Shown in pieces: positions 1 to 64,000 of a DNA stretch of 64,000 nucleotides. Origin of the DNA: Thermoanaerobaculia bacterium (GTDB lineage Bacteria; Acidobacteriota; Thermoanaerobaculia; UBA5066); assembly GCA_963816185.1 (NCBI GenBank), contig CAWFJJ010000006.1, positions 1,326 through 65,325 on the forward strand, written 5' to 3'. How positions within the stretch are numbered: position 1 is the stretch's first letter; every line of letters begins with the position of its first letter. The notes beneath the pieces were generated by a model. It did no database searches. It worked only from the letters and a program-made list of their open reading frames with translations, and had not been told where the DNA came from. The position numbers were made by a program, and so were the translations under genes.

Positions 1-429
1 ATCGTCGCCCGTCACCTGGATCTGCGCGGCGAAGGCGCAGCTTTCATCGCCGGTCCGGCGCGCGGCCTTGCGATTCGCGGCCGACACCGTGTACGCGACG
101 CCTCCGAGCGATCCTCCGCTCTGGGCAAGGAGCTCCGTCGTGAGAGGCACGGGTTCGTCCCGACCCTGCACGACGGCCCAAAGCTCGAAGAAGGGAGCCA
201 CGGGACGGAACGCGGTACCGTCGCGAAACTGGATCGAGGAGGGGATGGTCGGCTGTACGGAGCCGTCCGACTTCACGAGAAGCGTCGTGGCAGGCTGGAT
301 CATCGTCGAAGCGCCGCCGTGCGTCGAGGGGTCTTCCACCCAGACGAAGCTCTCGAGCGGAACATCGCTTCCACCCAGGCGCGCGACGGCCATCGGCGGT
401 AGAAAGAAGAGCTGTTCGATTACACTCAT
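1..429 (-). CDS. LodA/GoxA-like quinoprotein amine oxidase, N-terminal 143 codons (rest of gene lies outside the window)
   Basis: Absent from the ORF track because there is no stop inside the window. Manual reverse-strand translation from ATG (429..427, GGGAG 7 nt upstream) runs stop-free to position 1: MSVIEQLFFLPPMAVARLGGSDVPLESFVWVED...IQFRDGTAFRPVAPFFELW...VAYTVSAANRKAARRTGDE. The pattern (AVARLGxS ... FRDxxxxxRxxAxFFxLW ... YTVxxANRKAA) recalls the LodA N-terminal domain (Marinomonas LodA: HPSIGVARLGN ... VHLANKKAAW, from memory). Confidence 0.55.
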   Translation of the reverse strand, partial: MSVIEQLFFLPPMAVARLGGSDVPLESFVWVEDPSTHGGASTMIQPATTLLVKSDGSVQPTIPSSIQFRDGTAFRPVAPFFELWAVVQGRDEPVPLTTELLAQSGGSLGGVAYTVSAANRKAARRTGDESCAFAAQIQVTGDD

Positions 430-488
430 TCGGGAGCTCCCTGCACGTCCCGTTTCGGAATCGCTCCGTCGTCTGCCTGAGCATTGCG

Positions 489-1655
489 ATGGACAAGTTC
501 GCAAATCGCGAGGTCGTAATCGCCGGGGCCGGAATTGCGGCCGCCGCGACCGCGCTGCGTCTCGTTTCGCTCGGTTTTCTCCCGCGGCTCATCTCGCTGG
601 GCCGCACCATGACGCCGGGAGTCGAGGCCGTTCCCGAGGGTGCGTTCCCGCTGATCGCGGAGCTCGGTCTGGAGGGAGCCGTGTCCCGCGCTGGCGGAAA
701 GACTTTCGAGGGATTCGAGAACGCGTGGAACTCTTCCGCGCCCCTCGTCCGCTCCGGGCGGTGGCTTCGGGTCGAGCGGAGCACCTTCGCCGCCGCCGCC
801 ATCGAGTGTGCCGTGACGCGGGGCGCTCGCGTTTCGCGCGCGAAGAAGCTGCCCCCCGCGCCGGACGGCTCGTTCATCGCGGTCGACGCCACAGGCCGAT
901 CCGCGGCCTGGTCGCAGCCCATCCGACGCCGGGGGAATCAGATCGCGGACCTTTTCGAGATGCCATCCTCGGTCGCCCGCGGCCGCATCGAGCGTTGCTC
1001 GGGAGGCTGGACGTATCGGGTCGGGACCACGTTGGGAGTCGTGAGCACGCACCGCGGCCGCCCGTGCGTTCCGGCCGGGGCTCGCTACATGGGCCGCCGG
1101 CCCGCGTTTCCCCAGTGGTGCGAAGAGCCGGTCCGAGGCCGCAGGATCGCCGTGGGCGACGCCGCCCTGGCCTACGATCCCCTGGCCGGTCAGGGCGTAC
1201 GGTTCGCGCTCGCGTCGGCCATCGCCGCCTCGACCGTCATCCGCGCCTGGGCCGGGACGGGCGATGCCGACGCCGCCACCCGCTTCTACCGTGACTTCGT
1301 CGCCCACGCCCGGACCCGCCACCTGGAGTTTCTCGCGAATCTGGATCGGGATGAGGCCCCCGAAGCATCGAAGCCCCTGCCCGCGCGGATTCGATTCTGC
1401 GGCCGCATCGGCAGAGCCGAGCTGAGCGTCGACTCGCGGGTCGTCACCGATCACGTGATCCTCCTCGCCGACAAGACCGCGGTCCGCTGGGTCGGCGGCG
1501 TCGATCTCCTGGAGATTTCGCGGCTGGCGCGATCGTCCATAACTTCGAAGTTCCTGATCAGCGAGCTCGAATCGGCGGGTATCGCCCCGGTCACGGCCGG
1601 GGCGGTTCTCGGCTGGTGCTTGCGCAAGGGCGTGCTCAGGGCGACGGATCGATGA
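489..1655 (+). CDS. FAD-dependent oxidoreductase, LodB/GoxB-like candidate
   Basis: 388-aa ORF. N-terminal dinucleotide-binding motif VVIAGAGIAAAATALRL and later GDAALAYDPLAGQGV, typical of FAD monooxygenase/halogenase-like flavoproteins. Lies 59 nt from the LodA-like gene and is divergent to it. Confidence 0.6.
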   Translation: MDKFANREVVIAGAGIAAAATALRLVSLGFLPRLISLGRTMTPGVEAVPEGAFPLIAELGLEGAVSRAGGKTFEGFENAWNSSAPLVRSGRWLRVERSTFAAAAIECAVTRGARVSRAKKLPPAPDGSFIAVDATGRSAAWSQPIRRRGNQIADLFEMPSSVARGRIERCSGGWTYRVGTTLGVVSTHRGRPCVPAGARYMGRRPAFPQWCEEPVRGRRIAVGDAALAYDPLAGQGVRFALASAIAASTVIRAWAGTGDADAATRFYRDFVAHARTRHLEFLANLDRDEAPEASKPLPARIRFCGRIGRAELSVDSRVVTDHVILLADKTAVRWVGGVDLLEISRLARSSITSKFLISELESAGIAPVTAGAVLGWCLRKGVLRATDR

Positions 1656-1839
1656 GGGGCTGGAGCGGTCGGCGTCCTCTGTCCTCGTTTTGGGACTGCG
1701 TCTCAATATGGGCAGTAGCAGCGTCTCTGTCAAGGGTTCGCGGCGGATGAGCCCTCCCGAAAATTGCGCGAGCGACGAAGTCCGGGGTCAAACGCCCGGA
1801 TTCACTTGTCCGAATACCTGAGACACAGGGAGGTCACTC

Positions 1840-2178
1840 GTGGCACGTCACGATTTGAAACCAGGGCTCATGGGCGCCGGGCTCATCCGGGCGCTCGTCG
1901 TCGTCCTCGCCTTTGCGCGCGCCCCTCTCGACGCTCAGCGTCCCGATACATCCTGCAACGACAAGGCTCCGAGCGAGTGCGCGAACGTGAAGTTTCTGGG
2001 GGAAAGCGACGGCTGCGCGTGCTTCGTCTGCAACCCGAACACCCCGAAGCGCAAGGTCGTCTGCACCAAGAATGCCGCCGAGAAGAGAGCTCTCTACAAG
2101 CTTCGCGACCAGGCGGTAAAGCCTGCTTCAGCCGGAGCGGGCCCGACCGCTGGAAAGGCTTCCAGGAGGGATCTGTGA
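1840..2178 (+). CDS. small secreted Cys-rich hypothetical protein
   Basis: 112-aa ORF, GTG start. Signal-like GLMGAGLIRALVVVLAFARAPLDAQ followed by 7 Cys (CNDKAPSEC...GCACFVCNP...VVC). Stop overlaps the next ORF start (GTGA). Confidence 0.4.
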   Translation: MARHDLKPGLMGAGLIRALVVVLAFARAPLDAQRPDTSCNDKAPSECANVKFLGESDGCACFVCNPNTPKRKVVCTKNAAEKRALYKLRDQAVKPASAGAGPTAGKASRRDL

Positions 2179-2813
2179 GCGCCACACAGCCGTCAGCTTC
2201 CCGAGAAGACGTCGCGCAGATGATCGAAAAGGCGAAGGCCGAGATCATCGCGGCCTTACCACGAGATGACTCTCGCGTCTGGAAGCTGACCTCCCTCATT
2301 CTTCCGATCGTCCTGACGAGTCTCCTCGGCCTCTTCGTCTACCTCATCCAGAGCGGCATAGAAGCTCGCTTGGACGACAGCTCGAAGCGCCTTCAAGCCA
2401 CGCTGAGCCTGACGCAGGACTTCTATCAAAGCCGCCTCAAGATCTACCTGGCGATCCACGAGGGCGCCGTGAGGATCGAGGAGAAAGCGGCCATCGCGGG
2501 CGGCGTCCCCGGCGGAGATTCGGGTCTCGAGGACAACGTCATCTCGTTCCACGACGCGTATTCGATCAATTCGATCCTTCTGTCGAGGGACCTTCGGCTC
2601 CTCTTGAAAGACTTCTGGAATGACGCGACCTCGGCCGTTCGTCGGGATGAGATCAGCCCGGACGATGTCTCCAAGATCCTGTCGGGCTTCGATAGGCTCG
2701 AGTGGCAGATGAGGCGCGATCTTCTCGTCGACGAGCTCTTTCCGCCGCAAGCCCCTCCCGCCCGGACGTCCTGGCCGACCCGCGCGTCTTCCGCATCCAC
2801 GGCCTCTCCCTAG
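2175..2813 (+). CDS. hypothetical single-pass membrane protein
   Basis: In-frame part of ORF 1764..2813 starting at GTG 2175, which overlaps the upstream stop (GTGA). One TM helix (WKLTSLILPIVLTSLLGLFVYLI). I recognise no family. Confidence 0.4.
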   Translation: MSATQPSASREDVAQMIEKAKAEIIAALPRDDSRVWKLTSLILPIVLTSLLGLFVYLIQSGIEARLDDSSKRLQATLSLTQDFYQSRLKIYLAIHEGAVRIEEKAAIAGGVPGGDSGLEDNVISFHDAYSINSILLSRDLRLLLKDFWNDATSAVRRDEISPDDVSKILSGFDRLEWQMRRDLLVDELFPPQAPPARTSWPTRASSASTASP

Positions 2814-2883
2814 GGGCGGGACGAGCGTCAGATTCCGCTTCGTGCTTTCACCTTCCCGGCCTTGATCGCCTTTAGGCGAGTCG

Positions 2884-5133
2884 TTATTTCGCGGCGAACT
2901 CGGGGTCCCCGGCGACGCGCAGGAAGAAGGCCCACACGTCGGCAATCTGGGCTACGGCCTGGTCGCGTGTCGAGCCCATGCCGTGCCCCGCGTCGGGGTC
3001 GATCCGGATCAGCACCGGCTTGCCGCTCTCCGTCGCCGCTTGCAGACGTGCCGCCATCTTGGCCGTCATCCACGGCGCGACCCGACGGTCGTTGAGTCCG
3101 ATCGTGAAGACGACCGCCGGATACGCCCCGCGAGGCGCCACGTGCTGGTACGGATCGACCTCGAGGATCGACTTGAAGCCGGCTTCCGCGTCCGGGTCTC
3201 CAAACTCCATCTTCTGGTTCGCGCCGTTCTCGGCGGCCAGGAGGCGCAGAGGGTTGACCATACCCACGGCGATGTGGGCGCCTGCGAACAGGTCGGGCCG
3301 CTCCGTGATCGCGCGGCCGACCAGAACCCCGCCGGCGCTGCCCCCTTGAGCGAAAAGGCGCGACGGAGTCGTCAGCTTCCTGGCGACGAGGTACTCGCCG
3401 CAGGCGATGAAGTCGCGGATGCCGTTCATCTTCTTCTCGTGGCTCCCGTCGACGTGCCAGCGTTCGCCTTTCTCGCCGCCGCCGCGCACGTGAGCCACCG
3501 CGAGAACGCCGCCGCGTTCGAGCCACGCCAGGAAGGAGGGGCGGAAGAACGGCGTCGCGGAGATGCCGTAGGCGCCGTACCCATGAAGGATCGCCGGGTG
3601 CGAGCCGTCGAGGACGAGGTCCTTGCGGTGCAGGATCGACAGCGGCACGTGCGCGCCGTCAGGGCTGACCGCCTCCACTTCCTCGGCGGCAATCTGCGAA
3701 AAGTCGGCGACCGAGGTGCTGCCGATGCCGATCGCCCGGACCTGCTTCGTTTCGGGACCGTAGGCGAAATAGGTACCGGGTCGAGTCCACGTCGTGAGGT
3801 CGAAGCTCGCACCGTCGCGGAGCGCGTCCGTCGCCAGGTCGTCGATCCACCCGTCCGCCGGAAGCGCGAGCGCCGCGGCGGTCTTCGCCTTCCAGGCGAG
3901 GCGCCAGAGCTGCGCGCGACCGTTCGCCATCTTCCGGACGTAGAGCGCGTCGCGCGCCGGCGCGATCGTGTCGATGGTCGCGTTCGGGTCCTCGGCGATC
4001 TCGACGCGTGCCTTGGCGAGATCCGGGTTCTCGAGCGGCACCGAAACGAGTCGCCGGTTCGAGGCGCCCTTGTAGGTGAGAAGGTAGAGGCGGCCGCCAT
4101 GGACGACGGCGGCCTCGACGTCGTCGTCGTAGTTCGCAACCGGACGCCATGCTGTCTTCGCGCTGCCGCTGCGGTCCAGATCCGCGATCGCGGCGACGGC
4201 GAACCGGCTGTTGCTGTGGGCGCCTCCAGCGGATGCGACGAGCCAGCGCGAATCGGGCGAGGCGGAAACACCCGGGAACTCGTCCGGCGCGATTTTCATG
4301 GTCTGCGAGTCGCCGCCTTCGAGGATCAGGACATCCTTCTCGACGGGTTCGCCAAGAACATGGAGCCGCACTTTCATGTTGAGCATCGGATCGGCGCCCG
4401 ATGCCGGCGCGGCCATTTGCGTGTAGAAAAAGCCTTTGCCGTCGGGCAGCCACTCCGCCGGAAACTCGCCCCAGATCCGCTCGACGACGTCGGGAAGCTG
4501 CTTCCCGCTGTCGACGTCGATCACGTGGATCGCGCAGACTTCGCTCCCGCCGGTCGAGAGGTTGTAGGCCACGCGTGCACCGTCGGGCGACGGCGCGTAG
4601 CTGTTGAGCGAGGCATGCGTGTCCTTGCCGCCGAGCGCAGCAGGGTCGACAAGAACCTTCATCTTCGCATCGGCGTCGCGGACGGAAAGCTTGGGAAGCT
4701 GCTCCCCGGCGGCGAGAGCCAAATAGAAGGCTCGCCCGCCGGCGAGCTGCATGGAGGATGCCGTCGACGTGTCGCTCGCGAGGTGGCGCACACGTTCGAA
4801 CAGCTTCGTACGGCCGGGGACGCCCGCGAGGAACGTAGTGGTGTATGCACCCTGCGCGCGGAGCCAACCCTCGAGCTCCGGGTTCTTGGCGCCCTCCATC
4901 CAACGGTACGGGTCGACCACCTTCACGCCGAAGCGCTCCTCGACGACATCCGTCTTTCGCGCCACCGGGAGAGTCGCATGGGGCGCAACCGCGGACGGCA
5001 CGGCCTGCCGCTCTTTCGTCGTCGGCGTCGTGAGGGCCGTGGGCGACGGCTGGCCGAAGCCGGCCCGCGCGAGGAACAAGATCGTCCAGGTCAGAAGCAC
5101 GAGGCGAACCGTTCGGGTCGTCATGTGACGCAT
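2884..5133 (-). CDS. prolyl oligopeptidase family (S9A) serine peptidase, secreted
   Basis: 749-aa ORF. Signal-like N-terminus, DPYRWME motif, beta-propeller region, catalytic Ser motif GGSAGGVLVG and C-terminal DPDAGHG. Confidence 0.9.
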   Translation of the reverse strand: MRHMTTRTVRLVLLTWTILFLARAGFGQPSPTALTTPTTKERQAVPSAVAPHATLPVARKTDVVEERFGVKVVDPYRWMEGAKNPELEGWLRAQGAYTTTFLAGVPGRTKLFERVRHLASDTSTASSMQLAGGRAFYLALAAGEQLPKLSVRDADAKMKVLVDPAALGGKDTHASLNSYAPSPDGARVAYNLSTGGSEVCAIHVIDVDSGKQLPDVVERIWGEFPAEWLPDGKGFFYTQMAAPASGADPMLNMKVRLHVLGEPVEKDVLILEGGDSQTMKIAPDEFPGVSASPDSRWLVASAGGAHSNSRFAVAAIADLDRSGSAKTAWRPVANYDDDVEAAVVHGGRLYLLTYKGASNRRLVSVPLENPDLAKARVEIAEDPNATIDTIAPARDALYVRKMANGRAQLWRLAWKAKTAAALALPADGWIDDLATDALRDGASFDLTTWTRPGTYFAYGPETKQVRAIGIGSTSVADFSQIAAEEVEAVSPDGAHVPLSILHRKDLVLDGSHPAILHGYGAYGISATPFFRPSFLAWLERGGVLAVAHVRGGGEKGERWHVDGSHEKKMNGIRDFIACGEYLVARKLTTPSRLFAQGGSAGGVLVGRAITERPDLFAGAHIAVGMVNPLRLLAAENGANQKMEFGDPDAEAGFKSILEVDPYQHVAPRGAYPAVVFTIGLNDRRVAPWMTAKMAARLQAATESGKPVLIRIDPDAGHGMGSTRDQAVAQIADVWAFFLRVAGDPEFAAK

Positions 5134-5177
5134 CCTTCAACAATCCTCGTGCGTCGGCAAGGTCCTCGTGCAGGCGG

Positions 5178-5969
5178 TCATCCTTTCGGTGCCGTGCCGA
5201 CCTCGAACACCTCTCGCACCTCTCCGAGCGGCGCGCCGCCTTCCCCGAAGCTCCTCTCCGCGAACCGTGCCGTGCCGTCCGTTCCAACGACGAGGGCCGT
5301 CTGGGCACGCGTCCCGTAGCCTGGGAGCAGGACGAACGCCGCAGAGAGAGCCCGCTCCCAATCCGGCGGCAGGCCCGTCGCCGGGAGGTCGCCGTCGGGC
5401 GCAACGGTCCGGTCCGCGAGAAGGTCCAGGAGCCGGCGCTCGAGGTCTTCCGCGCCGTCGGCGGTCTCGAGCGCCGCCTGGACGCGCGAGCGGGCGGTCG
5501 TCACCTTGGGCCACGGCGTTTCGAGGAGGTGATTCGAGAGGCCCCAGACGCCGGGACCGAGGAGCTTGGGGTCTCCCTCCACGTTCGAGAAGGACCATAG
5601 CTCGGCTTCGTCCGAGACGAGGAGGTTGAAACCGTGGTAACGGCCTGCGCCGGCCCGAGCCGCGGCGACATAGTCCGCCGCGGCGGCATCGCCCCGCAGG
5701 AAGTCCGCAACGAGCGCGCCGCGCGAGGGCGCGCCGTCCTTCTTCGGAGCCGACGCGTCCCGGAAGTTCGTGAGCGCGGCGAACCGGCCCCGTCGCGTGA
5801 CTCCCATCCACGTCCCGCCCGCCTCGAGGTCGCGACCCGCGAGAACATCCGGCGCGTCGGCCCACCATGCGGCCGGTGCGGCGTGGCGCGCGAAGAACTC
5901 ATCGCGGTTGGCCGCGACGGCGAGGCGCGTCCTCGGCGACGCCTCCCACGCAAGGACGATCAGGCACAT
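5178..5969 (-). CDS. NRDE family protein (DUF833/TANGO2-like)
   Basis: 263-aa ORF starting MCLIVLAW with the eponymous VAANRDEF motif and GGTWMGV. Confidence 0.85.
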   Translation of the reverse strand: MCLIVLAWEASPRTRLAVAANRDEFFARHAAPAAWWADAPDVLAGRDLEAGGTWMGVTRRGRFAALTNFRDASAPKKDGAPSRGALVADFLRGDAAAADYVAAARAGAGRYHGFNLLVSDEAELWSFSNVEGDPKLLGPGVWGLSNHLLETPWPKVTTARSRVQAALETADGAEDLERRLLDLLADRTVAPDGDLPATGLPPDWERALSAAFVLLPGYGTRAQTALVVGTDGTARFAERSFGEGGAPLGEVREVFEVGTAPKG

Positions 5970-6098
5970 GGCGGCATGCCCATTCCTCCGAGAGCGGGCA
6001 GCCCGTCAGGCCAGAACGGAATTTCGTGCGACACGATCTCAATCGCCATATCATTTCGCGCGGTTTCCGGGCGGTTGACCGACGCCAGAGAGGTCGGG

Positions 6099-7100
6099 GT
6101 GCAGGCTCTCTTTCGGCAGGAAGTATTCCACGCGGGCAGCCGGGTGTTCCGGTGGGAGGACGTCGTCCTGGCGGCGGAGCTGTGGGGCGACTGGAAGCTC
6201 ATCGAAGAGAGGGCGCTTCAGAATCTCGCCGTCCTCGCCTCCGTGGACTCCGGAACCGAATCCGCGGTGCCGGAAGATGAGATCGACAAGGCGGCGGACG
6301 ACTTCCGGTACGAGCGGGATCTCATCACGGCCGAGGAGCTCGAGCGTTGGCTCTCACGCTGGCGCCTCGACGCCGAGACCTGGCTCGGCTGGATTCACGC
6401 CACCCTGCTCCGCGACCGTCTGCCGGGCATCGTCTTTTCAGGCCGGCCGGAAGCAGAGGTTCGTCAGGTCGAGCTGGCCGTCCTCGCCGAGGCCGTCTGC
6501 TCCGGGGAACTGGAGCGTCTCGGTCGGCAGCTCGCCGCCCGCGCCGCGATCGCAGAGCGGGAGAGAGAACGAGAGAAGGTCGCCGACGACGAGGATCGAA
6601 ACTCGGCCGGGTCGCTCGCCGAGCGTCGGGAAGTCCTCGCCCGGCTGGAGCTTTCGTACGAGCGGTTCCGTGAGGAGGTGCTCACTCCGGACGCCCTGGC
6701 TGCGCGGGTCAAGGCGCGCCTTACCGATTGGACCCGAATCAGCTGCAGCGTCCTGAGGCTTTCGGCCGAAGACGCCGCGCGCGAGGCGGCGATGGCGGTG
6801 CGCCAGGAGGGAGTCGACCTCGGAACGCTGGCGGAGGAGATCGGCGAGGCCACGGAAGACGGCGTGGAGTTTCTCGAGGAGGCGGAGCCGGAGGTCCGTG
6901 ACATCCTTCTCTCGGCGAGGCCGGGAGAGCTCGTCGGGCCGGTGAACGTCGGCGACGAGTTCGTGCTCGTCTCTGTCCGCGCGAAGACCCCGCCGGCGCC
7001 CGACGATCCCGAGGTGCTCGAGAGAGCCGAGTCGAGCCTCCTGGAAGGGCTCGTCGCACGCGAGGTCGACAACAGGATCACGTGGACATGGAAGCCGTGA
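6099..7100 (+). CDS. hypothetical accessory protein of the exporter operon (parvulin/SurA-like C-terminal tail?)
   Basis: Downstream part of ORF 5634..7100. The upstream part is antisense to the NRDE gene and is discarded. GTG 6099 has GAGAGG upstream, but the start is uncertain. The C-terminus ARPGELVGPVNVGDEFVLVSVRAK resembles the end of PpiC-type PPIase domains. The 3' end overlaps the exporter start by ~19 nt. Confidence 0.45.
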   Translation: MQALFRQEVFHAGSRVFRWEDVVLAAELWGDWKLIEERALQNLAVLASVDSGTESAVPEDEIDKAADDFRYERDLITAEELERWLSRWRLDAETWLGWIHATLLRDRLPGIVFSGRPEAEVRQVELAVLAEAVCSGELERLGRQLAARAAIAEREREREKVADDEDRNSAGSLAERREVLARLELSYERFREEVLTPDALAARVKARLTDWTRISCSVLRLSAEDAAREAAMAVRQEGVDLGTLAEEIGEATEDGVEFLEEAEPEVRDILLSARPGELVGPVNVGDEFVLVSVRAKTPPAPDDPEVLERAESSLLEGLVAREVDNRITWTWKP

Positions 7101-10100
7101 CGAGCAAGGCGAGCTCGGCCGCCGCATCGGAGATCGAGGCGGCCCGGATCTTCCTCGACGACCTGCCGCTCCTGAAGTTCCTCTCGCCCGCGTCGCGCGC
7201 CGCCGTGACCGCGAAGTTCGTTCCCGTCGCCTTTCCCTTCGGCGCCGTCATTCTCCGCGAGGGCGACCCCGCCGACGCCTTCTTCGTCGTCGTCGCCGGG
7301 AAAGCGCGGGCGGTGAAGACGGGGGAACAGGGCGAGGAGGTTTCGCTTGGCGTACTTCGGCCCGGAGACAGCTTCGGCGAGATGGGTCTTCTGGATCCTT
7401 CAGCAAAGCGGCAGGCCACCGTACGCGCCTCGAGCGCGGCGACGGTCCTCCGGCTCGACCGGAACGCCTTCGACGCGCTTCTTTCCGGTGATCCGGAGAT
7501 CCGGACCTGCCTGGAGCTCCACGTCAGGTACCGGAGCCTCCAGAACCTCTTCCGTCTCTACACTCCTTTTTCCACCCTTCCGCCGTCCGTCCTCGCCGGG
7601 CTCCTCCACCGGTTCGAGACGATCTCCGTCGCCGCCGGTGAGGCCGTCTTTCGACAGGGGGATGGCGAGGGGCCTCTCTTCGTCGTCGAGGAAGGGCGGC
7701 TTCGCGTCTTCACCGAAGACGATGGGCACCGGCGAAACATCGCTTATCTGCGAAAAGGCGACGTCTTCGGAGAGATCTCGGCCTTCACGGGGGAACCGAG
7801 AAAGGCCACGGTCGAGGCTGTCACGCCCTGCCGGCTCCTGAGCCTTCACCCGAGCGCCTTCCGGGCGGTCACGGACGCTCACCCGGAATTTCGCGCGGCC
7901 ATCGGACGACGTATCGCCCAGTACGACTATCGAAAAGAGGCCAGGGTGCCGCTCGACTTCGCCGACGAGCTCCTGCCCGCGGAGGCGCAGGTGGAGGAGG
8001 TGGGACCCGACCAGATCGACGAGGACGCCGATCGTCCGCCGGACGAATCTTCAGCGGAGGGATCCGCCGCTCCCTTCGCGACGGAAGACGGTCGGTTCGT
8101 CAAGGGGCCTCGGCGGATCCGCCGCTTTCGCTTCGTCCGGCAGATCGACGAAATGGACTGCGGCGCGGCCTCCCTCGCGATGGTCTGCCGCCACTTCGGC
8201 CGCGCGGTGAGCCTCGCGCGGATCCGGCAGCTCCTCTTCACGTCGACTGACGGCACCAGCCTCCGGGCGGTCTGCCGCGGTGCGGAGGAGCTGGGGCTCG
8301 CCGCGCGCTCCGTCAAGGCCTCGGCGAGGCACCTGGACCAGATGCCGCTCCCCGCGATCCTGCACTGGGGCGGCAACCACTGGGTCGTCCTTTACGACGT
8401 GAGCCCGACGGAGGCTCGCGTGGCCGACCCGGGGGTCGGGCTCAGGCGCCTTCCCCGCGCGGAGGTCGAGAAGGAGTGGACCGGCTACGCCGCCCTCTTC
8501 GACTACACGGAGGCGTTCGAGAAGGCTCCGGTGGGGCGCTCCAGCTTCGCCTGGCTCACCCGGTTCTTCCGGCCGCACGCGGGCGTCCTCGCGAAGGCGG
8601 CCGGCCTCGCCCTGATCGTCAGCGTCCTGCAGATGGTCCTCCCGGTCTTCAGCCAGGTCATCGTCGACCGGGTTCTCGTCGAGCGCGACGAGGGGCTGCT
8701 CCGGATCCTCCTTTTCGGGATGGGAGGCGTCCTCGTCTTCTCGACTCTCGCGATGGTCCTGCAGCGATATCTCCTGAGCTTCGCCGCGGTCCGGATCGAC
8801 GCCTCGACGCTCGACTTCGTCACGCGGCGCCTCCTGTCGCTTCCGATGTCCTACTTCTCGACGCGGAAGACAGGCGACATCCAGCGCCGCCTCATGGGCC
8901 TCCGGCAGGTGCGAGAGCTCCTCGTCCAGTACGGGGTCTCCTCGCTGACCGCCCTCTCGCAGCTCTCCGCGGTCCTGATCCTGATGTTCGTCTACAGCCC
9001 CCTCCTCGCGGGCGTCTTTCTCGCGACCGTCCCCCTCTACGCCCTTCTCATGCGGTACTCGAGGCGCCGGCTGCGTCCCGTCTTCGACACGCTCGAGGAG
9101 GCGTTCGGAAAGTATTCCGCCCAGCAGATCGACACCATCAAGGGGATCGAGACCGTCAAGTCGCTCGGGGCCGAAGGCTCCCTCCGTCAGCTGATGCTGG
9201 AGAGGTTCCTCGGCCTCGCCCGAAAGCAGTTCCGCGCCGACTTCACGGTCATGACCTACGAAGGCGCCGTCCAGGCCGTGAGCTTCCTCTCGACCGCCCT
9301 CTTCCTCTGGGCGGGGGCCGTCCAGGTGATGCGCGGGTCGCTCACCATCGGCGGGCTCGTCGCGTTCAACACCCTCGTCGCCCTCGCGAACGCCCCGATC
9401 GGGATCCTGCTCGCGACCTGGGACCACCTCCAGTACGGAACGGTTCTCCTCGACCGCCTGAACGACGTCTTCGAGCAGAAGCCCGAGCAGGGCGACGACC
9501 GGTCCCAGCTTCTCCCGGTCCGGACGCTCGCGGGAAAGGTGTCGCTCCGAAACGTCGGCTTCCGATTCGGCGGGCCCGAGTCGCCGTTGATCCTCGACGG
9601 CCTGACGTTCGACGTGGACCCGGGAAAGATGGTGGCGATCGTCGGCCGGAGCGGCTCCGGCAAGACGACCCTCGCCAAGCTCCTCTCCGGCCTCATGGAG
9701 CCGACCGAAGGATCGATTCTTTTCGACGGAGCGGACCTCAAGACGCTGAATTACCGGGACCTCAGGCGCCGCGTCGGCTTCGTCCTCCAGGAGAACTACC
9801 TCTTCGACGAGACGATCGCCCGGAACATCGCCTTCGGCGACGGCGAGCCCGACGTGGACCGGGTCCTTTGGGCCGCCCGGGTCGCGAGCGCCCACGAGTT
9901 CGTCGAGAGGTTTCCGCTCGGCTACGACACCCGGGTCGGCGAGTCGGGCCTCGCCCTCTCCGGCGGGCAGAAGCAGCGCGTCGCCATCGCGCGGGCCGTC
10001 TACAACCGTCCCCCGGTCCTGATCTTCGACGAGGCGACCAGCTCTCTCGACACCGAATCGGAGCGGGCGGTCAAGGAGAACCTCGACCGCCTTCTGGAGG

Positions 10101-10264
10101 GCCGGACGTCGTTCGTGATCGCCCACAGGCTCAGCACCATCCGCGACGCGGACGTCATCCTCGTCCTGGAGAAGGGACGTCTCGTCGAGCACGGGACTCA
10201 CGACGAGCTGATGGACCGCCAGGGGCTCTACTACTACCTGTCGAGCCAGCAGCTCGGGATCTAG
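7082..10264 (+). CDS. peptidase C39 domain-containing ABC exporter with two N-terminal cyclic-nucleotide-binding-like domains
   Basis: 1060-aa ORF. Two CAP/cNMP-type segments (..GDSFGEMGLL.. and ..GDVFGEISAF..). C39 catalytic motifs QIDEMDCGAASLAMV (Cys) and GGNHWVVLYDV (His). ABC membrane domain, Walker A GRSGSGKTT, signature LSGGQKQR, Walker B VLIFDEATS. Confidence 0.9.
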   Translation: MDMEAVTSKASSAAASEIEAARIFLDDLPLLKFLSPASRAAVTAKFVPVAFPFGAVILREGDPADAFFVVVAGKARAVKTGEQGEEVSLGVLRPGDSFGEMGLLDPSAKRQATVRASSAATVLRLDRNAFDALLSGDPEIRTCLELHVRYRSLQNLFRLYTPFSTLPPSVLAGLLHRFETISVAAGEAVFRQGDGEGPLFVVEEGRLRVFTEDDGHRRNIAYLRKGDVFGEISAFTGEPRKATVEAVTPCRLLSLHPSAFRAVTDAHPEFRAAIGRRIAQYDYRKEARVPLDFADELLPAEAQVEEVGPDQIDEDADRPPDESSAEGSAAPFATEDGRFVKGPRRIRRFRFVRQIDEMDCGAASLAMVCRHFGRAVSLARIRQLLFTSTDGTSLRAVCRGAEELGLAARSVKASARHLDQMPLPAILHWGGNHWVVLYDVSPTEARVADPGVGLRRLPRAEVEKEWTGYAALFDYTEAFEKAPVGRSSFAWLTRFFRPHAGVLAKAAGLALIVSVLQMVLPVFSQVIVDRVLVERDEGLLRILLFGMGGVLVFSTLAMVLQRYLLSFAAVRIDASTLDFVTRRLLSLPMSYFSTRKTGDIQRRLMGLRQVRELLVQYGVSSLTALSQLSAVLILMFVYSPLLAGVFLATVPLYALLMRYSRRRLRPVFDTLEEAFGKYSAQQIDTIKGIETVKSLGAEGSLRQLMLERFLGLARKQFRADFTVMTYEGAVQAVSFLSTALFLWAGAVQVMRGSLTIGGLVAFNTLVALANAPIGILLATWDHLQYGTVLLDRLNDVFEQKPEQGDDRSQLLPVRTLAGKVSLRNVGFRFGGPESPLILDGLTFDVDPGKMVAIVGRSGSGKTTLAKLLSGLMEPTEGSILFDGADLKTLNYRDLRRRVGFVLQENYLFDETIARNIAFGDGEPDVDRVLWAARVASAHEFVERFPLGYDTRVGESGLALSGGQKQRVAIARAVYNRPPVLIFDEATSSLDTESERAVKENLDRLLEGRTSFVIAHRLSTIRDADVILVLEKGRLVEHGTHDELMDRQGLYYYLSSQQLGI

Positions 10265-11466
10265 ATGGACGAGGCGCCGTTCCTCCCGAGCGACCCGCCG
10301 CCCTTCGCGGCCCGGAGCCTCGCATGGCTCCTGATCGCCCTCTTCGCAGTGGCCGCTGTCGTATCGGTGGCGGTCAAGGTTCCCGAAACGGTCGTCGCCC
10401 CGTTCGCCCTTGTGCCCATGCGCGGCACCGATCCGGTTCGCGCTCCGCACGGAGGCACGGTCACGGAGGCTCTTGCCGTCGAGGGGCGCCCCGTGGCCAA
10501 GGGCGCGAGGCTCTTTGCCATCCGGTCGCAGGAGTTCGGGGACAGGGCCTCCGAGCGGAAGGCGCTCGAAGCAGGCCTCGGCGGACTTGCCGAGAGCCTT
10601 TCCAACGCCCGGAAGAGATTCGACAGCGAGGCCGGCGAGAGGCGTGAGGAGGCCCGGAGTCTCGCCGATCGCGCGGCCTATCTCGATCGGATGCTGGCTT
10701 TGAAGAGGGAGCAGCTCGCCTTGACGCTGGAGCAGTCCGAGCGGGCGAAGAAGCTCGCCGACCAGGGGCTCGCGAGCTTCAACGACCGTTCCGACGCCCA
10801 GATCCGGCACAGCCAGACCGTCATGGAGCTCGAGCAGCTCCAGTCCGACCGGAGCGCGACCGGGAGCGCCATCGAGAAGCTTCGCGACACCGAAGCGGCG
10901 AAGGGGACCGAGTTCCACGAGGAGGAGCGGGTCCTCGAGGAGAAGATCGCTCAGGCGAGAATCAGGATCGGCGCGCTCAGCGGGGGGCGCCCTCCGCCGG
11001 CGGAGACGAATCTGGAAACGAGCTGGCCGTCACTTCTCCGTGCGACGGCACCGTTCTCGGCGTCACGGCGCGGCGGGCCGGGGCGGTGGTCCGCGAAGGC
11101 GACGTCCTCGCCGAGGTCGCCTGCTCCGCCGAGACCCTGCAGGCCGAGCTGAGCCTCCCGCAGGGAGGGCTCTCCCGGATCCACCCCGGCCAGAGCGTCC
11201 GCCTCCTCCTCGACGCGTTCCCGTACCAGCGCTACGGCGTCCGCGGGGGAAGGGTCCGGTGGGCCAGCCCCTCCGGGGTCGGGACCCGCGAGGCCGCGAC
11301 CTTCCCCGTCCTCGTCGACCTGGACGAGCAGGCCGTCCCGGCGGACGGCGAGCGCAAGCCGCTCCTGGCGGGAATGCGCGGCACCGCGCGCGTCGTCGTC
11401 GGCCGCCGCACGCTCGTCGAGTACGCCTTCGAGCCTCTCCGGCAGCTTCGGGAGAACCTCCGGTGA
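10265..11466 (+). CDS. HlyD-family membrane-fusion/adaptor protein, reading frame interrupted once
   Basis: The ATG abuts the exporter stop (TAGATG). The N-terminal ~240 codons (TM helix LAWLLIALFAVAAVV, long coiled coil) are in one frame. The C-terminal barrel part (NELAVTSPCDGTVLGVTARRAGAVVREGDVLAEV...GMRGTARVVVGRRTLVEY) is in another. The two join only if the run GGGGGG at 10982-10987 gains or loses one G. Confidence 0.75.
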
Positions 11467-11532
11467 CGCGGAAGAGCTTCGCTCGACGCGACGCAACTCA
11501 CGCTCGAGACCTTCCGGAGCGCCGACGCCGCG

Positions 11533-12438
11533 ATGCGCCGCTGCCTCGACGTGGCGCGTGCCGCCTGCCGGACCGAGCTTCCGCTCCTCCTCCTCGGCGA
11601 GTCGGGGACCGGAAAGACGCTCCTCGCCCAGGCGATCCACAACTCCTCTCCGAGAGCGTCGGCTCCCTTCGTCTCCTTCAACGCCGCGGCCCTCTCCGAC
11701 ACGCTCCTCGACAGCCAGCTCTTCGGCCACGAGAAAGGGGCGTTCACGGACGCCAAGCAGCCGCTGCGCGGCAAGTTCGAGGTCGCCGACGGCGGGACCC
11801 TCTTCATCGACGAGATCGCCGACATGAGCCCGCTCGCCCAGGCGAAGATCCTCCGGGCGGTCGAATACGGAGAGTTCGAGAGGCTCGGATCCGAGCGGCT
11901 CCGCAAGGCGGACGTCCGCCTGATCTCGGCCACCCGCCACCCGCTGGAGCGGTTTGCGAACACCGAGCAGTTCCGGAGCGATCTCTTCTACAGGCTCGCG
12001 GGGCTCACCGTCACCCTTCCCCCGCTGCGCGAGCGGCCGAACGACCTGCGCGAGCTCGTCGCGGCCTCGATCCATCGCGCCGCTCACGCACAGGGACGGA
12101 CCATCTCCGGTCTCTCCCAGAAGGCCGCCGATGCCCTTTTCTCGTATCACTGGCCCGGGAATCTCCGGGAGCTCGACCTCGTCATCCACGCCGCAGTCGC
12201 GATGACCGAGGGCTCGGTGATCGAGGAATTTGCGATCCTGGTCCGAAACAACGGCGGGCCCGGGACGTCCCCTTCCGCCGCGCGGCCGGTCCCTGCGGCC
12301 GACCTGAGCCTCCGGGCCGTCGAGCGAGACCACATTCACCGGGTCCTCCGGGAGCTCGGGGGGAACAAGACGAGGGCCGCCAGGACCCTCGGCATCTCGC
12401 GCTCCCGCCTCGAGAGGAAGCTCAACGACGCGAAGTGA
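11533..12438 (+). CDS. sigma-54-dependent transcriptional activator (bEBP) lacking an N-terminal sensory domain
   Basis: 301-aa ORF. AAA+ core GESGTGKT, GAFTDA (GAFTGA variant), LFIDEIADM, WPGNLRELD. C-terminal Fis-type HTH NKTRAARTLGISRSRLERKL. Only ~22 in-frame codons separate the HlyD stop from the first ATG, so there is no room for a receiver, GAF or PAS module. Confidence 0.85.
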   Translation: MRRCLDVARAACRTELPLLLLGESGTGKTLLAQAIHNSSPRASAPFVSFNAAALSDTLLDSQLFGHEKGAFTDAKQPLRGKFEVADGGTLFIDEIADMSPLAQAKILRAVEYGEFERLGSERLRKADVRLISATRHPLERFANTEQFRSDLFYRLAGLTVTLPPLRERPNDLRELVAASIHRAAHAQGRTISGLSQKAADALFSYHWPGNLRELDLVIHAAVAMTEGSVIEEFAILVRNNGGPGTSPSAARPVPAADLSLRAVERDHIHRVLRELGGNKTRAARTLGISRSRLERKLNDAK

Positions 12439-12487
12439 CCGGGCACGGGCGACGGCGACCGCGACAATGAGCCTCGGAACGAGCTAC

Positions 12488-12518
12488 TCGAAACGATGCA
12501 GCAACGCATCGAAACGAT
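12488..12518 (+). promoter_or_regulatory. candidate enhancer (UAS): two TCGAAACGAT boxes 21 nt apart flanking the inverted repeat GATGC-N6-GCATC
   Basis: TCGAAACGAT at 12488-12497 and 12509-12518. GATGCagcaacGCATC at 12495-12510. Lies 56-86 nt upstream of the -24 element. A second inverted repeat, CTGAGA-N5-TCTCAG (12554-12570), abuts the promoter. Confidence 0.3.
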
Positions 12519-12573
12519 ACAGCCCGGGTCCGGAATTCACCGCCATCGCGCGCCTGAGACTGTTTCTCAGCGG

Positions 12574-12589
12574 TGGAACGGTCCTTGCT
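12574..12589 (+). promoter_or_regulatory. sigma-54 (-24/-12) promoter heading the peptide-gene array
   Basis: TGGAAC-GGTCC-TTGCT. GG (12575-76) and GC (12587-88) have the canonical 12-nt register of TGGCAC-N5-TTGC. Located 135 nt downstream of the bEBP stop and 42 nt upstream of the first leader-type RBS and start. Confidence 0.6.
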
Positions 12590-12630
12590 CCGCCCGGGCC
12601 CGGTCCCGAATTCGAGAAAGGAGAAACGAC

Positions 12631-12772
12631 GTGAACCACGAAGAAAACCCCCTCGGGCTTCTACAAGAAGGCGGTGAAGGACCTCGACGTCAAGCCCGCC
12701 AAGGTGACGTCCGCCCGGGCGTCCAGTCTCGAACCGGCCGTCAGCGACCGCGAAGAAGGCGAAGAACCGATC
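12631..12772 (+). pseudogene. decayed copy of the Lys-rich leader peptide gene
   Basis: Preceded by the family RBS (GAAAGGAGAAACGAC-GTG). The nucleotide sequence aligns to the leader consensus only with several small indels. The motif KDLDVKPAK is readable only in a shifted frame and both GG motifs are lost. Confidence 0.5.
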
Positions 12773-12913
12773 ATGAAGAAGACCCCGAAGAAAAGCGCCC
12801 GGACAAGCTTCTCAAAGAAGACGCGGTCAAGGACCTCGCACCAAGCTCCGCCAAGGGCAGGCGGCACGAGGCGGCACGGGAAGGTCTGTGACAGGGGTGG
12901 ATCGAGCATCTGA
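12773..12913 (+). pseudogene. divergent or decayed leader-peptide gene copy (46-codon ORF still open)
   Basis: MKKTPKKSARTSFSKKTRSRTSHQAPPRAGGTRRHGKVCDRGGSSI. The N-terminus (MKKTPKK) and C-terminus (..RGG-SSI) match the family, but the central AVKDLxxKPAKGG block is encoded out of frame (DAVKDLAPSSAKG in another frame). Confidence 0.4.
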
Positions 12914-12968
12914 CGAGCGACCTCCAGCTCGGCAAGGTTCTCGTCCGAGAGATTCCTGTCACTGCGAC

Positions 12969-13190
12969 ATGAAGACGGGCCGCCGCAAGACGAAGCCGTC
13001 GCCGGGGTTCGTCCCCCTCAGGGACCTCGTCCCCCGAAACGACCCCAAGGGCGGGTCGGCCGGGAAGACGGTATTCGGTGAACGTCCCCCGATCGCTCGA
13101 GACAGAAGAAAAGCACCCCTTCAAGGATGTTCCGGCCGAACGAAGGCAGAAGCCGGGTCACGACCGAAACAGGAAGAAAGGAGAAACGCC
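12969..13190 (+). repeat. R-element copy 1 (Arg-rich ORF MKTGRRKTKPSPGFVPLRDLVPRNDPKGGSAGKTVFGERPP.., fused in frame to precursor A by a 1-nt difference)
   Basis: ~225-nt element shared with 5 other copies. It ends in the conserved box CCGGCCGAACGAAGGCAGAAGCCGGGTCACGACCGAAACAGGAAGAAAGGAGAAACG plus the start codon of the next gene. Confidence 0.7.
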
Positions 13191-13376
13191 ATGAAGAAGA
13201 CCACGAAGAAAAGCTCCTCGAAGGCCTCTCACAAGAGAGCCCGCAAAAACCTCGACGTCACGCCTGCCAAGGGCGGGACCGTCCGGGGAGGCGGCAAGGC
13301 GGGCTCGGGCAGGACTACTGTCAGCGACCTCCAGATCAGCAAAGTTGTCGACAAGAGTTCAGCCGTGCTGTTCTGA
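13191..13376 (+). CDS. precursor peptide A: MKKTTKKSSSKASHKRARKNLDVTPAKGGTVRGG / GKAGSGRTTVSDLQISKVVDKSSAVLF
   Basis: ATG preceded by AAAGGAGAAACGCC. 61 codons. Family leader plus a 27-residue C-terminal part. Confidence 0.8.
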   Translation: MKKTTKKSSSKASHKRARKNLDVTPAKGGTVRGGGKAGSGRTTVSDLQISKVVDKSSAVLF

Positions 13377-13399
13377 GAGCGACCTGCTCGAAGACTGGC

Positions 13400-14542
13400 A
13401 TGGTACGGCTTCCGACGATCCCGGACACTCCCGCCAAAGGCCCGGCTCCGCTCCATGCACGCTGGCTCGAAGAGGCCCTCGGGGGAAAGATCCCCTCCGA
13501 GCCCCACGCCACGTGCGAGAGCTGCCCCATGCTCCCTGTGCCCGGCGGCGCGGACGGGGCCCGGGACGCGGTCTTCTTCAATCCCAAGACGAAGTGCTGC
13601 ACCTACCTGCCGAGGCTTCACAACTTTCTCGTCGGCGCGATCCTGGCAGACGAGGCGCCCGACATGGCCGAAGGGCAGGCGCGCGTTCTCGAGAGGATCG
13701 GAAAAAGGGTCGGCGTGACGCCGCTTTGGGTCGGCGCCGGTGGAGCGTACAGCCTCATGTACGACCACGGTGACGGGGTCTTCGGCCACAGCGAGGCGAT
13801 GCGCTGCCCCTACTACCTCGAGGATCGGATCGGCGGCGGCTGCGGGATATGGCGTCACCGCAATTCCATCTGCATGACCTGGTTCTGCAAGCACGAGCGC
13901 GGGGCCCGGGCGCTGCGGTTCTGGGACTCGGCCAAAGAGCTGCTGATGGCCGTCGAGGAGAACCTCGCGATCCACTGCCTCGTCACCCTCGGTTTCGACG
14001 ACGCGGCGCTCCGGACCAATTTCCCGTTCAAGGTTCCGAAGTCTCAGCGGACGGAAACCGTGAAGGGGGACGAGCTCGACGGCACGGTGAGCCCCGAGAG
14101 GTACAAGGCCCTCTGGGGAAGCTGGGCTGGCCGCGAGAAGGAGCTCTACCTCCTAAGCGACGGGATCGTCCGGAACATGGAGTGGAAGGACGTCGAGCGA
14201 ATCGGCGGCGCGAACGTCGCTCTCCTCTCGCAGCTCGCACGCGCTGCCTACCAGACGGCAGCCAGCGACGCTCTTCCGGAGCGCCTCGAAATCGGCAACC
14301 TCAACGTCATCGGCGCCGGGCGTAAGACCGTGCGCCTCGGCACCTACAGCCCATACGACCCCATCGATGCTCCTGCCGCGCTTCTTCCGGCATTGCCCGC
14401 CTTCGACGGCTCCAGGGTACCCGACGCCCTCCGCGCGATCGAGAAGGATCATGGGCTCGTCCTGAGCCCCGAGCTCGTCCGAAAGCTCGTCGACTACGGC
14501 CTGCTCCGCGCGGTGACCGCCCCCGAAGACGAGCGAGTCTAA
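13400..14542 (+). CDS. Cys-rich protein, paralogue 1 (YkgJ/FliB-like CxxC...CC metal-cluster motifs); candidate peptide-tailoring enzyme
   Basis: 380 codons from ATG 13400 within ORF 13127..14542, 23 nt after precursor A. Conserved Cys pattern C-ESC...KCCTYLPRL...MRCPYYLEDRIGGGCGIWRHRNSICMTWFCKHE. The CPYYLEDRxxxxC...RxxxC block resembles the PF03692 (CxxCxxCC / flagellin lysine-N-methylase FliB) family as I remember it. Confidence 0.7.
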   Translation: MVRLPTIPDTPAKGPAPLHARWLEEALGGKIPSEPHATCESCPMLPVPGGADGARDAVFFNPKTKCCTYLPRLHNFLVGAILADEAPDMAEGQARVLERIGKRVGVTPLWVGAGGAYSLMYDHGDGVFGHSEAMRCPYYLEDRIGGGCGIWRHRNSICMTWFCKHERGARALRFWDSAKELLMAVEENLAIHCLVTLGFDDAALRTNFPFKVPKSQRTETVKGDELDGTVSPERYKALWGSWAGREKELYLLSDGIVRNMEWKDVERIGGANVALLSQLARAAYQTAASDALPERLEIGNLNVIGAGRKTVRLGTYSPYDPIDAPAALLPALPAFDGSRVPDALRAIEKDHGLVLSPELVRKLVDYGLLRAVTAPEDERV

Positions 14543-14605
14543 CCAGAACTCGATGAGAAGGCCGAAGCCGGGTCATGAACAAATCAGGGCAAAAGGAGAA
14601 ACGAC

Positions 14606-14737
14606 GTGAAGAAGACCACGAAGAAAAGCCCCTCGAAGGCATCTCACAAGAAGGCGGTCAAGAACCTCGAGCTCAAAACGGTTAAGAGCGGGACGGTCCG
14701 AGGAGGAGTACCCGCGGTCCAAAAGTCAGGGAGATAG
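14606..14737 (+). CDS. precursor peptide B: MKKTTKKSPSKASHKKAVKNLELKTVKSGTVRGG / VPAVQKSGR
   Basis: GTG start 6 nt after AAAGGAGAAACGAC. 43 codons. TAG stop at 14735. Confidence 0.8.
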   Translation: MKKTTKKSPSKASHKKAVKNLELKTVKSGTVRGGVPAVQKSGR

Positions 14738-14747
14738 GAGGAGCAAC

Positions 14748-14885
14748 ATGAAAAAGATCGCGAAGAAGGGCGCCCCGAAGGCCTCTCACAAGAAATCGGT
14801 CAAGGACCTCGAGATCAAGCCCGCCAAGGGCGGGACGGGCGAGACGGTCCGTGGCGGCAAGATGATCGACAAGATCCACATCTGA
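14748..14885 (+). CDS. precursor peptide C: MKKIAKKGAPKASHKKSVKDLEIKPAKGGTGETVRGG / KMIDKIHI
   Basis: ATG after GGAGGAGCAAC. 45 codons. Leader carries the 3-residue insert GET. Confidence 0.8.
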   Translation: MKKIAKKGAPKASHKKSVKDLEIKPAKGGTGETVRGGKMIDKIHI

Positions 14886-14921
14886 CGAGCGCCGCCTGCT
14901 GCAAGGATCGCCCGACCTTCG

Positions 14922-15145
14922 ATGATGAAGACAGGCCGCCGAGGACCAAGCCGTCGCCGGGGGTTCGTCCTCCTCAGAGATCTCATCCCTCGAAACGACC
15001 CCAAAGGCGGGTCGGCCGGGAAAACGGTATTCGGTGAACGTCCCACGGTCCTCGAGACAGAAGAAAAGCACCCCCATGAGGATGTTCCGGCCGAACGAAG
15101 GCAGACGCCGGGTCACGGCCGAAACAGGAGGAAAGGAGACACGAT
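14922..15145 (+). repeat. R-element copy 2 (intact 75-codon ORF 14922..15149: MMKTGRRGPSRRRGFVLLRDLIPRNDPKGGSAGKTVFGERPTVLETEEKH...)
   Basis: Same element as 12969, 15772, 16505, 18386 and 18945. The ORF stop overlaps the precursor D start (ATGA). Confidence 0.7.
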
Positions 15146-15286
15146 ATGAAGAAGACCACGAAGAAGACCCCGAAGGCCTCGCACAAGAAGGCGGTCAGGA
15201 ACCTCGACGTCAAGCCCGCGAAGGGTGGAACGGTCCGTGGCGGAATACATGGTGGCTGGGACCAGCTCGCGAACAAGAAAGTTTGA
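15146..15286 (+). CDS. precursor peptide D: MKKTTKKTPKASHKKAVRNLDVKPAKGGTVRGG / IHGGWDQLANKKV
   Basis: ATG after AAAGGAGACACGAT. 46 codons. Confidence 0.8.
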   Translation: MKKTTKKTPKASHKKAVRNLDVKPAKGGTVRGGIHGGWDQLANKKV

Positions 15287-15373
15287 GTTCCTGGAACACC
15301 CTTCTTAGAAAGTCCGGTCGAACGAAGGTAGAAGCCGGGTCACGACCGAAACAGGAAGTAAGGAGAAGACGTC

Positions 15374-15520
15374 ATGAACAACCCCAAGAAGAAGAGCGCC
15401 TCGAAGGCCTCCCACAAGAGGAAGGTGAAGGACCTCGAGATCAAGCCCGCCAAAGGAGGGACCGTCCGTGGAGGCAAGGTCTTTCCCAAGGTGACCACGG
15501 GTTTGCTCGACAAGTACTAG
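15374..15520 (+). CDS. precursor peptide E: MNNPKKKSASKASHKRKVKDLEIKPAKGGTVRGG / KVFPKVTTGLLDKY
   Basis: ATG after GTAAGGAGAAGACGTC. 48 codons. Confidence 0.8.
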   Translation: MNNPKKKSASKASHKRKVKDLEIKPAKGGTVRGGKVFPKVTTGLLDKY

Positions 15521-15596
15521 CGAGGCTGAAGTTACCCCTTTCGTCGCGCGACCTCGCGCTCGGTCACGACCGAAACAGGAAGAAGGGAGACACGAC

Positions 15597-15734
15597 ATGA
15601 AGAAGAACGCGAAGAAGAACCCTCCGAAGGGTTCCCGAAAGAACGCAATCAAGGACCTCGAGATCAAGCCCGCCAAGGGCGGGACGGACGGGACGGTCCG
15701 TGGCGGCAAGTTCGAGACCAAGATCCACATCTGA
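15597..15734 (+). CDS. precursor peptide F: MKKNAKKNPPKGSRKNAIKDLEIKPAKGGTDGTVRGG / KFETKIHI
   Basis: ATG after AGAAGGGAGACACGAC. 45 codons. Leader insert DGT. Confidence 0.8.
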   Translation: MKKNAKKNPPKGSRKNAIKDLEIKPAKGGTDGTVRGGKFETKIHI

Positions 15735-15771
15735 CGAGGGCCGCTTGCCGTAAGGGCCGATCGGCCCCTCG

Positions 15772-15996
15772 ATGATGAAGACAGTCCGCCGAGGACCAAG
15801 CCTTCGCCAGGGATTCGTTCCCCTCAGGGACCTCGTGCCCTGAAACGACCCCAAGGGGGGGTCCGCTGGGAAGACGGTATTCGGCGAACGTCCCCCGGTT
15901 TCCGTGACAGAAATGACACAGCGCTTCCAGGATGTTCCGGCCGCACGAAGGCAGAAGCCGGGTCACGGTCGAAACAGTAAGTAAGGAGAAGACGTC
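15772..15996 (+). repeat. R-element copy 3 (ORF interrupted by TGA at 15841: MMKTVRRGPSLRQGFVPLRDLVP*)
   Basis: Nucleotide-level homologue of the other R copies, but with an in-frame stop inside the otherwise conserved PRNDPKGG block. Confidence 0.65.
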
Positions 15997-16128
15997 ATGA
16001 ACAACCCCAAGAAGAAGAGCGCCTCGAAGGCTTCCCACAAGAAGACGGTCAAGAACCTCGAGGTCACGCCCGTCAAGGGCGGGAAGGTCCGTGGGGGCTT
16101 CCCGACGCCATGGAAAAACAAGGTCTAA
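15997..16128 (+). CDS. precursor peptide G: MNNPKKKSASKASHKKTVKNLEVTPVKGGKVRGG / FPTPWKNKV
   Basis: ATG after GTAAGGAGAAGACGTC. 43 codons. Confidence 0.8.
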   Translation: MNNPKKKSASKASHKKTVKNLEVTPVKGGKVRGGFPTPWKNKV

Positions 16129-16174
16129 TGCCGCCCGAAATGACGCGCGAATCCAGAAGAAAGGAGAAACGAAC

Positions 16175-16306
16175 ATGAAAAAGACCTCGAAGAAGAGCGC
16201 CTCGAAGGCATCTCACAAGAAGGCGGTCAAGGACCTCGAGGTCAAGCACGCCAAGAGCGGGACGGTTCGCGGAGGACTGCCCCCCGGTCCACCAACCTAC
16301 AAATGA
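16175..16306 (+). CDS. precursor peptide H: MKKTSKKSASKASHKKAVKDLEVKHAKSGTVRGG / LPPGPPTYK
   Basis: ATG after GAAAGGAGAAACGAAC. 43 codons (3' part of ORF 16091..16306). Confidence 0.8.
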   Translation: MKKTSKKSASKASHKKAVKDLEVKHAKSGTVRGGLPPGPPTYK

Positions 16307-16327
16307 GTGGACAAAATGAGAACCGAC

Positions 16328-16453
16328 ATGAAGAAGACCACGAAGAAAGACCCTTCGAAGGCCTCTAAGAAGAAGGCGGTCAAAAACCTCGAGGTCAAGC
16401 CCGCGAGGGGTGGAACGGTCCGCGGAGGCTGGGACCCGACCAAAGCGCGATAG
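16328..16453 (+). CDS. precursor peptide I: MKKTTKKDPSKASKKKAVKNLEVKPARGGTVRGG / WDPTKAR
   Basis: 41 codons. No obvious SD. An in-frame ATG at 16316 would add MRTD. Starts 22 nt after precursor H. Confidence 0.7.
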   Translation: MKKTTKKDPSKASKKKAVKNLEVKPARGGTVRGGWDPTKAR

Positions 16454-16504
16454 CGTCGAAACGAGTCACTCGAAACGACCCCTTCTCCGAAAGTGAACCG
16501 CGAG

Positions 16505-16725
16505 ATGAAGACAGGCCGCGGTAAGACAAAGCCCTCGCCGGGGTTCGTCCCCCTCAGGGACCTCATCCCCCGAAACGATCCCAAGGGCGGGTCGGCCGGG
16601 AAGACGGTATTCGGCGAGCGTCCCCCGGTCCTCGAGGCAGAAGAAAAGCACCCCTTCAAGGATGTTCCGGCCGAACGAAGGCAAAAGCCGGGTCACGACC
16701 GAAACAGGAAGAGAGGAGAGACGAC
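16505..16725 (+). repeat. R-element copy 4 (ORF 16493/16505..16729: MKTGRGKTKPSPGFVPLRDLIPRNDPKGGSAGKTVFGERPPVLEAEEKH...)
   Basis: Belongs with copy 1 to a subclass that differs from copies 2, 5 and 6 by a compensated pair of 1-nt indels near the 5' end. Preceded by two TCGAAACGA boxes (16456, 16470). Confidence 0.7.
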
Positions 16726-16914
16726 ATGAAGAAGAACACGAAGAAGACAGCCTCCAAGGCAAAGGGGCCCAAGGCGACGAAGAATCTCGACGTCAAGCCC
16801 GCCAAGGGCGCGAAGGTCCGTGGTGGAACTGTAAACAAGGGGTGGATCGAAGTTTCATCCTTCAGTTTTAATGCGGAACCCACCGTCAGTGTGACCGCGA
16901 AGAAGCCGTCCTGA
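16726..16914 (+). CDS. precursor peptide J: MKKNTKKTASKAKGPKATKNLDVKPAKGAKVRGG / TVNKGWIEVSSFSFNAEPTVSVTAKKPS
   Basis: 62-aa ORF in the track. RBS GAGAGGAGAGACGAC. Stop overlaps the GT41 start (TGATG). Confidence 0.8.
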   Translation: MKKNTKKTASKAKGPKATKNLDVKPAKGAKVRGGTVNKGWIEVSSFSFNAEPTVSVTAKKPS

Positions 16915-18386
16915 TGAGCACCGGCTGGCCGAAGGGCTGCCGCATGCTCGCGGCGGGCAAGTATGCGAGCGGCCTCGCGGCCTTCGAACCGGCCGTCCGG
17001 GCGAGTCCGGACTCTGCGGCCGCACGATTCCACCTCGCCCGGGCGAGCTTCGCCCTAGGGGAGGTCGAGAGGGCGACCCGGCAGCTTCGGGCGGCACTCC
17101 GGATCCGCACGGATATCCGAGCTCTGCGGTTCCTGGCCACGATCGCCCCGTTCGACCCGCGCCTCGACCACGCGGCGATCCTGAAGGTCCGCCGCGCGCT
17201 GGCCGCTGCGGTTCGCGCTCGAACCGTCGCGCCCGCCAGGGCGATCGTCGTCGGGAGCCCGGCCAGGAAAGTGCTCAAGGTTGGCTACGTCTCGTCTTTC
17301 TTCGACAAGGACAACTGGATGAAGCCGGTGTGGGGGCTGATCGATCACCACGACGCCAAGAGGGTGGAGATCCACCTTTTTGCCGACGTGCCGCGCGTTT
17401 CTGCGGTGCGTCGGCGGGCGCGTGCGAGCGCGGCGCACGTCCACGACATCTCGCGCCTTGACAACGATGTGGCCGCGCGGCTGATCGCCCGGACGGGGCT
17501 CGACGTCCTCGTGGATCTCAATCAGTACAGCCGGGTCGGCCGGATGCCGCTTTTTTCGACCAGGCTGGCGCCGGTCGTCGTCGCGTGGTTCAACATCTTC
17601 GGGACCTCGGGAATGCCGGTTTTCGACGCGCTGATCGGCGATCGATGGCTCGTCCGCGACGTCGAGAAGCCTTGGTACCTCGAAAAGATCGTGAAACTCC
17701 CGTTCTCGTCGCTGACTTTCGCGGTGGACTATCCGGTCCCTGACGTCGGGCCGCCGCCTTTCTTGCGCAACGGCTTCGTCACGTTCGGAAGTCTTTCGTC
17801 GCTGTACAAGCTCAACGACGGCGTCGTCGGCACCTGGGCCGACATTCTGAAGCGGAGCCCGGGAAGCCGTCTTCTCCTGGGCAATGCGGATCTGGGAGAC
17901 CCCGGCAACCGAGCGCACACTCTCGAGCGATTCACCGCGCGCGGGATCGAGCCCGCGCGCGTCACGTTGCTCGGGCCCGACGAGCACTACGAGTTTCTCC
18001 GAAACTACGACGCGATTGACCTCGCTCTCGACACGTTCCCCTACAACGGAGGCACGACGACCACCGAGGCGATCTGGCAAGGAGTCCCGGTCGTCGCGTT
18101 CTTGGGGGACCGGTGGATCTCGCGTACCAGCGCCTCCCTGCTGGAAAACGCCGGTCTTGAGGGCTTCGTCAGCCGGGACGTCCGCGGTTATGTCGAAACG
18201 GCCGTCCGGTGGGGGTCGGGAGCAAAGGCGGAAGAACGGAGAGAGCTCCGCCGCACGATGAGGAAACGCCTGAAAGCCTCACCCGTCACCGACTGCGCGA
18301 GCCTCGCGCGCTGCATCGAGGACGCTTACGTCCAATTGTGGGGCGCGAGGACTCGCTCCGCTCTCCCTCAGCGGATGACAGCGTGA
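16914..18386 (+). CDS. TPR-containing GT41-family glycosyltransferase (OGT/SPINDLY-like)
   Basis: 490-aa ORF. N-terminal TPR-like helices. C-terminal block VTFGSLSSLYKLND...LLLG...IDLALDTFPYNGGTTTTEAIWQGVPVVAF matches the GT41 catalytic-domain signature (DTFPYxGxTTxxxALWxGVPVV). Confidence 0.85.
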   Translation: MSTGWPKGCRMLAAGKYASGLAAFEPAVRASPDSAAARFHLARASFALGEVERATRQLRAALRIRTDIRALRFLATIAPFDPRLDHAAILKVRRALAAAVRARTVAPARAIVVGSPARKVLKVGYVSSFFDKDNWMKPVWGLIDHHDAKRVEIHLFADVPRVSAVRRRARASAAHVHDISRLDNDVAARLIARTGLDVLVDLNQYSRVGRMPLFSTRLAPVVVAWFNIFGTSGMPVFDALIGDRWLVRDVEKPWYLEKIVKLPFSSLTFAVDYPVPDVGPPPFLRNGFVTFGSLSSLYKLNDGVVGTWADILKRSPGSRLLLGNADLGDPGNRAHTLERFTARGIEPARVTLLGPDEHYEFLRNYDAIDLALDTFPYNGGTTTTEAIWQGVPVVAFLGDRWISRTSASLLENAGLEGFVSRDVRGYVETAVRWGSGAKAEERRELRRTMRKRLKASPVTDCASLARCIEDAYVQLWGARTRSALPQRMTA

Positions 18387-18606
18387 TGAAGACAGGCCGT
18401 CGAGGACCAAGCCGTCGCCGCGGGTTCGTCCTCCTCAGAGATCTCGTCCCCCGAAACGATCCCAAGGGCGGATCGGCCGGGAAGACGGTATTCAGCGAGC
18501 GTCCCCCGGTCCTCGAGACAGAAGATAAGCATCACCTTAAAGATGTTCCGGCCGAACGAAGGCAAAAGCCGGGTCACGACCGAAACAGGAAGAAAGGAGA
18601 AACGAC
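18386..18606 (+). repeat. R-element copy 5 (ORF 18386..18610: MKTGRRGPSRRRGFVLLRDLVPRNDPKGGSAGKTVFSERPPVLETEDKHHLKD...)
   Basis: The ATG overlaps the GT41 stop (TGATG). The stop overlaps the precursor K start (GTGA). Confidence 0.7.
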
Positions 18607-18741
18607 GTGAAGAAGATCACGAAGAAAGGTCCCTCGAAGGCCCCCAAGAAGAGGACGACGAAGAATCTCGACGTCAAGCCCGCCAAGGGCGGGACGATCC
18701 GCGGGGGGAGCCTCCCCCGACAGTGGAAGTGGATCGAGTGA
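18607..18741 (+). CDS. precursor peptide K: MKKITKKGPSKAPKKRTTKNLDVKPAKGGTIRGG / SLPRQWKWIE
   Basis: GTG after AAAGGAGAAACGAC. 44 codons. Confidence 0.8.
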   Translation: MKKITKKGPSKAPKKRTTKNLDVKPAKGGTIRGGSLPRQWKWIE

Positions 18742-18776
18742 CGCCGGCCGACGGCCAGAAGGAAAGGAGAAACGCC

Positions 18777-18908
18777 ATGAAAAAGACCACGAAGAAGAAC
18801 CCTCCGAAGGTGTATCGAAAGAAGGCAATCAAGGACCTCGAGATCAAGCCCGCCAAGGGCGGGACGGGCGAGACAGTCCGTGGCGGCAAGGATAAGATCC
18901 ACATCTGA
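18777..18908 (+). CDS. precursor peptide L: MKKTTKKNPPKVYRKKAIKDLEIKPAKGGTGETVRGG / KDKIHI
   Basis: ATG after GAAAGGAGAAACGCC. 43 codons. Leader insert GET as in precursor C. Confidence 0.8.
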   Translation: MKKTTKKNPPKVYRKKAIKDLEIKPAKGGTGETVRGGKDKIHI

Positions 18909-18944
18909 CGAGAGCCGCTTCCTGCAAGGACCGCCCGATCCTCG

Positions 18945-19168
18945 ATGATGAAGACAGGCCGCCGAGGACCAAGCCGTCGCCGGGGGTTCGTCCTCCTCAG
19001 AGATCTCGTCCCCCGAAACGATCCCAAGGGCGGGTCGGCCGGGAAGACGGTATTCGGCGAGCGTCCCCCGGTCCTCGAGACAGAAGATAAGCATCACCTT
19101 AGAGATGTTCCGGCCGAACGAAGGCAGAAGCCGGGTCACGACCGAAACAGGAAGAGAGGAGAAACGAC
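18945..19168 (+). repeat. R-element copy 6 (ORF 18945..19172: MMKTGRRGPSRRRGFVLLRDLVPRNDPKGGSAGKTVFGERPPVLETEDKHHLRD...)
   Basis: Near-identical to copies 2 and 5. Most differences from them fall on third codon positions of this frame (manual comparison). Confidence 0.7.
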
Positions 19169-19312
19169 GTGAAGAAGATCACGAAGAAAGGTCCCTCGAA
19201 GGCTTCCAAGAAGAGGACGACGAAGAATCTCGACGTCAAGCCCGCCAAGGGCGCGACGGTTCGTGGCGGAGTGCATGGCGGTTGGGACCAGATCGCGAAC
19301 AAGAAGATTTGA
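19169..19312 (+). CDS. precursor peptide M: MKKITKKGPSKASKKRTTKNLDVKPAKGATVRGG / VHGGWDQIANKKI
   Basis: GTG after AGAGGAGAAACGAC. 47 codons. Confidence 0.8.
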   Translation: MKKITKKGPSKASKKRTTKNLDVKPAKGATVRGGVHGGWDQIANKKI

Positions 19313-19393
19313 GTTCCTGGAACACCCTTCATAGGTCTGGTCGAACCACTACAAGCCGGGTTACGACCGAAACAGGAAGAGAGGAGACACGAC

Positions 19394-19537
19394 ATGAAGA
19401 AGAACACGAAGAAGACAGCCTCCAAGGCAAAGGGGCCCAAGGCGACGAAGAACCTAGAGGTCAAACCCGCCAAGGGGGCGTCGGTCCGTGGCGGAGTGCA
19501 TGGTGGCTGGGACCAGGTCGGGAACAAGAAGTATTAG
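19394..19537 (+). CDS. precursor peptide N: MKKNTKKTASKAKGPKATKNLEVKPAKGASVRGG / VHGGWDQVGNKKY
   Basis: ATG after AGAGAGGAGACACGAC. 47 codons. The stop abuts the Cys-rich paralogue 2 ORF. Confidence 0.8.
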   Translation: MKKNTKKTASKAKGPKATKNLEVKPAKGASVRGGVHGGWDQVGNKKY

Positions 19538-20782
19538 TTGCCCTCTGATCAAGTGACCTCTCCGAAGACCCGCGCGGTCCGGCTCCCGTCGATCACCGAT
19601 GCTCCCGCCAGGGGCCTGGCACCGCTTCATGCGCGCTGGCTCGAGGCGGCGCTCGGGGGCAAGATTCCTTCCGAGCCACACGCGGCGTGCGACAACTGCG
19701 CGATGCTGCCGGTGTCCGGAGGCGCGGATGAAGAGCGCGGCGCAGTCTTCTTCAACCCCAGGACGAAGTGCTGCACTTACCTGCCGAGACTTCACAACTT
19801 TCTCGTCGGGGCGATCCTCGCAGACGAAGCGACCGATATGGCCGAAGGGCGTGCCCGCGTCCTGGAGAGGATCGGGAAGAAGGTCGGCGTGACGCCGCTC
19901 TGGGTCGGCGCCGGCGGCGCGTACAGCCTCGTGTACGACCACGGAGACGGGGTCTTCGGCCACAGCGAGGCGATGCGCTGCCCCTACTATCTCGAAGACC
20001 GGATCGACGGCGGCTGCGGGGTGTGGCGTCACCGCAATTCCATCTGCATGACCTGGTTCTGCAAGCATGAGCGCGGGGCCCCGGCGCTGCGGTTCTGGGA
20101 CTCGGCCAAAGAGCTGCTGATGGCCGTCGAGGAGAATCTCGCGATCCATTGCCTCGTCACTCTGGGTTTCGACGACGCGGCGCTCCGGACCAATTTCCCG
20201 TTCAAGGTTCCGAAATCTCAGCGGTCGGAAACCGTGAAGGGGGACGAGCTCGACGGCACGGTGAGCCCGGAACGATACAAGGCTCTCTGGGGGAGCTGGA
20301 CGGGCCGCGAGGAGGAGCTCTACCGCCAATGCGACGCGATCGTCCGAGACATCGAGTGGAAGGACGTCGAGCGCATCGGCGGCGCGAGCGTCGCACTCCT
20401 GTCGCAGCTCGCGCGCGCGGCCTATCAGGCGGTGATCCGTGACGACCTTCCCGAGCGGCTCGAGATCGGCAATCTCAGCGTCATCGGCACGGGGCGCGGG
20501 ACCTTGCGCCTGGCCACGTACAGCGCCTACGACCCCATCGACGCCCCGGCCGCGCTTCTCCCCGTGCTTCCCGCGTTCGACGGCTCCAGGGTGCCCGACG
20601 CCCTTCGCGCGATCGAAAGGGACCATGGGCTCGTCCTGAGCCCCGAGCTCGTCCGAAAGCTCGTCGACTACGGCCTGCTCCGCGCGGTGGACGCCCCCGA
20701 AGACGAGCAAGTCTGGCGAAACTCCATGAAAAGGCGGAAGCCGGGTCATCGCCAAAACAGGATGAAAGGAGAAACGACATGA
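19538..20782 (+). CDS. Cys-rich protein, paralogue 2 (YkgJ/FliB-like motifs)
   Basis: 414-aa ORF. Start is TTG 19538 or GTG 19553. About 47 substitutions over ~378 aligned residues versus paralogue 1 (manual count), and all 9 Cys of paralogue 1 are conserved. It lacks the stop used by paralogue 1 and reads 22 codons further, ending in an ATGA overlap with precursor O. Confidence 0.7.
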   Translation: MPSDQVTSPKTRAVRLPSITDAPARGLAPLHARWLEAALGGKIPSEPHAACDNCAMLPVSGGADEERGAVFFNPRTKCCTYLPRLHNFLVGAILADEATDMAEGRARVLERIGKKVGVTPLWVGAGGAYSLVYDHGDGVFGHSEAMRCPYYLEDRIDGGCGVWRHRNSICMTWFCKHERGAPALRFWDSAKELLMAVEENLAIHCLVTLGFDDAALRTNFPFKVPKSQRSETVKGDELDGTVSPERYKALWGSWTGREEELYRQCDAIVRDIEWKDVERIGGASVALLSQLARAAYQAVIRDDLPERLEIGNLSVIGTGRGTLRLATYSAYDPIDAPAALLPVLPAFDGSRVPDALRAIERDHGLVLSPELVRKLVDYGLLRAVDAPEDEQVWRNSMKRRKPGHRQNRMKGETT

Positions 20783-20910
20783 AGAAGATCACGAAGAAAG
20801 GTTCCTCAAAGGCTTCCAAGAAGAAGGCGGTCAGGAACCTCGACGTCAAGCCTGCGAAGGGCGGGACGGTCCGTGGAGGGGCAACCAGACTCGACAAGTG
20901 GCCCGGGTAG
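20779..20910 (+). CDS. precursor peptide O: MKKITKKGSSKASKKKAVRNLDVKPAKGGTVRGG / ATRLDKWPG
   Basis: ATG after GAAAGGAGAAACGAC. 43 codons. Confidence 0.8.
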   Translation: MKKITKKGSSKASKKKAVRNLDVKPAKGGTVRGGATRLDKWPG

Positions 20911-20934
20911 ACGCTTGGCGGCCGGCAGCACGCG

Positions 20935-21149
20935 AGGCCGGCTACGCGGTACTTCCGCGCGAAGAGCGTGAGCCGCGCGGAGAGGTGGAGAAGCTGAGCG
21001 AGCTGCGTCGCACGATGAGGATACGGTTGCGGGCTTCGCCGGTCACCGATTGCCCAAGGCTCGCGCGCCGCATGGACGATGTCTACCTCCGGCTATCGGG
21101 CGCGAGCCCTCGTCGGAAACGACCCCGGGCCGCGCTCCCGCGTAATTGA
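20935..21149 (+). pseudogene. C-terminal remnant of a second GT41 glycosyltransferase gene
   Basis: ..ELRRTMRIRLRASPVTDCPRLARRMDDVYLRL.. aligns to the last ~45 residues of the intact GT41 protein (ELRRTMRKRLKASPVTDCASLARCIEDAYVQLW). Nothing corresponding to the TPR or catalytic parts precedes it. Confidence 0.7.
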
Positions 21150-21227
21150 GATTGACTCTCGGTACAAACCCGCGTCAGAATTCGCGGCCTTCAACGAGTG
21201 CCAAACGGGAATTTCGGAGGTGATGCC

Positions 21228-22404
21228 ATGCCGGTCGCGATGAAACCTGTGCTCACGGACGCCCTTCTCGAAAAGTGCCGCGAGAGGGCTCCTCTCTACG
21301 ACCGCGAGAACCGCTTCTGCCAGGAGGACTTCGACGACCTGAAGGCTGCCGGGCTATCTCCTCATGGCGGTTCCGAAGGAGTTTGGGGGGGCCGGCCTGA
21401 CGGTCGAGGAGGTCGGGCTCGAGACGCGCCGGCTCGCCTATTACGCTCCCGCGACCGCGCTCTGCCTCAACATGCACAACTACTGGGTGGGCGACGCGGC
21501 GGATCTCTGGCGGAGCGGCGACAAGTCCTGCGAGTGGGTCCTCAGGGAGGCGGCGGCCGGAGAGGTCTTCGCCGCTGGCCACGCCGAGCACGGCAACGAC
21601 ATCCCGGGTCTCCTGTCGACCTCGAAGGCCGAGCGCGTCGACGGGGGTTGGCGCATCACGGGAAAGAAGGCCTTCGGCAGCCTCACTCCGGTCTGGACGC
21701 GCCTCGGGCTCCACGCCATGGACACGAGCGACCCCGCCGCCCCGAAGATCGTGCATGTGTTCCTGCCGAAGGGGACGAAGGGCGTCACGGTCAAGGAGAC
21801 CTGGGACGTGCTCGGCATGCGCGCGACGAAGAGCGACGACACGATCCTCGACGGCGCGTTCGTCCCCGACAAGTACGTCGCACGTGTCGTCCCCGCCGGC
21901 GTCGCCGGGGTGGATATGTTCATCCTCGGCTTCTTCACGTGGGGCCTCGTCGGCTTCGCGAACGTCTACTACGCGATCGGGCAGAGGGCGCGCGACGTCA
22001 TCGTCGAGCAGCTCAAGACGAAGACGTCGATCGGCCTGACCCGGCCGATGACCTATCACCCGGAGATCCAGCACGGCGTCGCGGAGATCGCGCTCGAGCT
22101 CGAGTCGATCGGCCCGCACGTCGACGCGATCGCGCACGACTGGACACGCGGCGCCATCGGGCCGGACTGGTTTCTCAGGCTTGTCGCGATGAAGTACCAC
22201 GCGGTCGAGGGGGCCTTCCGCGTTGCGGACCGCGCGCTCGACCTCTCCGGCGGATTCGGCATGTTCAGGAAGAGCGAGCTCGAGCGGCTCTTCCGCGACT
22301 CGCGCGCGGGGCGGTTCCACCCGGCGAACTCGGCGCTCGCTCACGAGATCGTCGGAAAGCTGACGCTCGGGATCAGCCCGGACGAGCAGCCGCGCTGGGG
22401 CTGA
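21228..22404 (+). CDS. acyl-CoA dehydrogenase family protein, reading frame interrupted once
   Basis: N-terminal 41 codons (MPVAMKPVLTDALLEKCRERAPLYDRENRFCQEDFDDLKAAG, GGAGG 8 nt upstream) are in one frame. The rest (YLLMAVPKEFGGAGLTVEE... = ORF 21364..22404) is in another. The frames join if GGG at 21351-21353 were GG. Confidence 0.75.
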
Positions 22405-22563
22405 CGGCTTCCTCGACCCGGGCAGACACTGAGCCGAGCCCGGCGTCGGGGCGCAGACGACGTTACGCCAGAGTTACACCGCTCCGTCCCCGTTACGGCC
22501 GCCCAAGGCCGTGCTGCGCAAGGCAAGCCATTCTCTAGAGAGCGTTTCGGCTCTCGTCTCGGC

Positions 22564-22579
22564 TGGCAGCGTACTTGCT
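22564..22579 (+). promoter_or_regulatory. sigma-54 (-24/-12) promoter
   Basis: TGGCAG-CGTAC-TTGCT with canonical GG/GC register (22565-66 / 22577-78). Lies ~30 nt upstream of the probable TTG start of the next gene. Confidence 0.55.
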
Positions 22580-22607
22580 CCGTCAGGGGGTTGTCCTAGG
22601 GGGACGA

Positions 22608-23420
22608 TTGTCGTCTGTCCTCATCTCTCGCGGCACCATGTCGGGCGGCGAGGCATTGGCTCATCGCCTGGCGGAGCGTCTCTCCCTCCGTTACGTCTCC
22701 CGGGAGGACCTCATCGAGGTGGTCGACGCCCAGGGCGAGCACGCGAAGAAAGTCAGGGCGAGCCTCGACCGCGCCACCCGCGCGTACGACCAGTTCGGCC
22801 AGCTCCGCCGCCCGTACCTCGTGCTGATGCGACGTGCCTTGCTGGGTTTCATCCGGGAAGGCAACGTCGTGTACGCCGGGTACGCGAGCCATCTCCTCGT
22901 GCCCACCGTGCCCTGTTGCATGCGCGTTCGAATCAACGCCCCCATGTCCCTCCGGGTCAAGAATGCAATTCAGCGGCTCGGCCTGGGGGAGGAAGAGGCG
23001 CGCGAAGCGGTTCTGCGCGAGGACGAGCAGCGCGTCCGGTGGGGTCGCTTCATGTATGGGCACGACATTCGCGACCCGAATCTCTATGACGTCTGTTTTC
23101 TGCTCGACAGGATGTCGGTCGACGCGATCTGCACCATGATCGCCGCGGGTCTCGGTGAGAAGGATTTCCAGCCCACGCCCCAGGCTGCGAAGGCGCTTCA
23201 GGATCTTTTCGTCGCCGCGAGCGTCGAGGCGGCGCTCGTGAGCGATCCCCGCACGCTCTCCTGGGAGATCGGGGCGCGTTCGCGGGGTGGAAACGTCCTG
23301 CTGGAGGGGCCGTTCCTCGAAGATCGCAAGCTTATCGACGTCCTCGAGGTCGCGCGAGGAGTCGAGGGCGTCGAGGCCGCCGAGTACCAGCCTGGATGTG
23401 TGTCGAGTTTCGACCACTGA
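22608..23420 (+). CDS. cytidylate-kinase-like (PF13189-type) P-loop protein with C-terminal BON-like domain
   Basis: In-frame part of ORF 22575..23420. The track start (TTG 22575) lies inside the sigma-54 promoter, so TTG 22608 (GGGGGA upstream) is preferred. VLISRGTMSGGEALAHRLAERL matches the family N-terminus (ITIsRexGSGGxxIaxxLA). Confidence 0.6.
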   Translation: MSSVLISRGTMSGGEALAHRLAERLSLRYVSREDLIEVVDAQGEHAKKVRASLDRATRAYDQFGQLRRPYLVLMRRALLGFIREGNVVYAGYASHLLVPTVPCCMRVRINAPMSLRVKNAIQRLGLGEEEAREAVLREDEQRVRWGRFMYGHDIRDPNLYDVCFLLDRMSVDAICTMIAAGLGEKDFQPTPQAAKALQDLFVAASVEAALVSDPRTLSWEIGARSRGGNVLLEGPFLEDRKLIDVLEVARGVEGVEAAEYQPGCVSSFDH

Positions 23421-23451
23421 CCGATTGCCAGCGTATGCCGGGAGTCAATCC

Positions 23452-24339
23452 ATGCCCATAACAGCCGACACCAGCCGCCGCGCCGCCTTCGAAACGATAA
23501 GAGAATTCCTCGTGCGAGCCGCCGAGGCCGAGGAATCGCTGATCCAGCTCGCCGCGGCTCGCAACGAGCTGCTCCGGCACTCGAGCAAGACCGGCGACGA
23601 CCTACTGGGCTTCACCTCCAACACGACGGACCTGACCGAACGACAGACCTCCATGGCCCAGGAGCGGACCGCCCTGACCCGCGAGCAGACGCGCCTCTCG
23701 ACCCGAAGCACCGAGCTCGCGAACATCCGTACGGAGCTCGGCCGCGAGCGAACTTCACTCGCCGGCGAACGAACCGACATGGCGGTGGCCCGGACCGAAA
23801 TGGCGCGCCGCCGCTCCTCGCTGGCCGAAGGACGCACGGGTCTCGCGCAGTCGCGAACGGTTCTCGCCGAAGAGCGCACAGGGCTCGCGAAGCAGCGCAC
23901 CGGCATGGCGCACGAGCGGACGGACCTCTCCGTCACGCGCACCAGCATGGCGCGTGAACGCAACGAGCTCGCTCTCCAGCGCACCGACTACTCCGTGCGC
24001 CGAACCAACCTCGCCGGGGAGCGAAACCAGCTCGCGACGGTGCGTACGGTCAGGGCCGCGTCGCGCACCCGGCTTTCGTTCCAGAGGACCGAAATGGCCC
24101 GGGAGAGGACGTACCTTGCTCTCCTGCGCACGGGCCTCGCCTTGCTCACTTTCGGAGTCGTTCTCTTCCGGACGTTCGGAGTCTCCTGGTGGAGCCTCTT
24201 CGACGGGGCACTCGTCCTCATCAGCATCGGCCTCGTCGTCGTGGGATCCTCGGGTTATGTCAAGAGTCACCGGCTGGTGCAGAAGCTCGGCATTCTGATC
24301 CAGTCCGACAGGGGGCTGACGGATCTCGAAGCGGGCTGA
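23452..24339 (+). CDS. DUF202/YidH-like membrane protein with ~23 tandem xRTxLAx heptads
   Basis: 295 codons from ATG 23452 within ORF 23287..24339. Residues ~60-225 are an uninterrupted heptad series (ERTALTR EQTRLST RSTELAN IRTELGR ERTSLAG ERTDMAV ...). It ends in the DUF202-type ERTYLALLRTGLAL motif and two TM helices. Confidence 0.65.
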   Translation: MPITADTSRRAAFETIREFLVRAAEAEESLIQLAAARNELLRHSSKTGDDLLGFTSNTTDLTERQTSMAQERTALTREQTRLSTRSTELANIRTELGRERTSLAGERTDMAVARTEMARRRSSLAEGRTGLAQSRTVLAEERTGLAKQRTGMAHERTDLSVTRTSMARERNELALQRTDYSVRRTNLAGERNQLATVRTVRAASRTRLSFQRTEMARERTYLALLRTGLALLTFGVVLFRTFGVSWWSLFDGALVLISIGLVVVGSSGYVKSHRLVQKLGILIQSDRGLTDLEAG

Positions 24340-24353
24340 TTCCGATACGAAGG

Positions 24354-24956
24354 TCAGGTTGCAGCGGTTCCGGCATCGCGACGCCCGCCGTGCTCTGCCG
24401 TGTCAGTGTCTGCCTGAAATTTCTCGACTTGATAGACCGCAAGCTGCACGGCACCAGCCCAAAGGCCGGCGGGAACCCCGGCCTTTTGCTTGAGAAGAGC
24501 CATGAACTCGCGCGGCTCCGGGTGCTGGCTCCAGACCTGCGGCAGAAAAGTGGCGCGCCGCCCGCCGTACTGAAAAATGACGCCGTCGACGCCCGGACGA
24601 AGGAGGCTCAGGGCTTCCGCCTCGCTGCTGAACTGGAGCGGTTGCGGCGCGGTCAGCACGGAGACCTCGATGCTCACGGCAGACAATTCCTCGGATGCAA
24701 GGGTTGGAAAGCGCGGGTCGCCAAAAGCGGCGGCGCAGGCGTTCCGAGTCACGTCGTCGTAGAGGGAACGATGCGCCTCGAGCGAGCCGATGCAGCCGCG
24801 CAGCCGCCCGTGAAGGGTGAGGGTGACGAAGGTGGCAGCCGGCTCGTCGAGCCAGAGGGGACGTGGCAACGCGGGCCAAGCCTCGCCGAATTCGGCCGCT
24901 ATGGCGGCGCGTGCCAGTGAGGTGAGAAGCCGCCCTCTGGCCTGATGCTCCGTGAG
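24354..24956 (-). CDS. AMMECR1 domain protein (AmmeMemoRadiSam system protein A-like); start codon unresolved
   Basis: C-terminal ~200 codons of ORF 24354..25262. Motif LHGRLRGCIGSLEAH. The family-like N-terminus (LTEHQARGRLLTSLARAAI) has no ATG, GTG or TTG nearby. The long upstream extension is Arg-rich and overlaps the divergent gene at 25162. Confidence 0.65.
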   Translation of the reverse strand, partial: LTEHQARGRLLTSLARAAIAAEFGEAWPALPRPLWLDEPAATFVTLTLHGRLRGCIGSLEAHRSLYDDVTRNACAAAFGDPRFPTLASEELSAVSIEVSVLTAPQPLQFSSEAEALSLLRPGVDGVIFQYGGRRATFLPQVWSQHPEPREFMALLKQKAGVPAGLWAGAVQLAVYQVEKFQADTDTAEHGGRRDAGTAAT

Positions 24957-25161
24957 CGAATGAGTTCCTTCCGTAAGGCCACCGCCGCGTAACCGACGAC
25001 GCGCCCTTTGTCGACGACCGCCTCGTCGGGAGTTCCGCGAGTCTATCAGGCGGGCACGAACGTGTCGCCGTGAACCGCGGACCTTTACGCTATAGAATCG
25101 TCGCGCGTTCAAACCAACCCGGCGCGACGCACGTTCGCGCCCTTTCCAGAAAGGAAGGTCC

Positions 25162-25602
25162 ATGAGACGTTTCCTCACTTTCACCGTCGCCGCGCTGTTC
25201 GTGGTCGCGGCCTTCTCCGTCTCCGCGGGCGATCCGCCGAAGGGCGGAGGCGACGCGGCCAAGAGCCCGCAGGCGAAGGTCTACCTCGACTGGGTCAAGG
25301 CCGTGAAGGCTGGGAACCTCGACGCGTGGAAGAAGGTCGTTCCGGCCGAGGCGTCGCAGCAGATCGAAGCCCAGGCCAAGGAGATGAAGAAGACGCCCAA
25401 GGACGTGCTCGAGTTCCTCGGGGCGATGACCCCGGACGACAGCAAGATCACGGGCCTCAAGGTCGACGGAAAGAAAGCCACGCTCAAGGTGACCGGGAAG
25501 ACGAAGGGCGATCCCAAGCCCTCGTATGGGAGCGTCGAGATGATCCAGGAGGGAGGCGGCTGGAAGGTCGGCAAGCAAAGCTGGAGCGACAAGCCGGAGT
25601 AG
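25162..25602 (+). CDS. secreted hypothetical protein
   Basis: 146-aa ORF. RBS GAAAGGAAGG. Signal peptide MRRFLTFTVAALFVVAAFSVSAG. Lys-rich mature part. Confidence 0.6.
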   Translation: MRRFLTFTVAALFVVAAFSVSAGDPPKGGGDAAKSPQAKVYLDWVKAVKAGNLDAWKKVVPAEASQQIEAQAKEMKKTPKDVLEFLGAMTPDDSKITGLKVDGKKATLKVTGKTKGDPKPSYGSVEMIQEGGGWKVGKQSWSDKPE

Positions 25603-25651
25603 CGGGGATCGACGGAGCTCCTTCGACTGCCGGGCCTTTGAACATGAGACC

Positions 25652-25681
25652 CTAGGGGGGGCCGCTCTTGGCCCCCCCTAG
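25652..25681. terminator. perfect 12-bp GC hairpin between convergent genes (bidirectional terminator candidate)
   Basis: CTAGGGGGGGCC-gctctt-GGCCCCCCCTAG. The right arm contains the stop codon (25678-25680, reverse strand) of the M1 peptidase gene. Confidence 0.55.
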
Positions 25682-27705
25682 CGAGGTAGTCCCATCCCCC
25701 AGTAGTTCGCCTCGAAGAACGGCATGTAGTCCTTCTTCGTCAGGAAACCGAGCAAGCCGGCGACGTGCTTCGTCGTGCCGAACTTCCAACGAAACGTCTT
25801 TTGATACGACTTGAGGAACGTCAGGAAGGTCGCCTCGCCGATTTCCTTGTGCAGCACCGACAGAAGGTACGGACCCTTTCCGTACAGGAGCCCTGTACGG
25901 TATTGGTCCTCCATCTCGCGGTCGTTCGGCATGTCGATGCGGTTGGCGAGCGCGATCGGCGCGACGCCATTGGCGAGCTTCGCACGCGATTTCCAGCCCG
26001 CCACGAGCATCTCGTAGTCACCCTTGCCCTTGGCGTCGCGAATGAAGAGCGCCGCGCAGTATTCCGCGAATGCCTCCTCCAGCCACTGCTCTTCCGGGCC
26101 CGGGCTCTTCACCACCGTGCCCCAATACTGGTGGGCGATTTCGTGGGCGAAGCGGTGATTGACGCCTCCGGAGAAAAGCTGGTTCGCCTCACCCATGATC
26201 GGGTTGAACGCCTCCTTGGTGATGAAGAGAGTGCCCGGCGGCGCCTGCCCCCAGCCGTAGTCGTTGATCTCGATGATGTTGAGCTCCCGGAACGGGAAAG
26301 GCCCGAGGAAGCCTTCGTAGTACTTGATTACGCTGAATGCGAGGTTCGTGAGCTTCTTGAACGCGTGCGGATGGTTCATCGCGTACGAGGCCACGCGCAC
26401 GGTCATTCCCTCGCGCGTCTCCTCCTGGTAGCGGTAGTTGCCCGCCAAGACAACGGGAAAGTCCACTGGGTCGGCGATCTCCGTCTCGACGACGTTCTCG
26501 TCTCCGTCCACCCGACGGCTCGTTGTGACGCCAGGCGCGAACGGCAAGAACGGCTTCTTGACCCGCACCGTGGCGCGCATCGTGAATGAGCGGCCCGTCT
26601 GCTGCGGCAGCGGCAGCCAGTTGCCCTCCAGGAGCCAGAAGTTATCGCCCTGCGGGCGCACGAGAAAATCGCCTTCAACCTCGAAGGTCAGCTTGAACGG
26701 CCTGTTCGCTGCGGCGACCGTGGGGAGACCCACCAGGAGCGCGCCGCGGTCGTGGTGGAACGGTAGAGACGTCCCGTCCTCAGCCTTCACCGAGCGCAGC
26801 CGCTCGGAGCGCAACCGCACGACGCCCGTTCCCGTCACGTCCCAGCGCGTGTTCGTCAGGCCGAAGTCGAAGACGGAGCGCGGTCGCCGGAGGGGCACGA
26901 TCGTCTCGACGACCGTGAGGGTTGTGTCGCGGCCGTCCGTCGCGCGAAGCGTGTAGTCGATATTGGTCACGACGAAGGGGGCCGGCTGCAGGTCCCGTCG
27001 GTCTCGAGCGGACTGGCTCGATAGCGTCGTCCTCCAAAGGCGCTTCTTCACCTCGTCGTCGGCCAGACTGTCTTTGATCTTCCGGATCACGTCGAGGCGT
27101 TCGACGTCGCCCTCGATGGAATCGGAGACGTAGACGTAGGCCTCCTGCCCACCGGAGATCTCGAGGCGCAGCACTTTTGCCGAGGGCGCGTCGAGCCGCT
27201 GGAGGATGAACGGATGCGAAGGAGGGCTCTCCTGTATCCGCCCGAACCATCCTCGGTGCGCCTTGAACGCTCCGTCGAGTGGCGCGCCTTGCGCAGCGGC
27301 CGCGGCGGCATCGGGGTCCGTGGTCAGGACGAGGAGCTCCGTGAAGGTGTCCCTGAGCGTGAGGGACTTGTCGCCCTTCTCCAGCTTGAGCGACGTCGCC
27401 TTCTTGACGTTGAACTCGACGGCCGGCAGCTCGATCGGATCGGCGGCTCGATACTCGAAGGAGCCTCTTCCCGTGAAGAAGAAGCCGACGACGTCGTCAC
27501 CGGCCTTGACTGGCACACGCCAGCCGTCGGCTAGCAGCACCACCATGTGCCCGGACTCAATGCGGGTTCCTCGTACCTGTGTCGATGCGCCCGCCGCGGC
27601 AAGGGCTTCGTAGCTCTTCGCAAGCGCGGCCACACTCGGCGCAGCGGCGGATGCAGGACCGGAGAGCGCGAGGACTGCTCCTGCCATCCGGAAAAAGTCT
27701 CTCAT
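25678..27705 (-). CDS. M1-family zinc metallopeptidase (aminopeptidase N-like), secreted
   Basis: 675-aa ORF. Signal-like N-terminus. HEIAHQYWG...(18)...WLEEAFAEY gluzincin motif. Confidence 0.85.
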   Translation of the reverse strand: MRDFFRMAGAVLALSGPASAAAPSVAALAKSYEALAAAGASTQVRGTRIESGHMVVLLADGWRVPVKAGDDVVGFFFTGRGSFEYRAADPIELPAVEFNVKKATSLKLEKGDKSLTLRDTFTELLVLTTDPDAAAAAAQGAPLDGAFKAHRGWFGRIQESPPSHPFILQRLDAPSAKVLRLEISGGQEAYVYVSDSIEGDVERLDVIRKIKDSLADDEVKKRLWRTTLSSQSARDRRDLQPAPFVVTNIDYTLRATDGRDTTLTVVETIVPLRRPRSVFDFGLTNTRWDVTGTGVVRLRSERLRSVKAEDGTSLPFHHDRGALLVGLPTVAAANRPFKLTFEVEGDFLVRPQGDNFWLLEGNWLPLPQQTGRSFTMRATVRVKKPFLPFAPGVTTSRRVDGDENVVETEIADPVDFPVVLAGNYRYQEETREGMTVRVASYAMNHPHAFKKLTNLAFSVIKYYEGFLGPFPFRELNIIEINDYGWGQAPPGTLFITKEAFNPIMGEANQLFSGGVNHRFAHEIAHQYWGTVVKSPGPEEQWLEEAFAEYCAALFIRDAKGKGDYEMLVAGWKSRAKLANGVAPIALANRIDMPNDREMEDQYRTGLLYGKGPYLLSVLHKEIGEATFLTFLKSYQKTFRWKFGTTKHVAGLLGFLTKKDYMPFFEANYWGMGLPR

Positions 27706-27846
27706 CTATGTTTATGCGGCTCCCACCGTGCGCTCTGACATGGCCAGCCACGCGCAACAAATCATCATACCCTTCCGATTTCATGAGCTCCCGCCCGTTT
27801 GGGCTCGAGAAGCTCGAAAGATCGTCGGCCGGAAGGACCGCACGGC

Positions 27847-29127
27847 CTACCTGCGGTCCGGCGACTGGATATGCCCGGCGCCCGTGTGGAGGTCGAGGCG
27901 GAGAATCCCCCTGCTCACCACGCTGGCTCGTGTGGAGTCCGTGACTCGGATGTCGCCTTGGCGCAGCCGCACGACGACCTGTTCCAGGCCGGCGGCTGGA
28001 ACGCGGAGGCTTGCGAAGCAATTCAGGTCCGTAAACAGGCCGCGCTGCTCGATCCGGAACAGGAGCCTCGGCACGGGACCCGGGATGAATTCGACGTGCG
28101 CGCCAAGCCGGCTCAGTGGCAGCCCGAAGCCGTGCAGCTCGCCCCGAATCGTCACCTGCGAAGACGGTGCGTCGACGAGAGCGATTTCGATCGTCCCTTT
28201 CGGGGCCTGGACCTCCAGAACCCGCGGCGCCTGCGGCAGGGAGGGGAGTGGCACGACCGAGTCGATCGGCGTGCCGTGCGGCGTCGCGAAGAGCGCGACG
28301 AGGACACCCGCAGCTCCGAGGACGGCTGTGACACTCGAAGCCCTGGGCCAGCGCCACTCGGGGCGGGCTGCAAGTGGAGCGGCGTCCAGCGCTTCGTCGC
28401 GGGGAAGGTGCAGCACATGGTAGTAGAGGACGTGCGATACCCCGGCCGCAAGGAGCGCCGACCAGAGGATATCGGAGAGGAAATGGGCGCCCGCGGCCAT
28501 GCGTCCCACCCCCAGGAGCCCTCCCGCGAGGAGACCCGTTGAGAGCGAAGTGAGCGCCGGCGCTCGGCGGCGTTTCCAGATCCACCAGCCGATGCCGTAG
28601 AGGAAGCCAACCGTGCAATGGCCGCAGGGAAACGAGGCCCCTCCTTCGCGACCGGGAAGAGGCGTCGGGACGTAGCGCAACGCCCCCCCGAATTCGACGA
28701 TCTCGCGGGGCCGCGGGTGATTCCAGTGATCCTTGAGCAGCACGTTGCCGAGAAGGCCGGGGCCCAGAACAACGCTCAGCAGGACGAAGACCCCGTGCCG
28801 GCTCCACGGCCTGCGCCTGAGGTGGGCGCCGGCCGCGAGCATCGCGAGGCCCGCGATCACGAGCGACGCCGTGATCCAGGGTGACGCGCGATAAAGCAAC
28901 GGCCAAGGGGCTTGCGTCGCGAGAGGCCAGTGGTCGGTGCCGGTCGGCCGGTAGAACCAGCGTGCGACGGCGACGTCGAGGGACGAGACGCCGAAGAGGA
29001 GCGTTACAGCCAGCGCCGACAGCACGAGCAGCGCCCCTTCCTGCAGCCGCCCTGATTCGGGCGGAGGCGAGCTGCCGACGATCACGCCGTCGTCCGTTCG
29101 CATCCGCCGATTATCGGTTTCGTCCAC
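27847..29127 (-). CDS. PAP2-family phosphatase with extra C-terminal domain
   Basis: 426-aa ORF. Multiple TM helices. PAP2 motifs KDHWNHPRP, FPCGH, GRMAAGAHFLSD. Confidence 0.8.
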   Translation of the reverse strand: MDETDNRRMRTDDGVIVGSSPPPESGRLQEGALLVLSALAVTLLFGVSSLDVAVARWFYRPTGTDHWPLATQAPWPLLYRASPWITASLVIAGLAMLAAGAHLRRRPWSRHGVFVLLSVVLGPGLLGNVLLKDHWNHPRPREIVEFGGALRYVPTPLPGREGGASFPCGHCTVGFLYGIGWWIWKRRRAPALTSLSTGLLAGGLLGVGRMAAGAHFLSDILWSALLAAGVSHVLYYHVLHLPRDEALDAAPLAARPEWRWPRASSVTAVLGAAGVLVALFATPHGTPIDSVVPLPSLPQAPRVLEVQAPKGTIEIALVDAPSSQVTIRGELHGFGLPLSRLGAHVEFIPGPVPRLLFRIEQRGLFTDLNCFASLRVPAAGLEQVVVRLRQGDIRVTDSTRASVVSRGILRLDLHTGAGHIQSPDRR

Positions 29128-29255
29128 CGTCGGGCTCCCGACATCGGGTACGACGTCGAGACCACTGATATCCGCCCACTCACGTGCCCGCCGTCGGACA
29201 CGATATCGTCAGCTCGTCGAGTGCCAGATTCGCTCGACCGGGTCGGAGGGCGTCG

Positions 29256-30935
29256 ATGAATACGGCGGGAAAAGAGTTTCTCAAGGCTCGCGACTTTCTG
29301 CAGGAGCATCGCGAGGACTACGAATCGGCGTACCGCGGCTTCCGCTGGCCCGAGCTCGAGGAGTTCAACTGGGCCCTCGACTTCTTCGACCCCTGGGCCG
29401 AGGGTAACCAACGCCCGGCTCTCTGGATCGTCGACGAACAGGGTCGCGAGTGGAAATACTCGTTCGCCGAGATGCGGGAACGCTCGAACCGCGTCGCGAA
29501 CTTCCTCCGACGGCTGGGGCTTCAGCGCGGAGGCCGGGTCCTTCTCATGCTCGACAACCAGCCCGAGCTGTGGGAGACGGTTCTGGCCGCCATCAAGCTC
29601 GGCGCGGTCCTCATCCCGTCGTCGCTTCTCCTGACGAAGAGCGACCTTCAGGACCGGATTCGCCGCGGACAGGTGACGCTCGTCGCCGCGACACCCGAGA
29701 ACACTGGCAAGTTCGAGGGGCTCGAAGGGAGTTTCGTGAAGGTCCTCGTCGGCGGAAAAGCGGACGGCTGGGTCTCGTACGAGGAGGCGGGCGAGGCCCC
29801 CGCAGCCTTCCGCGCCGACTTCGTGACGAAGATCTCCGACGCCCTCTTCCTCTATTTCACGTCCGGAACGACCGCGCTTCCCAAGATGGTGCTTCACACG
29901 AACGGCTCCTATCCGGTCGGGCATCTTTCGACGATGTACTGGGTCGGGCTGAAGGAGGGCGACCTTCACCTGAACATCAGCTCGCCGGGGTGGGCCAAGC
30001 ACGCATGGAGCTCTTTCTTCGCGCCCTGGAACGCCGGCGCGACGATCTTCGTCCACAAGTACGCACGCTTTTCCCCGGCTTCCCTTCTCGAGACGCTGCG
30101 GAAATACCGGATCAACACGCTCTGCGCACCGCCGACCGTCTGGAGGATGGTGATCCTCGAGACCCTGGGAGCGCGGCCCGAAGGGCTGCGCGAGCTCGTG
30201 AGCGCCGGCGAGCCGCTGAACCCGGAGGTCATTGCACGGGTCGAGAAGGAGTGGGGCCTCACGATCCGCGACGGCTACGGCCAAACGGAGACGACGCTGC
30301 AGGTGGGAAACATGCCCGGCCTCCCCGTGAAGGTCGGCTCCATGGGGCGTCCCGCGCCCGGCTACCGGCTGGAGTTGCTCGACTCCGACGGCCGGGAGGC
30401 CGACGAAGGAGAGCTGGCTGTCCACCTCGAGCCGCGCCCCCTCGGTTTGATGGTCAACTACGCGGACGATCTCGCCCGCACCCGCGCTGCGATGTCGGGG
30501 GGCTACTACCGGACGGGCGACACGGCCTCGCGCGATTCGGAGGGGTACTTCTGGTTCATCGGCCGCGCGGACGACGTCTTCAAGAGCTCGGACTACCGGA
30601 TCAGCCCGTTCGAGATCGAGAGCTCCCTCCTCGAGTGCGGCCCCGTCGCCGAGGCGGCCGTCGTTCCCTCTCCCGACCCGATCCGCGGCTTCGTTCCGAA
30701 GGCCTACGTCACGCTCAAGCCCGGCTTCAAGCCGGATGCGGCGACCGCGGCGATGATCTTCGAGACGCTCCGGGCGAAGGTGGCCCCTTTCCGCCGCGTC
30801 CGGCGCCTCGAGTTCGTCACGGACCTCCCGAAGACCGTATCGGGCAAGATCCGCCGCGTCCAGCTTCGCGGCCAGGAGACGAACCGCGACGCGATGAGGC
30901 CGCAAGAGTTCCGCGAGGAGAGTTCGAAGGGTTGA
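29256..30935 (+). CDS. AMP-forming acyl-CoA synthetase (medium-chain type)
   Basis: ATG 29256 with GGAGGG upstream, inside ORF 29184..30935. Motifs YFTSGTTALPKMV, GYGQTET, YYRTGD, LPKTVSGKIRR. Confidence 0.85.
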   Translation: MNTAGKEFLKARDFLQEHREDYESAYRGFRWPELEEFNWALDFFDPWAEGNQRPALWIVDEQGREWKYSFAEMRERSNRVANFLRRLGLQRGGRVLLMLDNQPELWETVLAAIKLGAVLIPSSLLLTKSDLQDRIRRGQVTLVAATPENTGKFEGLEGSFVKVLVGGKADGWVSYEEAGEAPAAFRADFVTKISDALFLYFTSGTTALPKMVLHTNGSYPVGHLSTMYWVGLKEGDLHLNISSPGWAKHAWSSFFAPWNAGATIFVHKYARFSPASLLETLRKYRINTLCAPPTVWRMVILETLGARPEGLRELVSAGEPLNPEVIARVEKEWGLTIRDGYGQTETTLQVGNMPGLPVKVGSMGRPAPGYRLELLDSDGREADEGELAVHLEPRPLGLMVNYADDLARTRAAMSGGYYRTGDTASRDSEGYFWFIGRADDVFKSSDYRISPFEIESSLLECGPVAEAAVVPSPDPIRGFVPKAYVTLKPGFKPDAATAAMIFETLRAKVAPFRRVRRLEFVTDLPKTVSGKIRRVQLRGQETNRDAMRPQEFREESSKG

Positions 30936-31021
30936 GGGGCGGACTTTTCGCCTCGGGATCAAGCAGCTGAATGTCCGTCCTCTATGAACTGCCTCCGCGT
31001 ACCCTTCCAGCGACAGTGCCG

Positions 31022-31037
31022 TGGCATAGGTGTTGCT
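31022..31037 (+). promoter_or_regulatory. sigma-54 (-24/-12) promoter
   Basis: TGGCAT-AGGTG-TTGCT with canonical GG/GC register. Lies 55 nt upstream of the DUF3300 gene ATG. Confidence 0.5.
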
Positions 31038-31091
31038 GCGCCCTGTCATGGGTCCCGTTCGGCGTGAACCAAGACCCAGCGGAGGTATGAG

Positions 31092-32522
31092 ATGGCATAC
31101 CGAATGGCCCGGCAGGTCTGTGTCTTAGCGGCTATGTCAGGAAGTCCGCTTCTCTTGATGGCTCAGGAGCAGGGGCCGGCAGCAGAGGCTTCCGGGAACG
31201 AGGCATCGGTCCAGTCGCAAAATCTGGCCCCGGAGCAACTCGCCGACCTGGTCGCGCCCATCGCGCTGTATCCCGATCCGCTTCTGAGTCAGGTCCTGGT
31301 CGCGAGCACCTACCCGTTGGAGGTCGTCGAGGCGCAGCAGTGGCTGCAACGGAATAGACGTCTGAGGGGCCGGCAGCTGATGGACGCAGCCCAGGAGCAG
31401 AACTGGGACGCCAGCGTTCAGGGACTGGTGGCCTTTCCGGACGTGCTGGACACGCTGAACCAGGACGTCCAATGGACCACGGCATTGGGCAATGCCTTCC
31501 TCGCGCAGCAAGCGGACGTCATGAACGCGGTGCAGCGACTGCGCGCACGGGCGCAGGCGAACGGTACGCTCTCCTCCACCCGGGAGCAGACGGTTACCAC
31601 CGAGACGCCGGGCGAGCAGTCGGTCATAGAGATCGTGCCGGCCGATCCGCAGGTGATTTACGTGCCGGAATACGATCCAGACTCCATCTGGGGACCCCCG
31701 GAGTGGGGCACCTATCCGCCGCTGGATTACGTCAGCTACGGCTTCGGTTTCGGTCCGGCGATTGACATCGGATTTTGCTTCGGCGGGTGGAACGGCTGGG
31801 GCTGGCGCGGCTGGGGTTGGGGCTGGGGCCCGAACTGGTTTGGCGGCTCGGTGTTCGTCAACGGAGCGTTCTTCCGACATCATGGTTTCCACGGCCGGTT
31901 CCTGGCCGGCGGGTTTGCCGGCAGGAGGGTGTGGCGGCACGATCCAGGCCACCGGTCGGGAGTCTCGTACCCGAACGCTCGACTGGCAGCCCGGTATCAG
32001 TCTGCCTCGCTGGCTTCCCGGAGCACGATGGCAAGGCCGGAAAGCTTCAATTCGGCCCGATCGGCCGGCACGGGAAGCTGGAACCGGCTCGGGCCTGGGA
32101 CCGCGTCGACACGCGGAAGCCGACCGGTCACGCAGGGCGTTCGCGCCGCGACACCGCGGAGCACACGGCGCACAACCGAGGAAGCGTGGCGACGCTCTCC
32201 CGGTGCGCAACGCGAGCAGGTTCCCGTGCAGCGTTACTCGGCTCCGATGCGGCGCTATTCGGCCCCGGTGCGGCAGTACTCGGCTCCGGTGCAGCGGTAT
32301 TCGGCTCCGATCCAGCGGTATTCGGCTCCGGTGCAGCGGTATTCGGCTCCGGTCCAGCGCTACCCTTCTTCTACGCCGCGAGTGTCCCCGACGGGAAGTG
32401 GCGGGCGCAGCTTCGGCGGCGGTGCCGGCTCATACGGCTCAAGCCGTGGCGGAGGCGTGAGCAGCACGGGCGGCGGCCATGCCTCCGGTGGCGGCTCACA
32501 CGTTGGCGGCCACCGCCGGTGA
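31092..32522 (+). CDS. DUF3300 domain protein with C-terminal YSAP heptad repeats and Gly/Ser-rich tail
   Basis: 476-aa [35 protein letters not shown] is the DUF3300 signature. Also has a GW-rich segment and a VQRYSAP x7 block. Confidence 0.8.
32226..32364 (+). repeat. 21-nt tandem repeat (~6.5 copies) encoding (V/M/I)(Q/R)(R/Q)YSAP
   Basis: gtgcagcgttactcggctccg / atgcggcgctattcggccccg / gtgcggcagtactcggctccg / gtgcagcggtattcggctccg ... read directly from the sequence. Confidence 0.9.
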
Positions 32523-32682
32523 CTCGGATGAAGGAGTCGACCGCCTAGACGCCCCCGCGGCGCCCCCGCGCGCCTCGCCCGCGCTCCGCATCGCTCACGG
32601 GTCGGCCCTCGGTCGGCTTCCGGCTCTCCGCTTGATGATTGACGCGGGAAGAGCGGGAGTTCACTTTAGCCACGGAGGTTCC

Positions 32683-35214
32683 GTGCCGAAGATCGCTTTG
32701 TCGCTGCTGGAGGCGACCCTCGAGTCCACGGCGGACGGCATCCTCGTGGTGGACCTGAACGGGCGCATCGTCTCGTACAACCAACGGTTCGCCGAGATGT
32801 GGCGGATTCCCCCGGAAGTCCTGCAGACACACGACGACGATCGGGCGCTCGGCTTCGTCATCGAGCAACTCGCGGATCCGGAGGCCTTCCTCGAAAAGGT
32901 ACGGGAACTGTACGCAACCCCCGAGGCGGAGAGCATGGACGTCCTCACATTTCGCGACGGCCGGGTCTTCGAGCGCCTCTCGAGACCCCAGCTTCTGCAG
33001 GGACGCCCCGCGGGACGAGTCTGGAGCTTCCGAGACGTCACCGAGAGGAAGCGCTCCGAACTGCTACAGCAGGCGACCTATCGGATTTCCGAATCGGCGC
33101 ACGAGGCCACGAGCCTCGAGGAGCTCTTCCGGGCTCTTCACGCCATCGTCAGCGAGCTGATGCCGGCCCAGAATTTCTACATCGCTCTCCACGACCGGCA
33201 GAGCGACACCATCAGCTTCCCCTACTTCGTCGACGAGTTCGATGCTCCGCCCGCCCCCAAGCCCCTCGGACGGGGGCTCACCGAATACGTTCTTCGGACC
33301 GGCCAGCCGATCCTGGCCTCTCCGGAGGTTTTCGAGGAGCTTGTTCGCCGGGGGGAAGTCGAGCTCCTCGGCGCCCCCTCGGTCGACTGGCTCGGCGTTC
33401 CGTTGCGGACGGCTCAGGAGACGATCGGGATCGTCGTGGTCCAGAGCTACACGGAAGGTGTCCGGTTCCGCGACACCGACCGGGACCTCCTCGCGTTCGT
33501 GTCGACCCAGCTCGCGATGGCCATCGAGCGCAAGGCAGCCGAAGCGGCCATGCGGGCGTCAGAGCTTCGCTACCGACTTCTGTTCGAGCGGGGTCTGGCC
33601 GGCGTGTACCGGATGACTGCCGACGGGTACGTCGTGGAATGCAACCGGGCTCTCGCCAGCCTGCTCGGGTACGCTTCGCCCGGTGAAGTTCGCGGCCTCG
33701 GCCCCGCCGAGCTCTTCGTGGACCCTGCCGAGCGGCTGGCCGGACTCGAGCGTTTGCGCACACAGCGCATCGCCGTCAACCAGGAGGTGTGGATGCGTCG
33801 CCGCGACGACACATCCGTCTGGGTTCTCCTGAACGAGAGTCTCGTCCAGGAGGCCGGTGCCCCTCCCGTCGTGGACGGCAGTCTCATCGACATCACCGAC
33901 CGGAAGGTGGCGGAGGAGAAGAGCTGGAAGATGGCGCACCACGACTCGCTGACCGGCCTTCCCAATCGGACGCTCTTCAACGACCGTCTCGAGCTGGCCA
34001 TCCAGCGAGCTCGGCGAGGCAGCCAGCGGCTCGCCATCATGTTTCTGGACCTGGACGACTTCAAGCACGTCAACGACACGCTCGGGCATTCGGCAGGGGA
34101 CGAGCTGCTCGTGCAGGTCGGAGGGCGCCTCCGGCATATTCTTCGCGGAGAGGACACGGTGGCGCGACTGGGAGGAGACGAGTTTCTTCTCCTGATAACC
34201 GACGTTAAGGATTCGACCGGCGTCGGCGTGATGGCACGGAAGGTCCTCGCGGTCTTTGAATCTCCCTTCCTCGTCAAGAAAAGGGAGCTCTTTCTCTCCG
34301 CCAGCCTCGGCATCGTGCTCTACCCTGAAGACGGAAGCGACCCGGAGGTCCTGCTCTCCAACGTCGACACCGCGATGTACCGGGCGAAGAAGATCGGTCG
34401 TAACAACTACCAGTTCTTCACCGCCGAGATGCAGCAGCACGCACAGGAGCGGGCCCGGCTCGAGAGCGGTCTCAGGCGCGCCTTGCCGCGAGACGAGTTC
34501 GTGCTCCACTATCAGCCTATCCGGGACCTGCGCAGCAGAAAAATCGTCGGTCTCGAGGCGCTCGTGCGATGGCAGCACCCCGAGCACGGTTTGCTTCCCC
34601 CGCGAAACTTCGTTGCGCTCGCCGAGGACGTTGGCCTGATCATGCCGCTGGGAGCCTGGGTTCTCCGACGGGCCTGCGAACGAACGCGCGCCTGGCGGGA
34701 GCAAAACGTCCGCAACCTCACGATCGCCGTGAATCTGTCGGCCCGCCAGGTCCAGAGCGAGGAATTCGCGCGCCAGGTGACCCAGATTCTCCATGAAACA
34801 GGTCTGCCGCCGATCGGCCTCGACCTGGAGATCACCGAGTCCGCCGCCATGCAGAACGTCGAGGTCACCGGCCATGTCCTCGGTCAACTCTCGGCGCTGG
34901 GAGTGAGGATCTCCATCGACGACTTCGGCACGGGGCACTCGTCGCTCAGCTACCTGAAGCACTTCCCCATCAATCGCCTGAAGATAGACCGCTCGTTCAT
35001 CGACGGAATGACTCGCGACACGCGCGACCGCGCCATCGTCGCCGGAATCCTTTCCATCGCCCACAATCTCGGACTGAGGGTCGTAGCCGAAGGCGTCGAA
35101 ACCAAAGAGCAGGCTGCCCTCCTCGGAGATCTCGACTGTGACGAGGTGCAGGGGTTCTTCTTTGGCGCGCCTGTGCCCGAGAGCCAGGTCGAGAAGCTGC
35201 TTGCCGAGGGATAG
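32683..35214 (+). CDS. PAS-GAF-PAS-GGDEF-EAL signalling protein (c-di-GMP turnover)
   Basis: In-frame part of ORF 32479..35214. GTG 32683 has GGAGG 5 nt upstream (alternative ATG at 32635). Motifs RLGGDEFLL and [12 protein letters not shown]-like [16 protein letters not shown]. Confidence 0.85.
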
Positions 35215-35431
35215 GACCGGGTACTCAGGGTAGGTTCCGGGGGGTCAACCAGTTGCGCGCCTGAGTCGCCATCAACTGAAGACTGCCCTCTCTCGCGCAG
35301 GTTCCAGACTGCCGGCTTAGGCGGGCTGGCCGTCGGCCGCGCAGGCCGGCAATTTTTCGATGTCAACTTCAAGCCGTGGGGAATATTCCCGGGCTTCCGC
35401 CAGTCCACTCATCAGCTTGGAGGGAGGCGTG

Positions 35432-35887
35432 ATGAGAAACGTCCGCCCACGCATGGAGTCTGCTCTGCTCGACGCCTCGTCCGTGTCGTCGGCGAGACGG
35501 CAGACTCCTGCGGTTGCAGCGCACGAACATGACGGACAGTGCAGACTTGCGGTATCCGCCACGACGTGGGTGTGTGCGCTCTTCCTGGCGTTCGCCTTGC
35601 TCGGCCCAAGCGGCGGCAACGCGCAAGCCCAGGTCGTCACCGAGTTCAGTTCCGGCATTACCGCCAGCGCAAGCCCCCTCGGCATCACGGCAGGCCCCGA
35701 CGGCAACCTGTGGTTCACGGAATACAGCGGCCACCGCATCGGGCGGATCACCCCGCTCGGAGCCGTGACCGAGTTCAGCGCCGGCATCACCGCCGGCGCG
35801 CGGCCCGTCGGCATCGCGTCCGGCCCCGATGGCGATTTGTGGTTCGCGGAAGACGACGGCAACCGGGTGAACGGCTTCTTCAGGTGA
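35432..35887 (+). CDS. truncated Vgb/streptogramin-lyase-like beta-propeller repeat protein
   Basis: ATG 35432 after GGAGGGAGG. TM/signal segment, then only two blades ([23 protein letters not shown] / [19 protein letters not shown]) before the stop. Confidence 0.5.
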
Positions 35888-35954
35888 GCACTTGCGATCT
35901 TTCCGCCCGGAATCACTTTCAATGTGGGCACTTCTCAAGGAGGAGATTCGAATC

Positions 35955-36794
35955 ATGAAGTCACCGGCCGTTCGGGGGTACGCAGTCATCTTCGCTTTCG
36001 CTCTGCAACTCGTCGTCATGGGCCGCGCCTTGGCCGACGACCAAAAACACGATCCGCTCATCCTGGCGGCCGTGCCGGACTCGTCCGTCAGCCCGACTCA
36101 ACTCACGATCATGGGAGAGAACTTCGGTACGCTGAAGCCGGCAGTCACCCTCGATTCGATCCCGCTGACGGTCGTCAACTTCGGATCCACTTCTGTCACG
36201 GCGCTGCTTCCGGCAGGGCTGACTCCGGGCTCCTACCTGCTGACGTTGCAGCGGAACGGACAAAAGCAGAACACGGCGGAGTTCGATGTCGCACTCGGCG
36301 CGATCGGGCCAAAAGGCGAGAAGGGCGATCCGGGGGCTCTCGGACCGGCGGGGCCAGCGGGGCCATCCGGACCGACGGGGCCCGTCGGACCGACGGGTCC
36401 ACAGGGTCCAGAGGGAGCACCGGGCGCCGGTGCGAGTGACGTCTTCTCCGTCACGGGGCCGAGTGTCTCACTTCGCATCTTCGCCAAGAGCGTGGCCACC
36501 CTGGACGTGCCGGCTGGCGAATACTGGATCGTGTTCACGTCCACCGTGACGAATACGACGGGCGATATCTTGAACCCGACGGATACGATTGCGTGCTCGA
36601 TCGCCGGCGTCGGATCTCCGAACTCGGTTCGCCTTGGGCAGGACGCCAATCAGGGCGTCATGGCGCTTCAAGGGGTGGCCGCCTTTGGCGCGCCGACTTC
36701 GATAGACGTCACGTGTCAGGGATCCACCATATTCTTCAGTGGACGGTCCGACAACAACGTGCTGACCGCATTGAAGGTAGGCGCGATTCACTGA
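35955..36794 (+). CDS. secreted IPT/TIG-like plus collagen-triple-helix-repeat protein
   Basis: ATG 35955 after AAGGAGGAG. Signal peptide. 13 uninterrupted GXY triplets ([40 protein letters not shown]). Globular C-terminal domain. Confidence 0.75.
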
Positions 36795-36847
36795 GCCCGA
36801 TCCGTTTGTCGACCGATTCGTGCGCGTAAACTGCGGCGAGGGAGTCG

Positions 36848-37309
36848 GTGCCACAGCGTCTTCAGATCTCCGGTTCGCGGGCGATCATCCTCATCCGGCT
36901 GATGGTGGGGATCGTGTTCCTCTCCGAGGGGATCCAGAAATTCCTCCACCCGGCTGAGATGGGGGCGGGACGCTTCGCGAAGATCGGAATCCCGTCGCCC
37001 GAGCTCATGGGACCCTTCGTCGGCGTGGCCGAGATCGTGTGCGGGACCCTGGTCCTCTTAGGGCTCTTCATCCGTCTCGCGGCCGCCGTCATGCTGATCA
37101 ACATCTCGGTCGCGCTGCTGTCGACGAAGCTGCCGATCCTGCTCGGACGTGCCATAGGACCTTTTGCTCTCCCGAAGGTCCCGCGATACGGCGTCTGGAG
37201 CTCGCTGCACGAGGCGCGCGTCGATCTCTGCATGTGGCTCGGCTCGCTCTTCCTGATCCTGGTGTCGGCGAAAACGAGAGCCGGGCAGGTCAAGGATCCG
37301 CCTCGTTAG
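36848..37309 (+). CDS. DoxX family membrane protein
   Basis: 153-aa ORF with four TM helices. RLMVGIVFLSEGIQKF and GVAEIVCGTLVLLGLF are typical of DoxX. Confidence 0.7.
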   Translation: MPQRLQISGSRAIILIRLMVGIVFLSEGIQKFLHPAEMGAGRFAKIGIPSPELMGPFVGVAEIVCGTLVLLGLFIRLAAAVMLINISVALLSTKLPILLGRAIGPFALPKVPRYGVWSSLHEARVDLCMWLGSLFLILVSAKTRAGQVKDPPR

Positions 37310-37348
37310 AAGGCGACCGCCGCCCCGTGCGCGGGCGATAATGAGTTC

Positions 37349-37708
37349 ATGAATCTTTTGAACGAGCGTCTCCATGGCGTTCTCGACCTCGTCACCGTAG
37401 CCGTCTTTCTTCTCGCGCCATCTTTCTTCGGGCTCGGTGGCTACGTGGCCGCCGTGGCTTGGGCGCTCGCGGTCGTCCATCTTCTGATGACACTCTTCAC
37501 GCGTTTTCCGCTTGGCGTCGTCAAGGTGATCCCTTTCCCGATTCACGGGGTGGTCGAGCTCGTCGCCGGAGTCGTCCTCGTGCTCGCCATGCCGCGTTTG
37601 CTCCGCGCCGGCCCCGGCTCGCCTGCACGAACGTTCTTCATCGGCGCGGGCGTGGCCATCCTCATCGTCTGGCTGCTGACGCGCTACCGGGAGTCTCCGC
37701 GGCGCTGA
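37349..37708 (+). CDS. hypothetical 4-TM membrane protein
   Basis: 119-aa ORF, hydrophobic throughout. I recognise no family. Confidence 0.5.
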   Translation: MNLLNERLHGVLDLVTVAVFLLAPSFFGLGGYVAAVAWALAVVHLLMTLFTRFPLGVVKVIPFPIHGVVELVAGVVLVLAMPRLLRAGPGSPARTFFIGAGVAILIVWLLTRYRESPRR

Positions 37709-37728
37709 CGCTCGGGGCCTTACGCAGC

Positions 37729-40425
37729 TCACGGCTTCGCCGCGAGCCGCGCGTCCAGGTTCTCGAGCCAGTGGAACGTGGCGATCACGGTGCGGGTCGG
37801 GGCCGTCCCGTCCTGCGAGCTGGTCGGCTCGAGGAAGACGAAGGAGCCGTCCGGAAAAACGTCGTAGGTGGTATGCGCGGCACCCTGCGGCCGCGCGAAG
37901 CGGTCCTTGAAAACGGTGACCGGCGGCTGGAAGGCGGGCGCCGGAGCCGTGCCGAGGCGCGCCACCATCAGATCGGCGTCGGAGCGGAAGTAGAGTGACC
38001 GGCCGTCGCGCGCCCAGACGGGCTGGATACCCCCGTCGGTCGAGATCGGTACTTTGCCGCCACCGTTCGGCAAGGGCTGCAGATAGACCTCGTCCCGCCC
38101 GGACTCGTTCGACCGGTACGCGAGCCACCGGCCGTCGGGGGAGACCCGGCCCGAGGACTCGTCGAACGGCGTTTCGAGGAAAGGCCGCGGCATCGGCTTC
38201 TCTTCCAGGTCCAGGCGCACGATGTCGGTGCGCGATTTCGTTCGATACACGTCCACCAACAGGAACCGGCCGTCGGGGGACCAGTCGGTCACGTGGGCGT
38301 GGTCGGAAAGAGTCCAGAGCACCTCCTCGGCGCCGCTGCCGTCGGCGGGCCTCCGGATCACGCGCCGCTTCTCCCCCCGCGTTGCGCTGAACGCGATCCA
38401 CCGGCCGTCGGGGGACCAGACCGGCGTCTCGTCCTCCCCCGGCTCGAACGTCAGCCGCGTCAGCGAGTCGCGCACGAGGTCGAGCGTCCAGACGTCGTCT
38501 CCCTCTTCCTGCACGTGGAGCGCGAGGCGGCGTCCGTCGGGCGAAACGCGCGAGTCCGAGTACTCGTGGACCGTCTTCGACAGGGGCGTGGCGAGACCGG
38601 TCGCCTTCACGCGCCGCAGGAGACAGGGCGACTCGTTGAGGACGCTCCCCGGCAGGTGGACCAGAGTACCCGTCTCCGAGACGTCGTATTGCGCGGCGCT
38701 GCCCACCAGCGCGACTCCCGGGACCACGAGGACGGGCTCCTTCGTGAGCCGTCGCTCGCGGAGCGACAGGGGCGCCGCGAATAGGCCTTCGGCGCGGGCC
38801 ACGAGCAGCATCCCGGTGGCGAGCCAGGTCGGGCTGGTTCCCGTCGTGAGCGTGGTCTCCTTCCCGTCCTCGAGCGACCGCAGGACGACCTGGCCGTCGG
38901 GCGCGAACGAGATCGCCGCCTGGCGAGCGTAGAGAAGCCAGCGGGAGCCCGGGAGCATCTGCGGGTGTGCGAGGCTCGAGCCGGCGACGACCAGCTGCGA
39001 CGTGCCTCCGGTCGCCGGGACGACGCGGATACCGTCGAGCGCGCCGAAGTAGATGAGGCCGTTGTCTCCCCATGCGATGCCGCTCGGACCGGACGAGAGG
39101 TTCGTCCCGATCTCCGCCACGAGCACGACCTCGCTCGACCCGACCGCGACCTTCTTGATGGCGGTGTCGGTGGTGAAGCCGATGAAGCGGCTGTCGGGCG
39201 AGAAGAAGACGCTCTGGATCCCGTCCGATCCCGGGACCCGCGACGACCCCAGCTCGTCGAGGTGCCGGACCTCGAGGTACGAGCCCGTTCCGACCGACCC
39301 AACGACCGAGGCGAGGGTGCGGCCGTCGGGCGCGATCGCGAGAAGGCGCCGCTGGATCGTGAGGCCGAGTCGGGGTCCCATCGGGTAGCTCGTCCGGATG
39401 AGCGGGTGCCGGCGGACCGCCGGCGCGGGCTTCAGCATCCACGCCGCGGCGGCCGCGAGGGCGGCCGCACCGAGCACGGCGATTGCGAGGGGGAGAGAAG
39501 GGCTCCGGCGGGTCGCGGCGGGGGCTTCGGCGAGCCGGTCGGTGCCGGCGACGTCGAGCTCGAGGCGCGCGTCGCCGATGTCGCGGAGCCGCAGTTTCGG
39601 TTCGCGCACGAGGCAGCGGATCAGGAGGCGGCGAACGTGGTCGGGAGTCTCCGCCGGGAGCGCGGCAAGGTCCAGGTCCTGCCTCAGGACCGCAGCCAGC
39701 GTGTCGCTGACCGTCTCGCCACCGAAGAGGCGCTTGCCCGCGAGCATCTCGTGGAGGACGACGCCGAAGGACCAGATGTCGGTCCTCTTGTCGACCGGTT
39801 TGCCGCGCGCCTGCTCGGGGCTCATGTAAGCCGCGGTGCCGAGGATCATTCCCGCCTCGGTCAAATGTCGAGACATCGTCGGCGACTGCGTGAGGGACGC
39901 TACACTCGAGGCCGCGGCGTCGTCTCCCCCGAACGCCTTCGCGAGCCCGAAGTCGAGGATCTTCACGACCCCGTCGCGCGTGAGTTTCACGTTCGCGGGC
40001 TTCAGGTCGCGGTGGACGATCCCCTTCTCGTGCGCCGCCTCGAGCCCCTCGGCGATCTGCTTCGCGATCGCGATTGCCTCGTCCACCGGGATCGCGCCGC
40101 GCGCGAGGCGCCGCGCGAGGTCCTCGCCGTCGACGAGCTCCATGACGAGGATGTGGCGCGTCGAAGAGGAAGAGGAAGAGGGGATTTCTTCGAAGGAATA
40201 GATGGCGGCGATCCCGGGATGGTTCAGGCTAGCCAGCGTGCGGGCTTCCCTTTCGAAGCGCGCTCTTCTTTCTTCACCTTCAAAGAATTTTTCCGGCAGC
40301 ACCTTGATCGCAACGTCTCTCGCGAGCCGAGGGTCCCGGGCGCGGTAGACCTCGCCCATCCCGCCCGCGCCGAGAGGCGAGGACACCTCGTAGGGACCGA
40401 GCCTAGTACCGGGCTCGAGAGCCAT
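37729..40425 (-). CDS. Ser/Thr protein kinase fused to TolB-like beta-propeller
   Basis: 898-aa ORF. Motifs GAGGMGEVYRA, VAIKVL, HRDLKPANV, DFGLAKA. One TM helix. Many SPDGR-type propeller repeats. Confidence 0.9.
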   Translation of the reverse strand: MALEPGTRLGPYEVSSPLGAGGMGEVYRARDPRLARDVAIKVLPEKFFEGEERRARFEREARTLASLNHPGIAAIYSFEEIPSSSSSSTRHILVMELVDGEDLARRLARGAIPVDEAIAIAKQIAEGLEAAHEKGIVHRDLKPANVKLTRDGVVKILDFGLAKAFGGDDAAASSVASLTQSPTMSRHLTEAGMILGTAAYMSPEQARGKPVDKRTDIWSFGVVLHEMLAGKRLFGGETVSDTLAAVLRQDLDLAALPAETPDHVRRLLIRCLVREPKLRLRDIGDARLELDVAGTDRLAEAPAATRRSPSLPLAIAVLGAAALAAAAAWMLKPAPAVRRHPLIRTSYPMGPRLGLTIQRRLLAIAPDGRTLASVVGSVGTGSYLEVRHLDELGSSRVPGSDGIQSVFFSPDSRFIGFTTDTAIKKVAVGSSEVVLVAEIGTNLSSGPSGIAWGDNGLIYFGALDGIRVVPATGGTSQLVVAGSSLAHPQMLPGSRWLLYARQAAISFAPDGQVVLRSLEDGKETTLTTGTSPTWLATGMLLVARAEGLFAAPLSLRERRLTKEPVLVVPGVALVGSAAQYDVSETGTLVHLPGSVLNESPCLLRRVKATGLATPLSKTVHEYSDSRVSPDGRRLALHVQEEGDDVWTLDLVRDSLTRLTFEPGEDETPVWSPDGRWIAFSATRGEKRRVIRRPADGSGAEEVLWTLSDHAHVTDWSPDGRFLLVDVYRTKSRTDIVRLDLEEKPMPRPFLETPFDESSGRVSPDGRWLAYRSNESGRDEVYLQPLPNGGGKVPISTDGGIQPVWARDGRSLYFRSDADLMVARLGTAPAPAFQPPVTVFKDRFARPQGAAHTTYDVFPDGSFVFLEPTSSQDGTAPTRTVIATFHWLENLDARLAAKP

Positions 40426-40538
40426 CCGCCCCCTCCGACTCGACGGGTTACGTGGTCCGAGCTGTCGGCGGGCAGTCTACCCTTCACCTCAAGAGGCGGA
40501 TGCCTCATCCGAGCCCGGCTCCGCGGCCGAAGAATGAA

Positions 40539-41210
40539 TCAAGGCACGGCGTCCTGAACCACGACCTCTACGCGGCGGTTCTGACTCCGGCCCTCTGGCG
40601 TGCCGTTACTCGCTACCGGTTTTGTCGAACCGTAACCGTGGGTCTCGATTCGGTCCCCCGAAACGCCGTTCTTGATGAAGATGGCTCTTACGGACTCGGC
40701 CCTGAGCTCTGAGAGCCTCATGTTGAACTTGGCCGGCCCGGTCGAGTCGGTGTGGCCTTCCACGAGGATTTTTCCGTCGGCGGCGCCGGCCAGCGCCTGA
40801 CCGATCCGGGCGAGGCGCTCGCGGGCGCGACGCTTCACATCCGAGTGGCCGGAATCGAAGTACACGCTACCGGGAAGCGTCAGAACGATCCCTCGCGGCT
40901 CGATCCGCGCGGACTGCTCGATCTGCTGGAGACGGACCAGGAGCTCGCCTTGCCTCTTCTCGCGCTCGGCGGCCTGCCTCCGGGCTTCGTCGGCCCGGGC
41001 GCGCTCTTCATCCGCCCGCCGGGCAGCGGCAACCTGCTCGTCGGCCTGGCGCTTCTCTGCGGCAGCCTGCTCCTCGGTCTGCTTCTTCTCCTCTCCGTCC
41101 GGCTTAGGTTTCGTTTCCGCGCAGGCGCCGAGGAAGAGGAGAACGGCGGCCGCAGAGAGGACCGCCGACGCGGAGGTCCGTCGCGAGAGAGCGTCACGAA
41201 TCATTGTCAT
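40539..41210 (-). CDS. OmpA-family lipoprotein with coiled-coil linker
   Basis: ATG 41210 with GGGAGGA upstream, inside ORF 40539..41318. Lipobox LFLGAC. OmpA C-terminal domain (VEGHTDSTGPAKFNMRLSELRAESV). Confidence 0.8.
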   Translation of the reverse strand: MTMIRDALSRRTSASAVLSAAAVLLFLGACAETKPKPDGEEKKQTEEQAAAEKRQADEQVAAARRADEERARADEARRQAAEREKRQGELLVRLQQIEQSARIEPRGIVLTLPGSVYFDSGHSDVKRRARERLARIGQALAGAADGKILVEGHTDSTGPAKFNMRLSELRAESVRAIFIKNGVSGDRIETHGYGSTKPVASNGTPEGRSQNRRVEVVVQDAVP

Positions 41211-41392
41211 TCCTCCCACGGGCCCCGCGCTTGCGCGTTGAATTCCCGATTCCGCTTGTCGAGGTCGTCGAGCTGTTCTTGGAGCGTGGCCGCTTGCTCC
41301 GCGAGCTGAACAGAGCACGCTTTACCCCAAGGCGGCACGGGAGGGCCTCGATCCACTGGTGGCGCGCCCCGCGTGCGCGCCGATGATCGAGA

Positions 41393-41977
41393 TCACTGAA
41401 GCGCGCCGGCAAAGCCCGCGCTCCCGGATCCCCGGGTCCTTCCCACCCTCGCCTCACTGACGACCGCAACAGCGACCGGATCCCGATTGGGAATCCCGCG
41501 GTCGAGGGCCTTCTCAACCTTGGTGGCGACCTCGCTCTCCGGCAGTCCGTTGATCTGCGCGATCTCGGAGACGATGAGATACCGGGCGTGCTCGTACATC
41601 TTCTTCTCTTGAGAGGAGAGCGCCTTCTGCGTCTGGGCACACGCCAGGTTCCTGAGGACGTCGGCGATATCCGTGAGGTGGCCCGAGCGCATTCTGTCTA
41701 GGTTCTGCTTGTACCGGCCTTTCCAGTCGGCGCTCGGCGGGAGCGTCGCGTTCTCGAGGACGCGGAACACCGACCCCACATCCGTGCGCCGTGTGAGCAG
41801 GCGCAGCCCAATGCGGTCGGAGTTTCCCACCGGCACCATCACGCGCGAATTGTTTCCGAAAAGGCGAAGGTGGTACCAGGGGACGGGCGAGCCTCCGAGG
41901 AGGGAGTCCTGAATCGTTTCGACGACCCCGACACCGTAGTTCGGGTAAACAAGCCTATCGCCGATCTTGAAGGACAC
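41393..41977 (-). CDS. carD: CarD/CdnL family RNA-polymerase-binding regulator with ~30-residue C-terminal extension
   Basis: 194-aa ORF. FKIGDRLVYPNYGVGVVETI is the Tudor-like N-terminus of the family. The tail ..RTRGSGSAGFAGALQ is encoded by a 64-nt sequence repeated at 46172. Confidence 0.85.
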   Translation of the reverse strand: MSFKIGDRLVYPNYGVGVVETIQDSLLGGSPVPWYHLRLFGNNSRVMVPVGNSDRIGLRLLTRRTDVGSVFRVLENATLPPSADWKGRYKQNLDRMRSGHLTDIADVLRNLACAQTQKALSSQEKKMYEHARYLIVSEIAQINGLPESEVATKVEKALDRGIPNRDPVAVAVVSEARVGRTRGSGSAGFAGALQ

Positions 41978-42289
41978 GGAATTGCCTCCTTTAGAAGCGC
42001 AACTGCGAGGATACTCCTACGCCTCTCATCCGTCAATGGCGTCTATGGCGGACGCGGCCGATGGCGGACTGTTGCAAGCATGCGAAACATACGTCCTATG
42101 GTGGGAGATTGGTTAACTGCGCCGGCCTCGCAAAGAGAAGCAGAGCTTGCAAGCCTCTAAGAACCGTACCCCACGAACGTACGCGCGCCGACGTAGTCGT
42201 ATCCCTCGGTCGAAGGGGTTATAAGCTAGCGGGAGTCCGCCCCTGCGGATTTCTGCCTGATCGGATGGCTCCTGAAAGGAGAACAACCC

Positions 42290-44437
42290 ATGAAGCGGTT
42301 CGCCCCCCTCGCTCTCGTTTTGCTGACGGCCGCCCCCTGCGCCGCGCAGTGGCGCTACCCACCCTCCAGGACTGTCGACGCTGCGGATACGTACTTCGGG
42401 AAGACCTACAAGGATCCCTACCGCTGGCTGGAGAACCTCAAGGACAAGGAGGCCGAGGCATGGTTCAAGGCGCAGGGGGAGCTGACGGAACGCCTCCTGG
42501 CGAAGATCCCGGCACGGGATGCCCTCGCCAAGGAGTGGATGGAGCTGGACAAGCTGAAGCCCGCAACGTACTCGTCCATCACCTACGAGAACGGGCGGAT
42601 CTTCTACAAGAAGACCCTCGGAGGCGAGAACGTGGGCAAGCTCTTCTTCCGCCAGGGTTGGAACGGGACGGAAAAGCTGCTCTTCGACGCCTCCACCTAC
42701 AAGGCGGGGGTGACGACGACGATCGAGAGCCTGCTCCCCTCTGTTGACGGGCATTACGTCGCCATAGGCCTCTCAGCGAACGGGGCCGAATACTCCGAGA
42801 TCCGGATCCTGGACGTCGACCGGGGGGCCCTGCTCCCCGAGAGCATCTACCCTTCCTACGGCCCGTATGGTTGGACGCTGGACAGCAAGTCTCTCTTCTA
42901 CGACGCAGGGAAGGTCACCGACATCAAGAGCCTCGACATCGAACTGAACCGCAAGACCAGGCTGCACAAGATCGGCACGAACTTCGCCGCCGACCGCGAC
43001 TTCTTCAGCAACGAGAGCAACCCCGAACTCGGGATCGCTCCGAAGGAATTCCCGTCGGCCTTCATCGACGAGTCGTACCCCGACACGATCGTGGGAACGG
43101 CCGGCACGGTGCAGAACGAGATGCGGGTCTTCTACGCTCCTGCTTCCGAGTTGAAGTCCCCGAAGATCAAATGGAAGGTCCTCTGTACACCTTCGGACAA
43201 CCTCGTCCGCGGCATGGCCTTCCACAAGGGCTTCGTCTACGCCGTCACCCATACGAACGCCCCCCGCTACAAAGTGGTCCGGACAAGCGTGAAGCATCCC
43301 GACTGGGCGCACGCGGAGACCGTCCTTCCGGAAGCGAAGGACTCCATCCAGTCCATTACCAAGACCAAGGACTTCCTCTTCGTCGTGTACTCCAACGGGA
43401 TCCTCGCCCGCATCGTCAAGTACGAATTCGCGACCGGGAAGGCGAACGAGATCAAGCTTCCCGGTTCGGGTACGGTCTTTGTAGTCTGTCCCGACTGGCA
43501 TACCAACCGGTGCATCGTCTACCTAACCTCGTGGACCAGCCCCACGACCCTCTACGATTTCGACGGGGACAAGGACACCTTCGCAAAGAGCATCTTCAAC
43601 ACGGACGTCTCGTACCCGGGCTTCGACACCCTCGTCACGGAAGAGGTGGAGGTTCCGGGACACGACGGCGCCCTGATCCCCCTCTCCATCATCCACAAGA
43701 AGGGCATTCCGCTCGACGGGAGCAGCAGCTGCATCCTGGGGGGCTATGGCGCCTACGGGATCAGCGCTTCGCCGTACTTCGACGTGAAGCGTTCGATCGC
43801 CTTGCGGGGTGTCGTCCTGGCCTACGCTCATCCCAGGGGTGGAAGTGAGAAGGGCGAGGCCTGGTACAAGGCGGGCTACAAGACGACCAAGCCGAACACT
43901 TGGAAGGACTTCATCTCCTGCGCGGAATTCCTGGTGAAGAAGGGCTATACCAGCCCCGAGCATCTCGCGGGCACCGGCACCAGTGCCGGAGGGATCCTGA
44001 TCAGCCGGGCCGTCACCTCGCGCCCGGACCTCTTCGCCGCCGCCGTCTGTAACGTCGGATGCGCCAACGCCATGCGCATGGAGTTCTCCCCGAACGGCCC
44101 TGTCAATACTCCCGAATTCGGCACGGTCAAGGATCCCGTCGAATGTGAAGCCCTATACGAGATGGACGGGGTCCAGCACGTCCAGCCGGGGGTGAAGTAC
44201 CCGGCCGTGCTCTGCGTCGGCGGCTGGAACGATCCGCGCGTCGCCCCGTGGGAGCCCGGGAAGTTCGCGGCCGCCCTCCAGAACGCGAGCACCTCGGGAA
44301 AGCCCGTCCTGATGAAGGTCAACTACGACAACGGCCACTTCACCGAGGAGAAGATCGTCACCTTCAAGAATTTCGCGGGCCAGTTCGCGTTTCTGCTCTG
44401 GCAGACCGGCCACAAGGAGTTCCAACCGGTGAACTAG
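42290..44437 (+). CDS. prolyl oligopeptidase family (S9A) serine peptidase, secreted (second paralogue)
   Basis: 715-aa ORF. RBS AAAGGAGAA. Signal peptide. DPYRWLEN. Catalytic GTSAGGILIS. C-terminal NYDNGHF. Confidence 0.9.
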   Translation: MKRFAPLALVLLTAAPCAAQWRYPPSRTVDAADTYFGKTYKDPYRWLENLKDKEAEAWFKAQGELTERLLAKIPARDALAKEWMELDKLKPATYSSITYENGRIFYKKTLGGENVGKLFFRQGWNGTEKLLFDASTYKAGVTTTIESLLPSVDGHYVAIGLSANGAEYSEIRILDVDRGALLPESIYPSYGPYGWTLDSKSLFYDAGKVTDIKSLDIELNRKTRLHKIGTNFAADRDFFSNESNPELGIAPKEFPSAFIDESYPDTIVGTAGTVQNEMRVFYAPASELKSPKIKWKVLCTPSDNLVRGMAFHKGFVYAVTHTNAPRYKVVRTSVKHPDWAHAETVLPEAKDSIQSITKTKDFLFVVYSNGILARIVKYEFATGKANEIKLPGSGTVFVVCPDWHTNRCIVYLTSWTSPTTLYDFDGDKDTFAKSIFNTDVSYPGFDTLVTEEVEVPGHDGALIPLSIIHKKGIPLDGSSSCILGGYGAYGISASPYFDVKRSIALRGVVLAYAHPRGGSEKGEAWYKAGYKTTKPNTWKDFISCAEFLVKKGYTSPEHLAGTGTSAGGILISRAVTSRPDLFAAAVCNVGCANAMRMEFSPNGPVNTPEFGTVKDPVECEALYEMDGVQHVQPGVKYPAVLCVGGWNDPRVAPWEPGKFAAALQNASTSGKPVLMKVNYDNGHFTEEKIVTFKNFAGQFAFLLWQTGHKEFQPVN

Positions 44438-44581
44438 GGGGCTTGGCCCTGTCGGTGAGGATTCTCTGAGATCGGCTAGCTTCGGTATTCGCGCAGGAAC
44501 AATGGCTCCAACCCTCGGGTGCAGAGAGGAAGGTGTAATCGATGAGGCCGAGATCGTCCATGACTTGCGGGCCAGCCGGGG

Positions 44582-45526
44582 TTATGGGACGACGTGGGTG
44601 CCCGCCTTGCCGGCGAGGGCGAGGCCGACGTGGGCAGGGTCGGTGATGATCGCCTCGCGGCCGCCTCCCTCCAGGAAGTCGATCACCGCCTCGATCTTCG
44701 GAAGCATGCTCCCCGCCTTGAAATGACCTTCGGCCATGTAGCGCCGCGCATCGGCGACGGTCATCCGGTCGATGTCCTTCTGGTGCGGCGTCCCGAAGTC
44801 GAGGCAAACCGTCGCGACGCCCGTCGAAACGACGAACAACGCGGCTCCCAGCTCGCGCGCCAGGAGGCTCGACGCATGGTCTTTGTCGATGACCGCGGCC
44901 GCGCCCCGGATAACCCCCGCGGCGTCTTCGACCACGGCGATCCCCCCTCCGCCCGCCGCGACGACCACGAAGCCGGCGTCGAGCAGACTCTTTACCGCGC
45001 CGAGCTGAAGGATCGCGGTCGGCGCCGGCGAGGCGACGACGCGCCGCCATCCCCGCCCAGCGTCCTCGACCAGGTCCCACCCGTCCGCCGCGCGGTGGAA
45101 CTCCGCCTGCTCCTTAGACAGGAACGATCCGATGGGTTTGTTCGGCTTCTCGAACGCGGGATCGGCGCGGTCCACGAGACAGAGCGTGACCAACGTGGCC
45201 GTTGCCTTCTCGATGCCGAGACGCCGGAACTCATTGAAGAGCGCGAGCTGGATGTGGTAGCCGAGCGCCCCCTGCGTGTCCGCCACGCAGGAGTCAAGCG
45301 GCACCGTGTGGAGCTCTTTCGACGCGAGCTCGGACCGGCGCAGGATGAAGCCCACCTGCGGGCCGTTTCCGTGCGTGATCACGAGCCTGAGGTTCGGCTC
45401 TCGGAGGAGCGGCGCGATGTGGCGGCACGTTTCGGAGCACGCCTGGTATTGGTCCGGGACGCGCTGGTGCTCCTTGTCCGTGATGAGCGAGTTCCCGCCG
45501 ATTGCGATGACGGCCGTCCTGATCAC
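44582..45526 (-). CDS. arcC: carbamate kinase
   Basis: 314 codons from GTG 45526 (AAGGAGG 5 nt upstream), inside ORF 44582..45853. Motifs AIGGNSL, ITHGNGPQVG, VVAAGGGGIAV. Confidence 0.85.
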   Translation of the reverse strand: MIRTAVIAIGGNSLITDKEHQRVPDQYQACSETCRHIAPLLREPNLRLVITHGNGPQVGFILRRSELASKELHTVPLDSCVADTQGALGYHIQLALFNEFRRLGIEKATATLVTLCLVDRADPAFEKPNKPIGSFLSKEQAEFHRAADGWDLVEDAGRGWRRVVASPAPTAILQLGAVKSLLDAGFVVVAAGGGGIAVVEDAAGVIRGAAAVIDKDHASSLLARELGAALFVVSTGVATVCLDFGTPHQKDIDRMTVADARRYMAEGHFKAGSMLPKIEAVIDFLEGGGREAIITDPAHVGLALAGKAGTHVVP

Positions 45527-45989
45527 GTGAACCTCCTTCCTCCGGCACGCCGAGGATGTCAGTCCGCCGCCCGCTACGCTTTCTGGCGTCAGTCTAACAT
45601 CAAGCGGTAGAGAGACCTGTGACGCAGGTGGCCAGTCTTGCCCCTTGAGTGTAGGGGTGCAATCGGAATTGGCGAAGGCACGATGGATCTGCCGTTTCGC
45701 GTCGACTACCTCGACGCCGAGCGGATGCTGCCGGTGCTGAATCGAAAAGCAGCCTGAAGGGTGGTTACGAAAGGCGTGGGCCGTGTGCGCGCCGAGAAAG
45801 GAGCCGAGGGCGTGACTCTGGTCTCTACCCGCTACAGCGTCCCGCAATCCCACTGCCTCTTACACCGTCGGTCACGTTCTCAATCCCCGGCCCCGTAGAC
45901 GGCACTCTGTCCAGACTGATATCGTCGGGCGAACCACCCGGAGTCGACGGCAACGCAGACAACGAGATCGGACCGAAGGGGACACGCTC

Positions 45990-46262
45990 GTGAAGGTCAA
46001 CGTATCGAGGTTCAACGCGTCCATTTTCGAGCTCGTCTACCCGGACAAGAAGGAGCGCGCCTTCCTGCGCCGCGTGGACCCGGAGTTCCTCGAAGCCCTG
46101 CAAGCCGAGGCCGCGTACGAGAGCAAGCTCAAGAAATTGCCGTTCGGCCTGGGGAAGAAACTGCTCTCCCCGCCGACGATCGAGATCACTGAAGCGCGCT
46201 GGCAAAGTCTGCGCGCCCGGATCTCCGGCTCCTTCCCGGCCGTGAAGATCGGTGGATCATGA
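45990..46262 (+). CDS. hypothetical protein (lower-GC patch)
   Basis: 90-aa ORF, GTG start. Normal amino-acid composition, unlike the overlapping reverse ORFs. The C-terminal part is encoded by the 64-nt repeat shared with the carD 3' end. Confidence 0.4.
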   Translation: MKVNVSRFNASIFELVYPDKKERAFLRRVDPEFLEALQAEAAYESKLKKLPFGLGKKLLSPPTIEITEARWQSLRARISGSFPAVKIGGS

Positions 46263-46743
46263 GGCTAGTCCTCACCAGGATCGCATCCGACTCTCGAATG
46301 GGACGCCGGTGAGCGAGGAAAGCGTTCTCTTGGTGGTTCCACGGCTCAGTCTCGATGGAGATAGCCGCGAGGTTGGAGACCTCGTCTTCACAACCCGGCA
46401 AGTCTTCCTGGTCAAGACGGCCGACAACGCGGTCGCACGAACGTTCGGCCTTATCGAAGCAGCCGCAGCAGCGGCCCAACGCAGCAGAAACTCCTTCCAA
46501 CAGCTTCAGGCTCGGCCTCTCAAGACTCTTCTCGCCATGGCGGAGCCACGCACGCGGTTCGAGTATCGTGAGCTTCAGAGCATCACCGTCAAGCTCGGCG
46601 GCCTCTTTTCCTGCCCCGCCGTCAGGATGATCCCCCACCACGGCCGGCGCCTCAAGCTCTCGGGTAAGCGGTCGACTCTCATACACCTCGCCACCGCCAT
46701 TTCCCTCCTGGCTCGTGTTGGAGCACCTATATCGCTTTCGTAG
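46252..46743 (+). CDS. hypothetical protein (lower-GC patch)
   Basis: 163-aa ORF, GTG start overlapping the previous stop. I recognise no family. Confidence 0.4.
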   Translation: MDHEASPHQDRIRLSNGTPVSEESVLLVVPRLSLDGDSREVGDLVFTTRQVFLVKTADNAVARTFGLIEAAAAAAQRSRNSFQQLQARPLKTLLAMAEPRTRFEYRELQSITVKLGGLFSCPAVRMIPHHGRRLKLSGKRSTLIHLATAISLLARVGAPISLS

Positions 46744-47535
46744 CGTCGCGTCGCCCAACCCCGCGCTCAGGCCTGGGCGCCTGACGCCGGCAAGCTCGCC
46801 GAATGGCCCTCGAAGGCGAGGCGCGCAGCGTCGGCGTGTCGTGATACAGCCTGCAGCAGTCGCTGAGCCAGATTTTGTCTGATGAAAGTGACCGGCAGGC
46901 ATCAAAAACTGGCATCGCAAGCGCTTCTAGCCAAGGCATCGCCCTGGTCCACAACTTGCGTAAAGGGCACGCGACCAGCTCCGGTCCGTCCGGAGTCTAT
47001 TGCCTAACCGATAGGAGGCTTGCTTGACGTTCGCTGTTTCGTTGCAGGCTGTTCTGCTCGCGGGAACTTCTTCTGGGCGCGGCACGCGCGTCCGCTATCC
47101 TGGCATCCACGAGGACGCCGAGTACTTTGCTAAGCGCTGGAATCAGGGGAGCGACTTGCTCCACATCAACCAGGATGGGCGCTCGCTGCGTCTTGATGGG
47201 GGGGTGGAAAGTGAGTAGGGTCTATGCTTGTCCTGCCTGCCGTGATTCAGGGTTCCGTTTCGTCGCAGTCCACGATGCGGCCAACACCAACGTCAATTCG
47301 ACAGGATATGTGTTTCGCTGGCAACCATGCAACGCTAATCCGTGCCTCGCTCCCGATGACGAAGAGACACTTTCCGTCCGGAGGAAGAACGAGCCAAGAC
47401 ACGCTCCGAGCGGACTTGAATCAAGCGGCGTCGAGAATCGCTCGACACGTGCCCATCAGATTCCTCGTTCCTAGCCGCTTTCCCCCGTCCGGTTCAAATA
47501 GCCAGTCGTTCATTCAGTAGGGGTTTTGGCGGTGC

Positions 47536-47736
47536 TCAACTCTTCGGCTTCCAGACCGCCGCGTCAATCGTGGCGAGGATGTGTCCTATCCAGCCGAGGA
47601 GGAGGAACCAAAGAACGCCGGACAGAATGAAGAACCCGAGGGCGGCGAGTACACGCCCCTGAATGAGCTGCCCGAGCCCCGGGATGAAGAAGCTGACGAG
47701 CGCGGCGATCACGTTCCCAGCCGATCCCTGTCCCAT
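47536..47736 (-). CDS. small two-TM membrane protein
   Basis: 66 codons from ATG 47736 (MGQGSAGNVIAALVSFFIPGLGQLIQGR...). The upstream part of ORF 47536..48003 looks non-coding. Confidence 0.45.
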   Translation of the reverse strand: MGQGSAGNVIAALVSFFIPGLGQLIQGRVLAALGFFILSGVLWFLLLGWIGHILATIDAAVWKPKS

Positions 47737-47990
47737 GCCGGAATGATACGGCTCGGCGACGAGGCGGTTTTCCCGCGGGTTCTGCAGCCGACGAGCGCGC
47801 CCACACCGCCTTGCCTCGATCATCGGCAGTCCTGTTAACCAGCGAAGCATCGCCCCAGCGGATCTGTTGACCGTTCTCAGCCGCTCTCGACACTTCAGGC
47901 CCCGAATCCACCAAAGAGGCCCTGCTGACAAACACTCGGAACAGGGCCATTCTGGGCTCGCGTCGCGAGGCGCGGCCGCGAAGGAGGACG

Positions 47991-49001
47991 ATGGACAATT
48001 CACGGACGTACCGCGCCGTGATGCTCACGAGGAAAGGCGGCCCGGAGGCGCTAGAGGTGGTGGAGCTGCCTGTCCGCGAGCCGGCCCCAGACGAGCTGCG
48101 TGTGCGCGTACGCGCAGCGGGCGTCGGCTCCACCGACGTCGTCATGCTCAGCGGTTCGTACCCGTACGCGCCGAAGATCCCCTTCGTGCCGGGCTACGAG
48201 GTGGCCGGCGTCGTCGACGCGGTCGGGTCGGGCGTGACGGGCTTCGCGCCCGGACAGCGCGTCGCCGCGCTCACGGTTCACGGCGGCTTCGGCGAGCTCC
48301 TCTATCGCGAGGCGGAGCATTTCCTGCCGATACCCGACGGGGTGTCCGATGTCGAAGCAGCTGCGGTCATCCTCAACTACGTGACCGCCTGGCAGGCGAT
48401 CCACCGCAAGGCCAAGGTCCGCGAAGGAAGGACCGCGCTCGTCACGGCGGCGGCCGGCGGCGTTGGCACGGCGGTACTGCAGCTCTTGCGGCTCGCCGGA
48501 CTGAGGACCTACGGCGCGGCGTCGGCCGGCAAGCACGGCACCGTGCGCGCGCTCGGCGCCACGCCGATCGACTACCGCGCCGGGCGCCTCGACCGCCTCG
48601 TTCGCGCATTCGAGCCACAGGGCGTCGACTACGTCTTCGACGGCGTGGGCGGAAGCGGCCTAAGCGCGTGCATCGGCGCGCTCCGCCGCGACGGCACGCT
48701 GGTCGGCTATGGTTTCATGGCAACCCGAGGACCGGTCGAAACCGTAGCAATGTTCGCGCGGATCTTCGTCGGCGCGCGCCTTCGTGGGCGGCGCGGAGCC
48801 TTCTACGGCATCACCATGCTCTACCGCAAAGACCCGCAGCCTCTGCGCGAGGACCTGCCCAAGATCTTCACGCTTCTCACCGAGAAGAAGATCGACCCGC
48901 TGGTGACGCGCCGCTTCCCGCTGCTCGGAGCGCGCCAGGCGATCGAGCTGCTGGCCGCCGGCAGCGTAGAGGGCAAGATCGTGCTCGAGAACCCGGGATG
49001 A
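47991..49001 (+). CDS. zinc-type alcohol dehydrogenase/quinone oxidoreductase (MDR superfamily)
   Basis: 336-aa ORF. PGYEVAGVV substrate-domain motif and AAAGGVGTAVLQL NAD(P)-binding motif. Confidence 0.85.
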   Translation: MDNSRTYRAVMLTRKGGPEALEVVELPVREPAPDELRVRVRAAGVGSTDVVMLSGSYPYAPKIPFVPGYEVAGVVDAVGSGVTGFAPGQRVAALTVHGGFGELLYREAEHFLPIPDGVSDVEAAAVILNYVTAWQAIHRKAKVREGRTALVTAAAGGVGTAVLQLLRLAGLRTYGAASAGKHGTVRALGATPIDYRAGRLDRLVRAFEPQGVDYVFDGVGGSGLSACIGALRRDGTLVGYGFMATRGPVETVAMFARIFVGARLRGRRGAFYGITMLYRKDPQPLREDLPKIFTLLTEKKIDPLVTRRFPLLGARQAIELLAAGSVEGKIVLENPG

Positions 49002-49184
49002 GCGCCGGTGAGCCCGCTCAATAGGCGGTACGGCCAAGCCTCTCGTTGTCGCGTCAGTCGTGCTTGCTGCCGAGCTCTGCGAACCGGAATCTCTGATGAG
49101 ACATTCAGCTTCAACCCGCTCTCAACGGATAACCGAAGGCAGCTCTGTGTCTTACAGATCGTCGACCGATAGGACCGAACACTG

Positions 49185-49349
49185 CCCCGGGGATTGACTT
49201 TTGCCGCGCCCAGCACCACGTTGAGACGAAGACGATGTTGAGGCGTTGACCTGCCGGGCCCTTCGTGGCCACCCATGCCCGTCAGCGAGCCACTAGTGAA
49301 ACCGGCAACGTCTCGTTGCCGGTTCTTGCTTTCTCCGACGGTTTGAGGG
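49185..49349 (+). other. conserved non-coding element, copy 1 (candidate sRNA or 5' leader with terminator-like hairpin)
   Basis: ~165 nt, almost identical to 63427..63593. Contains TTGACT/TTGAGA/TTGAGG/TTGACC boxes, the stem CTGCCGGGC/GCCCGTCAG with a variable loop, and the hairpin ACCGGCAAC-gtctc-GTTGCCGGT (49301-49323) followed by TCTTGCTTTCT. Lies ~100 nt upstream of the S8 peptidase start. Confidence 0.5.
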
Positions 49350-49447
49350 GGCCCTCGTATCTCTCAACCCTCTCAAACTCCTGGCCACACAGCTTCTCGC
49401 CCTTCTCCATCTTCTGCTCGTGGGATTTCCCCCAAGGAGGTTTCTCG

Positions 49448-51634
49448 ATGAGTATAGGAATACTTCGATCCACCTTTCTGCTCGGTGTCGCGGCTCTGTT
49501 GACCGCGGCCGAGCTCGCAGCGGACCAGGCGGTCATCGTGCGGACGATGAAACCGTACGGCGCGGTCAAGCAGAAGATTGCCGCCCTCGGCGGGACCGTG
49601 ACATACGAGTTCAAGAATGCGAACGGTCTGGCGGTGAGCATTCCCGACAACAAGCTCGACGCGTTGAACCTGACCGACGGAGTCCTTTACACCGTGCGCG
49701 ATGAAACCGTGCCTGCCCCGAAGCCCAAGCTGATCGTCGACGTCACAGGCGACGTTCAGTCGGACCTGGGCTCGGATGCGGCACCGGCGAACTACTACCC
49801 CTACAACAGCGATCTGACCGATGCGCTGCCGCTGCAGACGGCGGGAATTCTCGGGCAGGGGGTCGTGGTCGGAGTCATCGACACGGGCACCTCTCGCTCG
49901 GCGACGGCTCTCTGCACGGGCGCCTGCGCGACGGGGACACGCGTCCTCGGCGGCGAGAGCTTCGTCCCGGGCGAGCCGGACGCCACGGCCCCCACAAACG
50001 GCGCTCACGGAACCTGGGTCGCCTGCATGATCGGCGCGAATCGCACGTTCGGGTTCGCCAGCACCAGCGCGCTCGCGATCGCTGTCCGCACGTACTGCAC
50101 ACCGGCGGCTTCCTCCCCCTGCTCGTTCACGGCGGCTCCGGGTGTCGATGGGATCCCGATGGTCGGCCAGGCTCCCGCAGTGCAATTCTTTGCCCTGAAG
50201 GTCTTCCCGGCGTCGGGAGCCGGAGCGCCGACCAGCCGCATCATGGCGGCCATGGATCGCGCGATCGATCTGAAGAACTCCACCCAGCCGAATATGAAGG
50301 TCGTCAACATGAGCCTGGGCGGGCCGACGCTTCTTGCGGGCGGAGACATCGAAGATGAGCTCGCGACTTCCATGGCCAACTCAGGCATCACCCTCGCCGT
50401 CTCGGCAGGCAACGCGGGGCCGAGCGGCATGACGGTCGGAAGCCCCGGTACGGCGCACGGCATCCTGACGGTGGGCGCGGCCTCGAGCCCCGTCCATGAG
50501 CGCATCCTGCGAGACCTACAGTACGGGGCCGGCGTCGGGCCGCTCTATCGCCCGGACAACAACCAGCAGATGGCCTACTTCAGCTCGCGCGGCCCCGACG
50601 CGGATGGCCGCATCGATCCGGAGGTCGTCGCCAACGGCTTCGCCTCCTACGCCCAGGGCGCCGACGGCTCGATCTCCCTGGTCTCCGGAACTTCCTTCTC
50701 CGCGCCGACCATCTCCGGCGTCGCGGCCCTCCTCTACAGCGCGAAGCCGTCGGCGACGCCGGCGCAAATCCGCTCCGCGATCGTCGGCTCGGCGCGTTCG
50801 ACAGTCATTCCGACCGCGACCGCTGTCGATCAGGGCCACGGCTACGTCGACGCGGCTGCTGCGGAGACGCTTCTGAATACGAATCCCGGCCCGATCGCCG
50901 ACACCGGTCCCGCAAAGAAGAAGGTGACGCAGAATGTCCAGGAGGGCGCCGGCATTCAGCCGATCAACAGCTCCTCGTTCACCACGCACGTTGCCGATCT
51001 GCGGCCCGCGGAGCGCCGCGAGTACTACTACGTCGTCAGCAAGAACACGGCCCAAGTCCGCGTTACCCTCTCCAACGTGACGCCGGCGCTCCCGGCCTCA
51101 CAGCAGAACGCGTTGTTCGGCGACGACCTCCTCTTTGCCGTCCACTCCGCCAAGACCTCGGCGATCGGCGAAGGGGACTACCTCGCCTTCGATTTCGTCA
51201 ACGGCGCGAGATCCTTCGTTTTCGACCGGCCGGAAAACGGCGTCATGCGCGTCACCGTCAACGGAGACTGGACCAACGCCGGGAAGATCGCGACCGACCT
51301 CGCGATCGAGGAAGTCACGGCGCCCCGCTCCAAGAAAGACTTCAAGGGGAAGATCTCGCAGGGCGAGCTCGTCACGCAGACAGTCGACATCCCGGCGGGA
51401 ACCGCGTCCGTCACGTTCAGCCTCTCCTGGGACAACGACTGGAGCAGCTACCCAACCAACGATCTCGATCTGTACCTCGTGTCTCCCGGCGGCGTCCTGA
51501 ACACCAGCGGTGCGACGTTGAACAGCCCGGAAGTCGTCACGATCACGAACCCGCTGCCGGGCACCTGGACGATCTTCGCCGACGGGTTCACGATCTTCGG
51601 CAAGGATGACAAGTACGAAATCCGGATCGACTAA
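49448..51634 (+). CDS. secreted subtilisin-like (S8) serine peptidase with C-terminal beta-sandwich domain
   Basis: ATG 49448 after AAGGAGG, inside ORF 49265..51634. Signal peptide. Catalytic triad motifs VGVIDTGTS, HGTWVACM, SGTSFSAPTISG. Confidence 0.9.
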   Translation: MSIGILRSTFLLGVAALLTAAELAADQAVIVRTMKPYGAVKQKIAALGGTVTYEFKNANGLAVSIPDNKLDALNLTDGVLYTVRDETVPAPKPKLIVDVTGDVQSDLGSDAAPANYYPYNSDLTDALPLQTAGILGQGVVVGVIDTGTSRSATALCTGACATGTRVLGGESFVPGEPDATAPTNGAHGTWVACMIGANRTFGFASTSALAIAVRTYCTPAASSPCSFTAAPGVDGIPMVGQAPAVQFFALKVFPASGAGAPTSRIMAAMDRAIDLKNSTQPNMKVVNMSLGGPTLLAGGDIEDELATSMANSGITLAVSAGNAGPSGMTVGSPGTAHGILTVGAASSPVHERILRDLQYGAGVGPLYRPDNNQQMAYFSSRGPDADGRIDPEVVANGFASYAQGADGSISLVSGTSFSAPTISGVAALLYSAKPSATPAQIRSAIVGSARSTVIPTATAVDQGHGYVDAAAAETLLNTNPGPIADTGPAKKKVTQNVQEGAGIQPINSSSFTTHVADLRPAERREYYYVVSKNTAQVRVTLSNVTPALPASQQNALFGDDLLFAVHSAKTSAIGEGDYLAFDFVNGARSFVFDRPENGVMRVTVNGDWTNAGKIATDLAIEEVTAPRSKKDFKGKISQGELVTQTVDIPAGTASVTFSLSWDNDWSSYPTNDLDLYLVSPGGVLNTSGATLNSPEVVTITNPLPGTWTIFADGFTIFGKDDKYEIRID

Positions 51635-51654
51635 TTTCTGGCTTCACTGATATC

Positions 51655-51682
51655 GAGAGGCCGCCCGAGAGGGCGGCCTCTC
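51655..51682 (+). terminator. rho-independent terminator
   Basis: GAGAGGCCGCCC-gaga-GGGCGGCCTCTC followed by TTTCT, 20 nt after the S8 stop. Confidence 0.7.
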
Positions 51683-51948
51683 TTTCTAGGCTCCTCGCGC
51701 TTGGCCCGAAGGGTTGCCTCCTGAGATGTCCGTCGCTTTCACCTGCCGCTAGCCTGAACATGGCCCGAGAAAGCGCGCCGGCGACGAAAACGCGGCGGCT
51801 TTCCCAGAATCCCACGCGGAAAGTGAACCGCTCGTGATCTCCGACACTCTCGCTGCGTTCAATGTGGTGAGACGCTGGGAAGCGTCCGCCATTTCGGGCG
51901 GACACGCGTCGCGGCCGCCCCTTGCGACGCATTGAGAGGAGCAACTCG

Positions 51949-53004
51949 ATGAGAACACCGGCGTCCGTACGTTTCGTCACACCCCTCGCTTTGACCCTCG
52001 CGTTTGCCGCCGCCGCGGCGAGGGCCGACGTCGTGATCCCGTCGACTGTCTACCGCCGCGGCGCCGGCGGCGCCGAGTTCCGGAGCGACGTCCGGGTCTT
52101 AAACCCGACCGCCTCGCCGATCAACTACACGCCCGTCCTCTACGACCAGGTCTCCGGCCAGACGCTCACGGCTCCCCTTCAGACGATCCCCGCACGGACA
52201 CAACAGTCCTTCGACAACATCGTCGGGACGCTCTTCGGCAAGACGCTCGTGGACGGTGCGTTCGGGCCGATCCGTTTCCAGACGTCCGGCGCCATCCTCG
52301 TCTCGTCCTCCGTCAACAACTACAACGCCTGCGGCAACGGCGCGATCTCCGGCCAGTGGCTGCCCGGACTCGACGCGACGGCCGCCGTGAAGGCCGGGAC
52401 GCTTGTTCAACTGGCCTCGAGCGTGGACCTGAACAGCGGGTACCGGACGAACGTCGTCTTCACGAATCCCGGCACGCAGCCCGCGATCGTCACGGCGAAG
52501 GTGCGGAAGGGCGACGGTTCGCAGGTCTCGAGCGCGACGCTCGACCCGCTCGGGGCGAACGGGTTCGTCCAGATCGGCAACTGGGGCTCGTTCCCGGGCG
52601 TCGCGGGCACCGCAGACACGAATCTCTGGCTCGAGTTCACGAGCGACCAGCCCGTCCTCGCCTTCGCGTCCGTCATCAACAACGCGTCCGGAGATCCGTT
52701 CGCGATTGTCATGACGGCCGAGCCGAACGTCTCGTCGCCGGCTCCCGTCGCCTCCTATACCGTCTCCGACAGCCCCACGACGGGCCAGCTGGTCACGTTC
52801 ACCGACACGTCCTCGAATTCCCCCGTGAATCGGTTCTGGGCGTTCGGCGACGGCACGGTCAGCACGACGACGACCAGCACCACGACGCATACATACTCGA
52901 CGTCAGGGACGTACCACTCGGCGTTCTTCGTCGAAAATGCGAGCGGCTCGAGCAGCGCGACCAAGGACGTCGTCGTGGTGGGCAAACCCCCGGTGGGGTA
53001 CTGA
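51949..53004 (+). CDS. secreted protein with C-terminal PKD domain
   Basis: ATG 51949 after GAGAGGAG, inside ORF 51922..53004. Signal peptide. PKD signature FTDTS...WAFGDGT...HTYSTSGTY. Confidence 0.7.
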   Translation: MRTPASVRFVTPLALTLAFAAAAARADVVIPSTVYRRGAGGAEFRSDVRVLNPTASPINYTPVLYDQVSGQTLTAPLQTIPARTQQSFDNIVGTLFGKTLVDGAFGPIRFQTSGAILVSSSVNNYNACGNGAISGQWLPGLDATAAVKAGTLVQLASSVDLNSGYRTNVVFTNPGTQPAIVTAKVRKGDGSQVSSATLDPLGANGFVQIGNWGSFPGVAGTADTNLWLEFTSDQPVLAFASVINNASGDPFAIVMTAEPNVSSPAPVASYTVSDSPTTGQLVTFTDTSSNSPVNRFWAFGDGTVSTTTTSTTTHTYSTSGTYHSAFFVENASGSSSATKDVVVVGKPPVGY

Positions 53005-53092
53005 TTCACTGGAAGAAGGTAGATCTCCGGAAAGCCGAACTCCCGCGGGAATAGAATCGCAGCCGCTCTTCGTCTCCGGAGGTTTCACGCCG

Positions 53093-55663
53093 ATGCTCGC
53101 CCCGGGGACCCGGCTGGGCCCGTACGAGATTCTCTCTCCGCTCGGGGCCGGCGGAATGGGGGAAGTCTACCGGGCAGTCGACGAGCGGCTGAAGCGCGAG
53201 GTCGCCGTGAAGGTGCTGTCGCGTTTCGGCAGCCACGACCCGGAGCGTCTGAAGCGCTTCGAGCAGGAGGCGCGCGCCGCCTCGGCGCTCTCCCACCCAA
53301 ACATCCTGACGATCTTCGATGTCGGCGAAAACGAAGGCGTCCCGTTCGTCGTGTCGGAGCTCCTCGAGGGCGAGACGCTGAGGGAGCGTCTCGCCCGGGG
53401 ACCGCTCCCGTCACGGAAGGTCGTCGAGCTCGCCCGGGAACTGGCGCGCGGCCTCGCCGCCGCGCACGAGGCCGGCATCGTGCACCGCGATCTGAAGCCG
53501 GAAAACGTCTTCCTGACAAAGGATGGGAGGCTGAAGATCCTCGACTTCGGCCTCGCGAAGATCGTCTCGGGGTCCGAGGGCCGGAAGGCCGCCCCTGAGG
53601 CGACGACGATGACGGTCCTGACGGATTCCGGCTTCGTCGTGGGGACGGCGGGTTACATGTCGCCGGAGCAGGTGCGGGGCTTGCCCGTGGATCACAGGTC
53701 GGACATCTTTTCGTTCGGCTCGATCCTCTACGAGATGCTGACGGCACGGCGTGCGTTCCAAGGCGCGTCGGCCGTCGAGACGATGAACGCCGTTCTCACG
53801 ACGGACCCGCCCGAGCTCGCGGGAATTTCGGCGGTCATGCCGCCGGGTCTCGAGAGAATCCTTCGGCACTGTCTCGAGAAGGAGCGGGACGACCGCTTCC
53901 AGTCGACGCGCGACCTCGCGTTCCACCTCGACGCGCTCTCGTCGATCTCGTCGGCTGCCCTTCCGGTTCCCGCCGTACCCGCGGTGCCGCGGCGACGGCC
54001 GCTTCTCCTCGCCGGCGCGGGCGTCCTCGCGGCAGCCGTCGTGGCGGGTGCGGTCTGGCTTCTTGCGACGCTGAATACGGTGGAGCCGGCCCGGTACCGC
54101 CAGCTCACGTTCCGACGGGGAACGATCCTGACGGCGCGCTTCGCGAAGGACGGCGAGTCGATCGTCTACGGCGCCGCCTGGGATGGCGAGCCGTTCCGCG
54201 TCTTCTCCATGCGCGCGGGGAGTCCCGAGTCGGCGGCGGTCGCGCTTCCGCCCGCCGACGTCCTCTCGATTTCGGCGTCCGAGGAGCTCGCCCTCGCGCT
54301 GAACCAGCGCTTCGCGTTCGGATGGATCACCTCCGGGACGCTCGCTCGGGTGCCGTTCGCGGGCGGGGCGCCGCGGGAGCTCCTCGAGCGCGTGCAGGAG
54401 GCTGACTGGGCGCCGGACGGGAGCCTTGCCATCGTCCGGCGGGTCGAAGGACGGACGCGGCTCGAATGTCCGCAGGGACGCGTCCTGTTCGAGACGCCGA
54501 GCTGGGTCAGCCACCCGCGCGTCTCGCCCGACGGCAGCCGGATCGCGTTCCTCGACCATCCGGTCTACGCCGACGACCACGGCGCCGTGACCGTCGTCCG
54601 CGCCGGCGAGGCGCCGCGCCGTCTGACGCTCGTCTACGCCTCTGCGCAGGGGATCTCCTGGACCCCGAACGGCCGCGAGATCTGGTTCTCGGCCTCCGAG
54701 AAGGGAGCGAATACGGCGCTCCTTGCGGTCACCCCCGCGGGCCGGGTCCGGACGGTGGTCCGGGCTCTCGGGCGTCTGCGGCTCCTCGACATCTCCCGCG
54801 CGGGGCGAGTCCTCGTCACCCGGGAAAGCTCGGTCGCCAGCGTCTTCGTCCGCGGACCCGGGGGCCGCGAGGAACGTGATCTCTCGTGGCTCGACCGCTC
54901 CACCGCCGAGGACCTTTCGGCCGACGGTACGAAGCTGCTCCTCAACGAGGAAGGGGAAGGGGCCGGCGCCTCGTCGAGCGTCTACCTCCGCGGGACCGAC
55001 GGCTCCCCGGCCGTGCGGCTCGGCGAAGGGGTCGGCACGTCGCTCTCCGCCGACGGGAAATGGGCGGTCGCCATCAACTACGGCTCACCGCCCCAGCTCT
55101 GGCTCCTTCCCACCGGACCCGGAGAGCCGAGGCTCGTTCCCCGGGGGCCGATGGAGCAATACCACTGGGCGCGCGTGCTCCCCGACGGGCGGCGCGTTTT
55201 GATCTCGGGCAATGAGAAGGGTGGAGGCGTCCGGCTCTTCGTCCAGGAGATCACCGGGGCAACCGCGCGTCCGATCACGCCGGAAGGAACCGGCTACCTC
55301 CTGCCCCCGTCGCCGGACGGCAGGTTCGTCCCGTCGGCCGATCCGGAAGGACGGGTGAATCTCTACCCGGTCGACGGCGGCGAGCCCCGGCCGCTTCCCG
55401 GCATCGCGCGCGGGGACGAGGTCCTTCTCTGGAAGGCCGACGGCCGCTCGTTGCTCGTCCGGCGTGGGCTCAGCATGCCCGTCCGCATCGACCGCGTCGA
55501 CGTCGCCACGGGCAAGGCAGAACTCTGGCGCGAGATCGCTCCGGCCGACCGGACAGGGATGACCGAGGTCCCTTCGATCCGGGTTTCGGCGGACGAAAGC
55601 ACGTTCACGTATACGGTGCATCGGCTTCTCTCCGAGCTCTACGTCGCCGACGGGTTACGCTGA
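53093..55663 (+). CDS. Ser/Thr protein kinase fused to TolB-like beta-propeller (paralogous architecture to 37729..40425)
   Basis: ATG 53093 (GGAGG upstream), inside ORF 52937..55663. Motifs GAGGMGEVYRA, VAVKVL, HRDLKPENV, DFGLAK. TM helix. SPDGS/SADGK propeller repeats. Confidence 0.9.
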   Translation: MLAPGTRLGPYEILSPLGAGGMGEVYRAVDERLKREVAVKVLSRFGSHDPERLKRFEQEARAASALSHPNILTIFDVGENEGVPFVVSELLEGETLRERLARGPLPSRKVVELARELARGLAAAHEAGIVHRDLKPENVFLTKDGRLKILDFGLAKIVSGSEGRKAAPEATTMTVLTDSGFVVGTAGYMSPEQVRGLPVDHRSDIFSFGSILYEMLTARRAFQGASAVETMNAVLTTDPPELAGISAVMPPGLERILRHCLEKERDDRFQSTRDLAFHLDALSSISSAALPVPAVPAVPRRRPLLLAGAGVLAAAVVAGAVWLLATLNTVEPARYRQLTFRRGTILTARFAKDGESIVYGAAWDGEPFRVFSMRAGSPESAAVALPPADVLSISASEELALALNQRFAFGWITSGTLARVPFAGGAPRELLERVQEADWAPDGSLAIVRRVEGRTRLECPQGRVLFETPSWVSHPRVSPDGSRIAFLDHPVYADDHGAVTVVRAGEAPRRLTLVYASAQGISWTPNGREIWFSASEKGANTALLAVTPAGRVRTVVRALGRLRLLDISRAGRVLVTRESSVASVFVRGPGGREERDLSWLDRSTAEDLSADGTKLLLNEEGEGAGASSSVYLRGTDGSPAVRLGEGVGTSLSADGKWAVAINYGSPPQLWLLPTGPGEPRLVPRGPMEQYHWARVLPDGRRVLISGNEKGGGVRLFVQEITGATARPITPEGTGYLLPPSPDGRFVPSADPEGRVNLYPVDGGEPRPLPGIARGDEVLLWKADGRSLLVRRGLSMPVRIDRVDVATGKAELWREIAPADRTGMTEVPSIRVSADESTFTYTVHRLLSELYVADGLR

Positions 55664-55758
55664 TTGCGCCCACCTGTGACGCAGATCAACTCTGGAGACG
55701 AGGCGATGGAGCTAGCATCGCGGCCGGGAGCCGGCCCAGCAGCGGCGCCGAAACATCG

Positions 55759-56463
55759 ATGCAGAGTGCGGAACAGGTTGCACGGATACGCTCGATCTTC
55801 GGGGGCACCGCTTCTGTCTACGACGAAATCGTGGACGCGGCGACGCAGGGTGAGGATCGCTACTGGAAAGAGCGGGTGCTGGAGAAACTGGACCAGCCAC
55901 GGCGTGTCCTCGACCTCGCCTGCGGGACCGGAATTCTCGCCTTCATGATCAGGGACCGCTTTCCCGCCACGCGGGTGGTCGGCCTCGACATCTCGGAGGA
56001 GTACCTCGACCGCGCTCGGGCGCGCGCCCACGGGCGGCGCGACGACGGCGTCGAGTTCGTGTGCGGGGCCGCCGAGGAGCTGGACGTCCCGAAGGCCTTC
56101 GACGCCATCACCTCGTGCTACCTCCCGAAATACGCGAACCTGCCGCTCCTCGCGAGCCGCCTCGGAGAAAAGCTCGAGAGAGGAGCGCGCCTCGTGATGC
56201 AGGACTTCGACTACCCCGAGCGCGCGGAGGTTCAGGCCGTCTGGGAGGCCCGCTTCGAATCGCTTCGCCGCTGGGCGCACGCGTCGCGGCCCGAGGCCGA
56301 GCGCATGATGACCGTGCTTCCCGGGATCATCCGGGAGTCACGGTGGAGTCGCAACCTGCCGGAACTGCTCGTTCGGGAGGGTTTCACCGACGTGACGCTC
56401 GAGCGGCTGAGTCTTGGAACGTCCTCGATCGTGTCGGCACGATGGAAACTTCCGGTCCAGTAG
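55759..56463 (+). CDS. class I SAM-dependent methyltransferase
   Basis: 234-aa ORF with motif I VLDLACGTGIL. UbiE/COQ5-like N-terminal region. Confidence 0.8.
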   Translation: MQSAEQVARIRSIFGGTASVYDEIVDAATQGEDRYWKERVLEKLDQPRRVLDLACGTGILAFMIRDRFPATRVVGLDISEEYLDRARARAHGRRDDGVEFVCGAAEELDVPKAFDAITSCYLPKYANLPLLASRLGEKLERGARLVMQDFDYPERAEVQAVWEARFESLRRWAHASRPEAERMMTVLPGIIRESRWSRNLPELLVREGFTDVTLERLSLGTSSIVSARWKLPVQ

Positions 56464-56605
56464 CCTCTCCCTAAGGCAAGAAAGTCGCTCGGAAGCTCTT
56501 CGACGAAACCCTAAACAAGGGTGAGTGGGACACCTACCTCGCCACCCACGCCCCGGCGTTTCAGGCGCACTCCCTTGACAGAATCCGAGTCGCAATCGAG
56601 ACTGA

Positions 56606-59600
56606 ATGATCAGCGGAACGCCCGCCGACGACGCCGAAACGACACTGGACACGCCGGGCCTGAAGGACGGGGCGGGTCGTCCGATCCTGCCGGCCGATCG
56701 GGCAGCCGCGGGCGAAGCGTCCGAGGCCACGGACTCGTTCATCCGGCCGGGCCTCGTCATGAACGGGCGCTACCGGGTCGACCGTCTCCTCGCGCGCGGG
56801 GGAATGGGAGGCGTCTACCGCGTCGACGATCAGCTCTTTCCGGGGCGTCCGACGGCCCTCAAGATCTTCCTTCACCCGCTCCGGAACACGGTCGAGCTGT
56901 TCCGCGCCGAGTTCAGAACCATGGCGTCGCTGCGCCACCCGAACGTCGCCCGCGTGTACGACTTCGAGCAGGTCGCGGGCCAGGACGCGTTCTTCTTCAC
57001 GATGGAGCTCCTGCCCGGCGTGCCGCTCGACCGCTTCCTGGCCGAGCCGCGCGCCGAAGCGGAGACGTCCGATGCGGGGTCTCCGCCGCCCGCCTCCACG
57101 GTCGACGCGTCGGCCGTGCGCGGCCCCTCGGCCGGGCGGATCGTGCCGTGGGGGGACGCTCTCGAGCTTCTCGTCCCCGTCATCCGCGCGCTCGCGTACC
57201 TTCACGGCCGCGGCGTCGTCCACTTCGACCTCAAGCCCGGCAACATCGTGGTCAGCTCGCGCGGCGCCCAGCGCCACGTGAAGGTCCTCGACTTCGGCCT
57301 CGCGGGCCTGCGCGGCGTCCGCGGGCTCGTGATGGGCACTCCGCATTACCTCTCGCCCGAGATCGCGAGCGCGAAGGAAGGCGACCACCGCTCCGACCTC
57401 TACAGCCTCGGCATCATGGCGTACCGCCTGCTGACGGGCGAAACGCCATTCAGCACGACGCAGGGCCTCAGCGTCCTCCTCAAGCGGAAGCTCACCGAGC
57501 CGGTGCGCTTCACGAGTGCGCACGCGGAACGCGTGCCGGACTGGCTCCGCACGATCGTCGAGCGCCTCTGCTCCGTCGATCCGGCCGGGCGACCCGCGAG
57601 CGCCGGCGACCTCCTCGACGAGATCAACCGCGCGGGCGGCCTCGCGTACGAACTCGAGACGCGCGACGCCCGCGAGAACTATCTCTTCTCGAGCGCCTTC
57701 GTCGGCCGCTCTCACGAGATGGAGGACGTGAACCGCTCGATCGACGCGGCCCTCAAGGGCGATCGGCACGCCGGCCTCTTCGTCACGGGCCGGAGCGGCA
57801 TGGGGAAGTCGCGCCTCATGCGCGAGGTGCGGCTGGCCGTCCAGCTGCGCGGCGTCCCGTTCCTCGAGGTCGACTGCTTCGAGCGCGACCTGACCGAGTC
57901 CGGGCCGATGGCGAACCTCGTCCTGCAGGCCGCCCGCCTCGCGACATCCGTGGGCGCGCAGTCGCTCCTCAATGCGCACGCGCCGGAGATGGTCAAGCTC
58001 GTTCCGTCGCTCCCGCTCGACGCGGGGGTCGCGCCGACGCCGCCGCTCCCGAACGCGGACGCCGAACGCCGGCGCGTCCTCGAGGCCATCGCCGCGTTCC
58101 TCGTCGGGCTCGGCCGCATCACGCCGTACGTCGCGTACGTGAACGACTTTCAGTGGGCGCGCGACGGCACCGTCGACGTCGCCTCGTCGCTCCTCGCGAT
58201 CCGCTCGGGCGCGGCTGTCGCGGCCACGGGCTCGAAGTTCTGCCTCCTCGGCAGCTACCGCGTCGACGACGTGACGGGCCGGCCGCTCGCGCGCCTCGTC
58301 CAGCCGGGACCCGAGCGCCCGGCGCCGCGCGTCGTCGAGCTCTCCCCGCTTCGCGACGAGGACGTCGCCGGCCTCCTCAGGTCCATGCTCGGCCTCTCCG
58401 AGCTGCCCGATTGGCTCGCCGCGCACGTCGCCGAGTCGAGCGAGGGCCTCCCGTTCTTCGTCGAGGAGATCCTGCGCGACCTCCTCGAAGAGGGCCGGCT
58501 CGGGATGGCGGACGGAAGGGGTGCAAAGCTCGCCGAGGGCCTGCGCATCGACGCGGCCGCGTCCTTCCTGAAGCGCGCGGCGCGCGTCTCGCCCGGCGAG
58601 CGGAGCCTCCTCGACATCCTCGCCGTCTCGGGGCGGCCCTTGGACACGGACGTCCTGCAGGAGGTGAGCGGCCTTCCGCGGCCGGCGGCCCGCGAGGCCC
58701 TCCAGATCCTCGGCGAGAAGCAGATGGTCGTCGCGATCCAGGGCGAGAAGGAGCGCTACAACCTCGCCCACGACCGCATGCGCGAGGCGCTCTACGTGGG
58801 CCTGCACGCGGACGCGCAGACGGCCCTCCACCTGCGCCTCGGGAGGAGCCTCGCCCGCGCGCTCGCGGCGGGCGGCCGGTGGGAGACGCTCTTCGAGGCC
58901 GTCGCCCACTTCGGCCAGGCCCTCGACCGCGACGGCCCCGGGGCGCTCGCCGACGAAGCCGAGCGCACGGGCGTCGCGCGCCTTCAGCTTCGGGCGGCCG
59001 TGGCCACGAACGCGACGGGAGCCTTCTCGACCGGCGTCTCCTACCTCGAGCGCGCGCTCTCCCTCCTCCCCGAGCGCGCGTACGAGCGTACGTACGACCT
59101 TGCCCTCGCCGTCGACCACGCGCTCGCCGCGACGCTCATCCCGCTCGGGCGCGTCGACGAGGCGCTAAGGGCCGCGGACCGCATCGTCGCGAACGCGCGC
59201 GGCGCCCTCGACGAGTCGCCCGGATGGGAGGCCCGCATTCTCGCGTACGCCGCGCTCAACGAGTATCCGAAGGCGATCGCGGCCGGCATCGAGATCTGCG
59301 GGCGGCTCGGCCTCGCGCTGCCCACGGACCCCACGCGCCTCGACATCGCCCGGATCCTCGGCCGCGTCCTCTGGAAGGTCCGCAACATGACGGACGAGAC
59401 GCTCGCCACGCTCCCAGAGGTCGAGGACCCGCGCGCCCTGCGCCTCATTCGCATCATGTCGTCGATGACGGCGTGCGCGTACGTCTCGCGGCCGTACCTG
59501 TGGCCCGTCCTCATCGGCAATTGCCTGACGCTCATGCTGCGCCACGGCCGCGGGCCCACGCACGCGCTCCTCTTCGTCTGGTTCGCGACGGCGCTCAACG

Positions 59601-60596
59601 CCGTGGGCCTCTACGGCGCGTCGGTGCGCTTCTCGCGCCTCGGCACGCGCCTCATGGGCGCGCCCGACGGCGCCGCGTTCCTCCCGAAGCTGCACCACGC
59701 GATGGGGCAGTTCGTGTCGCACTGGAGGGAGCCGATCGCCCGCTCGGCCGAGTGGTGCCGCGAGGGCTACGCGCTCGGCCGGCGCGTGGAGGACGCGGAG
59801 TTCGCGGGCTACTGCCACATGGGCTGGGCGAAGGCGCGGCTCGAGATGGGCGAGCCGCTCTCCGAGGTGCGGACGACGGCGCTCGACGCCCTCGAGACGA
59901 TCCGGGCTTCGGGACAGATCGGCACCGAGGTCATGCACCGGACGACGATCGAAGTCGTCGACGCCCTCATGGGCCTCGCCCCCGTGCCGGCCGCCGGCGC
60001 CGGCGACGCCGCGCGCTCCGCCGAGCTCAGCAACACGCAGAACGCTTTCCGCCTCCTCGACCGCGCGCGCCTCCTCTGCTTCTTCCGGAGGAGCGGCGGC
60101 TCCGCGCTGGGACGCGAGCTCCTGAAGGTGAGCGAGATCGGCCTGCCGGCGACGTTCTTCCTCTCCATCGCGCACTACGTCGCGTGCCTGGGCTGGATGC
60201 TCGAGGCGCGCCGCGGCGGCGCCTTCACGCGGCTCGCAGTGCCTCGTTCGCGTGCGCCTTGCGCGCGGCCGGATTCGCAAATGGGCGCGCCTCTGCCCCC
60301 ACAATTTCGAGCACCGCGCGCTCCTCGTGGACGCCGAGTGGCTGCGCACGACGGGACGCCCCGGGCGCTCGCTTCGCAGATACGAAGAGGCGATCGCGGC
60401 GGCGTACGACCACGGGTTCGTCCAGGACGCGGGGCTCGCGCACGAACTCGCGGCCGAGATGCTGGTCGACCGCGGGGACGAGCGCGCGGCGCGGACGCAC
60501 GTCCTCGCGGCGCTGGAGAGATACCGCGCGTGGGGCGCCGACGCGAAGGTCCTGGACCTGCAGACGCGTTACGCCCGATTCCTCGCCGCCGCCTGA
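56606..60596 (+). CDS. Ser/Thr kinase - AAA(STAND) ATPase - TPR multidomain protein, frame interrupted near the 3' end
   Basis: ORF 56606..60664 carries the kinase (RGGMGGVYRV, HFDLKPGNIV, DFGLAG) and P-loop (VTGRSGMGKSRLM), then turns into Arg/Pro-rich sequence after ~60240. The family-typical C-terminus (NFEHRALLVDAEWLR...ALERYRAWGADAKV) is ORF 60252..60596 in another frame. A single-nt shift lies between ~60236 and 60252. Confidence 0.8.
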
Positions 60597-60615
60597 CGCG
60601 TGACCGCCCGGCCGG

Positions 60616-62791
60616 TCAGATCGAGATGCTGTTCGGAATCATCGAGGGCAGCTGGTTCTCGTAAGGCAGCGGGCGCGTCCGGTTGCGCTTGCGGATCTCG
60701 GCCTCGATGGCGGCGAGCGCCATCCTGAAGTCGACGTTGACGGCCTCGGCCCGCGCGTCGGCGAAGTAGGGCCGGCGGGGATTGTCGGAGTACGTGCCGA
60801 ACGTGTCGTACTGCACGCTGCTCAGGAGGTACCCGAACGCCACCTGGTAGAGCGCGACGTCGACGGGCGGCAGCAAGCCGAGCAGGGGGTCGGGAGAACC
60901 GGCGGCCCTCGAGCCCGAGGGCGGCGGCGCGTACGCCGTGCCCGAGACGCTCGGCAGGTACGACATCAGGGGGTACTGCGCGTAGTTCACGTTCGCGTGC
61001 TGCGGTCCGGCCGTGTAGACGATGAGCGACACCATGTCGACGAGGTAGTCGAAGCTGTCGAGCTGCGCCGTGCCCTGTCCCTCGGCGCCGCCTGTCGAAC
61101 GTCAGGCCGCCGAGCCCGCGGAACGCCGCGCCGGCCGGGCTCGTGATCTCCTCGACCCACGCCTGCACTTCCTTGTCCGCGCGCACGTCGTCGTTGCCCG
61201 CCGTAGTAGCACGCGAGATACGCGCGCACGTACTCGCGGATCGCGTCCCAGAGGAGGAGGGTGTCGTCGCGGAACGGGAACTCGGGCAGCCGCTCGCGGT
61301 CGACTCCCCGGAGCGCGAACAGGCGGTGCGGCAGGTTCTGGTCGAAGCGCCACGCGAGCCGCGCGTCCCGCACCATCCCGAGGCTTCCGGCGATGCTCGG
61401 CGACAGCACCGACGCCACGACGCCGTGCGGAATGATGAGGCTGTGCTTGGCGCCCTCGTTGATGTCGAGCGTGAACCGGAAGTGCGGCGCCAGGAGCGCG
61501 AGGATCGGATGCTCGACCGAGAGCTGGCGGTTCGTGGCGACGACGAGCGTCTCGACGGTGAGATGGCAGGCGCCGAGGTGCGCGACCGTCTCGTGCTGCA
61601 CGGCGACGGCGTTCAGCACCCAGAACTTCGCGACCTTCCACGCCGTGGCGTCGCCGCCGGGAAGGAAGATCGGACAGGTCACGGGGTCGTGCTTCTGGCC
61701 GACCTGGATCGCGACCGGCTGCAGGCTGCCGCGCCCCTCCGGGAAACCCGGCCCCGGCTCGGGGTTCCAGTAGAAGAGGGCGATCGGCGCGGCGAGGTAG
61801 CGCTGGTCCCCGTGGAGCCTGCTCGCCTCTACGCCGTCGAACATCGTGAGGTCGAGCGCGTAGAGACGGCCGATCTCCGCCGCCCGCTGCAGCGTGAGGG
61901 ACGAGTCGCCGGAGGCGGCCTTCAAGCATCGCGTCGGTCACGGGCATCTTCGAAAGCAGAGCGCCGAGGTCGACCGCGAGCTCGGGTGCCATACCCCTCG
62001 GGAAGACGCCCTTGAGGTTCGAAGTGTTGAAGCCGGCGATCTGGAGCCAGCCGAAATACCAGTCGCTCTCCCACACCTCCTGGCCGGGCGCGAGGCGCAT
62101 CCACGGCTGCGGCTCGAAGTTCGATCACGGCGGGCGGTCCGGGGAAGCCCGGGTACAGCGTCTTGAACTCCGCGAGGTCCTTCGCGTGCAGGTACCCGTC
62201 GCCCGTCTGTGGCGTCCGGAGAACTTCGTAGAGCGTGTCCCTCAGGAACGACGTGATGCCGACGTCCTTCATGTCCTGGAGCGACTTCGAGACCGCCTTC
62301 TCGAGCCCCTCGACGAGCGGCGGGATCTCGGACATCTTCTTGTACGCCTCAGCGAGCTCCGGCGGGCCGCCTTCGAGCGACTCGAAGATCCTGACGATTG
62401 CAGCGAGGTCCGCGGGGACGTTCAGCGGGTTGAGACCCGAGAACTGTTTCTTCGCGGCGTCGATCGCGCTCTGCAGCGCGACCATCCACGGCATCGGCAT
62501 CGCCGGAAGGTCCGCGCGCAGCTGCGCCTCGAATCGGGCGACGAGGACGCTCTTGAGGTTCTCGGCGACCTCGAGGAGGACGGGCGCGACCTTCGCCTTG
62601 TACGCGAGCGAGAACCTCTCGGAGTCGGGCACCTGCGCCGCGAGCGGCGCGGGGTACAGGTAGCTCGTCGTGTAGTTGTATCGCGTGCGCGCGAGCGAGA
62701 GCTCGTAGCTCCGGTGATGGGCACGTTTCTCGTCGTCCTTCTGCGGGAGGGATGGAAGGGAGCCAATCACGAAGCCTCCTCGACACGTCAT
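60616..62791 (-). pseudogene. lipoxygenase gene broken by four single-nucleotide frameshifts
   Basis: Four consecutive reverse-strand pieces in different frames: (1) ..SLPQKDDEKRAHHRSYELSLARTRYNY..LYPGFPGPPAV. (2) NFEPQPWMRLAPGQEVWESDWYFGWLQIAGFN..PVTDAML. (3) KAASGDSSLTLQRAAEIGRLYALD..WKVAKFWVLNAVAVQHETVAHLGACH..LLLWDAIREYVRAYLACYYG, then NDDVRADKEVQAWVEEITSPAGAAFRGLGGLTFD. (4) GGAEGQGTAQLDSFDYLVDMVSLIVYTAGPQHANVNYAQY...IPNSISI. Shifts lie near 62120-62130, 61919-61928, 61197-61202 and 61088-61097. Metal-ligand motifs and the C-terminal Ile are retained. Confidence 0.8.
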
Positions 62792-62963
62792 CGGACGACC
62801 GGGTTACGTGCAGGCAGTATACAGACGCGTCAACCAGTCTCAACCGCAGGCGGGCTGGGCGAGGTCTACGGGGCGAATAACACGAAGATCGAACGCGGCG
62901 CTGCTACTCGTGTGTAATAGTTGACGTCTGGGGTTCAGAAGTAATTGGGCCTGAGGTGGAACG

Positions 62964-63368
62964 ATGAACAAGAGCGCAGATCGCTACACCATTAGTTTGC
63001 TTGGGCCATTTGGTCCAGCGAGGCTCGTGGGCAGTTTCTCCGGCACGTCCGGGATCTTCCCCACCCACCACATTCAAAAGGTCGCCGGCATAAACAAGGC
63101 GGGTGACGTCACGTTGAAGCGCGGAGTGGTCGATTCTTCGTGCTTGTGGAATTGGATTTCGCAAGTCAGGCAGTCGGGAGGCGCGAGCGAACACGACGTC
63201 ATTATCACGCGGCTGGTTACCGCCAACCGCCCGATCCAGGCGTGGAGGCTGCGCAACGCCAAGCCGACGAAGTACACAGGTCCGCCGCTGGGTGGAAAGA
63301 GTGGCAAGGTAGCTATGGAGGAACTCGTTCTGTCCGCAGAAGCGATCGAGATCGTGCCTCCGGGCTGA
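62964..63368 (+). CDS. phage-tail-tube-like protein (T4 gp19 / eCIS tube family, TIGR02241-like)
   Basis: 134-aa ORF. ..GDVTLKRGVVDSSCLWNWISQV...HDVIITRL...IQAWRLRNAKPTKYTGPPLGGKSGKVAMEELVLSAEAIEI follows the family pattern (nvtLkrGvxxdxxLwdW ... WxLxnawPxkxxGPxLxAxxxevAiEeLxLxhe). Confidence 0.65.
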   Translation: MNKSADRYTISLLGPFGPARLVGSFSGTSGIFPTHHIQKVAGINKAGDVTLKRGVVDSSCLWNWISQVRQSGGASEHDVIITRLVTANRPIQAWRLRNAKPTKYTGPPLGGKSGKVAMEELVLSAEAIEIVPPG

Positions 63369-63426
63369 AGCCGGAGATCGGCGACGCTCGTCCGCATCTC
63401 GAGGGCTTCGCGGCGCTGGGGGCTGG

Positions 63427-63593
63427 CCCCGGGGATTGACTTTTGCCGTGTCCGGCACCACGTTGAGACAAAGACGATGTTGAGGCGTTGACCTGCCGGG
63501 CCCTTCGTGGACACCTACGCCCGTCAGCGAGCCACTAGTGAAACCGGCAACGTCGCGATACCGGTTTTTTGCTTTCTCCGACGGCTTCGAGGG
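63427..63593 (+). other. conserved non-coding element, copy 2
   Basis: Near-identical to 49185..49349. The hairpin is AACCGG-N13-CCGGTT followed by TTTTGCTTTCT. Lies ~85 nt upstream of the CsbD-like gene. Confidence 0.5.
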
Positions 63594-63675
63594 TACCCGA
63601 GCCCGAAGTTGAAGCGACGTGTTTGCATGCAGGCGAGCGCAATCTTTGTAAACGTTTGTGGAAAGGAAAACCCCC

Positions 63676-63879
63676 ATGAAAAAGCAGGAAGTTCGCGGAA
63701 AAGTGAAGAAGGTCAAGGGGAAGGCTAAGGAGACCGTCGGGATCCTCACCGGCAACAAGAAGATGGAAGGTGAGGGGTCCCTTCAGCGCGCCGCGGGCGC
63801 GGTCCAGGAGGGGTTCGGCAGGGCTGGCCGCATGGTCGGCGATGCCGTGACCAGTCTCGGCAACGTTTTCAAGAAGTAG
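63676..63879 (+). CDS. CsbD-family general-stress protein
   Basis: 67 codons from ATG 63676 (AAAGGAAAA upstream), inside ORF 63658..63879. KGKAKETVGILTGNKKMEGEG matches the CsbD repeat. Confidence 0.75.
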   Translation: MKKQEVRGKVKKVKGKAKETVGILTGNKKMEGEGSLQRAAGAVQEGFGRAGRMVGDAVTSLGNVFKK

Positions 63880-64000
63880 CGGACTACGACAGGCGAAAGC
63901 CCGAGTCTCGCCAAGGCCGTCACGCCGTTCCTCGACACCCCAATGCCGGGAGGCAGGTGAGGCGGACAGATTGAACGGACCGCGCTGATCTGAATGCATC

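Follow-up and report, generated by a model that had tools for sequence, protein, structure and literature searches.

How does an operon come to hold many tandem peptide genes behind a shared leader, and how long ago did it take this form? The question is raised by an 8.6-kb sigma-54-driven operon (12.57–21.15 kb) in the window, i.e. the 64,000-nucleotide stretch of DNA analysed here, from the genome of an uncultured Thermoanaerobaculia (Acidobacteriota). The original prediction described a locus evolving by recent block duplication, core diversification and decay. We consider it probable that the array is a single operon which was amplified and reshuffled module by module, through putative recombination and relocation of core cassettes, and whose products would be handled by candidate maturases and a C39 exporter.

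The operon and its genes

Upstream of the peptide genes lie those of a sigma-54 activator, an HlyD adaptor and an ABC exporter with a C39 peptidase and an N-terminal cNMP-binding domain. The top NCBIfam model for the exporter is TIGR03796 (NHLP bacteriocin exporter), with 527 bits for a cut-off of 853. The HlyD gene carries a probable homopolymer frameshift (G-run at 10984), which means that single-base "decay" in the array, that of R1 for instance (see below), could be a sequencing error. The array contains a single sigma-54 (−24/−12) promoter-like site, TGGAACGGTCCTTGCT (12574–12589, on the plus strand like all the features described hereafter), and the motif TGGAAYGGnnCTTGCT is conserved 5' of the first precursor in the related loci L001, L003 and L087.

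The array comprises 15 intact and two decayed precursors of the double-glycine-leader type, six copies of a 74-residue open reading frame (R), two Cys-rich paralogues (Cys1 and Cys2), one intact TPR-GT41 glycosyltransferase and one GT41 3' relic. The decayed precursors occupy 12635–12913: A0, from 12635, has neither an in-frame start nor VRGG and shows deletions of 5, 3 and 4 nt compared to l1, its intact orthologue in L001 (the nearest genome), and B0 (12772–12913) is frameshifted. The intact precursors are A (13191–13376), B (14606–14737), C (14748–14885), D (15146–15286), E (15374–15520), F (15597–15734), G (15997–16128), H (16175–16306), I (16328–16453), J (16726–16914), K (18607–18741), L (18777–18908), M (19169–19312), N (19394–19537) and O (20779–20910). 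J is identical to P0146 and its stop overlaps the start of the GT41 gene. Neither NCBIfam nor Pfam has a model for the leader family, and the cores are devoid of Cys.

The R copies are 80–97% identical. R2 (14925–15149), R4 (16505–16729), R5 (18386–18610; directly 3' of GT41, as in the relatives) and R6 (18948–19172) are intact. R1 (12969–13190) undergoes a +1 frameshift after codon ~42 and reads into precursor A, and R3 (15775–15999) is a pseudogene in which codon 23 has become an in-frame TGA (from CGA) and another stop is present. The idea that R is a spacer was rejected: it is a conserved 74-aa gene, and the changes between its copies are mostly synonymous, at third positions.

Cys1 (13400–14542) encodes 380 residues, with an 8-Cys N-terminal domain and a C-terminal RRE-like domain; Cys2 (19553–20782) encodes 409 residues from a GTG start, with a 23-codon C-terminal extension. 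The eight Cys are invariant in the family (spacing CxxC...CC...C...C...C....C, about 370 aa), as in the CxxCxxCC proteins of the YkgJ/FliB type (PF03692, putative zinc-/iron-chelating), to which 5 of 20 family members are weakly matched (best E 0.0033). However, the window's own proteins have no PF03692 match at E ≤ 1, and the family has the RRE-like domain in addition. The N-terminal domain has no match among solved structures. The intact glycosyltransferase (16914–18386, 490 aa) matches PF13844 (E 3.6e-35) and PF14559; TPR-GT41 is the family of OGT and HMW1C/NGT.

Among RiPPs, arrays of several precursors that combine a conserved leader with variable cores are known from the prochlorosins (ProcA), the cyanobactins (PatE-type cassettes) and the NHLP/Nif11-leader families with C39-peptidase ABC export. 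The array resembles them in its many tandem small genes with a near-identical, GG-ending leader and short divergent cores, in the C39-peptidase ABC exporter and HlyD adaptor close by, and in the conserved leader's apparent role as the site of duplication and recombination. It differs from them in its leader family without a model, in its cNMP-binding, below-cut-off exporter, in its repeat unit, which is a four-gene module including the conserved 74-aa peptide, in its putative maturases, where a Cys-rich/RRE protein and a GT41 enzyme take the place of LanM, a cyclodehydratase or a radical-SAM enzyme, and in the presence of Hcp fragments as several of its cores. Glycocins (sublancin and glycocin F, for example) are GG-leader bacteriocins that are glycosylated by a dedicated glycosyltransferase of GT2. 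There too, a locus for GG-leader peptides and a peptidase-ABC exporter includes the glycosyltransferase gene, but the window's enzyme is a TPR-GT41, its cores are Cys-free, and glycosylation is putative.

Repeated modules and core cassettes

Repeat pairs were compared inside the window by self-BLASTN, global alignment and tblastn. The three repeats originally predicted are all present, in direct orientation, and reach past the leader-coding segments: the diagonals cross the Cys-rich genes, the R elements, the spacers and some cores. By global alignment, 14748–15373 and 18777–19393 are 87% identical over aligned bases (85% with gaps counted). The self-BLASTN diagonal is longer than predicted, since it adds the upstream precursors B/K and the downstream E/N leaders (B-C-R2-D-E, 14557–15474, against K-L-R6-M-N, 18558–19494; 78.5% over 955 columns). 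Cys1 and Cys2 (13400–14542 against 19553–20712) are 87.6% identical, and the corresponding BLASTN diagonal, A-Cys1-B against N-Cys2-O (13150–14706 against 19353–20879; 83% over 1565 columns), begins in the 5' UTR of A/N and extends as far as the final codon of the B/O leader. For these two pairs, BLAST E values of 0 to 1e-150 rule out chance. The third repeat was announced between 18230–18386 and 20935–21149; its secure part is shorter (18226–18355 against 20983–21112, 74% over 131 nt) and 20935–20983 aligns weakly. A 5'-truncated GT41 copy does exist: the relic (20983–21149, at the array end) corresponds to residues ~440–486 of GT41, and residues 444–486 are 60% identical at the protein level to 21000–21143 (tblastn E 1.2e-9). 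It would be what a deletion left behind, or would mark a duplication breakpoint inside GT41.

Repeats pervade the array: self-BLASTN gives 98 direct diagonals, of which those of the three pairs are the strongest. The module, consisting of R and up to three GG-leader precursors (0.55–0.85 kb), occurs six times, and A0-B0-R1-A, B-C-R2-D, K-L-R6-M, H-I-R4-J and F-R3-G match at 74–82%. The youngest tract, the sole young one and missing from the original list, joins R5 and the K leader (18384–18707) to R6 and the M leader (18946–19269), with 95.7% identity over 324 nt, and stops exactly at GG. The view of a locus built from duplicated blocks is borne out, for tandem R-plus-precursor modules as well as for larger blocks that contain a Cys gene; so is decay, in the broken elements A0, B0, R1, R3 and the GT41 relic.

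The supposed decay of Cys2 does not stand. Its stop has been lost (TAA to TGG), but the gene does not run into precursor O as a fusion: a TGA follows 23 codons on and overlaps the ATG of O, which is in a different frame (ATGA, 20779–20782). The ATG of Cys2 is also lost (GCG at 19574), and the GTG at 19553 is a start that the relative P0002 uses as well. C-terminal tails of 20–35 aa are usual for the Cys-rich proteins of the clade. Cys2 keeps 8/8 invariant Cys, its 409-aa product is called by the source gene caller, and both copies are under purifying selection (dN/dS 0.165).

Core diversification was only partly right. Leaders reach 92% identity for K/M and J/N, 90% for F/L and 89% for E/G, and core types persist as several copies, HGGWDQxxNKK being common to D, M and N and K..KIHI to C, F and L; some are conserved Hcp segments. 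Cores are found behind non-cognate, unrelated leaders. Precursor N is chimeric: a J-type leader (92%) is joined to a core of the type found in D and M, and its 3' flank is that of the ancestral precursor upstream of Cys. Tracts of high identity and block limits coincide with conserved 5' UTR/leader sequences and go no further than the GG junction. The sequences indicate that cores are swapped as cassettes at this junction, instead of being diversified by point mutation.

An unexpected observation is that 5 of the 15 cores (A, J, D, M and N) are successive fragments of Hcp/TssD (PF05638), the tube protein of type VI secretion. The core of A, GKAGSGRTTVSDLQISKVVDKSSAVLF, corresponds to PF05638 positions 36–67 (E 1.1e-3), and 24 of 27 residues are identical to positions 45–71 of P0121; the core of J holds an Hcp strand (KGWIEVSSFSF), and that of D corresponds to the Hcp C-terminus. 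With about 20 bits, single peptides stay under the Pfam gathering threshold of 23.5, whereas the cores concatenated collinearly score 65.8 bits (E 6e-18). Hcp segments also occur in l2, l3, l4 and l9 of L001 and in cores of L085 and L087. Unlike Hcp itself, the array peptides hold 10–30 Hcp residues behind a secretion leader, and a full Hcp fold is impossible.

Age and origin of the duplicates

L001 has 9–10 precursors, two R, two Cys and one GT41. In L085, L086, L087 and L088 the arrangement is simple (activator, P, GT41, R, P, P, Cys), with one copy of each; L003 has no GT41, and L093 has, in another context, R, an HGGWD-type precursor, a PAVQKS-type precursor and Cys. The number of copies thus differs from one genome to another. 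The notion of a "second unit" around Cys2 is complicated by position, since Cys2 lies in the conserved order GT41, R, P, P, Cys and the extra material relative to the relatives is the 12.97–16.7 kb stretch, which holds Cys1. By sequence, on the contrary, the relatives' single Cys is orthologous to Cys1 (dS 0.22–0.29, compared to 0.36–0.45 for Cys2), even though Cys2 holds the ancestral slot. In a neighbour-joining tree, the window's Cys1 (wCys1) and LCys1 cluster together, with wCys2 immediately outside this pair.

That the assembly created the repeats, by collapsing or expanding a repeat or by forming a chimeric contig, is most improbable. The source is apparently a long-read metagenome, with the window proteins on one 87.6-kb NCBI/ENA contig, and the HlyD frameshift is of the homopolymer type; but the copies differ by 4–26%, far beyond read-error confusion, each has its own cores and flanks, their differences are mostly synonymous (dN/dS 0.17), which is the signature of evolution and not of error, and paralogous copies and several R-ORFs occur in the relatives' independent assemblies. 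That R would be a structured non-coding RNA or regulatory DNA, the array being precursors separated by cis elements, is very unlikely. R is indeed more conserved than the adjoining coding DNA, its RNAalifold consensus fold is stable (−56 kcal/mol), and in its 3' third it overlaps the following precursor's Shine-Dalgarno sequence and conserved 5' UTR. However, the covariation term is just −0.25 kcal/mol, with double changes in 4 of 57 pairs, an Rfam search gave no match, third codon positions hold most substitutions and paired +1/−1 indels restore the frame. Moreover, 15 database homologues keep a length of 73–75 aa, and the motif L(R/K)DLxPRxDxKGG..K.(V/I/L)FG(E/D/Q) is found again in distant phyla.

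The duplications had been called recent. A strain-level event, with copy number polymorphic among close strains, is unlikely: the young R5-K/R6-M tract and the differences in copy number between available genomes would fit it, but the three pairs are 12–26% diverged, and the comparison involves relatives of other species (flanks 87–89% identical), not strains. The dS of Cys1/Cys2 (0.40, 95% bootstrap 0.31–0.50) equals that of orthologues in the nearest genomes (0.32–0.46; ABC 0.32–0.37, sigma-54 activator 0.33–0.43; flanks against L001 0.34–0.46), L001 already has two Cys copies, and the relic resembles the window's GT41 (74%) no more closely than the relatives' (77–80%). The duplicates noted originally date from roughly the time when the nearest sequenced relatives split off. 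It is possible, although we doubt it, that Cys1 is a xenologue, acquired with its block from a related lineage by homologous recombination via leader/R sequences. The dS of wCys1-LCys1, 0.22 (0.17–0.28), is significantly under that of the flanking orthologues, 0.36 (0.31–0.40), which is equalled by wCys2-LCys1 (0.36) and wCys1-wCys2 (0.40); R1 is the R copy nearest to Ra of L001 (91%), and the Cys1 block lies within the stretch absent from the relatives. On the other hand, the dS of wCys1 to the L085 Cys (0.29) is only slightly under the baseline, with overlapping confidence intervals, comparable genomes number three, gene-specific synonymous constraint can lower dS, and the array-wide module repeats mean that in-situ amplification is certainly at work. 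Inter-lineage exchange may have occurred besides in-situ duplication, given the low wCys1-LCys1 dS.

A model for the array

In the amplification and reshuffling that we favour, the near-identical UTR, leader and R sequences would serve as sites of unequal homologous recombination and of gene conversion, by which modules would be duplicated, deleted and re-paired, and core cassettes would be relocated, not mutated into novelty. The Cys-rich putative maturases may use their RRE-like domain to bind the shared leader and, together with GT41, would modify the cores before the step carried out by the C39 exporter, which is predicted to cleave after VRGG and then to export the peptides.

Genes and putative promoter of the array

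Small genes on the plus strand fill the region from 12.6 to 20.9 kb, according to an ORF listing and a motif scan. They encode peptides in which a common basic leader, MKKTTKK..K(N/D)L(D/E)VKPAKGGTVRGG, precedes a core of 6 to 28 residues. Fifteen of these precursors are intact: A (13191-13376), B (starting at 14606), C (14748), D (15146-15286), E (15374), F (15597), G (15997), H (16175), I (16328), J (16726-16914), K (18607), L (18777), M (19169-19312), N (19394-19537) and O (20779). Two decayed precursors, A0 (12635) and B0 (12772), are located upstream of them on the same strand. The array also includes two paralogous Cys-rich genes, Cys1 (13400-14542) and Cys2 (19553-20782), six R elements of about 225 nt each (12969, 14925, 15775, 16505, 18386 and 18948) and the gene of a TPR-GT41 glycosyltransferase (16914-18386), whose scores of 121.7 bits against PF13844 (E 3.6e-35, cut-off 25) and 36.7 bits against PF14559 place it in the GT41 family.

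Upstream of the array are the genes of a cNMP-binding/C39-peptidase ABC exporter (7082-10264), an HlyD adaptor (10265-11466) and a sigma-54 activator (11533-12438). The features of C39-peptidase ABC transporters (PF03412, PF00664 and PF00005) were found on the 92%-identical orthologue of the exporter; the array is thus adjoined by an ABC transporter with an N-terminal C39 peptidase and by its adaptor, as in PCAT systems. The best NCBIfam match of the exporter, TIGR03796, scores below the cut-off of that family, and the adaptor matches TIGR01843. The leader is closed by V/I-R-G-G in all fifteen intact precursors, as in double-glycine (GG) leaders. It has hydrophobic residues at -4 (Val/Ile) and -12 (Val/Ile/Leu), and in the fifteen intact precursors it lacks the canonical ones at -7 and -15, which makes it atypical. 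A run of G in the HlyD gene (10984) is one nucleotide shorter than in L001, the locus of the nearest genome (a Thermoanaerobaculia MAG), and the adaptor is split into two ORFs. The deletion reflects either an error in homopolymer sequencing or a true frameshift, and it calls for caution when single-base changes in the window are read as decay.

A sigma-54 motif, TGGAAYGGnnCTTGCT, precedes the first precursor (12574-12589) and is conserved in L001 (7305) and in two loci of other genomes, L003 (7330) and L087 (798). The -24/-12 pattern is found only once in the 8.6-kb array, at 12574, which suggests that the array is one long sigma-54-dependent operon; the idea that the R elements are repeated sigma-54 promoters was rejected on the same ground. 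The matches of a terminator scan are almost all on the minus strand and were discarded as by-products of the AAG-rich leaders.

The R elements, previously described as repeats, are by their pattern of variation copies of a gene for a conserved 74-aa peptide. Indeed, the differences between copies are mostly at the third codon positions of one frame, and +1 and -1 indels that are 18 nt apart restore this frame. The ORF reads MKTGRR..GFVPLRDLVPRNDPKGGSAGKTVFGERPPV..AERRQKPGHDRNRKKGETT, its terminal TGA overlaps the start of the next precursor, and its product carries the motif LRDLVPRNDPKGG-SAGKTVFGERP. Each of the two copies in L001 was called as a gene. Fifteen homologues of 73-75 aa are present in the protein database, and homologues of this length are known from metagenomes; the motif also occurs in loci of Acidobacteriota, Methylomirabilota and Gemmatimonadota, where the Cys-rich gene, the exporter and the activator are present too. 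In the window, R1 has a +1 insertion and its frame runs into precursor A, and codon 23 of R3 is changed from CGA to TGA (nonsense). That R is a structured RNA was rejected in favor of a coding ORF: no Rfam match was found in 10-24 kb at E ≤ 1, and the stable fold given by RNAalifold has almost no covariation.

Duplicated modules and their age

Self-BLASTN of 12-22 kb gives 98 direct diagonals, which include the three repeats of the original prediction: precursors C to D against L to M, Cys1 against Cys2, and the 3' end of the GT41 gene against a remnant downstream. Over the extents then proposed, the identities are 87%, 87.6% and 74%. The first two blocks are in fact longer (14557-15474 against 18558-19494, 955 columns, 78.5%; 13150-14706 against 19353-20879, 1565 columns, 83%) and the third is shorter (18226-18355 against 20983-21112, 74%). 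The Cys genes and the R-ORFs, as well as spacers and some of the cores, lie on the diagonals of 1565, 955 and 324 nt; the similarity is thus not confined to the leader-coding segments, and the proposal of tandem block duplication is borne out. The decay of parts of the locus is also real, as is the truncated GT41 copy, which tblastn detects over residues 444-486 of the enzyme (E 1.2e-9). The core of O (LDKWPG) was considered as a fused GT41 fragment (GDRWIS), for which the alignment upstream of 20983 is too weak a basis. The copies diverge by 4-26%, mostly through synonymous differences, and paralogous copies are also present in independent assemblies of relatives; both observations speak, indirectly, against an assembly artefact.

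The array is built of modules, each made of an R-ORF and up to three precursors after it. R1 precedes A, B and C, with Cys1 inserted; R2 precedes D, E and F; R3 precedes G, H and I; R4 precedes J and then GT41; R5 precedes K and L; and R6 precedes M, N and O, with Cys2 inserted. By self-BLASTN, [A0 B0 R1 A], [B C R2 D], [K L R6 M] and [H I R4 J] match one another, as do [C R2 D], [F R3 G] and [L R6 M], at 74-82%. The third members C, F and L are homologous: 85-90% identity is found among their leaders, which share a GT(G/D)(E/G)T insertion and precede cores of the form K..KIHI. Short GC-rich inverted repeats separate the third precursor of a module from the R-ORF after it (14886-14924, 15735-15774 and 18909-18947; e.g., GGGCCGATCGGCCC after F). 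Every scenario for the full order of events, by tandem duplication or by permutation, needs extra steps, so no order is asserted. The growth of a multi-precursor array by block duplication and decay is expected and is ordinary by itself.

The duplications had been called recent, which their synonymous divergence does not support. In a codon alignment, Cys1 and Cys2 share 87.5% identity, with a dS of 0.40 (0.31-0.50) and a dN/dS of 0.165. The orthologues in the window and L001 have similar dS values (0.36 for the ABC exporter, 0.34 for the sigma-54 activator and 0.46 for GT41), and the same three genes give 0.32-0.51 against L085, a locus of another genome; the compared genomes differ by 11-13% in conserved genes. 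The Cys duplication thus dates back to about the time when these genomes diverged. Moreover, Cys1 is nearer to its counterparts in L001 (LCys1, dS 0.22) and L085 (0.29) than to Cys2; for Cys2, the corresponding values are 0.36 and 0.45. In a neighbor-joining tree, Cys2 branches just outside the pair formed by Cys1 and LCys1. L001 also has two Cys copies, the second of which is not the orthologue of Cys2 (dS 0.45). The GT41 relic shares 74% identity with the GT41 gene of the window and 77-80% with those of relatives, and therefore gives no sign of a recent copy. There is one young tract, 18384-18707 against 18946-19269 (95.7% by self-BLASTN), which pairs R5 and the K leader with R6 and the M leader and ends at the GG codon.

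The position of Cys1 can be explained in two ways. In the relatives, the order is simple: L085, L086, L087 and L088 have the activator, one or two precursors, GT41, R, two precursors and Cys; in L001 this order is extended downstream by another R and another Cys, and L003 is without GT41. L093, in a different genomic context, has R, an HGGWD-type precursor, a PAVQKS-type precursor and Cys. The window keeps the conserved order in the stretch from GT41 and R5 to R6, M, N and Cys2, and the R1-R4 stretch, which contains Cys1 (12.97-16.7 kb, about 3.8 kb), corresponds to only 0.2-0.7 kb in relatives; the copy closest in sequence to the Cys genes of relatives is nevertheless Cys1. A block may have been copied upstream, with divergence of the resident copy, or the Cys1 block may have been replaced through recombination with a related lineage. 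Replacement would also account for the low dS between Cys1 and LCys1 (13400-14542 against 10001-11143 of L001): the value of 0.22 (0.17-0.28) is significantly below that of the flanking orthologues, 0.36 (0.31-0.40), a hint that lineages recombined in this block. The downstream boundary of the array differs too: an acyl-CoA dehydrogenase gene comes after the GT41 relic in the window, and an M20 peptidase gene and a VWA gene are found there in L001 and L003.

Paralogue 2 had been predicted to be degenerating, to have lost its stop and to run into precursor O. The stop is indeed lost (TAA to TGG), and the frame crosses the spacer for 23 codons; it ends at the TGA of ...ACATGAAG, which overlaps the ATG of O in a different frame, and thus does not enter O. 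The ATG of Cys1 is GCG in Cys2, and a GTG is found seven codons upstream (19553), where Cys1 has GCG; the protein P0002 of a relative starts likewise (MTSPKTR.VRLP), and the source annotation called the 409-aa product. C-terminal tails of 20-35 aa are also found in relatives. As Cys2 keeps every invariant residue, including eight cysteines, and the dN/dS is low, paralogue 2 is, as far as its sequence tells, a working gene that is not decaying.

Probable exchange of leaders and cores

That the cores simply diversify, as had been assumed, is not supported. D, M and N share their core, and their leaders are only 75-79% identical; the junction is at the GG. M consists of the leader of K (92%) and the core of D; similarly, N consists of the leader of J (92%) and the D/M core (VHGGWDQVGNKKY), and at its 3' end, the last codon and the flank align with the L001 precursor that precedes Cys. 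The homology blocks start in the common 5' UTR (..GCCGGGTCACGACCGAAACAGGAAGAAAGGAGAAACGAC ATG) and end at VRGG. Cores would be moved by unequal recombination and gene conversion between the conserved UTR and leader segments. The array provides a resolved example of a four-gene module with recombination that is probably guided by UTR, leader and R, in which whole cores would be exchanged at the GG junction and events are dated against orthologous loci.

Hcp-like cores and putative maturation proteins

Some of the cores resemble segments of Hcp, the tube protein of type VI secretion systems. The core of A and cores of relatives (RAFVGFGDIKGESTDKDHKDWVV and LTITKHIDKASPKLYDSLS) fall on successive parts of PF05638 (T6SS_HCP), with E values from 1.6e-4 to 0.027. 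Single precursors score 15-22 bits, below the gathering threshold of 23.5, and cover 20-30 profile positions, so the peptides are Hcp fragments and not full-length Hcp proteins; an artificial collinear concatenation of cores scores 65.8 bits. In pairwise comparisons with real Hcp sequences, controlled by shuffling, A, J, D, M and N reach significance, and so do precursors l2, l3, l4 and l9 of L001. Precursors of L085 and L087 also have Hcp fragments as cores. The core of A corresponds to Hcp residues ~45-71, that of J to the KDWIEVxSFS strand, and those of D, M and N to the C-terminal GWDxxxNKK. The other ten window cores are not significant in this test, which leaves the assignment of C/F/L, E, G, I and K to Hcp strands unsupported.

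Many database peptides of 48-74 aa combine a GG or NHLP-type leader with the N-terminal hairpin of Hcp, and some of them are named Hcp by their sources; examples of such "Hcp in pieces" occur among proteins P0130-P0178. In Bradyrhizobium sp. Ash2021 (CP100604.1), four GG-leader peptides, with leader types that differ from that of the array, carry four different Hcp segments (L094, 6001-7187). In another MAG, three such peptides adjoin a TPR-GT41 that is 41% identical to that of the window (L096/L097, 5645-8055). The literature search returned no paper on Hcp fragments behind leader peptides or on the motif GDIKGES, and nothing relevant on RiPPs with GT41 or double-glycine peptides of Acidobacteria.

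The Cys-rich family has 219 matches in the protein collection and relatives in 228 loci among GTDB species representatives, and no Pfam domain is assigned to it. In a subset of these loci, from three phyla, the cNMP-C39-ABC exporter, HlyD and the sigma-54 activator are also present, and the one locus inspected in detail, L081, also has precursors with the same leader type. In this distant locus, which belongs to a Rokubacteria MAG, the exporter, activator and Cys-rich gene are likewise present, and the precursors (11105-11942, minus strand) have cores such as LPAVQKVREAAQVAFNDSKI. A PAVQK start is common to precursor B (VPAVQKSGR) and to a precursor of L093 (IPAVQKSAR), and presumably resembles the N-terminal helix of pilin-like proteins.

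At default thresholds, neither the precursors nor the R-ORF nor the Cys-rich proteins have a match in Pfam or NCBIfam. The CxxCxxCC family PF03692 matches five of 20 Cys-rich family members weakly (best E 0.0033) and does not match the window proteins themselves. The N-terminal domain with its eight cysteines has no solved relative when the family profile is compared with the sequences of solved structures. The C-terminal domain (residues ~295-371) has, in a confident structural model, the strand and helix order of a PqqD-like RiPP recognition element (RRE), a fold of three strands in a sheet and three helices. Foldseek gives no significant match in the PDB; TbiB1, LynD and TigE are listed, all with E above 0.5. 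We infer that the Cys-rich protein is a leader-binding maturase.

A tentative reading, which we hold to be possible rather than probable, is that the array represents an undescribed class of peptides, predicted to be exported, in which bacteriocin-type leaders carry single β-strand segments of Hcp. Such peptides would be expressed from the sigma-54 promoter, with GT41 and a new CxxCxxCC-like/RRE enzyme family as their maturation enzymes, and their repertoire would arise by module duplication and leader-guided cassette exchange. They could possibly interfere with the assembly of the tube protein of competitors, or form a split, secreted Hcp-like assembly. 

The locus itself has the look of a leader-peptide export system in a variant not yet described. 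For its combination of a Cys-rich/RRE-like family, TPR-GT41 and Hcp-fragment cores, the searched libraries contain no described counterpart. Should the Hcp-fragment peptides prove functional, peptide natural products would be connected with the biology of type VI secretion in a way that is directly testable.

Follow-up and report, generated by a model that had tools for sequence, protein, structure and literature searches.

Why does this locus carry so many small genes with one kind of leader and such different short tails, and what becomes of their products? We addressed this question in the window, the whole stretch of 64,000 nucleotides (64 kb) that was analysed, which comes from an uncultured soil-type bacterium of the Thermoanaerobaculia (Acidobacteriota). 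The array at positions 13191-20910 holds 15 intact small genes (precursors A to O, Table 1), each encoding a Lys-rich leader that ends in V/I-R-G-G and a tail, or core, of 6-28 residues; 16 leader repeats were counted. The leader follows the pattern MKKxxKK..K[DN]L[DE]VKPAKGG-TVRGG, and a ribosome-binding site and an ATG or GTG start are present in all 15 intact copies, as are the leader and its GG motif. The variable tails listed in a preliminary description of this DNA were all found in place on the + strand; precursor A and the two degenerate copies lie upstream of the range treated there. A second family of small ORFs is interspersed with the precursors, and its substitutions are coding-like, its indels restore the frame and its homologues occur also in distant Acidobacteriota. 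Our best reading is that the array represents a new RiPP-like export system, and we put at about 0.7 the probability of a RiPP-like locus with many double-glycine precursors that processes and exports Hcp-mimicking peptides.

Table 1. Features of the array and the genes around it, in window positions.
Feature	Position	Strand	Remarks
PpiC-type rotamase-like protein	6099..7097	+	first gene of conserved cluster; Pfam Rotamase_2, E 1.4e-5
PCAT exporter	7082..10264	+	two cyclic-nucleotide-binding domains, C39 peptidase, ABC membrane and ATPase domains
HlyD/AprE-type periplasmic adaptor	10265..11466	+	frameshift near 10990 in this assembly
Sigma-54 enhancer-binding protein	11464..12438	+	AAA+ and HTH_8, without sensory domain
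Sigma-54-type promoter-like site TGGAACGGTCCTTGCT	12574..12589	+	one mismatch to TGGCAC-N5-TTGCW
Two degenerate leader copies, frameshifted	12623..12915	+	three-frame translation, raw sequence; leader repeat copy at 12635
Precursor A	13191..13376	+	core GKAGSGRTTVSDLQISKVVDKSSAVLF, corresponding to Hcp residues 45-71
Cys-rich protein 1, 380 aa	13400..14542	+	candidate leader-binding maturase, predicted C-terminal RRE
Precursor B	14606..14737	+	core VPAVQKSGR, LPAVQ[KR] family
Precursor C	14748..14885	+	core KMIDKIHI; leader insert GET
Second small-ORF family, 75 aa	14922..15149	+	..FVLLRDLIPRNDPKGG/SAGKTVFGERP..; stop overlaps start of D
Precursor D	15146..15286	+	core IHGGWDQLANKKV, corresponding to Hcp C-terminus, residues 149-161
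Precursor E	15374..15520	+	core KVFPKVTTGLLDKY; no significant Hcp likeness
Precursor F	15597..15734	+	core KFETKIHI; leader insert DGT
Precursor G	15997..16128	+	core FPTPWKNKV
Precursor H	16175..16306	+	core LPPGPPTYK
Precursor I	16328..16453	+	core WDPTKAR
Second small-ORF family	16493..16729	+	intact copy upstream of J
Precursor J	16726..16914	+	core TVNKGWIEVSSFSFNAEPTVSVTAKKPS, includes Hcp residues 22-32 (GWIEVSSFSF)
TPR and GT41 (OGT/SPY-like) glycosyltransferase	16914..18386	+	Pfam Glyco_transf_41 3.6e-35, TPR_19
Second small-ORF family	18386..18610	+	copy upstream of K
Precursor K	18607..18741	+	core SLPRQWKWIE, ..KWIE family
Precursor L	18777..18908	+	core KDKIHI; leader insert GET
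Second small-ORF family	18945..19172	+	copy upstream of M
Precursor M	19169..19312	+	core VHGGWDQIANKKI, corresponding to Hcp C-terminus; mosaic of K-type leader and D-type cassette
Precursor N	19394..19537	+	core VHGGWDQVGNKKY, corresponding to Hcp C-terminus, behind J-type leader
Cys-rich protein 2	19538..20782	+	paralogue of protein 1, 87% identical; tblastn; start possibly GTG at 19577
Precursor O	20779..20910	+	core ATRLDKWPG; compare P0183, MKPPVKWPG
Remnant of second GT41 gene, C-terminal end	20979..21149	+	repeat D7; 64% identity to GT41 residues 437-475

The tails fall into small families, as had been proposed, and these are not a product of chance because the same families recur in other assemblies. 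Further occurrences there number four for VPAVQKSG[RK] (P0214, P0227, P0238 and P0239), two for FPTPW[KR].K., one for KMIDKIHI and at least five for GWD..NKK., and other recurrent core families are LPAVQ[KR], PPGPP/PPDPDRWKR, FPTPWK and ..KWIE/KIHI. We found 145 family members, with 12 peptides identical to database entries, and 56 peptide matches among 1.84 billion representatives, all of 43-81 aa. Apart from frequent Lys, present in 146 of 150 tails in a sample of the family, no single residue or motif runs through all the cores, and a group that had been defined by the combination of Trp with Lys proved heterogeneous.

The preliminary description also held that tails co-vary with leader features, which is borne out for one family and fails for the rest. 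A three-residue leader insert (GGT-GET or DGT-VRGG) occurs within the array in C, F and L only; in the sample of 150 family members it was present in 4/4 peptides ending in IHI and in 0/146 others. Co-variation is limited to KIHI, one paralogue clade, and elsewhere leaders and tails have been recombined, with the breakpoint just 5' of the TVRGG codons. J and N share one leader, K and M share another, and the tails differ within each pair; M and D have a common tail despite different leaders. Leader DNA of K and M is identical at 84/87 positions (97%) and their 3' flanks at 21/48, and M and D agree at 64/84 positions of the leader, 35/42 of the core and 49/55 of the 3' flank. The core of G occurs, identical, behind a different leader in P0221, and other identical cores likewise stand behind diverged leaders. 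The sites of the recombination that creates new leader-core pairs are the TVRGG codons and the untranslated region downstream, both of them conserved.

Comparison with known proteins shows where much of the variable part comes from: many tails are near-verbatim segments of Hcp, the tube protein of type VI secretion (T6SS). Core A is identical to Hcp P0241 at 24 of 27 residues (z = 31), matched nothing but Hcp1 in the PDB and gave E 0.0011 against Pfam T6SS_HCP; Pfam scores fall below the gathering cut-off (19.7 vs 23.5). The tails of D, M and N (HGGWDQ..NKK.) match the final 13 residues of Hcp; core D shares 11 of 12 aligned residues with Hcp P0242 (z = 13) and was also recovered by tblastn of Hcp against the window. 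Core J gave z = 5.7 (compare P0203, DVHKGWIDVSSFSFGLSQTG..), and core L matched the KDEIHI of Hcp weakly (5/6, p = 0.08). Across the family, 62 of 123 cores scored above all 60 shuffles, and these 62 jointly span 153 of 161 Hcp positions; identity to Hcp averages 73% and reaches 21/21 residues. Significant Hcp likeness is lacking in about half of the cores, among them 10 of the 15 in the window; most of these are no longer than 9 residues. A chimera stitched from cores matched Hcp1 (1y12) with E 1e-34 and was 50-55% identical to full-length PF05638 proteins across 97-99% of its own length, and the exact strings GAGSGRTTVGELQISKVVDKSSAVLFQKCATGEH and IHGGWDQI[AG]NKKY are present in genuine Hcps, one within a T6SS operon. 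None of the peptides spans a complete Hcp domain, and the 64-kb window has no T6SS genes. A third GG, present in D, M and N, had been put forward as a possible cleavage site yielding products that start with WDQ; such cleavage is unnecessary, because V-[RKQ]-G-G is kept behind otherwise different leaders in distant relatives and HGGWDQ is native Hcp sequence.

Pieces of Hcp, together with degenerate leader copies, the remains of a GT41 gene and an HlyD gene with a frameshift, are also what one would find if the array were the decaying leftovers of tandem hcp duplications, with no function of its own. We regard this as extremely unlikely, given that ribosome-binding site, start codon, leader and GG motif are kept in every intact copy, that identical cores stand behind diverged leaders and that no leader fused to full-length Hcp was found among 1.84 billion representatives. 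The amino-acid sequence of the cores has also been retained while synonymous sites diverged: cores and a Bryobacteraceae Hcp are identical at 54/64 residues, yet use the same codon at 20/51 of the identical residues. Moreover, the same design recurs in about five phyla, where Hcp-like tails (z up to 19) stand behind unrelated double-glycine leaders, the named groups being Acidobacteriota, Methylomirabilota/Rokubacteria, Gemmatimonadota and Myxococcota.

The genes upstream of the array are consistent with processing and export of its products. The exporter matches Pfam cNMP_binding (3e-46), Peptidase_C39 (1e-32), ABC_membrane and ABC_tran, and in its C39 domain the motifs around the catalytic Cys (DCGAASLAM) and the catalytic His (NHWVVL) are intact. 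When the HlyD protein of the close relative L001, whose gene carries Pfam Beta-barrel_AprE, was used in tblastn, it aligned at 10265-10993 in one frame and at 10987-11463 in another; a gene for an outer-membrane factor did not turn up. The rotamase-like protein is 79% identical to the product of the L001 gene at the equivalent position, and L003 has a similar gene. The cluster of exporter, HlyD, Cys-rich protein and small ORFs recurs in L001, L002, L003 and L005. The sensor-less sigma-54 activator (Sigma54_activat 2.7e-58, HTH_8 2e-11; start taken from the L001 alignment) is a conserved cluster member too. The promoter-like site stands where the array begins, after the activator gene and ahead of the first leader copy, and its motif is not significant window-wide (17 matches vs 13 expected). 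Transcription would begin at this site, driven by the adjacent activator. The exporter, presumably cNMP-gated, and its HlyD partner would cleave after V-R-G-G and export the core, since the catalytic motifs are intact and the cleavage motif is conserved across the family. The leader-plus-core design for processing and export that had been proposed for these short products is broadly supported; the proposal had missed the Hcp-fragment nature of many tails.

A sensor-less sigma-54 activator in the conserved cluster, beside cores that mimic Hcp, would also fit peptides that regulate the producer's own T6SS internally, for example by titrating an Hcp-sensing sigma-54 activator, with export as a sink. 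VasH in Vibrio cholerae is reportedly an activator of this kind. This reading is highly unlikely in our judgement: the dedicated exporter with its intact peptidase and the leader design favour export, T6SS genes are absent nearby and many cores show no likeness to Hcp.

The two Cys-rich proteins belong to no Pfam family, and their Cys-rich domain has no match in NCBIfam and no sequence match in the PDB. The predicted fold (AF2, pLDDT 87) appears to end in a RiPP recognition element (RRE). Eight Cys are conserved in the family, six of them invariant, and the N-terminal Cys domain matches PF03692 (CxxCxxCC) weakly in 21 of 53 members, always sub-threshold. All 259 relatives are in MAGs, and a small GG-leader ORF adjoins the Cys-rich enzyme gene in most loci inspected. 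The GT41 gene, besides this locus, was seen in L001 only. From the modelled fold, the C-terminal RRE of both proteins would bind the leader and the metal-binding N-terminal part may modify the core, to which the GT41 enzyme may attach a sugar. Side-chain chemistry on the cores is plausible because of the weak PF03692 kinship, the GT41 gene and the Lys in nearly all sampled tails.

An exporter alone suffices for maturation of GG peptides in known systems. This counts in favour of unmodified peptides resembling class II bacteriocins or pheromones, for which the Cys-rich protein would be a regulator, chaperone or immunity factor, as do the extreme diversity of the cores, with no shared modifiable motif, and the absence of a recognised RiPP enzyme family. 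Still, we find it unlikely, as the Cys-rich protein combines eight conserved Cys with an RRE-like domain, typical of leader-dependent maturases, and in all these phyla its gene is the most constant partner of a GG-leader ORF, including loci that lack an exporter nearby. Within the RiPP-like export system that we favour, a specific chemistry would be Lys methylation of the products by a FliB-like lysine N-methylase. The frequency of Lys in the cores and the weak matches to PF03692, to which the flagellin lysine methylase FliB belongs, speak for it. We hold it to be quite improbable: the Cys-rich protein matches nothing in NCBIfam, FliB models included if that collection has any, and its AF2 model lacks a Rossmann or SAM-binding fold; Hcp itself is Lys-rich, and the Lys content of the cores may therefore be merely inherited.

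The weakest step of our preferred model, which we purely infer, is the last: exported products might imitate parts of Hcp when bacteria interfere with one another in a T6SS-related way or exchange signals. We found no description in the literature of an array of Hcp-fragment peptides beside such a leader-binding enzyme, and exported Hcp-fragment peptides and an undescribed candidate leader-binding enzyme appear to form an undescribed combination.

How does this locus compare with known systems? The cores reproduce segments of Hcp (PF05638; Hcp1 PA0085, PDB 1y12), but no peptide here could form the beta-barrel ring and T6SS genes are not adjacent. The exporter shares with ComA/ComC, LagD and PCAT1 the catalytic Cys and His of a C39 domain, ABC domains and a HlyD-type partner, and the substrates have in common the GG cleavage motif and the hydrophobic residue at position -4. 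Its N-terminal cyclic-nucleotide-binding module is shared with HetC of Nostoc, a cNMP-domain PCAT (PMC10986499). Unlike the substrates of GG bacteriocin and pheromone exporters, those of this locus number 15, with very Lys-rich leaders that carry two GG motifs and with Hcp-derived cores of only 6-28 residues, and the locus adds a candidate RRE enzyme and a GT41 enzyme. With PF03692 and YkgJ the Cys-rich protein shares two conserved Cys clusters, the second of which aligns with the C..C.I[YW]..R...C.T[FW] motif, whereas the first is spaced otherwise (CxxC-x23-CC) and an extra helical domain and a predicted C-terminal RRE are present. Compared with the RRE maturases PqqD, MccB, TigE, LanB and lasso B1, its catalytic part is unrelated and its RRE is C-terminal. 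Shared with prochlorosin-type systems (NHLP/Nif11 leaders, ProcM, C39 exporter) are many paralogous precursors, a conserved GG-ended leader, hypervariable short cores, a single promiscuous leader-guided enzyme (a candidate here), a C39 peptidase/ABC exporter that removes the leader (predicted here) and a leader or precursor derived from a larger protein. The present array differs in having neither LanM or another known maturase nor NHLP/Nif11 homology (NCBIfam, no match); the part of the enzyme would fall here to an undescribed Cys-rich protein that has a predicted RRE, and it is the cores, not the leaders, that are copied from a structural protein, Hcp.

The array comprises 16 copies of a 70-nt leader-coding repeat and contains 15 intact precursor genes (A–O) of 41–62 codons each; two leader copies at its head are frameshifted. 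The precursor products have the layout MKKxxKKxxSKASxKKxVK[ND]L[DE]VKPAKGG-TVRGG plus a tail of 6–28 residues, the putative core. All 15 leaders end in [VI]RGG, with the hydrophobic residue at −4 expected of double-glycine (PCAT) substrates, and since no GG other than that of V-[RKQ]-GG is conserved in distant relatives, we favor VRGG as the cleavage site. A profile of the window peptides recovered 145 relatives, and 12 window peptides are identical to entries of one 87.6-kb public contig; among genomes, a Thermoanaerobaculia MAG comes closest, with 90% identity in the enzyme (the Cys-rich protein encoded inside the array). A leader-only profile searched against 1.84 billion representatives gave 58 matches, 56 of them peptides of 43–81 residues, the other two being proteins of 2368 and 582 aa matched over short internal stretches only. 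Pfam and NCBIfam scans of the precursors returned nothing except a sub-threshold Hcp match for precursor A.

The gap from the activator gene to the first leader contains a near-consensus sigma-54 site (TGGAACGGTCCTTGCT), and neither sigma-70 promoters nor + strand terminators were found inside the array; minus-strand 'terminators' detected there are artefacts of the AAGAAG-rich leaders. Upstream of six precursors, a 5′ untranslated segment, CGAACGAAGG.AGAAGCCGGGTCACGACCGAAACAGGAAG, is nearly invariant (0 occurrences expected by chance) and is preceded by CCGGCC-N7-GGCA, in which GG and GC stand at sigma-54 spacing. As a structured RNA, this region had no Rfam match and folded no better than shuffles.

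The preliminary description had sorted the tails into small families that co-vary with leader features. The families are genuine, their sequences being exactly as first given, and VPAVQKSG[RK], FPTPW[KR].K., GWD..NKK., ..KWIE and PPDPDRWKR recur in independent assemblies; the C-termini of other arrays are therefore not random. Co-variation held for the KIHI tails, to which a GET/DGT leader insert is exclusive (4/4, compared with 0/146 others); because KDLEIKPAKGG is also common to these genes, they form one paralogue clade. Elsewhere, a link between leaders and tails was not supported: J and N have a common leader, as do K and M, with unrelated tails within each pair, and M and D have a common tail behind different leaders. 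At the DNA level, K and M are identical at 45/47 positions of the 5′ UTR, 84/87 of the leader up to KG[GA], 10/14 of the TVRGG codons and 21/48 of the 3′ flank, their cores being unalignable, and the corresponding values for M and D are 40/46, 64/84, 14/15 and 49/55, with 35/42 in the core. These results show that TVRGG, core and 3′ flank are swapped as a cassette between conserved flanks, and the locus illustrates cleanly how leaders and cores are reshuffled by cassette-like recombination. The nearly invariant 5′ untranslated segment is one flank of this cassette. No motif is common to all cores.

Many of the cores derive from Hcp, the T6SS tube protein (PF05638). Tail A (GKAGSGRTTVSDLQISKVVDKSSAVLF) had Hcp1 as its only match in the whole PDB and matched Pfam T6SS_HCP with an E-value of 0.0011, under the gathering cut-off; several family members had already been named 'Hcp' by JGI. 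The exact strings GAGSGRTTVGELQISKVVDKSSAVLFQKCATGEH and, at the C-terminus, IHGGWDQI[AG]NKKY are present in one Hcp subfamily, a member of which is encoded between TssC, ImpE and TssA genes on a Bryobacteraceae contig. The last 13 residues of Hcp therefore make up tails D, M and N. The third GG of these tails, considered earlier as a possible cleavage site giving products that start with WDQ, was rejected in that role because it belongs to native Hcp sequence (HGGWDQ). A chimera stitched from tails matched Hcp1 (1y12) nearly end to end with an E-value of 1e-34 and was 50–55% identical to >1,500 full-length PF05638 proteins over 97–99% of its length; because the pieces were ordered with Hcp already in view, this is evidence of Hcp content, not of order. 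Of 123 tails mapped on 120 Hcps and compared with 60 shuffles each, 62 (56 unique) scored above every shuffle with z ≥ 3, where about 2 were expected by chance; their alignments span approximately the whole tail at a mean identity of 73% and together cover 153 of 161 Hcp positions. Clearly Hcp-derived tails in the window are A (z 31), D, M and N (z 13–14) and J (z 5.7), and for B, C, E, F, G, H, I, K, L and O, most of which are too short for the test, the Hcp match was not significant. As leads only, KDKIHI agrees with Hcp KDEIHI at 5/6 residues and ..KWIE resembles HK.WIE; the KIHI, ..KWIE, WDPTKAR and FPTPWKNKV cores, too short for significance, resemble the Hcp strand HK[DG][EW]I[EH][VIL] or the C-terminus.

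No peptide contains a complete domain of ~160 residues above the Pfam threshold, the best scoring 19.7 and 21.4 bits vs 23.5, and the best T6SS_HCP matches cover 23–33 residues only; since no whole domain is present, the precursor peptides stand outside the Hcp family. Among the 1.84 billion representatives, no leader fused to full-length Hcp was found as a living ancestor, all leader-bearing peptide matches being ≤81 aa, and the 64-kb window contains no T6SS gene. Segment L[DE]VKPAKGGTVRGG of the D, M and N leaders can be aligned with Hcp FDYHPQKADGSQAPA, directly ahead of the C-terminal tail, with which it is collinear, and the leader may itself descend from the C-terminal region of Hcp; hhalign (DL.VKPAK on Hcp EYKPQK) gave a non-significant P of 0.16 for leader–Hcp homology.

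GTDB species genomes were scanned with the enzyme family, and the small ORFs adjoining the enzyme were then read. Hcp-segment cores were found behind quite different GG leaders in other Acidobacteriota (RKAGKGQQEFLS, 11/11 identical, and ITKLVDKSSAVLFQKCATGEHFGK, 21/24) and in other phyla, namely Methylomirabilota/Rokubacteria, Gemmatimonadota (ASDIFAKIGDIKGESLDIKHRAW, 19/21) and Myxococcota (DMFLKLDGIKGES...). Set against a genuine hcp gene of Bryobacteraceae, the window cores retain 54/64 residues, yet the same codon is used in just 20/51 identical, degenerate residues, and identical cores occur behind clearly diverged leaders. Neither lineage accident nor decay accounts for the Hcp-like cores. 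Hcp-like sequence is conserved as synonymous sites drift, and it recurs in several phyla with unrelated leaders, which argues for constraint on the peptide sequence and for selection of Hcp-likeness itself.

LPAVQ[KR] is another core motif that recurs across phyla (for example LPAVQKVREAAARMS in L012 and LPAVQKVREAA in L002), and in a Polyangiaceae core an N-terminal segment of Hcp is joined with LPAVQKTYKLF. In DUF1559-type pseudopilins, we take the LPAVQ cores to correspond to the segment that follows the N-terminal helix, and cores LPAVQKVREAAARM presumably resemble type-II/IV pseudopilins of the DUF1559 type; no pseudopilin gene for comparison with LPAVQKVREAAARM was found in the examined loci. 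K(A)KTADKAxDAxDxYIRG is a widespread core type, not Hcp-like, usually single-copy and adjoining the enzyme, and may represent the ancestral substrate of the Cys-rich enzyme.

Coordinates of features in the window and in relative loci (L numbers: loci of other genomes or metagenomes that carry enzyme homologues)
Feature	Locus	Position	Strand
Leader-coding repeat array	window	12.6-20.9 kb	+
Frameshifted leader copies	window	12623-12915	+
Conserved 5′ untranslated segment	window	13137-13176, 15092-15131, 15319-15358, 16672-16711, 18553-18592, 19115-19154	
Leader-Hcp alignment, examples	window	15206-15280, 19397-19534	
HlyD-type adaptor (frameshift near 10990)	window	10265-11466	+
TPR-GT41 glycosyltransferase	window	16914-18386	+
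GT41 C-terminal remnant (vs 18217-18355)	window	20979-21149	
Prolyl oligopeptidase (S9)	window	2884-5133	-
Prolyl oligopeptidase (S9)	window	42290-44437	+
Second small-ORF family	window	12969-13190 (frameshifted), 14922-15149, 15775-16000 (in-frame stop), 16493-16729, 18386-18610, 18945-19172	
Second small-ORF family	L001	9367-9591, 11749-12078	
LPAVQ[KR] core	window (B)	14606-14737	
LPAVQ[KR] core	L002	9159-9912	-
LPAVQ[KR] core	L012	9154-9357	-
LPAVQ[KR] core	L016, L020, L037, L038, L059/L061		
K(A)KTADKAxDAxDxYIRG core	L003	9761-9943	
K(A)KTADKAxDAxDxYIRG core	L005	7651-7803	
K(A)KTADKAxDAxDxYIRG core	L008	7751-7945	
K(A)KTADKAxDAxDxYIRG core	L013	2839-3006	
K(A)KTADKAxDAxDxYIRG core	L035	7713-7889	-
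Stand-alone PF03692 protein	L007	5307-5723	-

Two paralogous Cys-rich proteins of 380 aa are encoded inside the array. Their family conserves eight Cys, six invariant and two present in ≥90% of sequences. The proteins had no Pfam or NCBIfam match, and a PDB sequence search with the family profile returned nothing. The N-terminal Cys domain is weakly PF03692-like: the CxxCxxCC (YkgJ/FliB) model matched 21/53 family members at E < 5 (best 0.002), the window protein being without a match, and hhalign against one PF03692 protein gave P = 0.047 over 38 columns. On one metagenomic contig, a stand-alone 138-aa PF03692 CxxCxxCC protein is encoded 2 kb from an enzyme homologue. Structure prediction gave a fold resembling a RiPP recognition element (RRE), which suggests that an RRE is present in the enzyme adjoining the precursors. 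Relatives of the enzyme number at least 219 in metagenomes and 259 in GTDB species genomes, all MAGs, and most inspected loci have a small GG-leader ORF next to the enzyme, frequently along with the same cNMP-PCAT and HlyD. Enzyme and precursors would define a new RiPP-like family with an undescribed, RRE-bearing Cys-rich enzyme.

Upstream of the array are genes for a PpiC-like protein, the exporter, a HlyD-type adaptor and a sensor-less sigma-54 activator. The exporter combines two cNMP-binding domains with C39 (PF03412 at 1e-32) and ABC domains, and its C39 catalytic motifs, Cys (DCGAASLAM) and His (NHWVVL), are intact, pointing to a competent exporter adjacent to the precursors. The adaptor gene is split by a frameshift, and its L001 orthologue is intact (400 aa); the split is an error of sequencing or assembly, or else the exporter partner of this strain is defective. 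The glycosyltransferase gene within the array (PF13844 at 3.6e-35, TPR_19 at 5e-9) belongs to GT41 (OGT/SPY/NGT) and was found beyond the window in the closest relative only. After precursor O lies a remnant of a second GT41 C-terminal end, with 72% DNA and 64% protein identity; this remnant and the duplicated Cys-rich gene show a segmental duplication of the locus. In PADLOC (anti-phage defence), neither the Cys-rich protein nor GT41 had a match, and exporter and activator matched generic domains only. One of two prolyl oligopeptidase genes is located ~1 kb upstream of the cluster and is not conserved in L001.

A second conserved small ORF of ~75 aa, M(M)KTGRRGPSRRRGFVLLRDLVPRNDPKGG|SAGKTVFGERPPVLETE..., takes up the 200-nt 'intergenic' element that precedes A, D, G, J, K and M, and its stop overlaps the next start (ATGA). 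Its third codon positions are 2–3 times more variable (0.27) than the first (0.12) and second (0.09), and +1/−1 indels restore the frame. Homologues with LL.DLAPR.[DE]VKGG[ST]GKR[VIL]FGE adjoin the enzyme in distant Acidobacteriota (L019, L020, L036, L063), and the family may be another class of GG-leader substrate.

We propose that transcription of the precursors would be driven by sigma-54, that the leader would be bound by the predicted RRE of the Cys-rich enzyme, that the core would receive a metal-dependent modification, with or without glycosylation, and that cleavage after VRGG would precede export. Our preferred reading is that the exported peptides mimic Hcp segments, in T6SS-connected interference or signalling. 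In its full form, to which we give roughly one chance in five, soil bacteria of several phyla would secrete a recombining, encoded library of short, possibly modified Hcp-segment mimics, made with a new class of RRE-guided metalloenzyme, that interfere with the secretion nanomachines of their neighbours or report on them. If true, contact-dependent weapons would be met by a counter-measure or alarm system based on peptides. What is unusual is that a structural protein of a secretion machine serves as the systematic source of cores. The export of T6SS-subunit mimics by bacteria becomes a testable hypothesis, and dozens of candidate sequences are at hand.

No description of Hcp-fragment precursors or of the Cys-rich enzyme was found in the literature covered, which left out most subscription journals. 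The architecture of the locus is similar to that of the prochlorosin, NHLP and Nif11 systems and of double-glycine bacteriocin/pheromone exporters, and the window cNMP-PCAT resembles HetC (PMC10986499). The window leaders differ from those of NHLP/Nif11, to which the five precursors scanned (D, C, E, J, K) had no NCBIfam match at E up to 1. For a locus built along such familiar lines, a function of a categorically new kind may be possible.

Follow-up and report, generated by a model that had tools for sequence, protein, structure and literature searches.

What might a membrane protein build from many copies of its own entry motif? The question is raised by a gene in the 64,000-nucleotide stretch of bacterial DNA that we analysed (the window). 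Ahead of a membrane domain of the DUF202 type, the product of this gene carries a long run of seven-residue units that resemble the motif with which the domain enters the membrane.

Results

An uninterrupted array in register with DUF202

The array had been reported in a preliminary description as about 23 heptads at positions 23629-24130. It is uninterrupted, as claimed, but those limits are slightly short at each end, and when the protein is divided into sevens, 25 units follow one another without insertion or deletion (Table 1). Arg occupies position 2 in 21 of the 25 units, Thr position 3 in 22, Leu or Met position 5 in 23 and Ala position 6 in 18, and the net charge of the array is about +13. 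At lag 7 the identity autocorrelation of the window protein is 0.38, versus 0.107 for shuffled sequences (z = 11.5); z reached 12-15 at lags 14, 21 and 28, and at all remaining lags the autocorrelation was negative. The mean pairwise identity of the 21-nt units is 51%, and Tandem Repeats Finder found only 2-3 copies (23644-23705). The earlier view that the units are diverged in DNA and do not reflect recent slippage is thus true for the window.

Table 1. Features of the heptad-stalk gene and of the gene upstream, in window coordinates.
Feature	Position	Strand	Remarks
Partner gene, cytidylate-kinase-like (PF13189) with weak BON/OsmY-like C-terminus	22575..23420	+	Pfam Cytidylate_kin2
Shine-Dalgarno-like GGGAG	23440..23444	+	7 nt before the ATG at 23452; read from sequence
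Whole gene, heptad-stalk DUF202 membrane protein, 295 aa	23452..24339	+	Stop codon 24337-24339
N-terminal head, residues 1-56	23452..23619	+	Helical; stalk register; conventional hydrophobic core at 2 and 5
25 uninterrupted heptads, residues 57-231	23620..24144	+	Consensus E-R-T-x-L-A-x
Most conserved stretch, RQTSMAQ ERTALTR EQTRLST RSTELAN	23641..23724	+	Candidate docking site
Length-variable middle block, 8 heptads, residues 141-196	23872..24039	+	Missing from 16-heptad homologues
DUF202 (PF02656), residues 212-270	24085..24261	+	Pfam E = 1.4e-9, 38.6 bits versus cut-off 23.4
TM1, about residues 221-240, YLALLRTGLALLTFGVVLFR	24112..24171	+	Continuous with stalk helix; AF2 helix 154-242 crosses it
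TM2, about residues 246-266	24187..24249	+	AF2 helix 248-285 and sequence
Polar cytoplasmic tail, 29 residues	24250..24336	+	After TM2; no third TM

The array runs into the DUF202 domain in register, without a phase shift. Its last two units, ERTYLAL LRTGLAL (residues 218-231), form the cytoplasmic entry motif of TM1, E-R-T-x-L-A-[WL]-x-R-T, in which R219, T220, L222, R226, T227 and G228 are invariant across the family, and the PF02656 match spans profile positions 1-63 of 68. The preliminary description had recognised these units as the DUF202 motif and the array as its amplification, and both points are borne out by 25 in-register units. Its remark that the motif normally occurs about once was too simple, as ordinary DUF202 proteins such as Vtc1 have about two in-register units, and several further DUF202 subfamilies carry 5-12. 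The window protein has only two hydrophobic helices, in place of the three of Vtc1 and YidH. Since the Pfam model covers TM1-TM2 alone, DUF202 membership stands, and on its sequence the protein is a 2-TM DUF202 subtype. Pfam matched no family to the head or the stalk, and NCBIfam gave weak coiled-coil noise only on the stalk protein. The ATG at 23452 is the start codon, and homologues align from the same Met.

Conservation and length variation

We found at least 219 homologous protein clusters and 96 species-level genomic matches. The heptad counts cover 79 species-level homologues with 1548 heptads, all from MAGs of Acidobacteriota, Gemmatimonadota, deltaproteobacterial and Ignavibacteria lineages; the heptad-stalk DUF202 family is common in soil bacteria. 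The profile search also brought up P0219, a trimeric-autotransporter-like adhesin, and P0224; both are heptad proteins unrelated to the family, and we excluded them. A few homologues carry the precomputed accessions PF28019, PF28175 and PF27734, for which we found no matching Pfam model so numbered; the other Pfam matches of these few are to coiled-coil families and sub-threshold.

Over the 1548 heptads, position 2 is Arg in 85%, position 3 Thr in 91%, position 5 Leu, Met or Phe in 93% and position 6 Ala or Ser in 91% (99% with Thr and Gly), while position 1 is Glu or Gln in 40% and Glu in 24%. The arrays contain no proline and no conserved turn motif, and their net charge is +8 to +19 in every homologue. 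The number of heptads ranges from 14 to 30 (14, 16-24, 27 and 30 were met), with preferred sizes of 16-17 and 22-24, and in all 79 homologues the spacing between the first conserved heptad and the heptad that enters TM1 is an exact multiple of 7. A survey of repeat number had been proposed to see if comparable homologues are common and already described; common they are (in 32 of the 79 the array has 22-30 heptads, in 14 it has 24-30), but we found no paper describing them. Nor did we find in the literature any published description of the heptad-stalk DUF202 architecture, which databases label 'DUF202/YidH' only. DUF202 itself is already known, but the heptad-stalk family appears undescribed in print.

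Single heptads can be followed from phylum to phylum as conserved orthologues, those of ERTALTR EQTRLST RSTELAN among them. Mean column identity is 0.88 for ERTALxR and 0.96 for EQTRLST, and at the outward positions 4 and 7 it is 0.71 and 0.95, respectively; the invariant family columns are A69, E71, R77, Q79, T80, L82 and E88. As this stretch is conserved even at outward-facing positions, it is a candidate docking site. The middle of the array, in turn, varies in length. Heptad-level alignment against locus L044 defined a block of eight heptads (Table 1), and in the same zone two other loci have 42-nt tandem duplications (L026, with 3.2 copies at 94%, and L017). Array length, therefore, changes in some lineages via mid-array 42-nt duplications.

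The register of the head and the position of Arg

The first 63 residues share the register of the stalk and have almost no hydrophobic residues at positions 1, 4 and 7. Among 157 distinct homologues the hydrophobic fraction of the head at heptad positions 1-7 was 0.08, 0.40, 0.26, 0.06, 0.60, 0.26 and 0.06. Since the head is hydrophobic at positions 2 and 5, the Arg of the stalk, at position 2, is at the core position 'a'; the sequence register thus assigns Arg to 'a', Thr to 'b', Leu/Met to 'd' and Ala/Ser to 'e'. Of the canonical marks of a coiled coil, unbroken 7-residue periodicity is present within the predicted helix; a hydrophobic 'a' together with a hydrophobic 'd', as read from the register, is found in the N-terminal head only. 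A class-A amphipathic helix lying on the membrane surface (apolipoprotein- or LEA-like) was considered and rejected, as a helical wheel puts Arg in between Leu and Ala and not at the edge of a hydrophobic face.

Predicted structure

AF2 predicts long straight helices, in agreement with the coiled-coil form of the cytoplasmic stalk suggested previously and against its alternative, a solenoid. In the window protein one helix covers residues 5-147 and the next residues 154-242, the break between them being 148-153. The break has pLDDT <50 and lies inside the block that is absent from most alignment rows. For the 16-heptad homologue P0039 (236 aa), modelled from a gap-free 63-sequence alignment with a mean pLDDT of 87, a single continuous helix was predicted for residues 3-187, comprising head, stalk and TM1; over the two models pLDDT was 87-89. 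Foldseek of the window model gave no match at E <= 0.001, and the best, weak matches (E >= 0.29) were to antiparallel hairpins such as HlyD, Tsr and MacA. The TM part matched Vtc1 chain 9umg_A with probability 0.92 and 26% identity over 70 columns, a weak match (E = 0.83, TM-score 0.20/0.49). Neither the family profile nor the DUF202 part, searched against PDB sequences, matched anything above chance level.

The upstream partner gene

Of 84 homologous loci, from several phyla, 83 have a second gene directly upstream in the same orientation; at the remaining one the contig ends. In the window 31 nt separate its stop from the start of the stalk gene, and at nearly all of the homologous loci the two genes are 8-135 nt apart; a promoter and terminator scan around the operon revealed nothing exceeding shuffle expectation. 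The start codon of the partner is uncertain, either TTG at 22575 or about 11 codons further on. Residues 17-175 match PF13189 (E = 1.9e-27, 97 bits versus a threshold of 28), which the DolP paper (PMC7806268) mentions outside its main text only. The C-terminus is weakly OsmY/BON-like (NCBIfam E = 3.4e-4, Pfam BON E = 0.065, PDB 8rjx E = 0.04), and the nearest solved structure is PDB 3fdi, an 'uncharacterized protein' (E = 2e-4). The partner scored 28.8 bits against the (d)CMP kinase equivalog TIGR02173, below the cut-off of 102. Its P-loop region, liSRGtMsG, departs from the Walker A motif GxxxxGK[ST] and has no Lys, and thus the partner may not be an enzyme at all. We also considered phosphorylation of the Thr residues by this kinase-like protein, and rejected it because the same Thr is kept in DUF202 proteins that have no partner, and because the partner is without the Walker-A Lys. 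The conserved partner gene, the shared register of the head, the core assignment of Arg and the 42-nt mid-array duplications are observations additional to the preliminary description.

Discussion

Comparison with VTC

Yeast VTC (Vtc1, Vtc3 and Vtc4; PDB 7ytj, 8i6v and 9umg) shares with the window protein the motif E-R-T-x-L-A-x-x-R-T opening TM1. The pore of the VTC complex, as solved, is lined by five TM1 helices of a five-subunit ring; K24 and R31 of Vtc1 (in Vtc4, K622 and R629) point into it as two basic rings with a spacing of 7 residues, and E30 of Vtc1, the Glu of the ERT motif, takes part in a salt bridge between subunits (PMC9911596; bioRxiv 10.1101/2023.01.27.525886). We checked that R31 is the R of ANERTFLSW. 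Vtc1 residues 24-36, K-V-F-F-A-N-E / R-T-F-L-S-W, are two in-register heptads, and K24 and R31 fall on the same heptad position as the Arg of the stalk. The systems differ in other respects. VTC, like ordinary DUF202 proteins, has three TM helices, the third being part of the subunit interface in VTC, whereas the window protein has two. VTC has SPX and TTM domains, which are absent from the window protein, its partner and the scanned neighbours, while the cytidylate-kinase-like partner is a feature of the window system and not of VTC. No PPK, TTM or SPX was found among the window genes scanned (16.9-31 kb) or in three other called neighbourhoods.

The proposed assembly

We propose, tentatively and at a little less than an even chance, that the stalk is a parallel, probably pentameric coiled-coil extension of a DUF202 channel, with Arg in its core and the upstream protein as partner. 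The protein would be a small inner-membrane protein consisting essentially of one very long helix that leads from the head through 25 heptads to TM1. Several copies, most likely five, would assemble in parallel; a helix of this kind could not stand alone, and the membrane anchor would force the arrangement to be parallel. Their TM1 helices would form a pore of the DUF202/VTC type, and the cytoplasmic extensions a coiled-coil stalk of about 26 nm (calculated at about 1.04 nm per heptad), its ends secured by the hydrophobic head on one side and the membrane domain on the other. Packing along the stalk would be through Leu-Ala seams, with Arg, the Glu/Gln at 'g' and the Thr at 'b' making a polar, net-positive core or lumen, so that every heptad may reproduce the geometry of K24 and R31, the basic rings at the entrance to the polyphosphate channel of VTC. 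The upstream protein, cytidylate-kinase-like and BON-like, would be an obligate partner that probably docks on the head or on the invariant heptads 2-3 and might regulate or feed the channel.

The number five is suggested by a related family as well. MshEN-DUF202 multi-module proteins (P0125, P0130-P0134, P0137 and their 2-module neighbours; family profile E = 1e-36 to 1e-62) have the same 2-TM DUF202 type and the same xRTxLAx heptads ahead of it as the stalk family, with 5-6 heptads per module and two or three modules fused in one chain; an N-terminal MshEN-type domain stands in place of the separate kinase-like partner. In 5 of 5 independent loci of this related bacterial class a three-module gene is directly followed by a two-module gene, and 3+2 = 5 modules over adjacent genes point, indirectly, to a pentamer.

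Known coiled coils and channels offer parallels. COMP, phospholamban and the designed CC-Pent and CC-Hex are parallel pentameric or higher-order coiled coils, alpha-helical barrels, with Leu at 'd', small Ala at 'e' and a wide g, a, d, e interface. The heptad of the stalk, E-R-T-x-L-A-x, is similar to that of the designed hexamer, E-L-K-A-I-A-Q, except at 'a', which is hydrophobic in barrels and Arg in 85% of the stalk heptads. In Orai channels the M1 pore helix extends into the cytoplasm, is lined by Arg/Lys and binds anions; the stalk, as proposed, would likewise extend a pore helix into the cytoplasm with basic residues toward the axis. There is no sequence relationship, however, and the Orai extension has about 3 turns, compared with about 50, in a hexamer.

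Several points count against the proposed assembly. Five Arg per layer would repel each other unless counter-ions or a polyanion were present, and Glu is found at 'g' in just 24% of heptads. The third TM helix, which in VTC belongs to the subunit interface, is missing, and no polyphosphate enzyme was seen among the scanned neighbours. The 3+2 argument, moreover, is by analogy with a different DUF202 subfamily, and the predicted break in the helix of the window protein and its weak Foldseek matches would suit an antiparallel hairpin.

Alternative explanations

Leu at 'd' combined with Arg at 'a' would also suit a simple dimeric leucine-zipper-like rod, and a dimeric or trimeric tether without a channel, spacing the head and its bound partner from the membrane while Arg 'a' snorkels and pairs with Glu g', would be in keeping with the Leu at every seventh residue beside a polar or charged 'a' (as in bZIP-type dimers), with E/Q at 40% of position 1 and with the two preferred sizes, as for a spacer. 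We nevertheless think it unlikely, because it leaves unexplained why Thr at 'b' and the small residues at 'e' are conserved like a core, why the array is in exact register with the pore helix of a domain that is pentameric in its sole solved example, and why module genes occur as 3+2; the conserved face, 4-5 of 7 positions, also exceeds the width of a dimer interface. A stalk folded back near its middle as an antiparallel hairpin, as in chemoreceptors and HlyD/MacA, would place the head beside the membrane and growth at the tip. The AF2 break and the hairpin proteins among the weak Foldseek matches speak for this arrangement, as do the concentration of length variation in mid-array and the recent duplications of two heptads, which would lengthen both arms equally. 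Yet the break is of low confidence and lies in the eight heptads that most alignment rows lack, the gap-free 16-heptad homologue is predicted as an unbroken 185-residue helix, no Pro or turn motif is seen in 1548 heptads, both odd and even heptad numbers occur, and the first helix would be 65 residues longer than the second arm, all of which makes a hairpin distinctly improbable.

A rod whose Arg-rich surface binds polyphosphate, nucleic acid or anionic lipid, for example tethering granules or the nucleoid to the membrane without any lumen, would account for the positive charge of every homologue and for an Arg-Thr pair per heptad that could coordinate phosphates; the BON fold is known for phospholipid binding, and the partner has a BON-like domain. 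However, Arg lies at the position of the hydrophobic core of the head and not on the variable outer face, and a lone 26-nm helix would be unstable and still require bundling, and we give this explanation very little weight. The region is very GC-rich with long shadow ORFs on both strands, which might suggest a low-complexity or compositional artefact, an unstructured product or a mis-called ORF. This is effectively refuted by the conservation data: the heptads are orthologous across phyla, the homologous clusters number at least 219, the Pfam domain is in frame, the operon is conserved and the AF2 models have high pLDDT.

A bolder form of the proposed assembly, which we regard as a long shot, is a five-helix barrel whose lumen carries 14-30 Arg rings. 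Such a positive tube of 15-30 nm, continuous with the DUF202 pore, would hold or conduct a linear polyanion such as polyphosphate, with the kinase-like/BON-like partner loading or gating it, and would be a bacterial counterpart, made from different parts, of the 'synthesise-and-thread' channel of VTC.

Implications

Bacterial DUF202 proteins are widespread, and in the literature searched we found no function for any of them; mechanistic knowledge comes solely from the eukaryotic VTC polyphosphate channel. A family in which the motif of the VTC channel mouth recurs in strict phase, in up to 30 copies, tells which face of the helix matters, and the obligate partner gene gives a second testable handle, while the 3+2 module pairs of the sister class predict a pentamer. 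A long, phase-perfect natural array with Arg at 'a' is also an unusual test case for polar-core and barrel coiled coils. If polyanion binding or conduction proved true, the stalk would point to a route, so far unrecognised, that polyphosphate or some comparable polymer takes in soil bacteria.

A heptad array continuous with the DUF202 domain

We analysed the periodicity of the stalk protein, a 295-aa membrane protein of the DUF202 family. Its Met codon at 23452 is preceded, at a distance of 7 nt, by GGGAG; an alternative longer ORF, with a GTG start at 23287, runs into the end of the upstream gene. The preliminary description, of an uninterrupted xRTxLAx array ahead of a DUF202-type anchor, was borne out, although its extent (about 23 heptads, 23629-24130) proved slightly conservative: we count 25 units without an insertion or deletion. 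R occupies position 2 in 21 of 25 units, T position 3 in 22, L or M position 5 in 23, and A position 6 in 18. At lag 7 the identity autocorrelation was 0.38, compared with 0.107 for shuffled sequences (z = 11.5); lags other than multiples of 7 all fell under expectation. The final two units, ERTYLAL LRTGLAL, are the opening of the Pfam DUF202 match (residues 212-270; E = 1.4e-9; score 38.6 bits, cut-off 23.4), and the array runs in perfect phase into the first transmembrane helix (TM1). The repeats are, as had been proposed, diverged at the DNA level, with a mean identity of 51% between units and only 2-3 copies detected by Tandem Repeats Finder; the window's own array is old.

Coordinates of the features discussed (window positions; for L-numbered loci, which are loci in other genomes, their own coordinates)
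Feature	Position	Strand	Remarks
Partner ORF, 281 aa	22575..23420	+	PF13189, E = 1.9e-27; 31-nt gap to stalk gene
Stalk gene, 295 aa	23452..24339	+	ORF; homologues align from Met at 23452
25 consecutive 7-residue units, residues 57-231	23620..24144	+	cut into sevens, 0 insertions/deletions
L026, duplication in stalk-coding region	5410-5625		42-nt unit, 3.2 copies, 94% identity; stalk of 27 heptads
L017, duplication in stalk-coding region	5428-5597		42-nt unit, ~77% identity; stalk of 30 heptads
L085, 3+2 gene pair	2109-4830
L088, 3+2 gene pair	3751-6091
L089, 3+2 gene pair	298-2824		HisKA sensor kinase and response regulator next
L090, 3+2 gene pair	747-3660		HisKA sensor kinase and response regulator next
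L091, 3+2 gene pair	2893 to contig end

Homologues and evolution of array length

At least 219 related clusters were retrieved at the protein level; most are of 236 aa and bear the label 'DUF202 domain-containing protein' or 'YidH (DUF202 family)', and Acidobacteriota MAGs are the main source. Scanning one genome per species gave 96 matches, and the best 80 of the 96, all from MAGs, were kept as loci; they belong to Acidobacteriota, Gemmatimonadota, Myxococcota and other deltaproteobacterial lineages, and Ignavibacteria. One locus binned as 'Acidithiobacillales' (L006, JBLMYG010000057.1) has a gene pair 80-83% identical to that of the window, whose remaining close relatives carry Acidobacteriota labels throughout; its placement may reflect a binning error or horizontal transfer.

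In the 79 species-level homologues with both array ends anchorable (1548 heptads), arrays range from 14 to 30 heptads; sizes of 16-17 and 22-24 are favoured, and about 24 are common to the window protein and its closest relatives. Every array is an exact multiple of 7 in length, none of the 1548 heptads contains proline, and net charge is +8 to +19. Conservation reaches 85% for R (position 2), 91% for T (3), 93% for L/M/F (5) and 91% for A/S (6). Heptads are orthologous one by one across phyla, the first ~11 and last 5 aligning one-to-one, and the window protein's 8 additional heptads form the middle of the array. Since two lineages (L026 and L017) carry recent two-heptad tandem duplications mid-array, array length evolves through unit duplication.

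The domain family itself is not new, and databases list the proteins under the generic DUF202 label. The preliminary description had taken the motif to occur normally about once; comparable repeat numbers are in fact common, but our literature search yielded no publication on the stalk of heptads and its Arg core, on the partner gene or on the 3+2 class described below.

Other heptad-bearing DUF202 proteins

Searching 1.84 billion representative proteins with the family profile produced 2851 matches at E ≤ 1e-3, of which 54 reached E ≤ 1e-30. The matches include a second class, proteins of ~430-570 aa in which an MshEN-type N-terminal domain precedes three modules in tandem, each consisting of 5-6 xRTxLAx heptads continuing into a two-TM DUF202. 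At 5 of 5 independent loci the three-module gene lies directly 5' of a two-module gene, also with an MshEN-type domain and usually with an overlapping start, giving 3+2 = 5 modules per locus; at the fifth locus the two-module gene appears frameshifted.

Another DUF202 subfamily (P0195, P0205, P0207 and P0225; ~180-230 aa, apparently three TM helices) bears, ahead of the DUF202 motif, 8-10 heptads of another type (S-E-H-R-T-D-L), and heptad expansion therefore occurred in several DUF202 lineages. In a further protein, P0222 (489 aa), eight xRTxLAx heptads and DUF202 are joined to a ~300-aa polytopic membrane domain of transporter-like appearance.

Register, predicted structure and alternatives

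The 63 residues ahead of the array share its register (157 distinct homologues), with hydrophobic fractions of 0.40 and 0.60 at positions 2 and 5 and of 0.06-0.08 at positions 1, 4 and 7. This is a normal a/d pattern, and it sets the heptad positions of the stalk: R is a, T is b, L is d, A is e and E/Q is g, which puts Arg in the core. Drawn as a helical wheel, the repeat has a single contiguous face, E-L-R-A-T, only positions 4 and 7 being variable.

The array is predicted to be helical. AF2 of the window protein (62-sequence alignment; pLDDT 89, pTM 0.40) gave helices at 5-147, 154-242 (including TM1) and 248-285, with a break at 148-153; the Foldseek matches were all weak (E ≥ 0.29), namely helical hairpins and, in the case of the membrane part, Vtc1. 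The break, however, has pLDDT < 50 and sits in a block missing from most alignment rows, and for this reason we modelled P0039, a 236-aa homologue with 16 heptads, on a gap-free 63-sequence alignment (pLDDT 87). Its head, heptads and TM1 form one unbroken helix (residues 3-187), followed by TM2. The hairpin is thus probably a coverage artefact of the model; we keep it as a rival, but a rather improbable one.

So long a lone helix must be stabilised by partners and, given the membrane anchor, any homo-oligomer would be parallel. A simple dimeric or trimeric tether seems unlikely, the conserved E-L-R-A-T face being, in the dimeric case, wider than a two-stranded coiled coil requires. That the stalk is a rod binding a polyanion externally we regard as distinctly improbable, and that it is an artefact as barely credible.

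Comparison with yeast VTC

The only solved DUF202 assembly is VTC. The yeast VTC polyphosphate channel comprises five DUF202 domains (three from Vtc1, one each from Vtc3 and Vtc4), its pore is lined by the five TM1 helices, its cytoplasmic vestibule has two basic rings made up of Vtc1 K24 and R31 (Vtc4 K622 and R629), and Vtc1 E30 is an inter-subunit 'ionic lock' (PMC9911596; bioRxiv 10.1101/2023.01.27.525886). Vtc1, whose sequence is the same as that of chain 8i6v_A, reads K24-V-F-F-A-N-E30/R31-T-F-L-S-W, so that residues 24-36 are two heptads of the stalk type. The pore-facing K24 and R31 fall at heptad position 2 and M42, which defines the narrowest pore point, at position 6; the R and A positions of the stalk therefore match the axis-facing ones of VTC. 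Because the 3+2 modules of the MshEN class equal the five of the VTC pentamer, this sister subfamily supports, by analogy, a five-fold assembly of heptad-extended bacterial DUF202 modules.

An obligate neighbouring gene

In 83 of 84 loci the partner, a cytidylate-kinase-like gene, directly precedes the stalk gene and shares its strand; in the remaining locus the contig breaks off 48 nt upstream of the match. The partner is an obligate neighbour. No other conserved neighbours were found around the window's stalk gene or at three other loci. Its P-loop region has a conserved motif, liSRGtMsG, that lacks the Walker-A lysine, and the nearest solved relative is 3fdi, an uncharacterised structural-genomics entry. 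The C-terminal ~100 residues (23100-23417) weakly match a BON/OsmY-like domain (E = 3.4e-4 to 0.065). Since the partner has no evident signal peptide, it is probably cytoplasmic. BON domains are known best from periplasmic, phospholipid-binding proteins, and a cytoplasmic BON-like domain on a kinase-like fold is unusual. Heptads 2-3 (ERTALxR EQTRLST) are the best-conserved part of the whole stalk protein and, because this includes outward-facing positions, are a candidate docking site.

A palindrome, AAAGGCCGG-cgggaacc-CCGGCCTTT plus one further T (24461-24486), lies 120 nt past the stalk-gene stop, within the 3' part of a convergent AMMECR1 ORF (24354..25262, minus strand). It resembles a bidirectional terminator; a consensus promoter/terminator scan around the operon did not report it.

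Proposed mechanism

We propose that copies of the stalk protein associate in parallel, most likely as a pentamer, whose TM1 helices would form a VTC-like pore and whose cytoplasmic extensions would form a ~26-nm stalk, with the hydrophobic head and the membrane domain as clamps. The helices would pack via Leu-Ala seams, and the core or lumen, formed by Arg, Glu/Gln and Thr, would be polar and net-positive. The kinase-like/BON-like partner may bind the head or the invariant heptads, and regulate or feed the channel. This last point is supported by the cytoplasmic phosphate- or nucleotide-ligand domains that accompany DUF202 modules in all three settings seen: VTC has SPX/TTM, the multi-module class has MshEN and the stalk family has PF13189. 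By analogy, polyphosphate is the sole precedent for what may pass or bind, and no polyphosphate enzyme was linked to the locus among the scanned window genes and three other neighbourhoods. At the sequence level the architecture of the stalk protein is genuine, clean and out of the ordinary, and it leads to a concrete hypothesis about structure.
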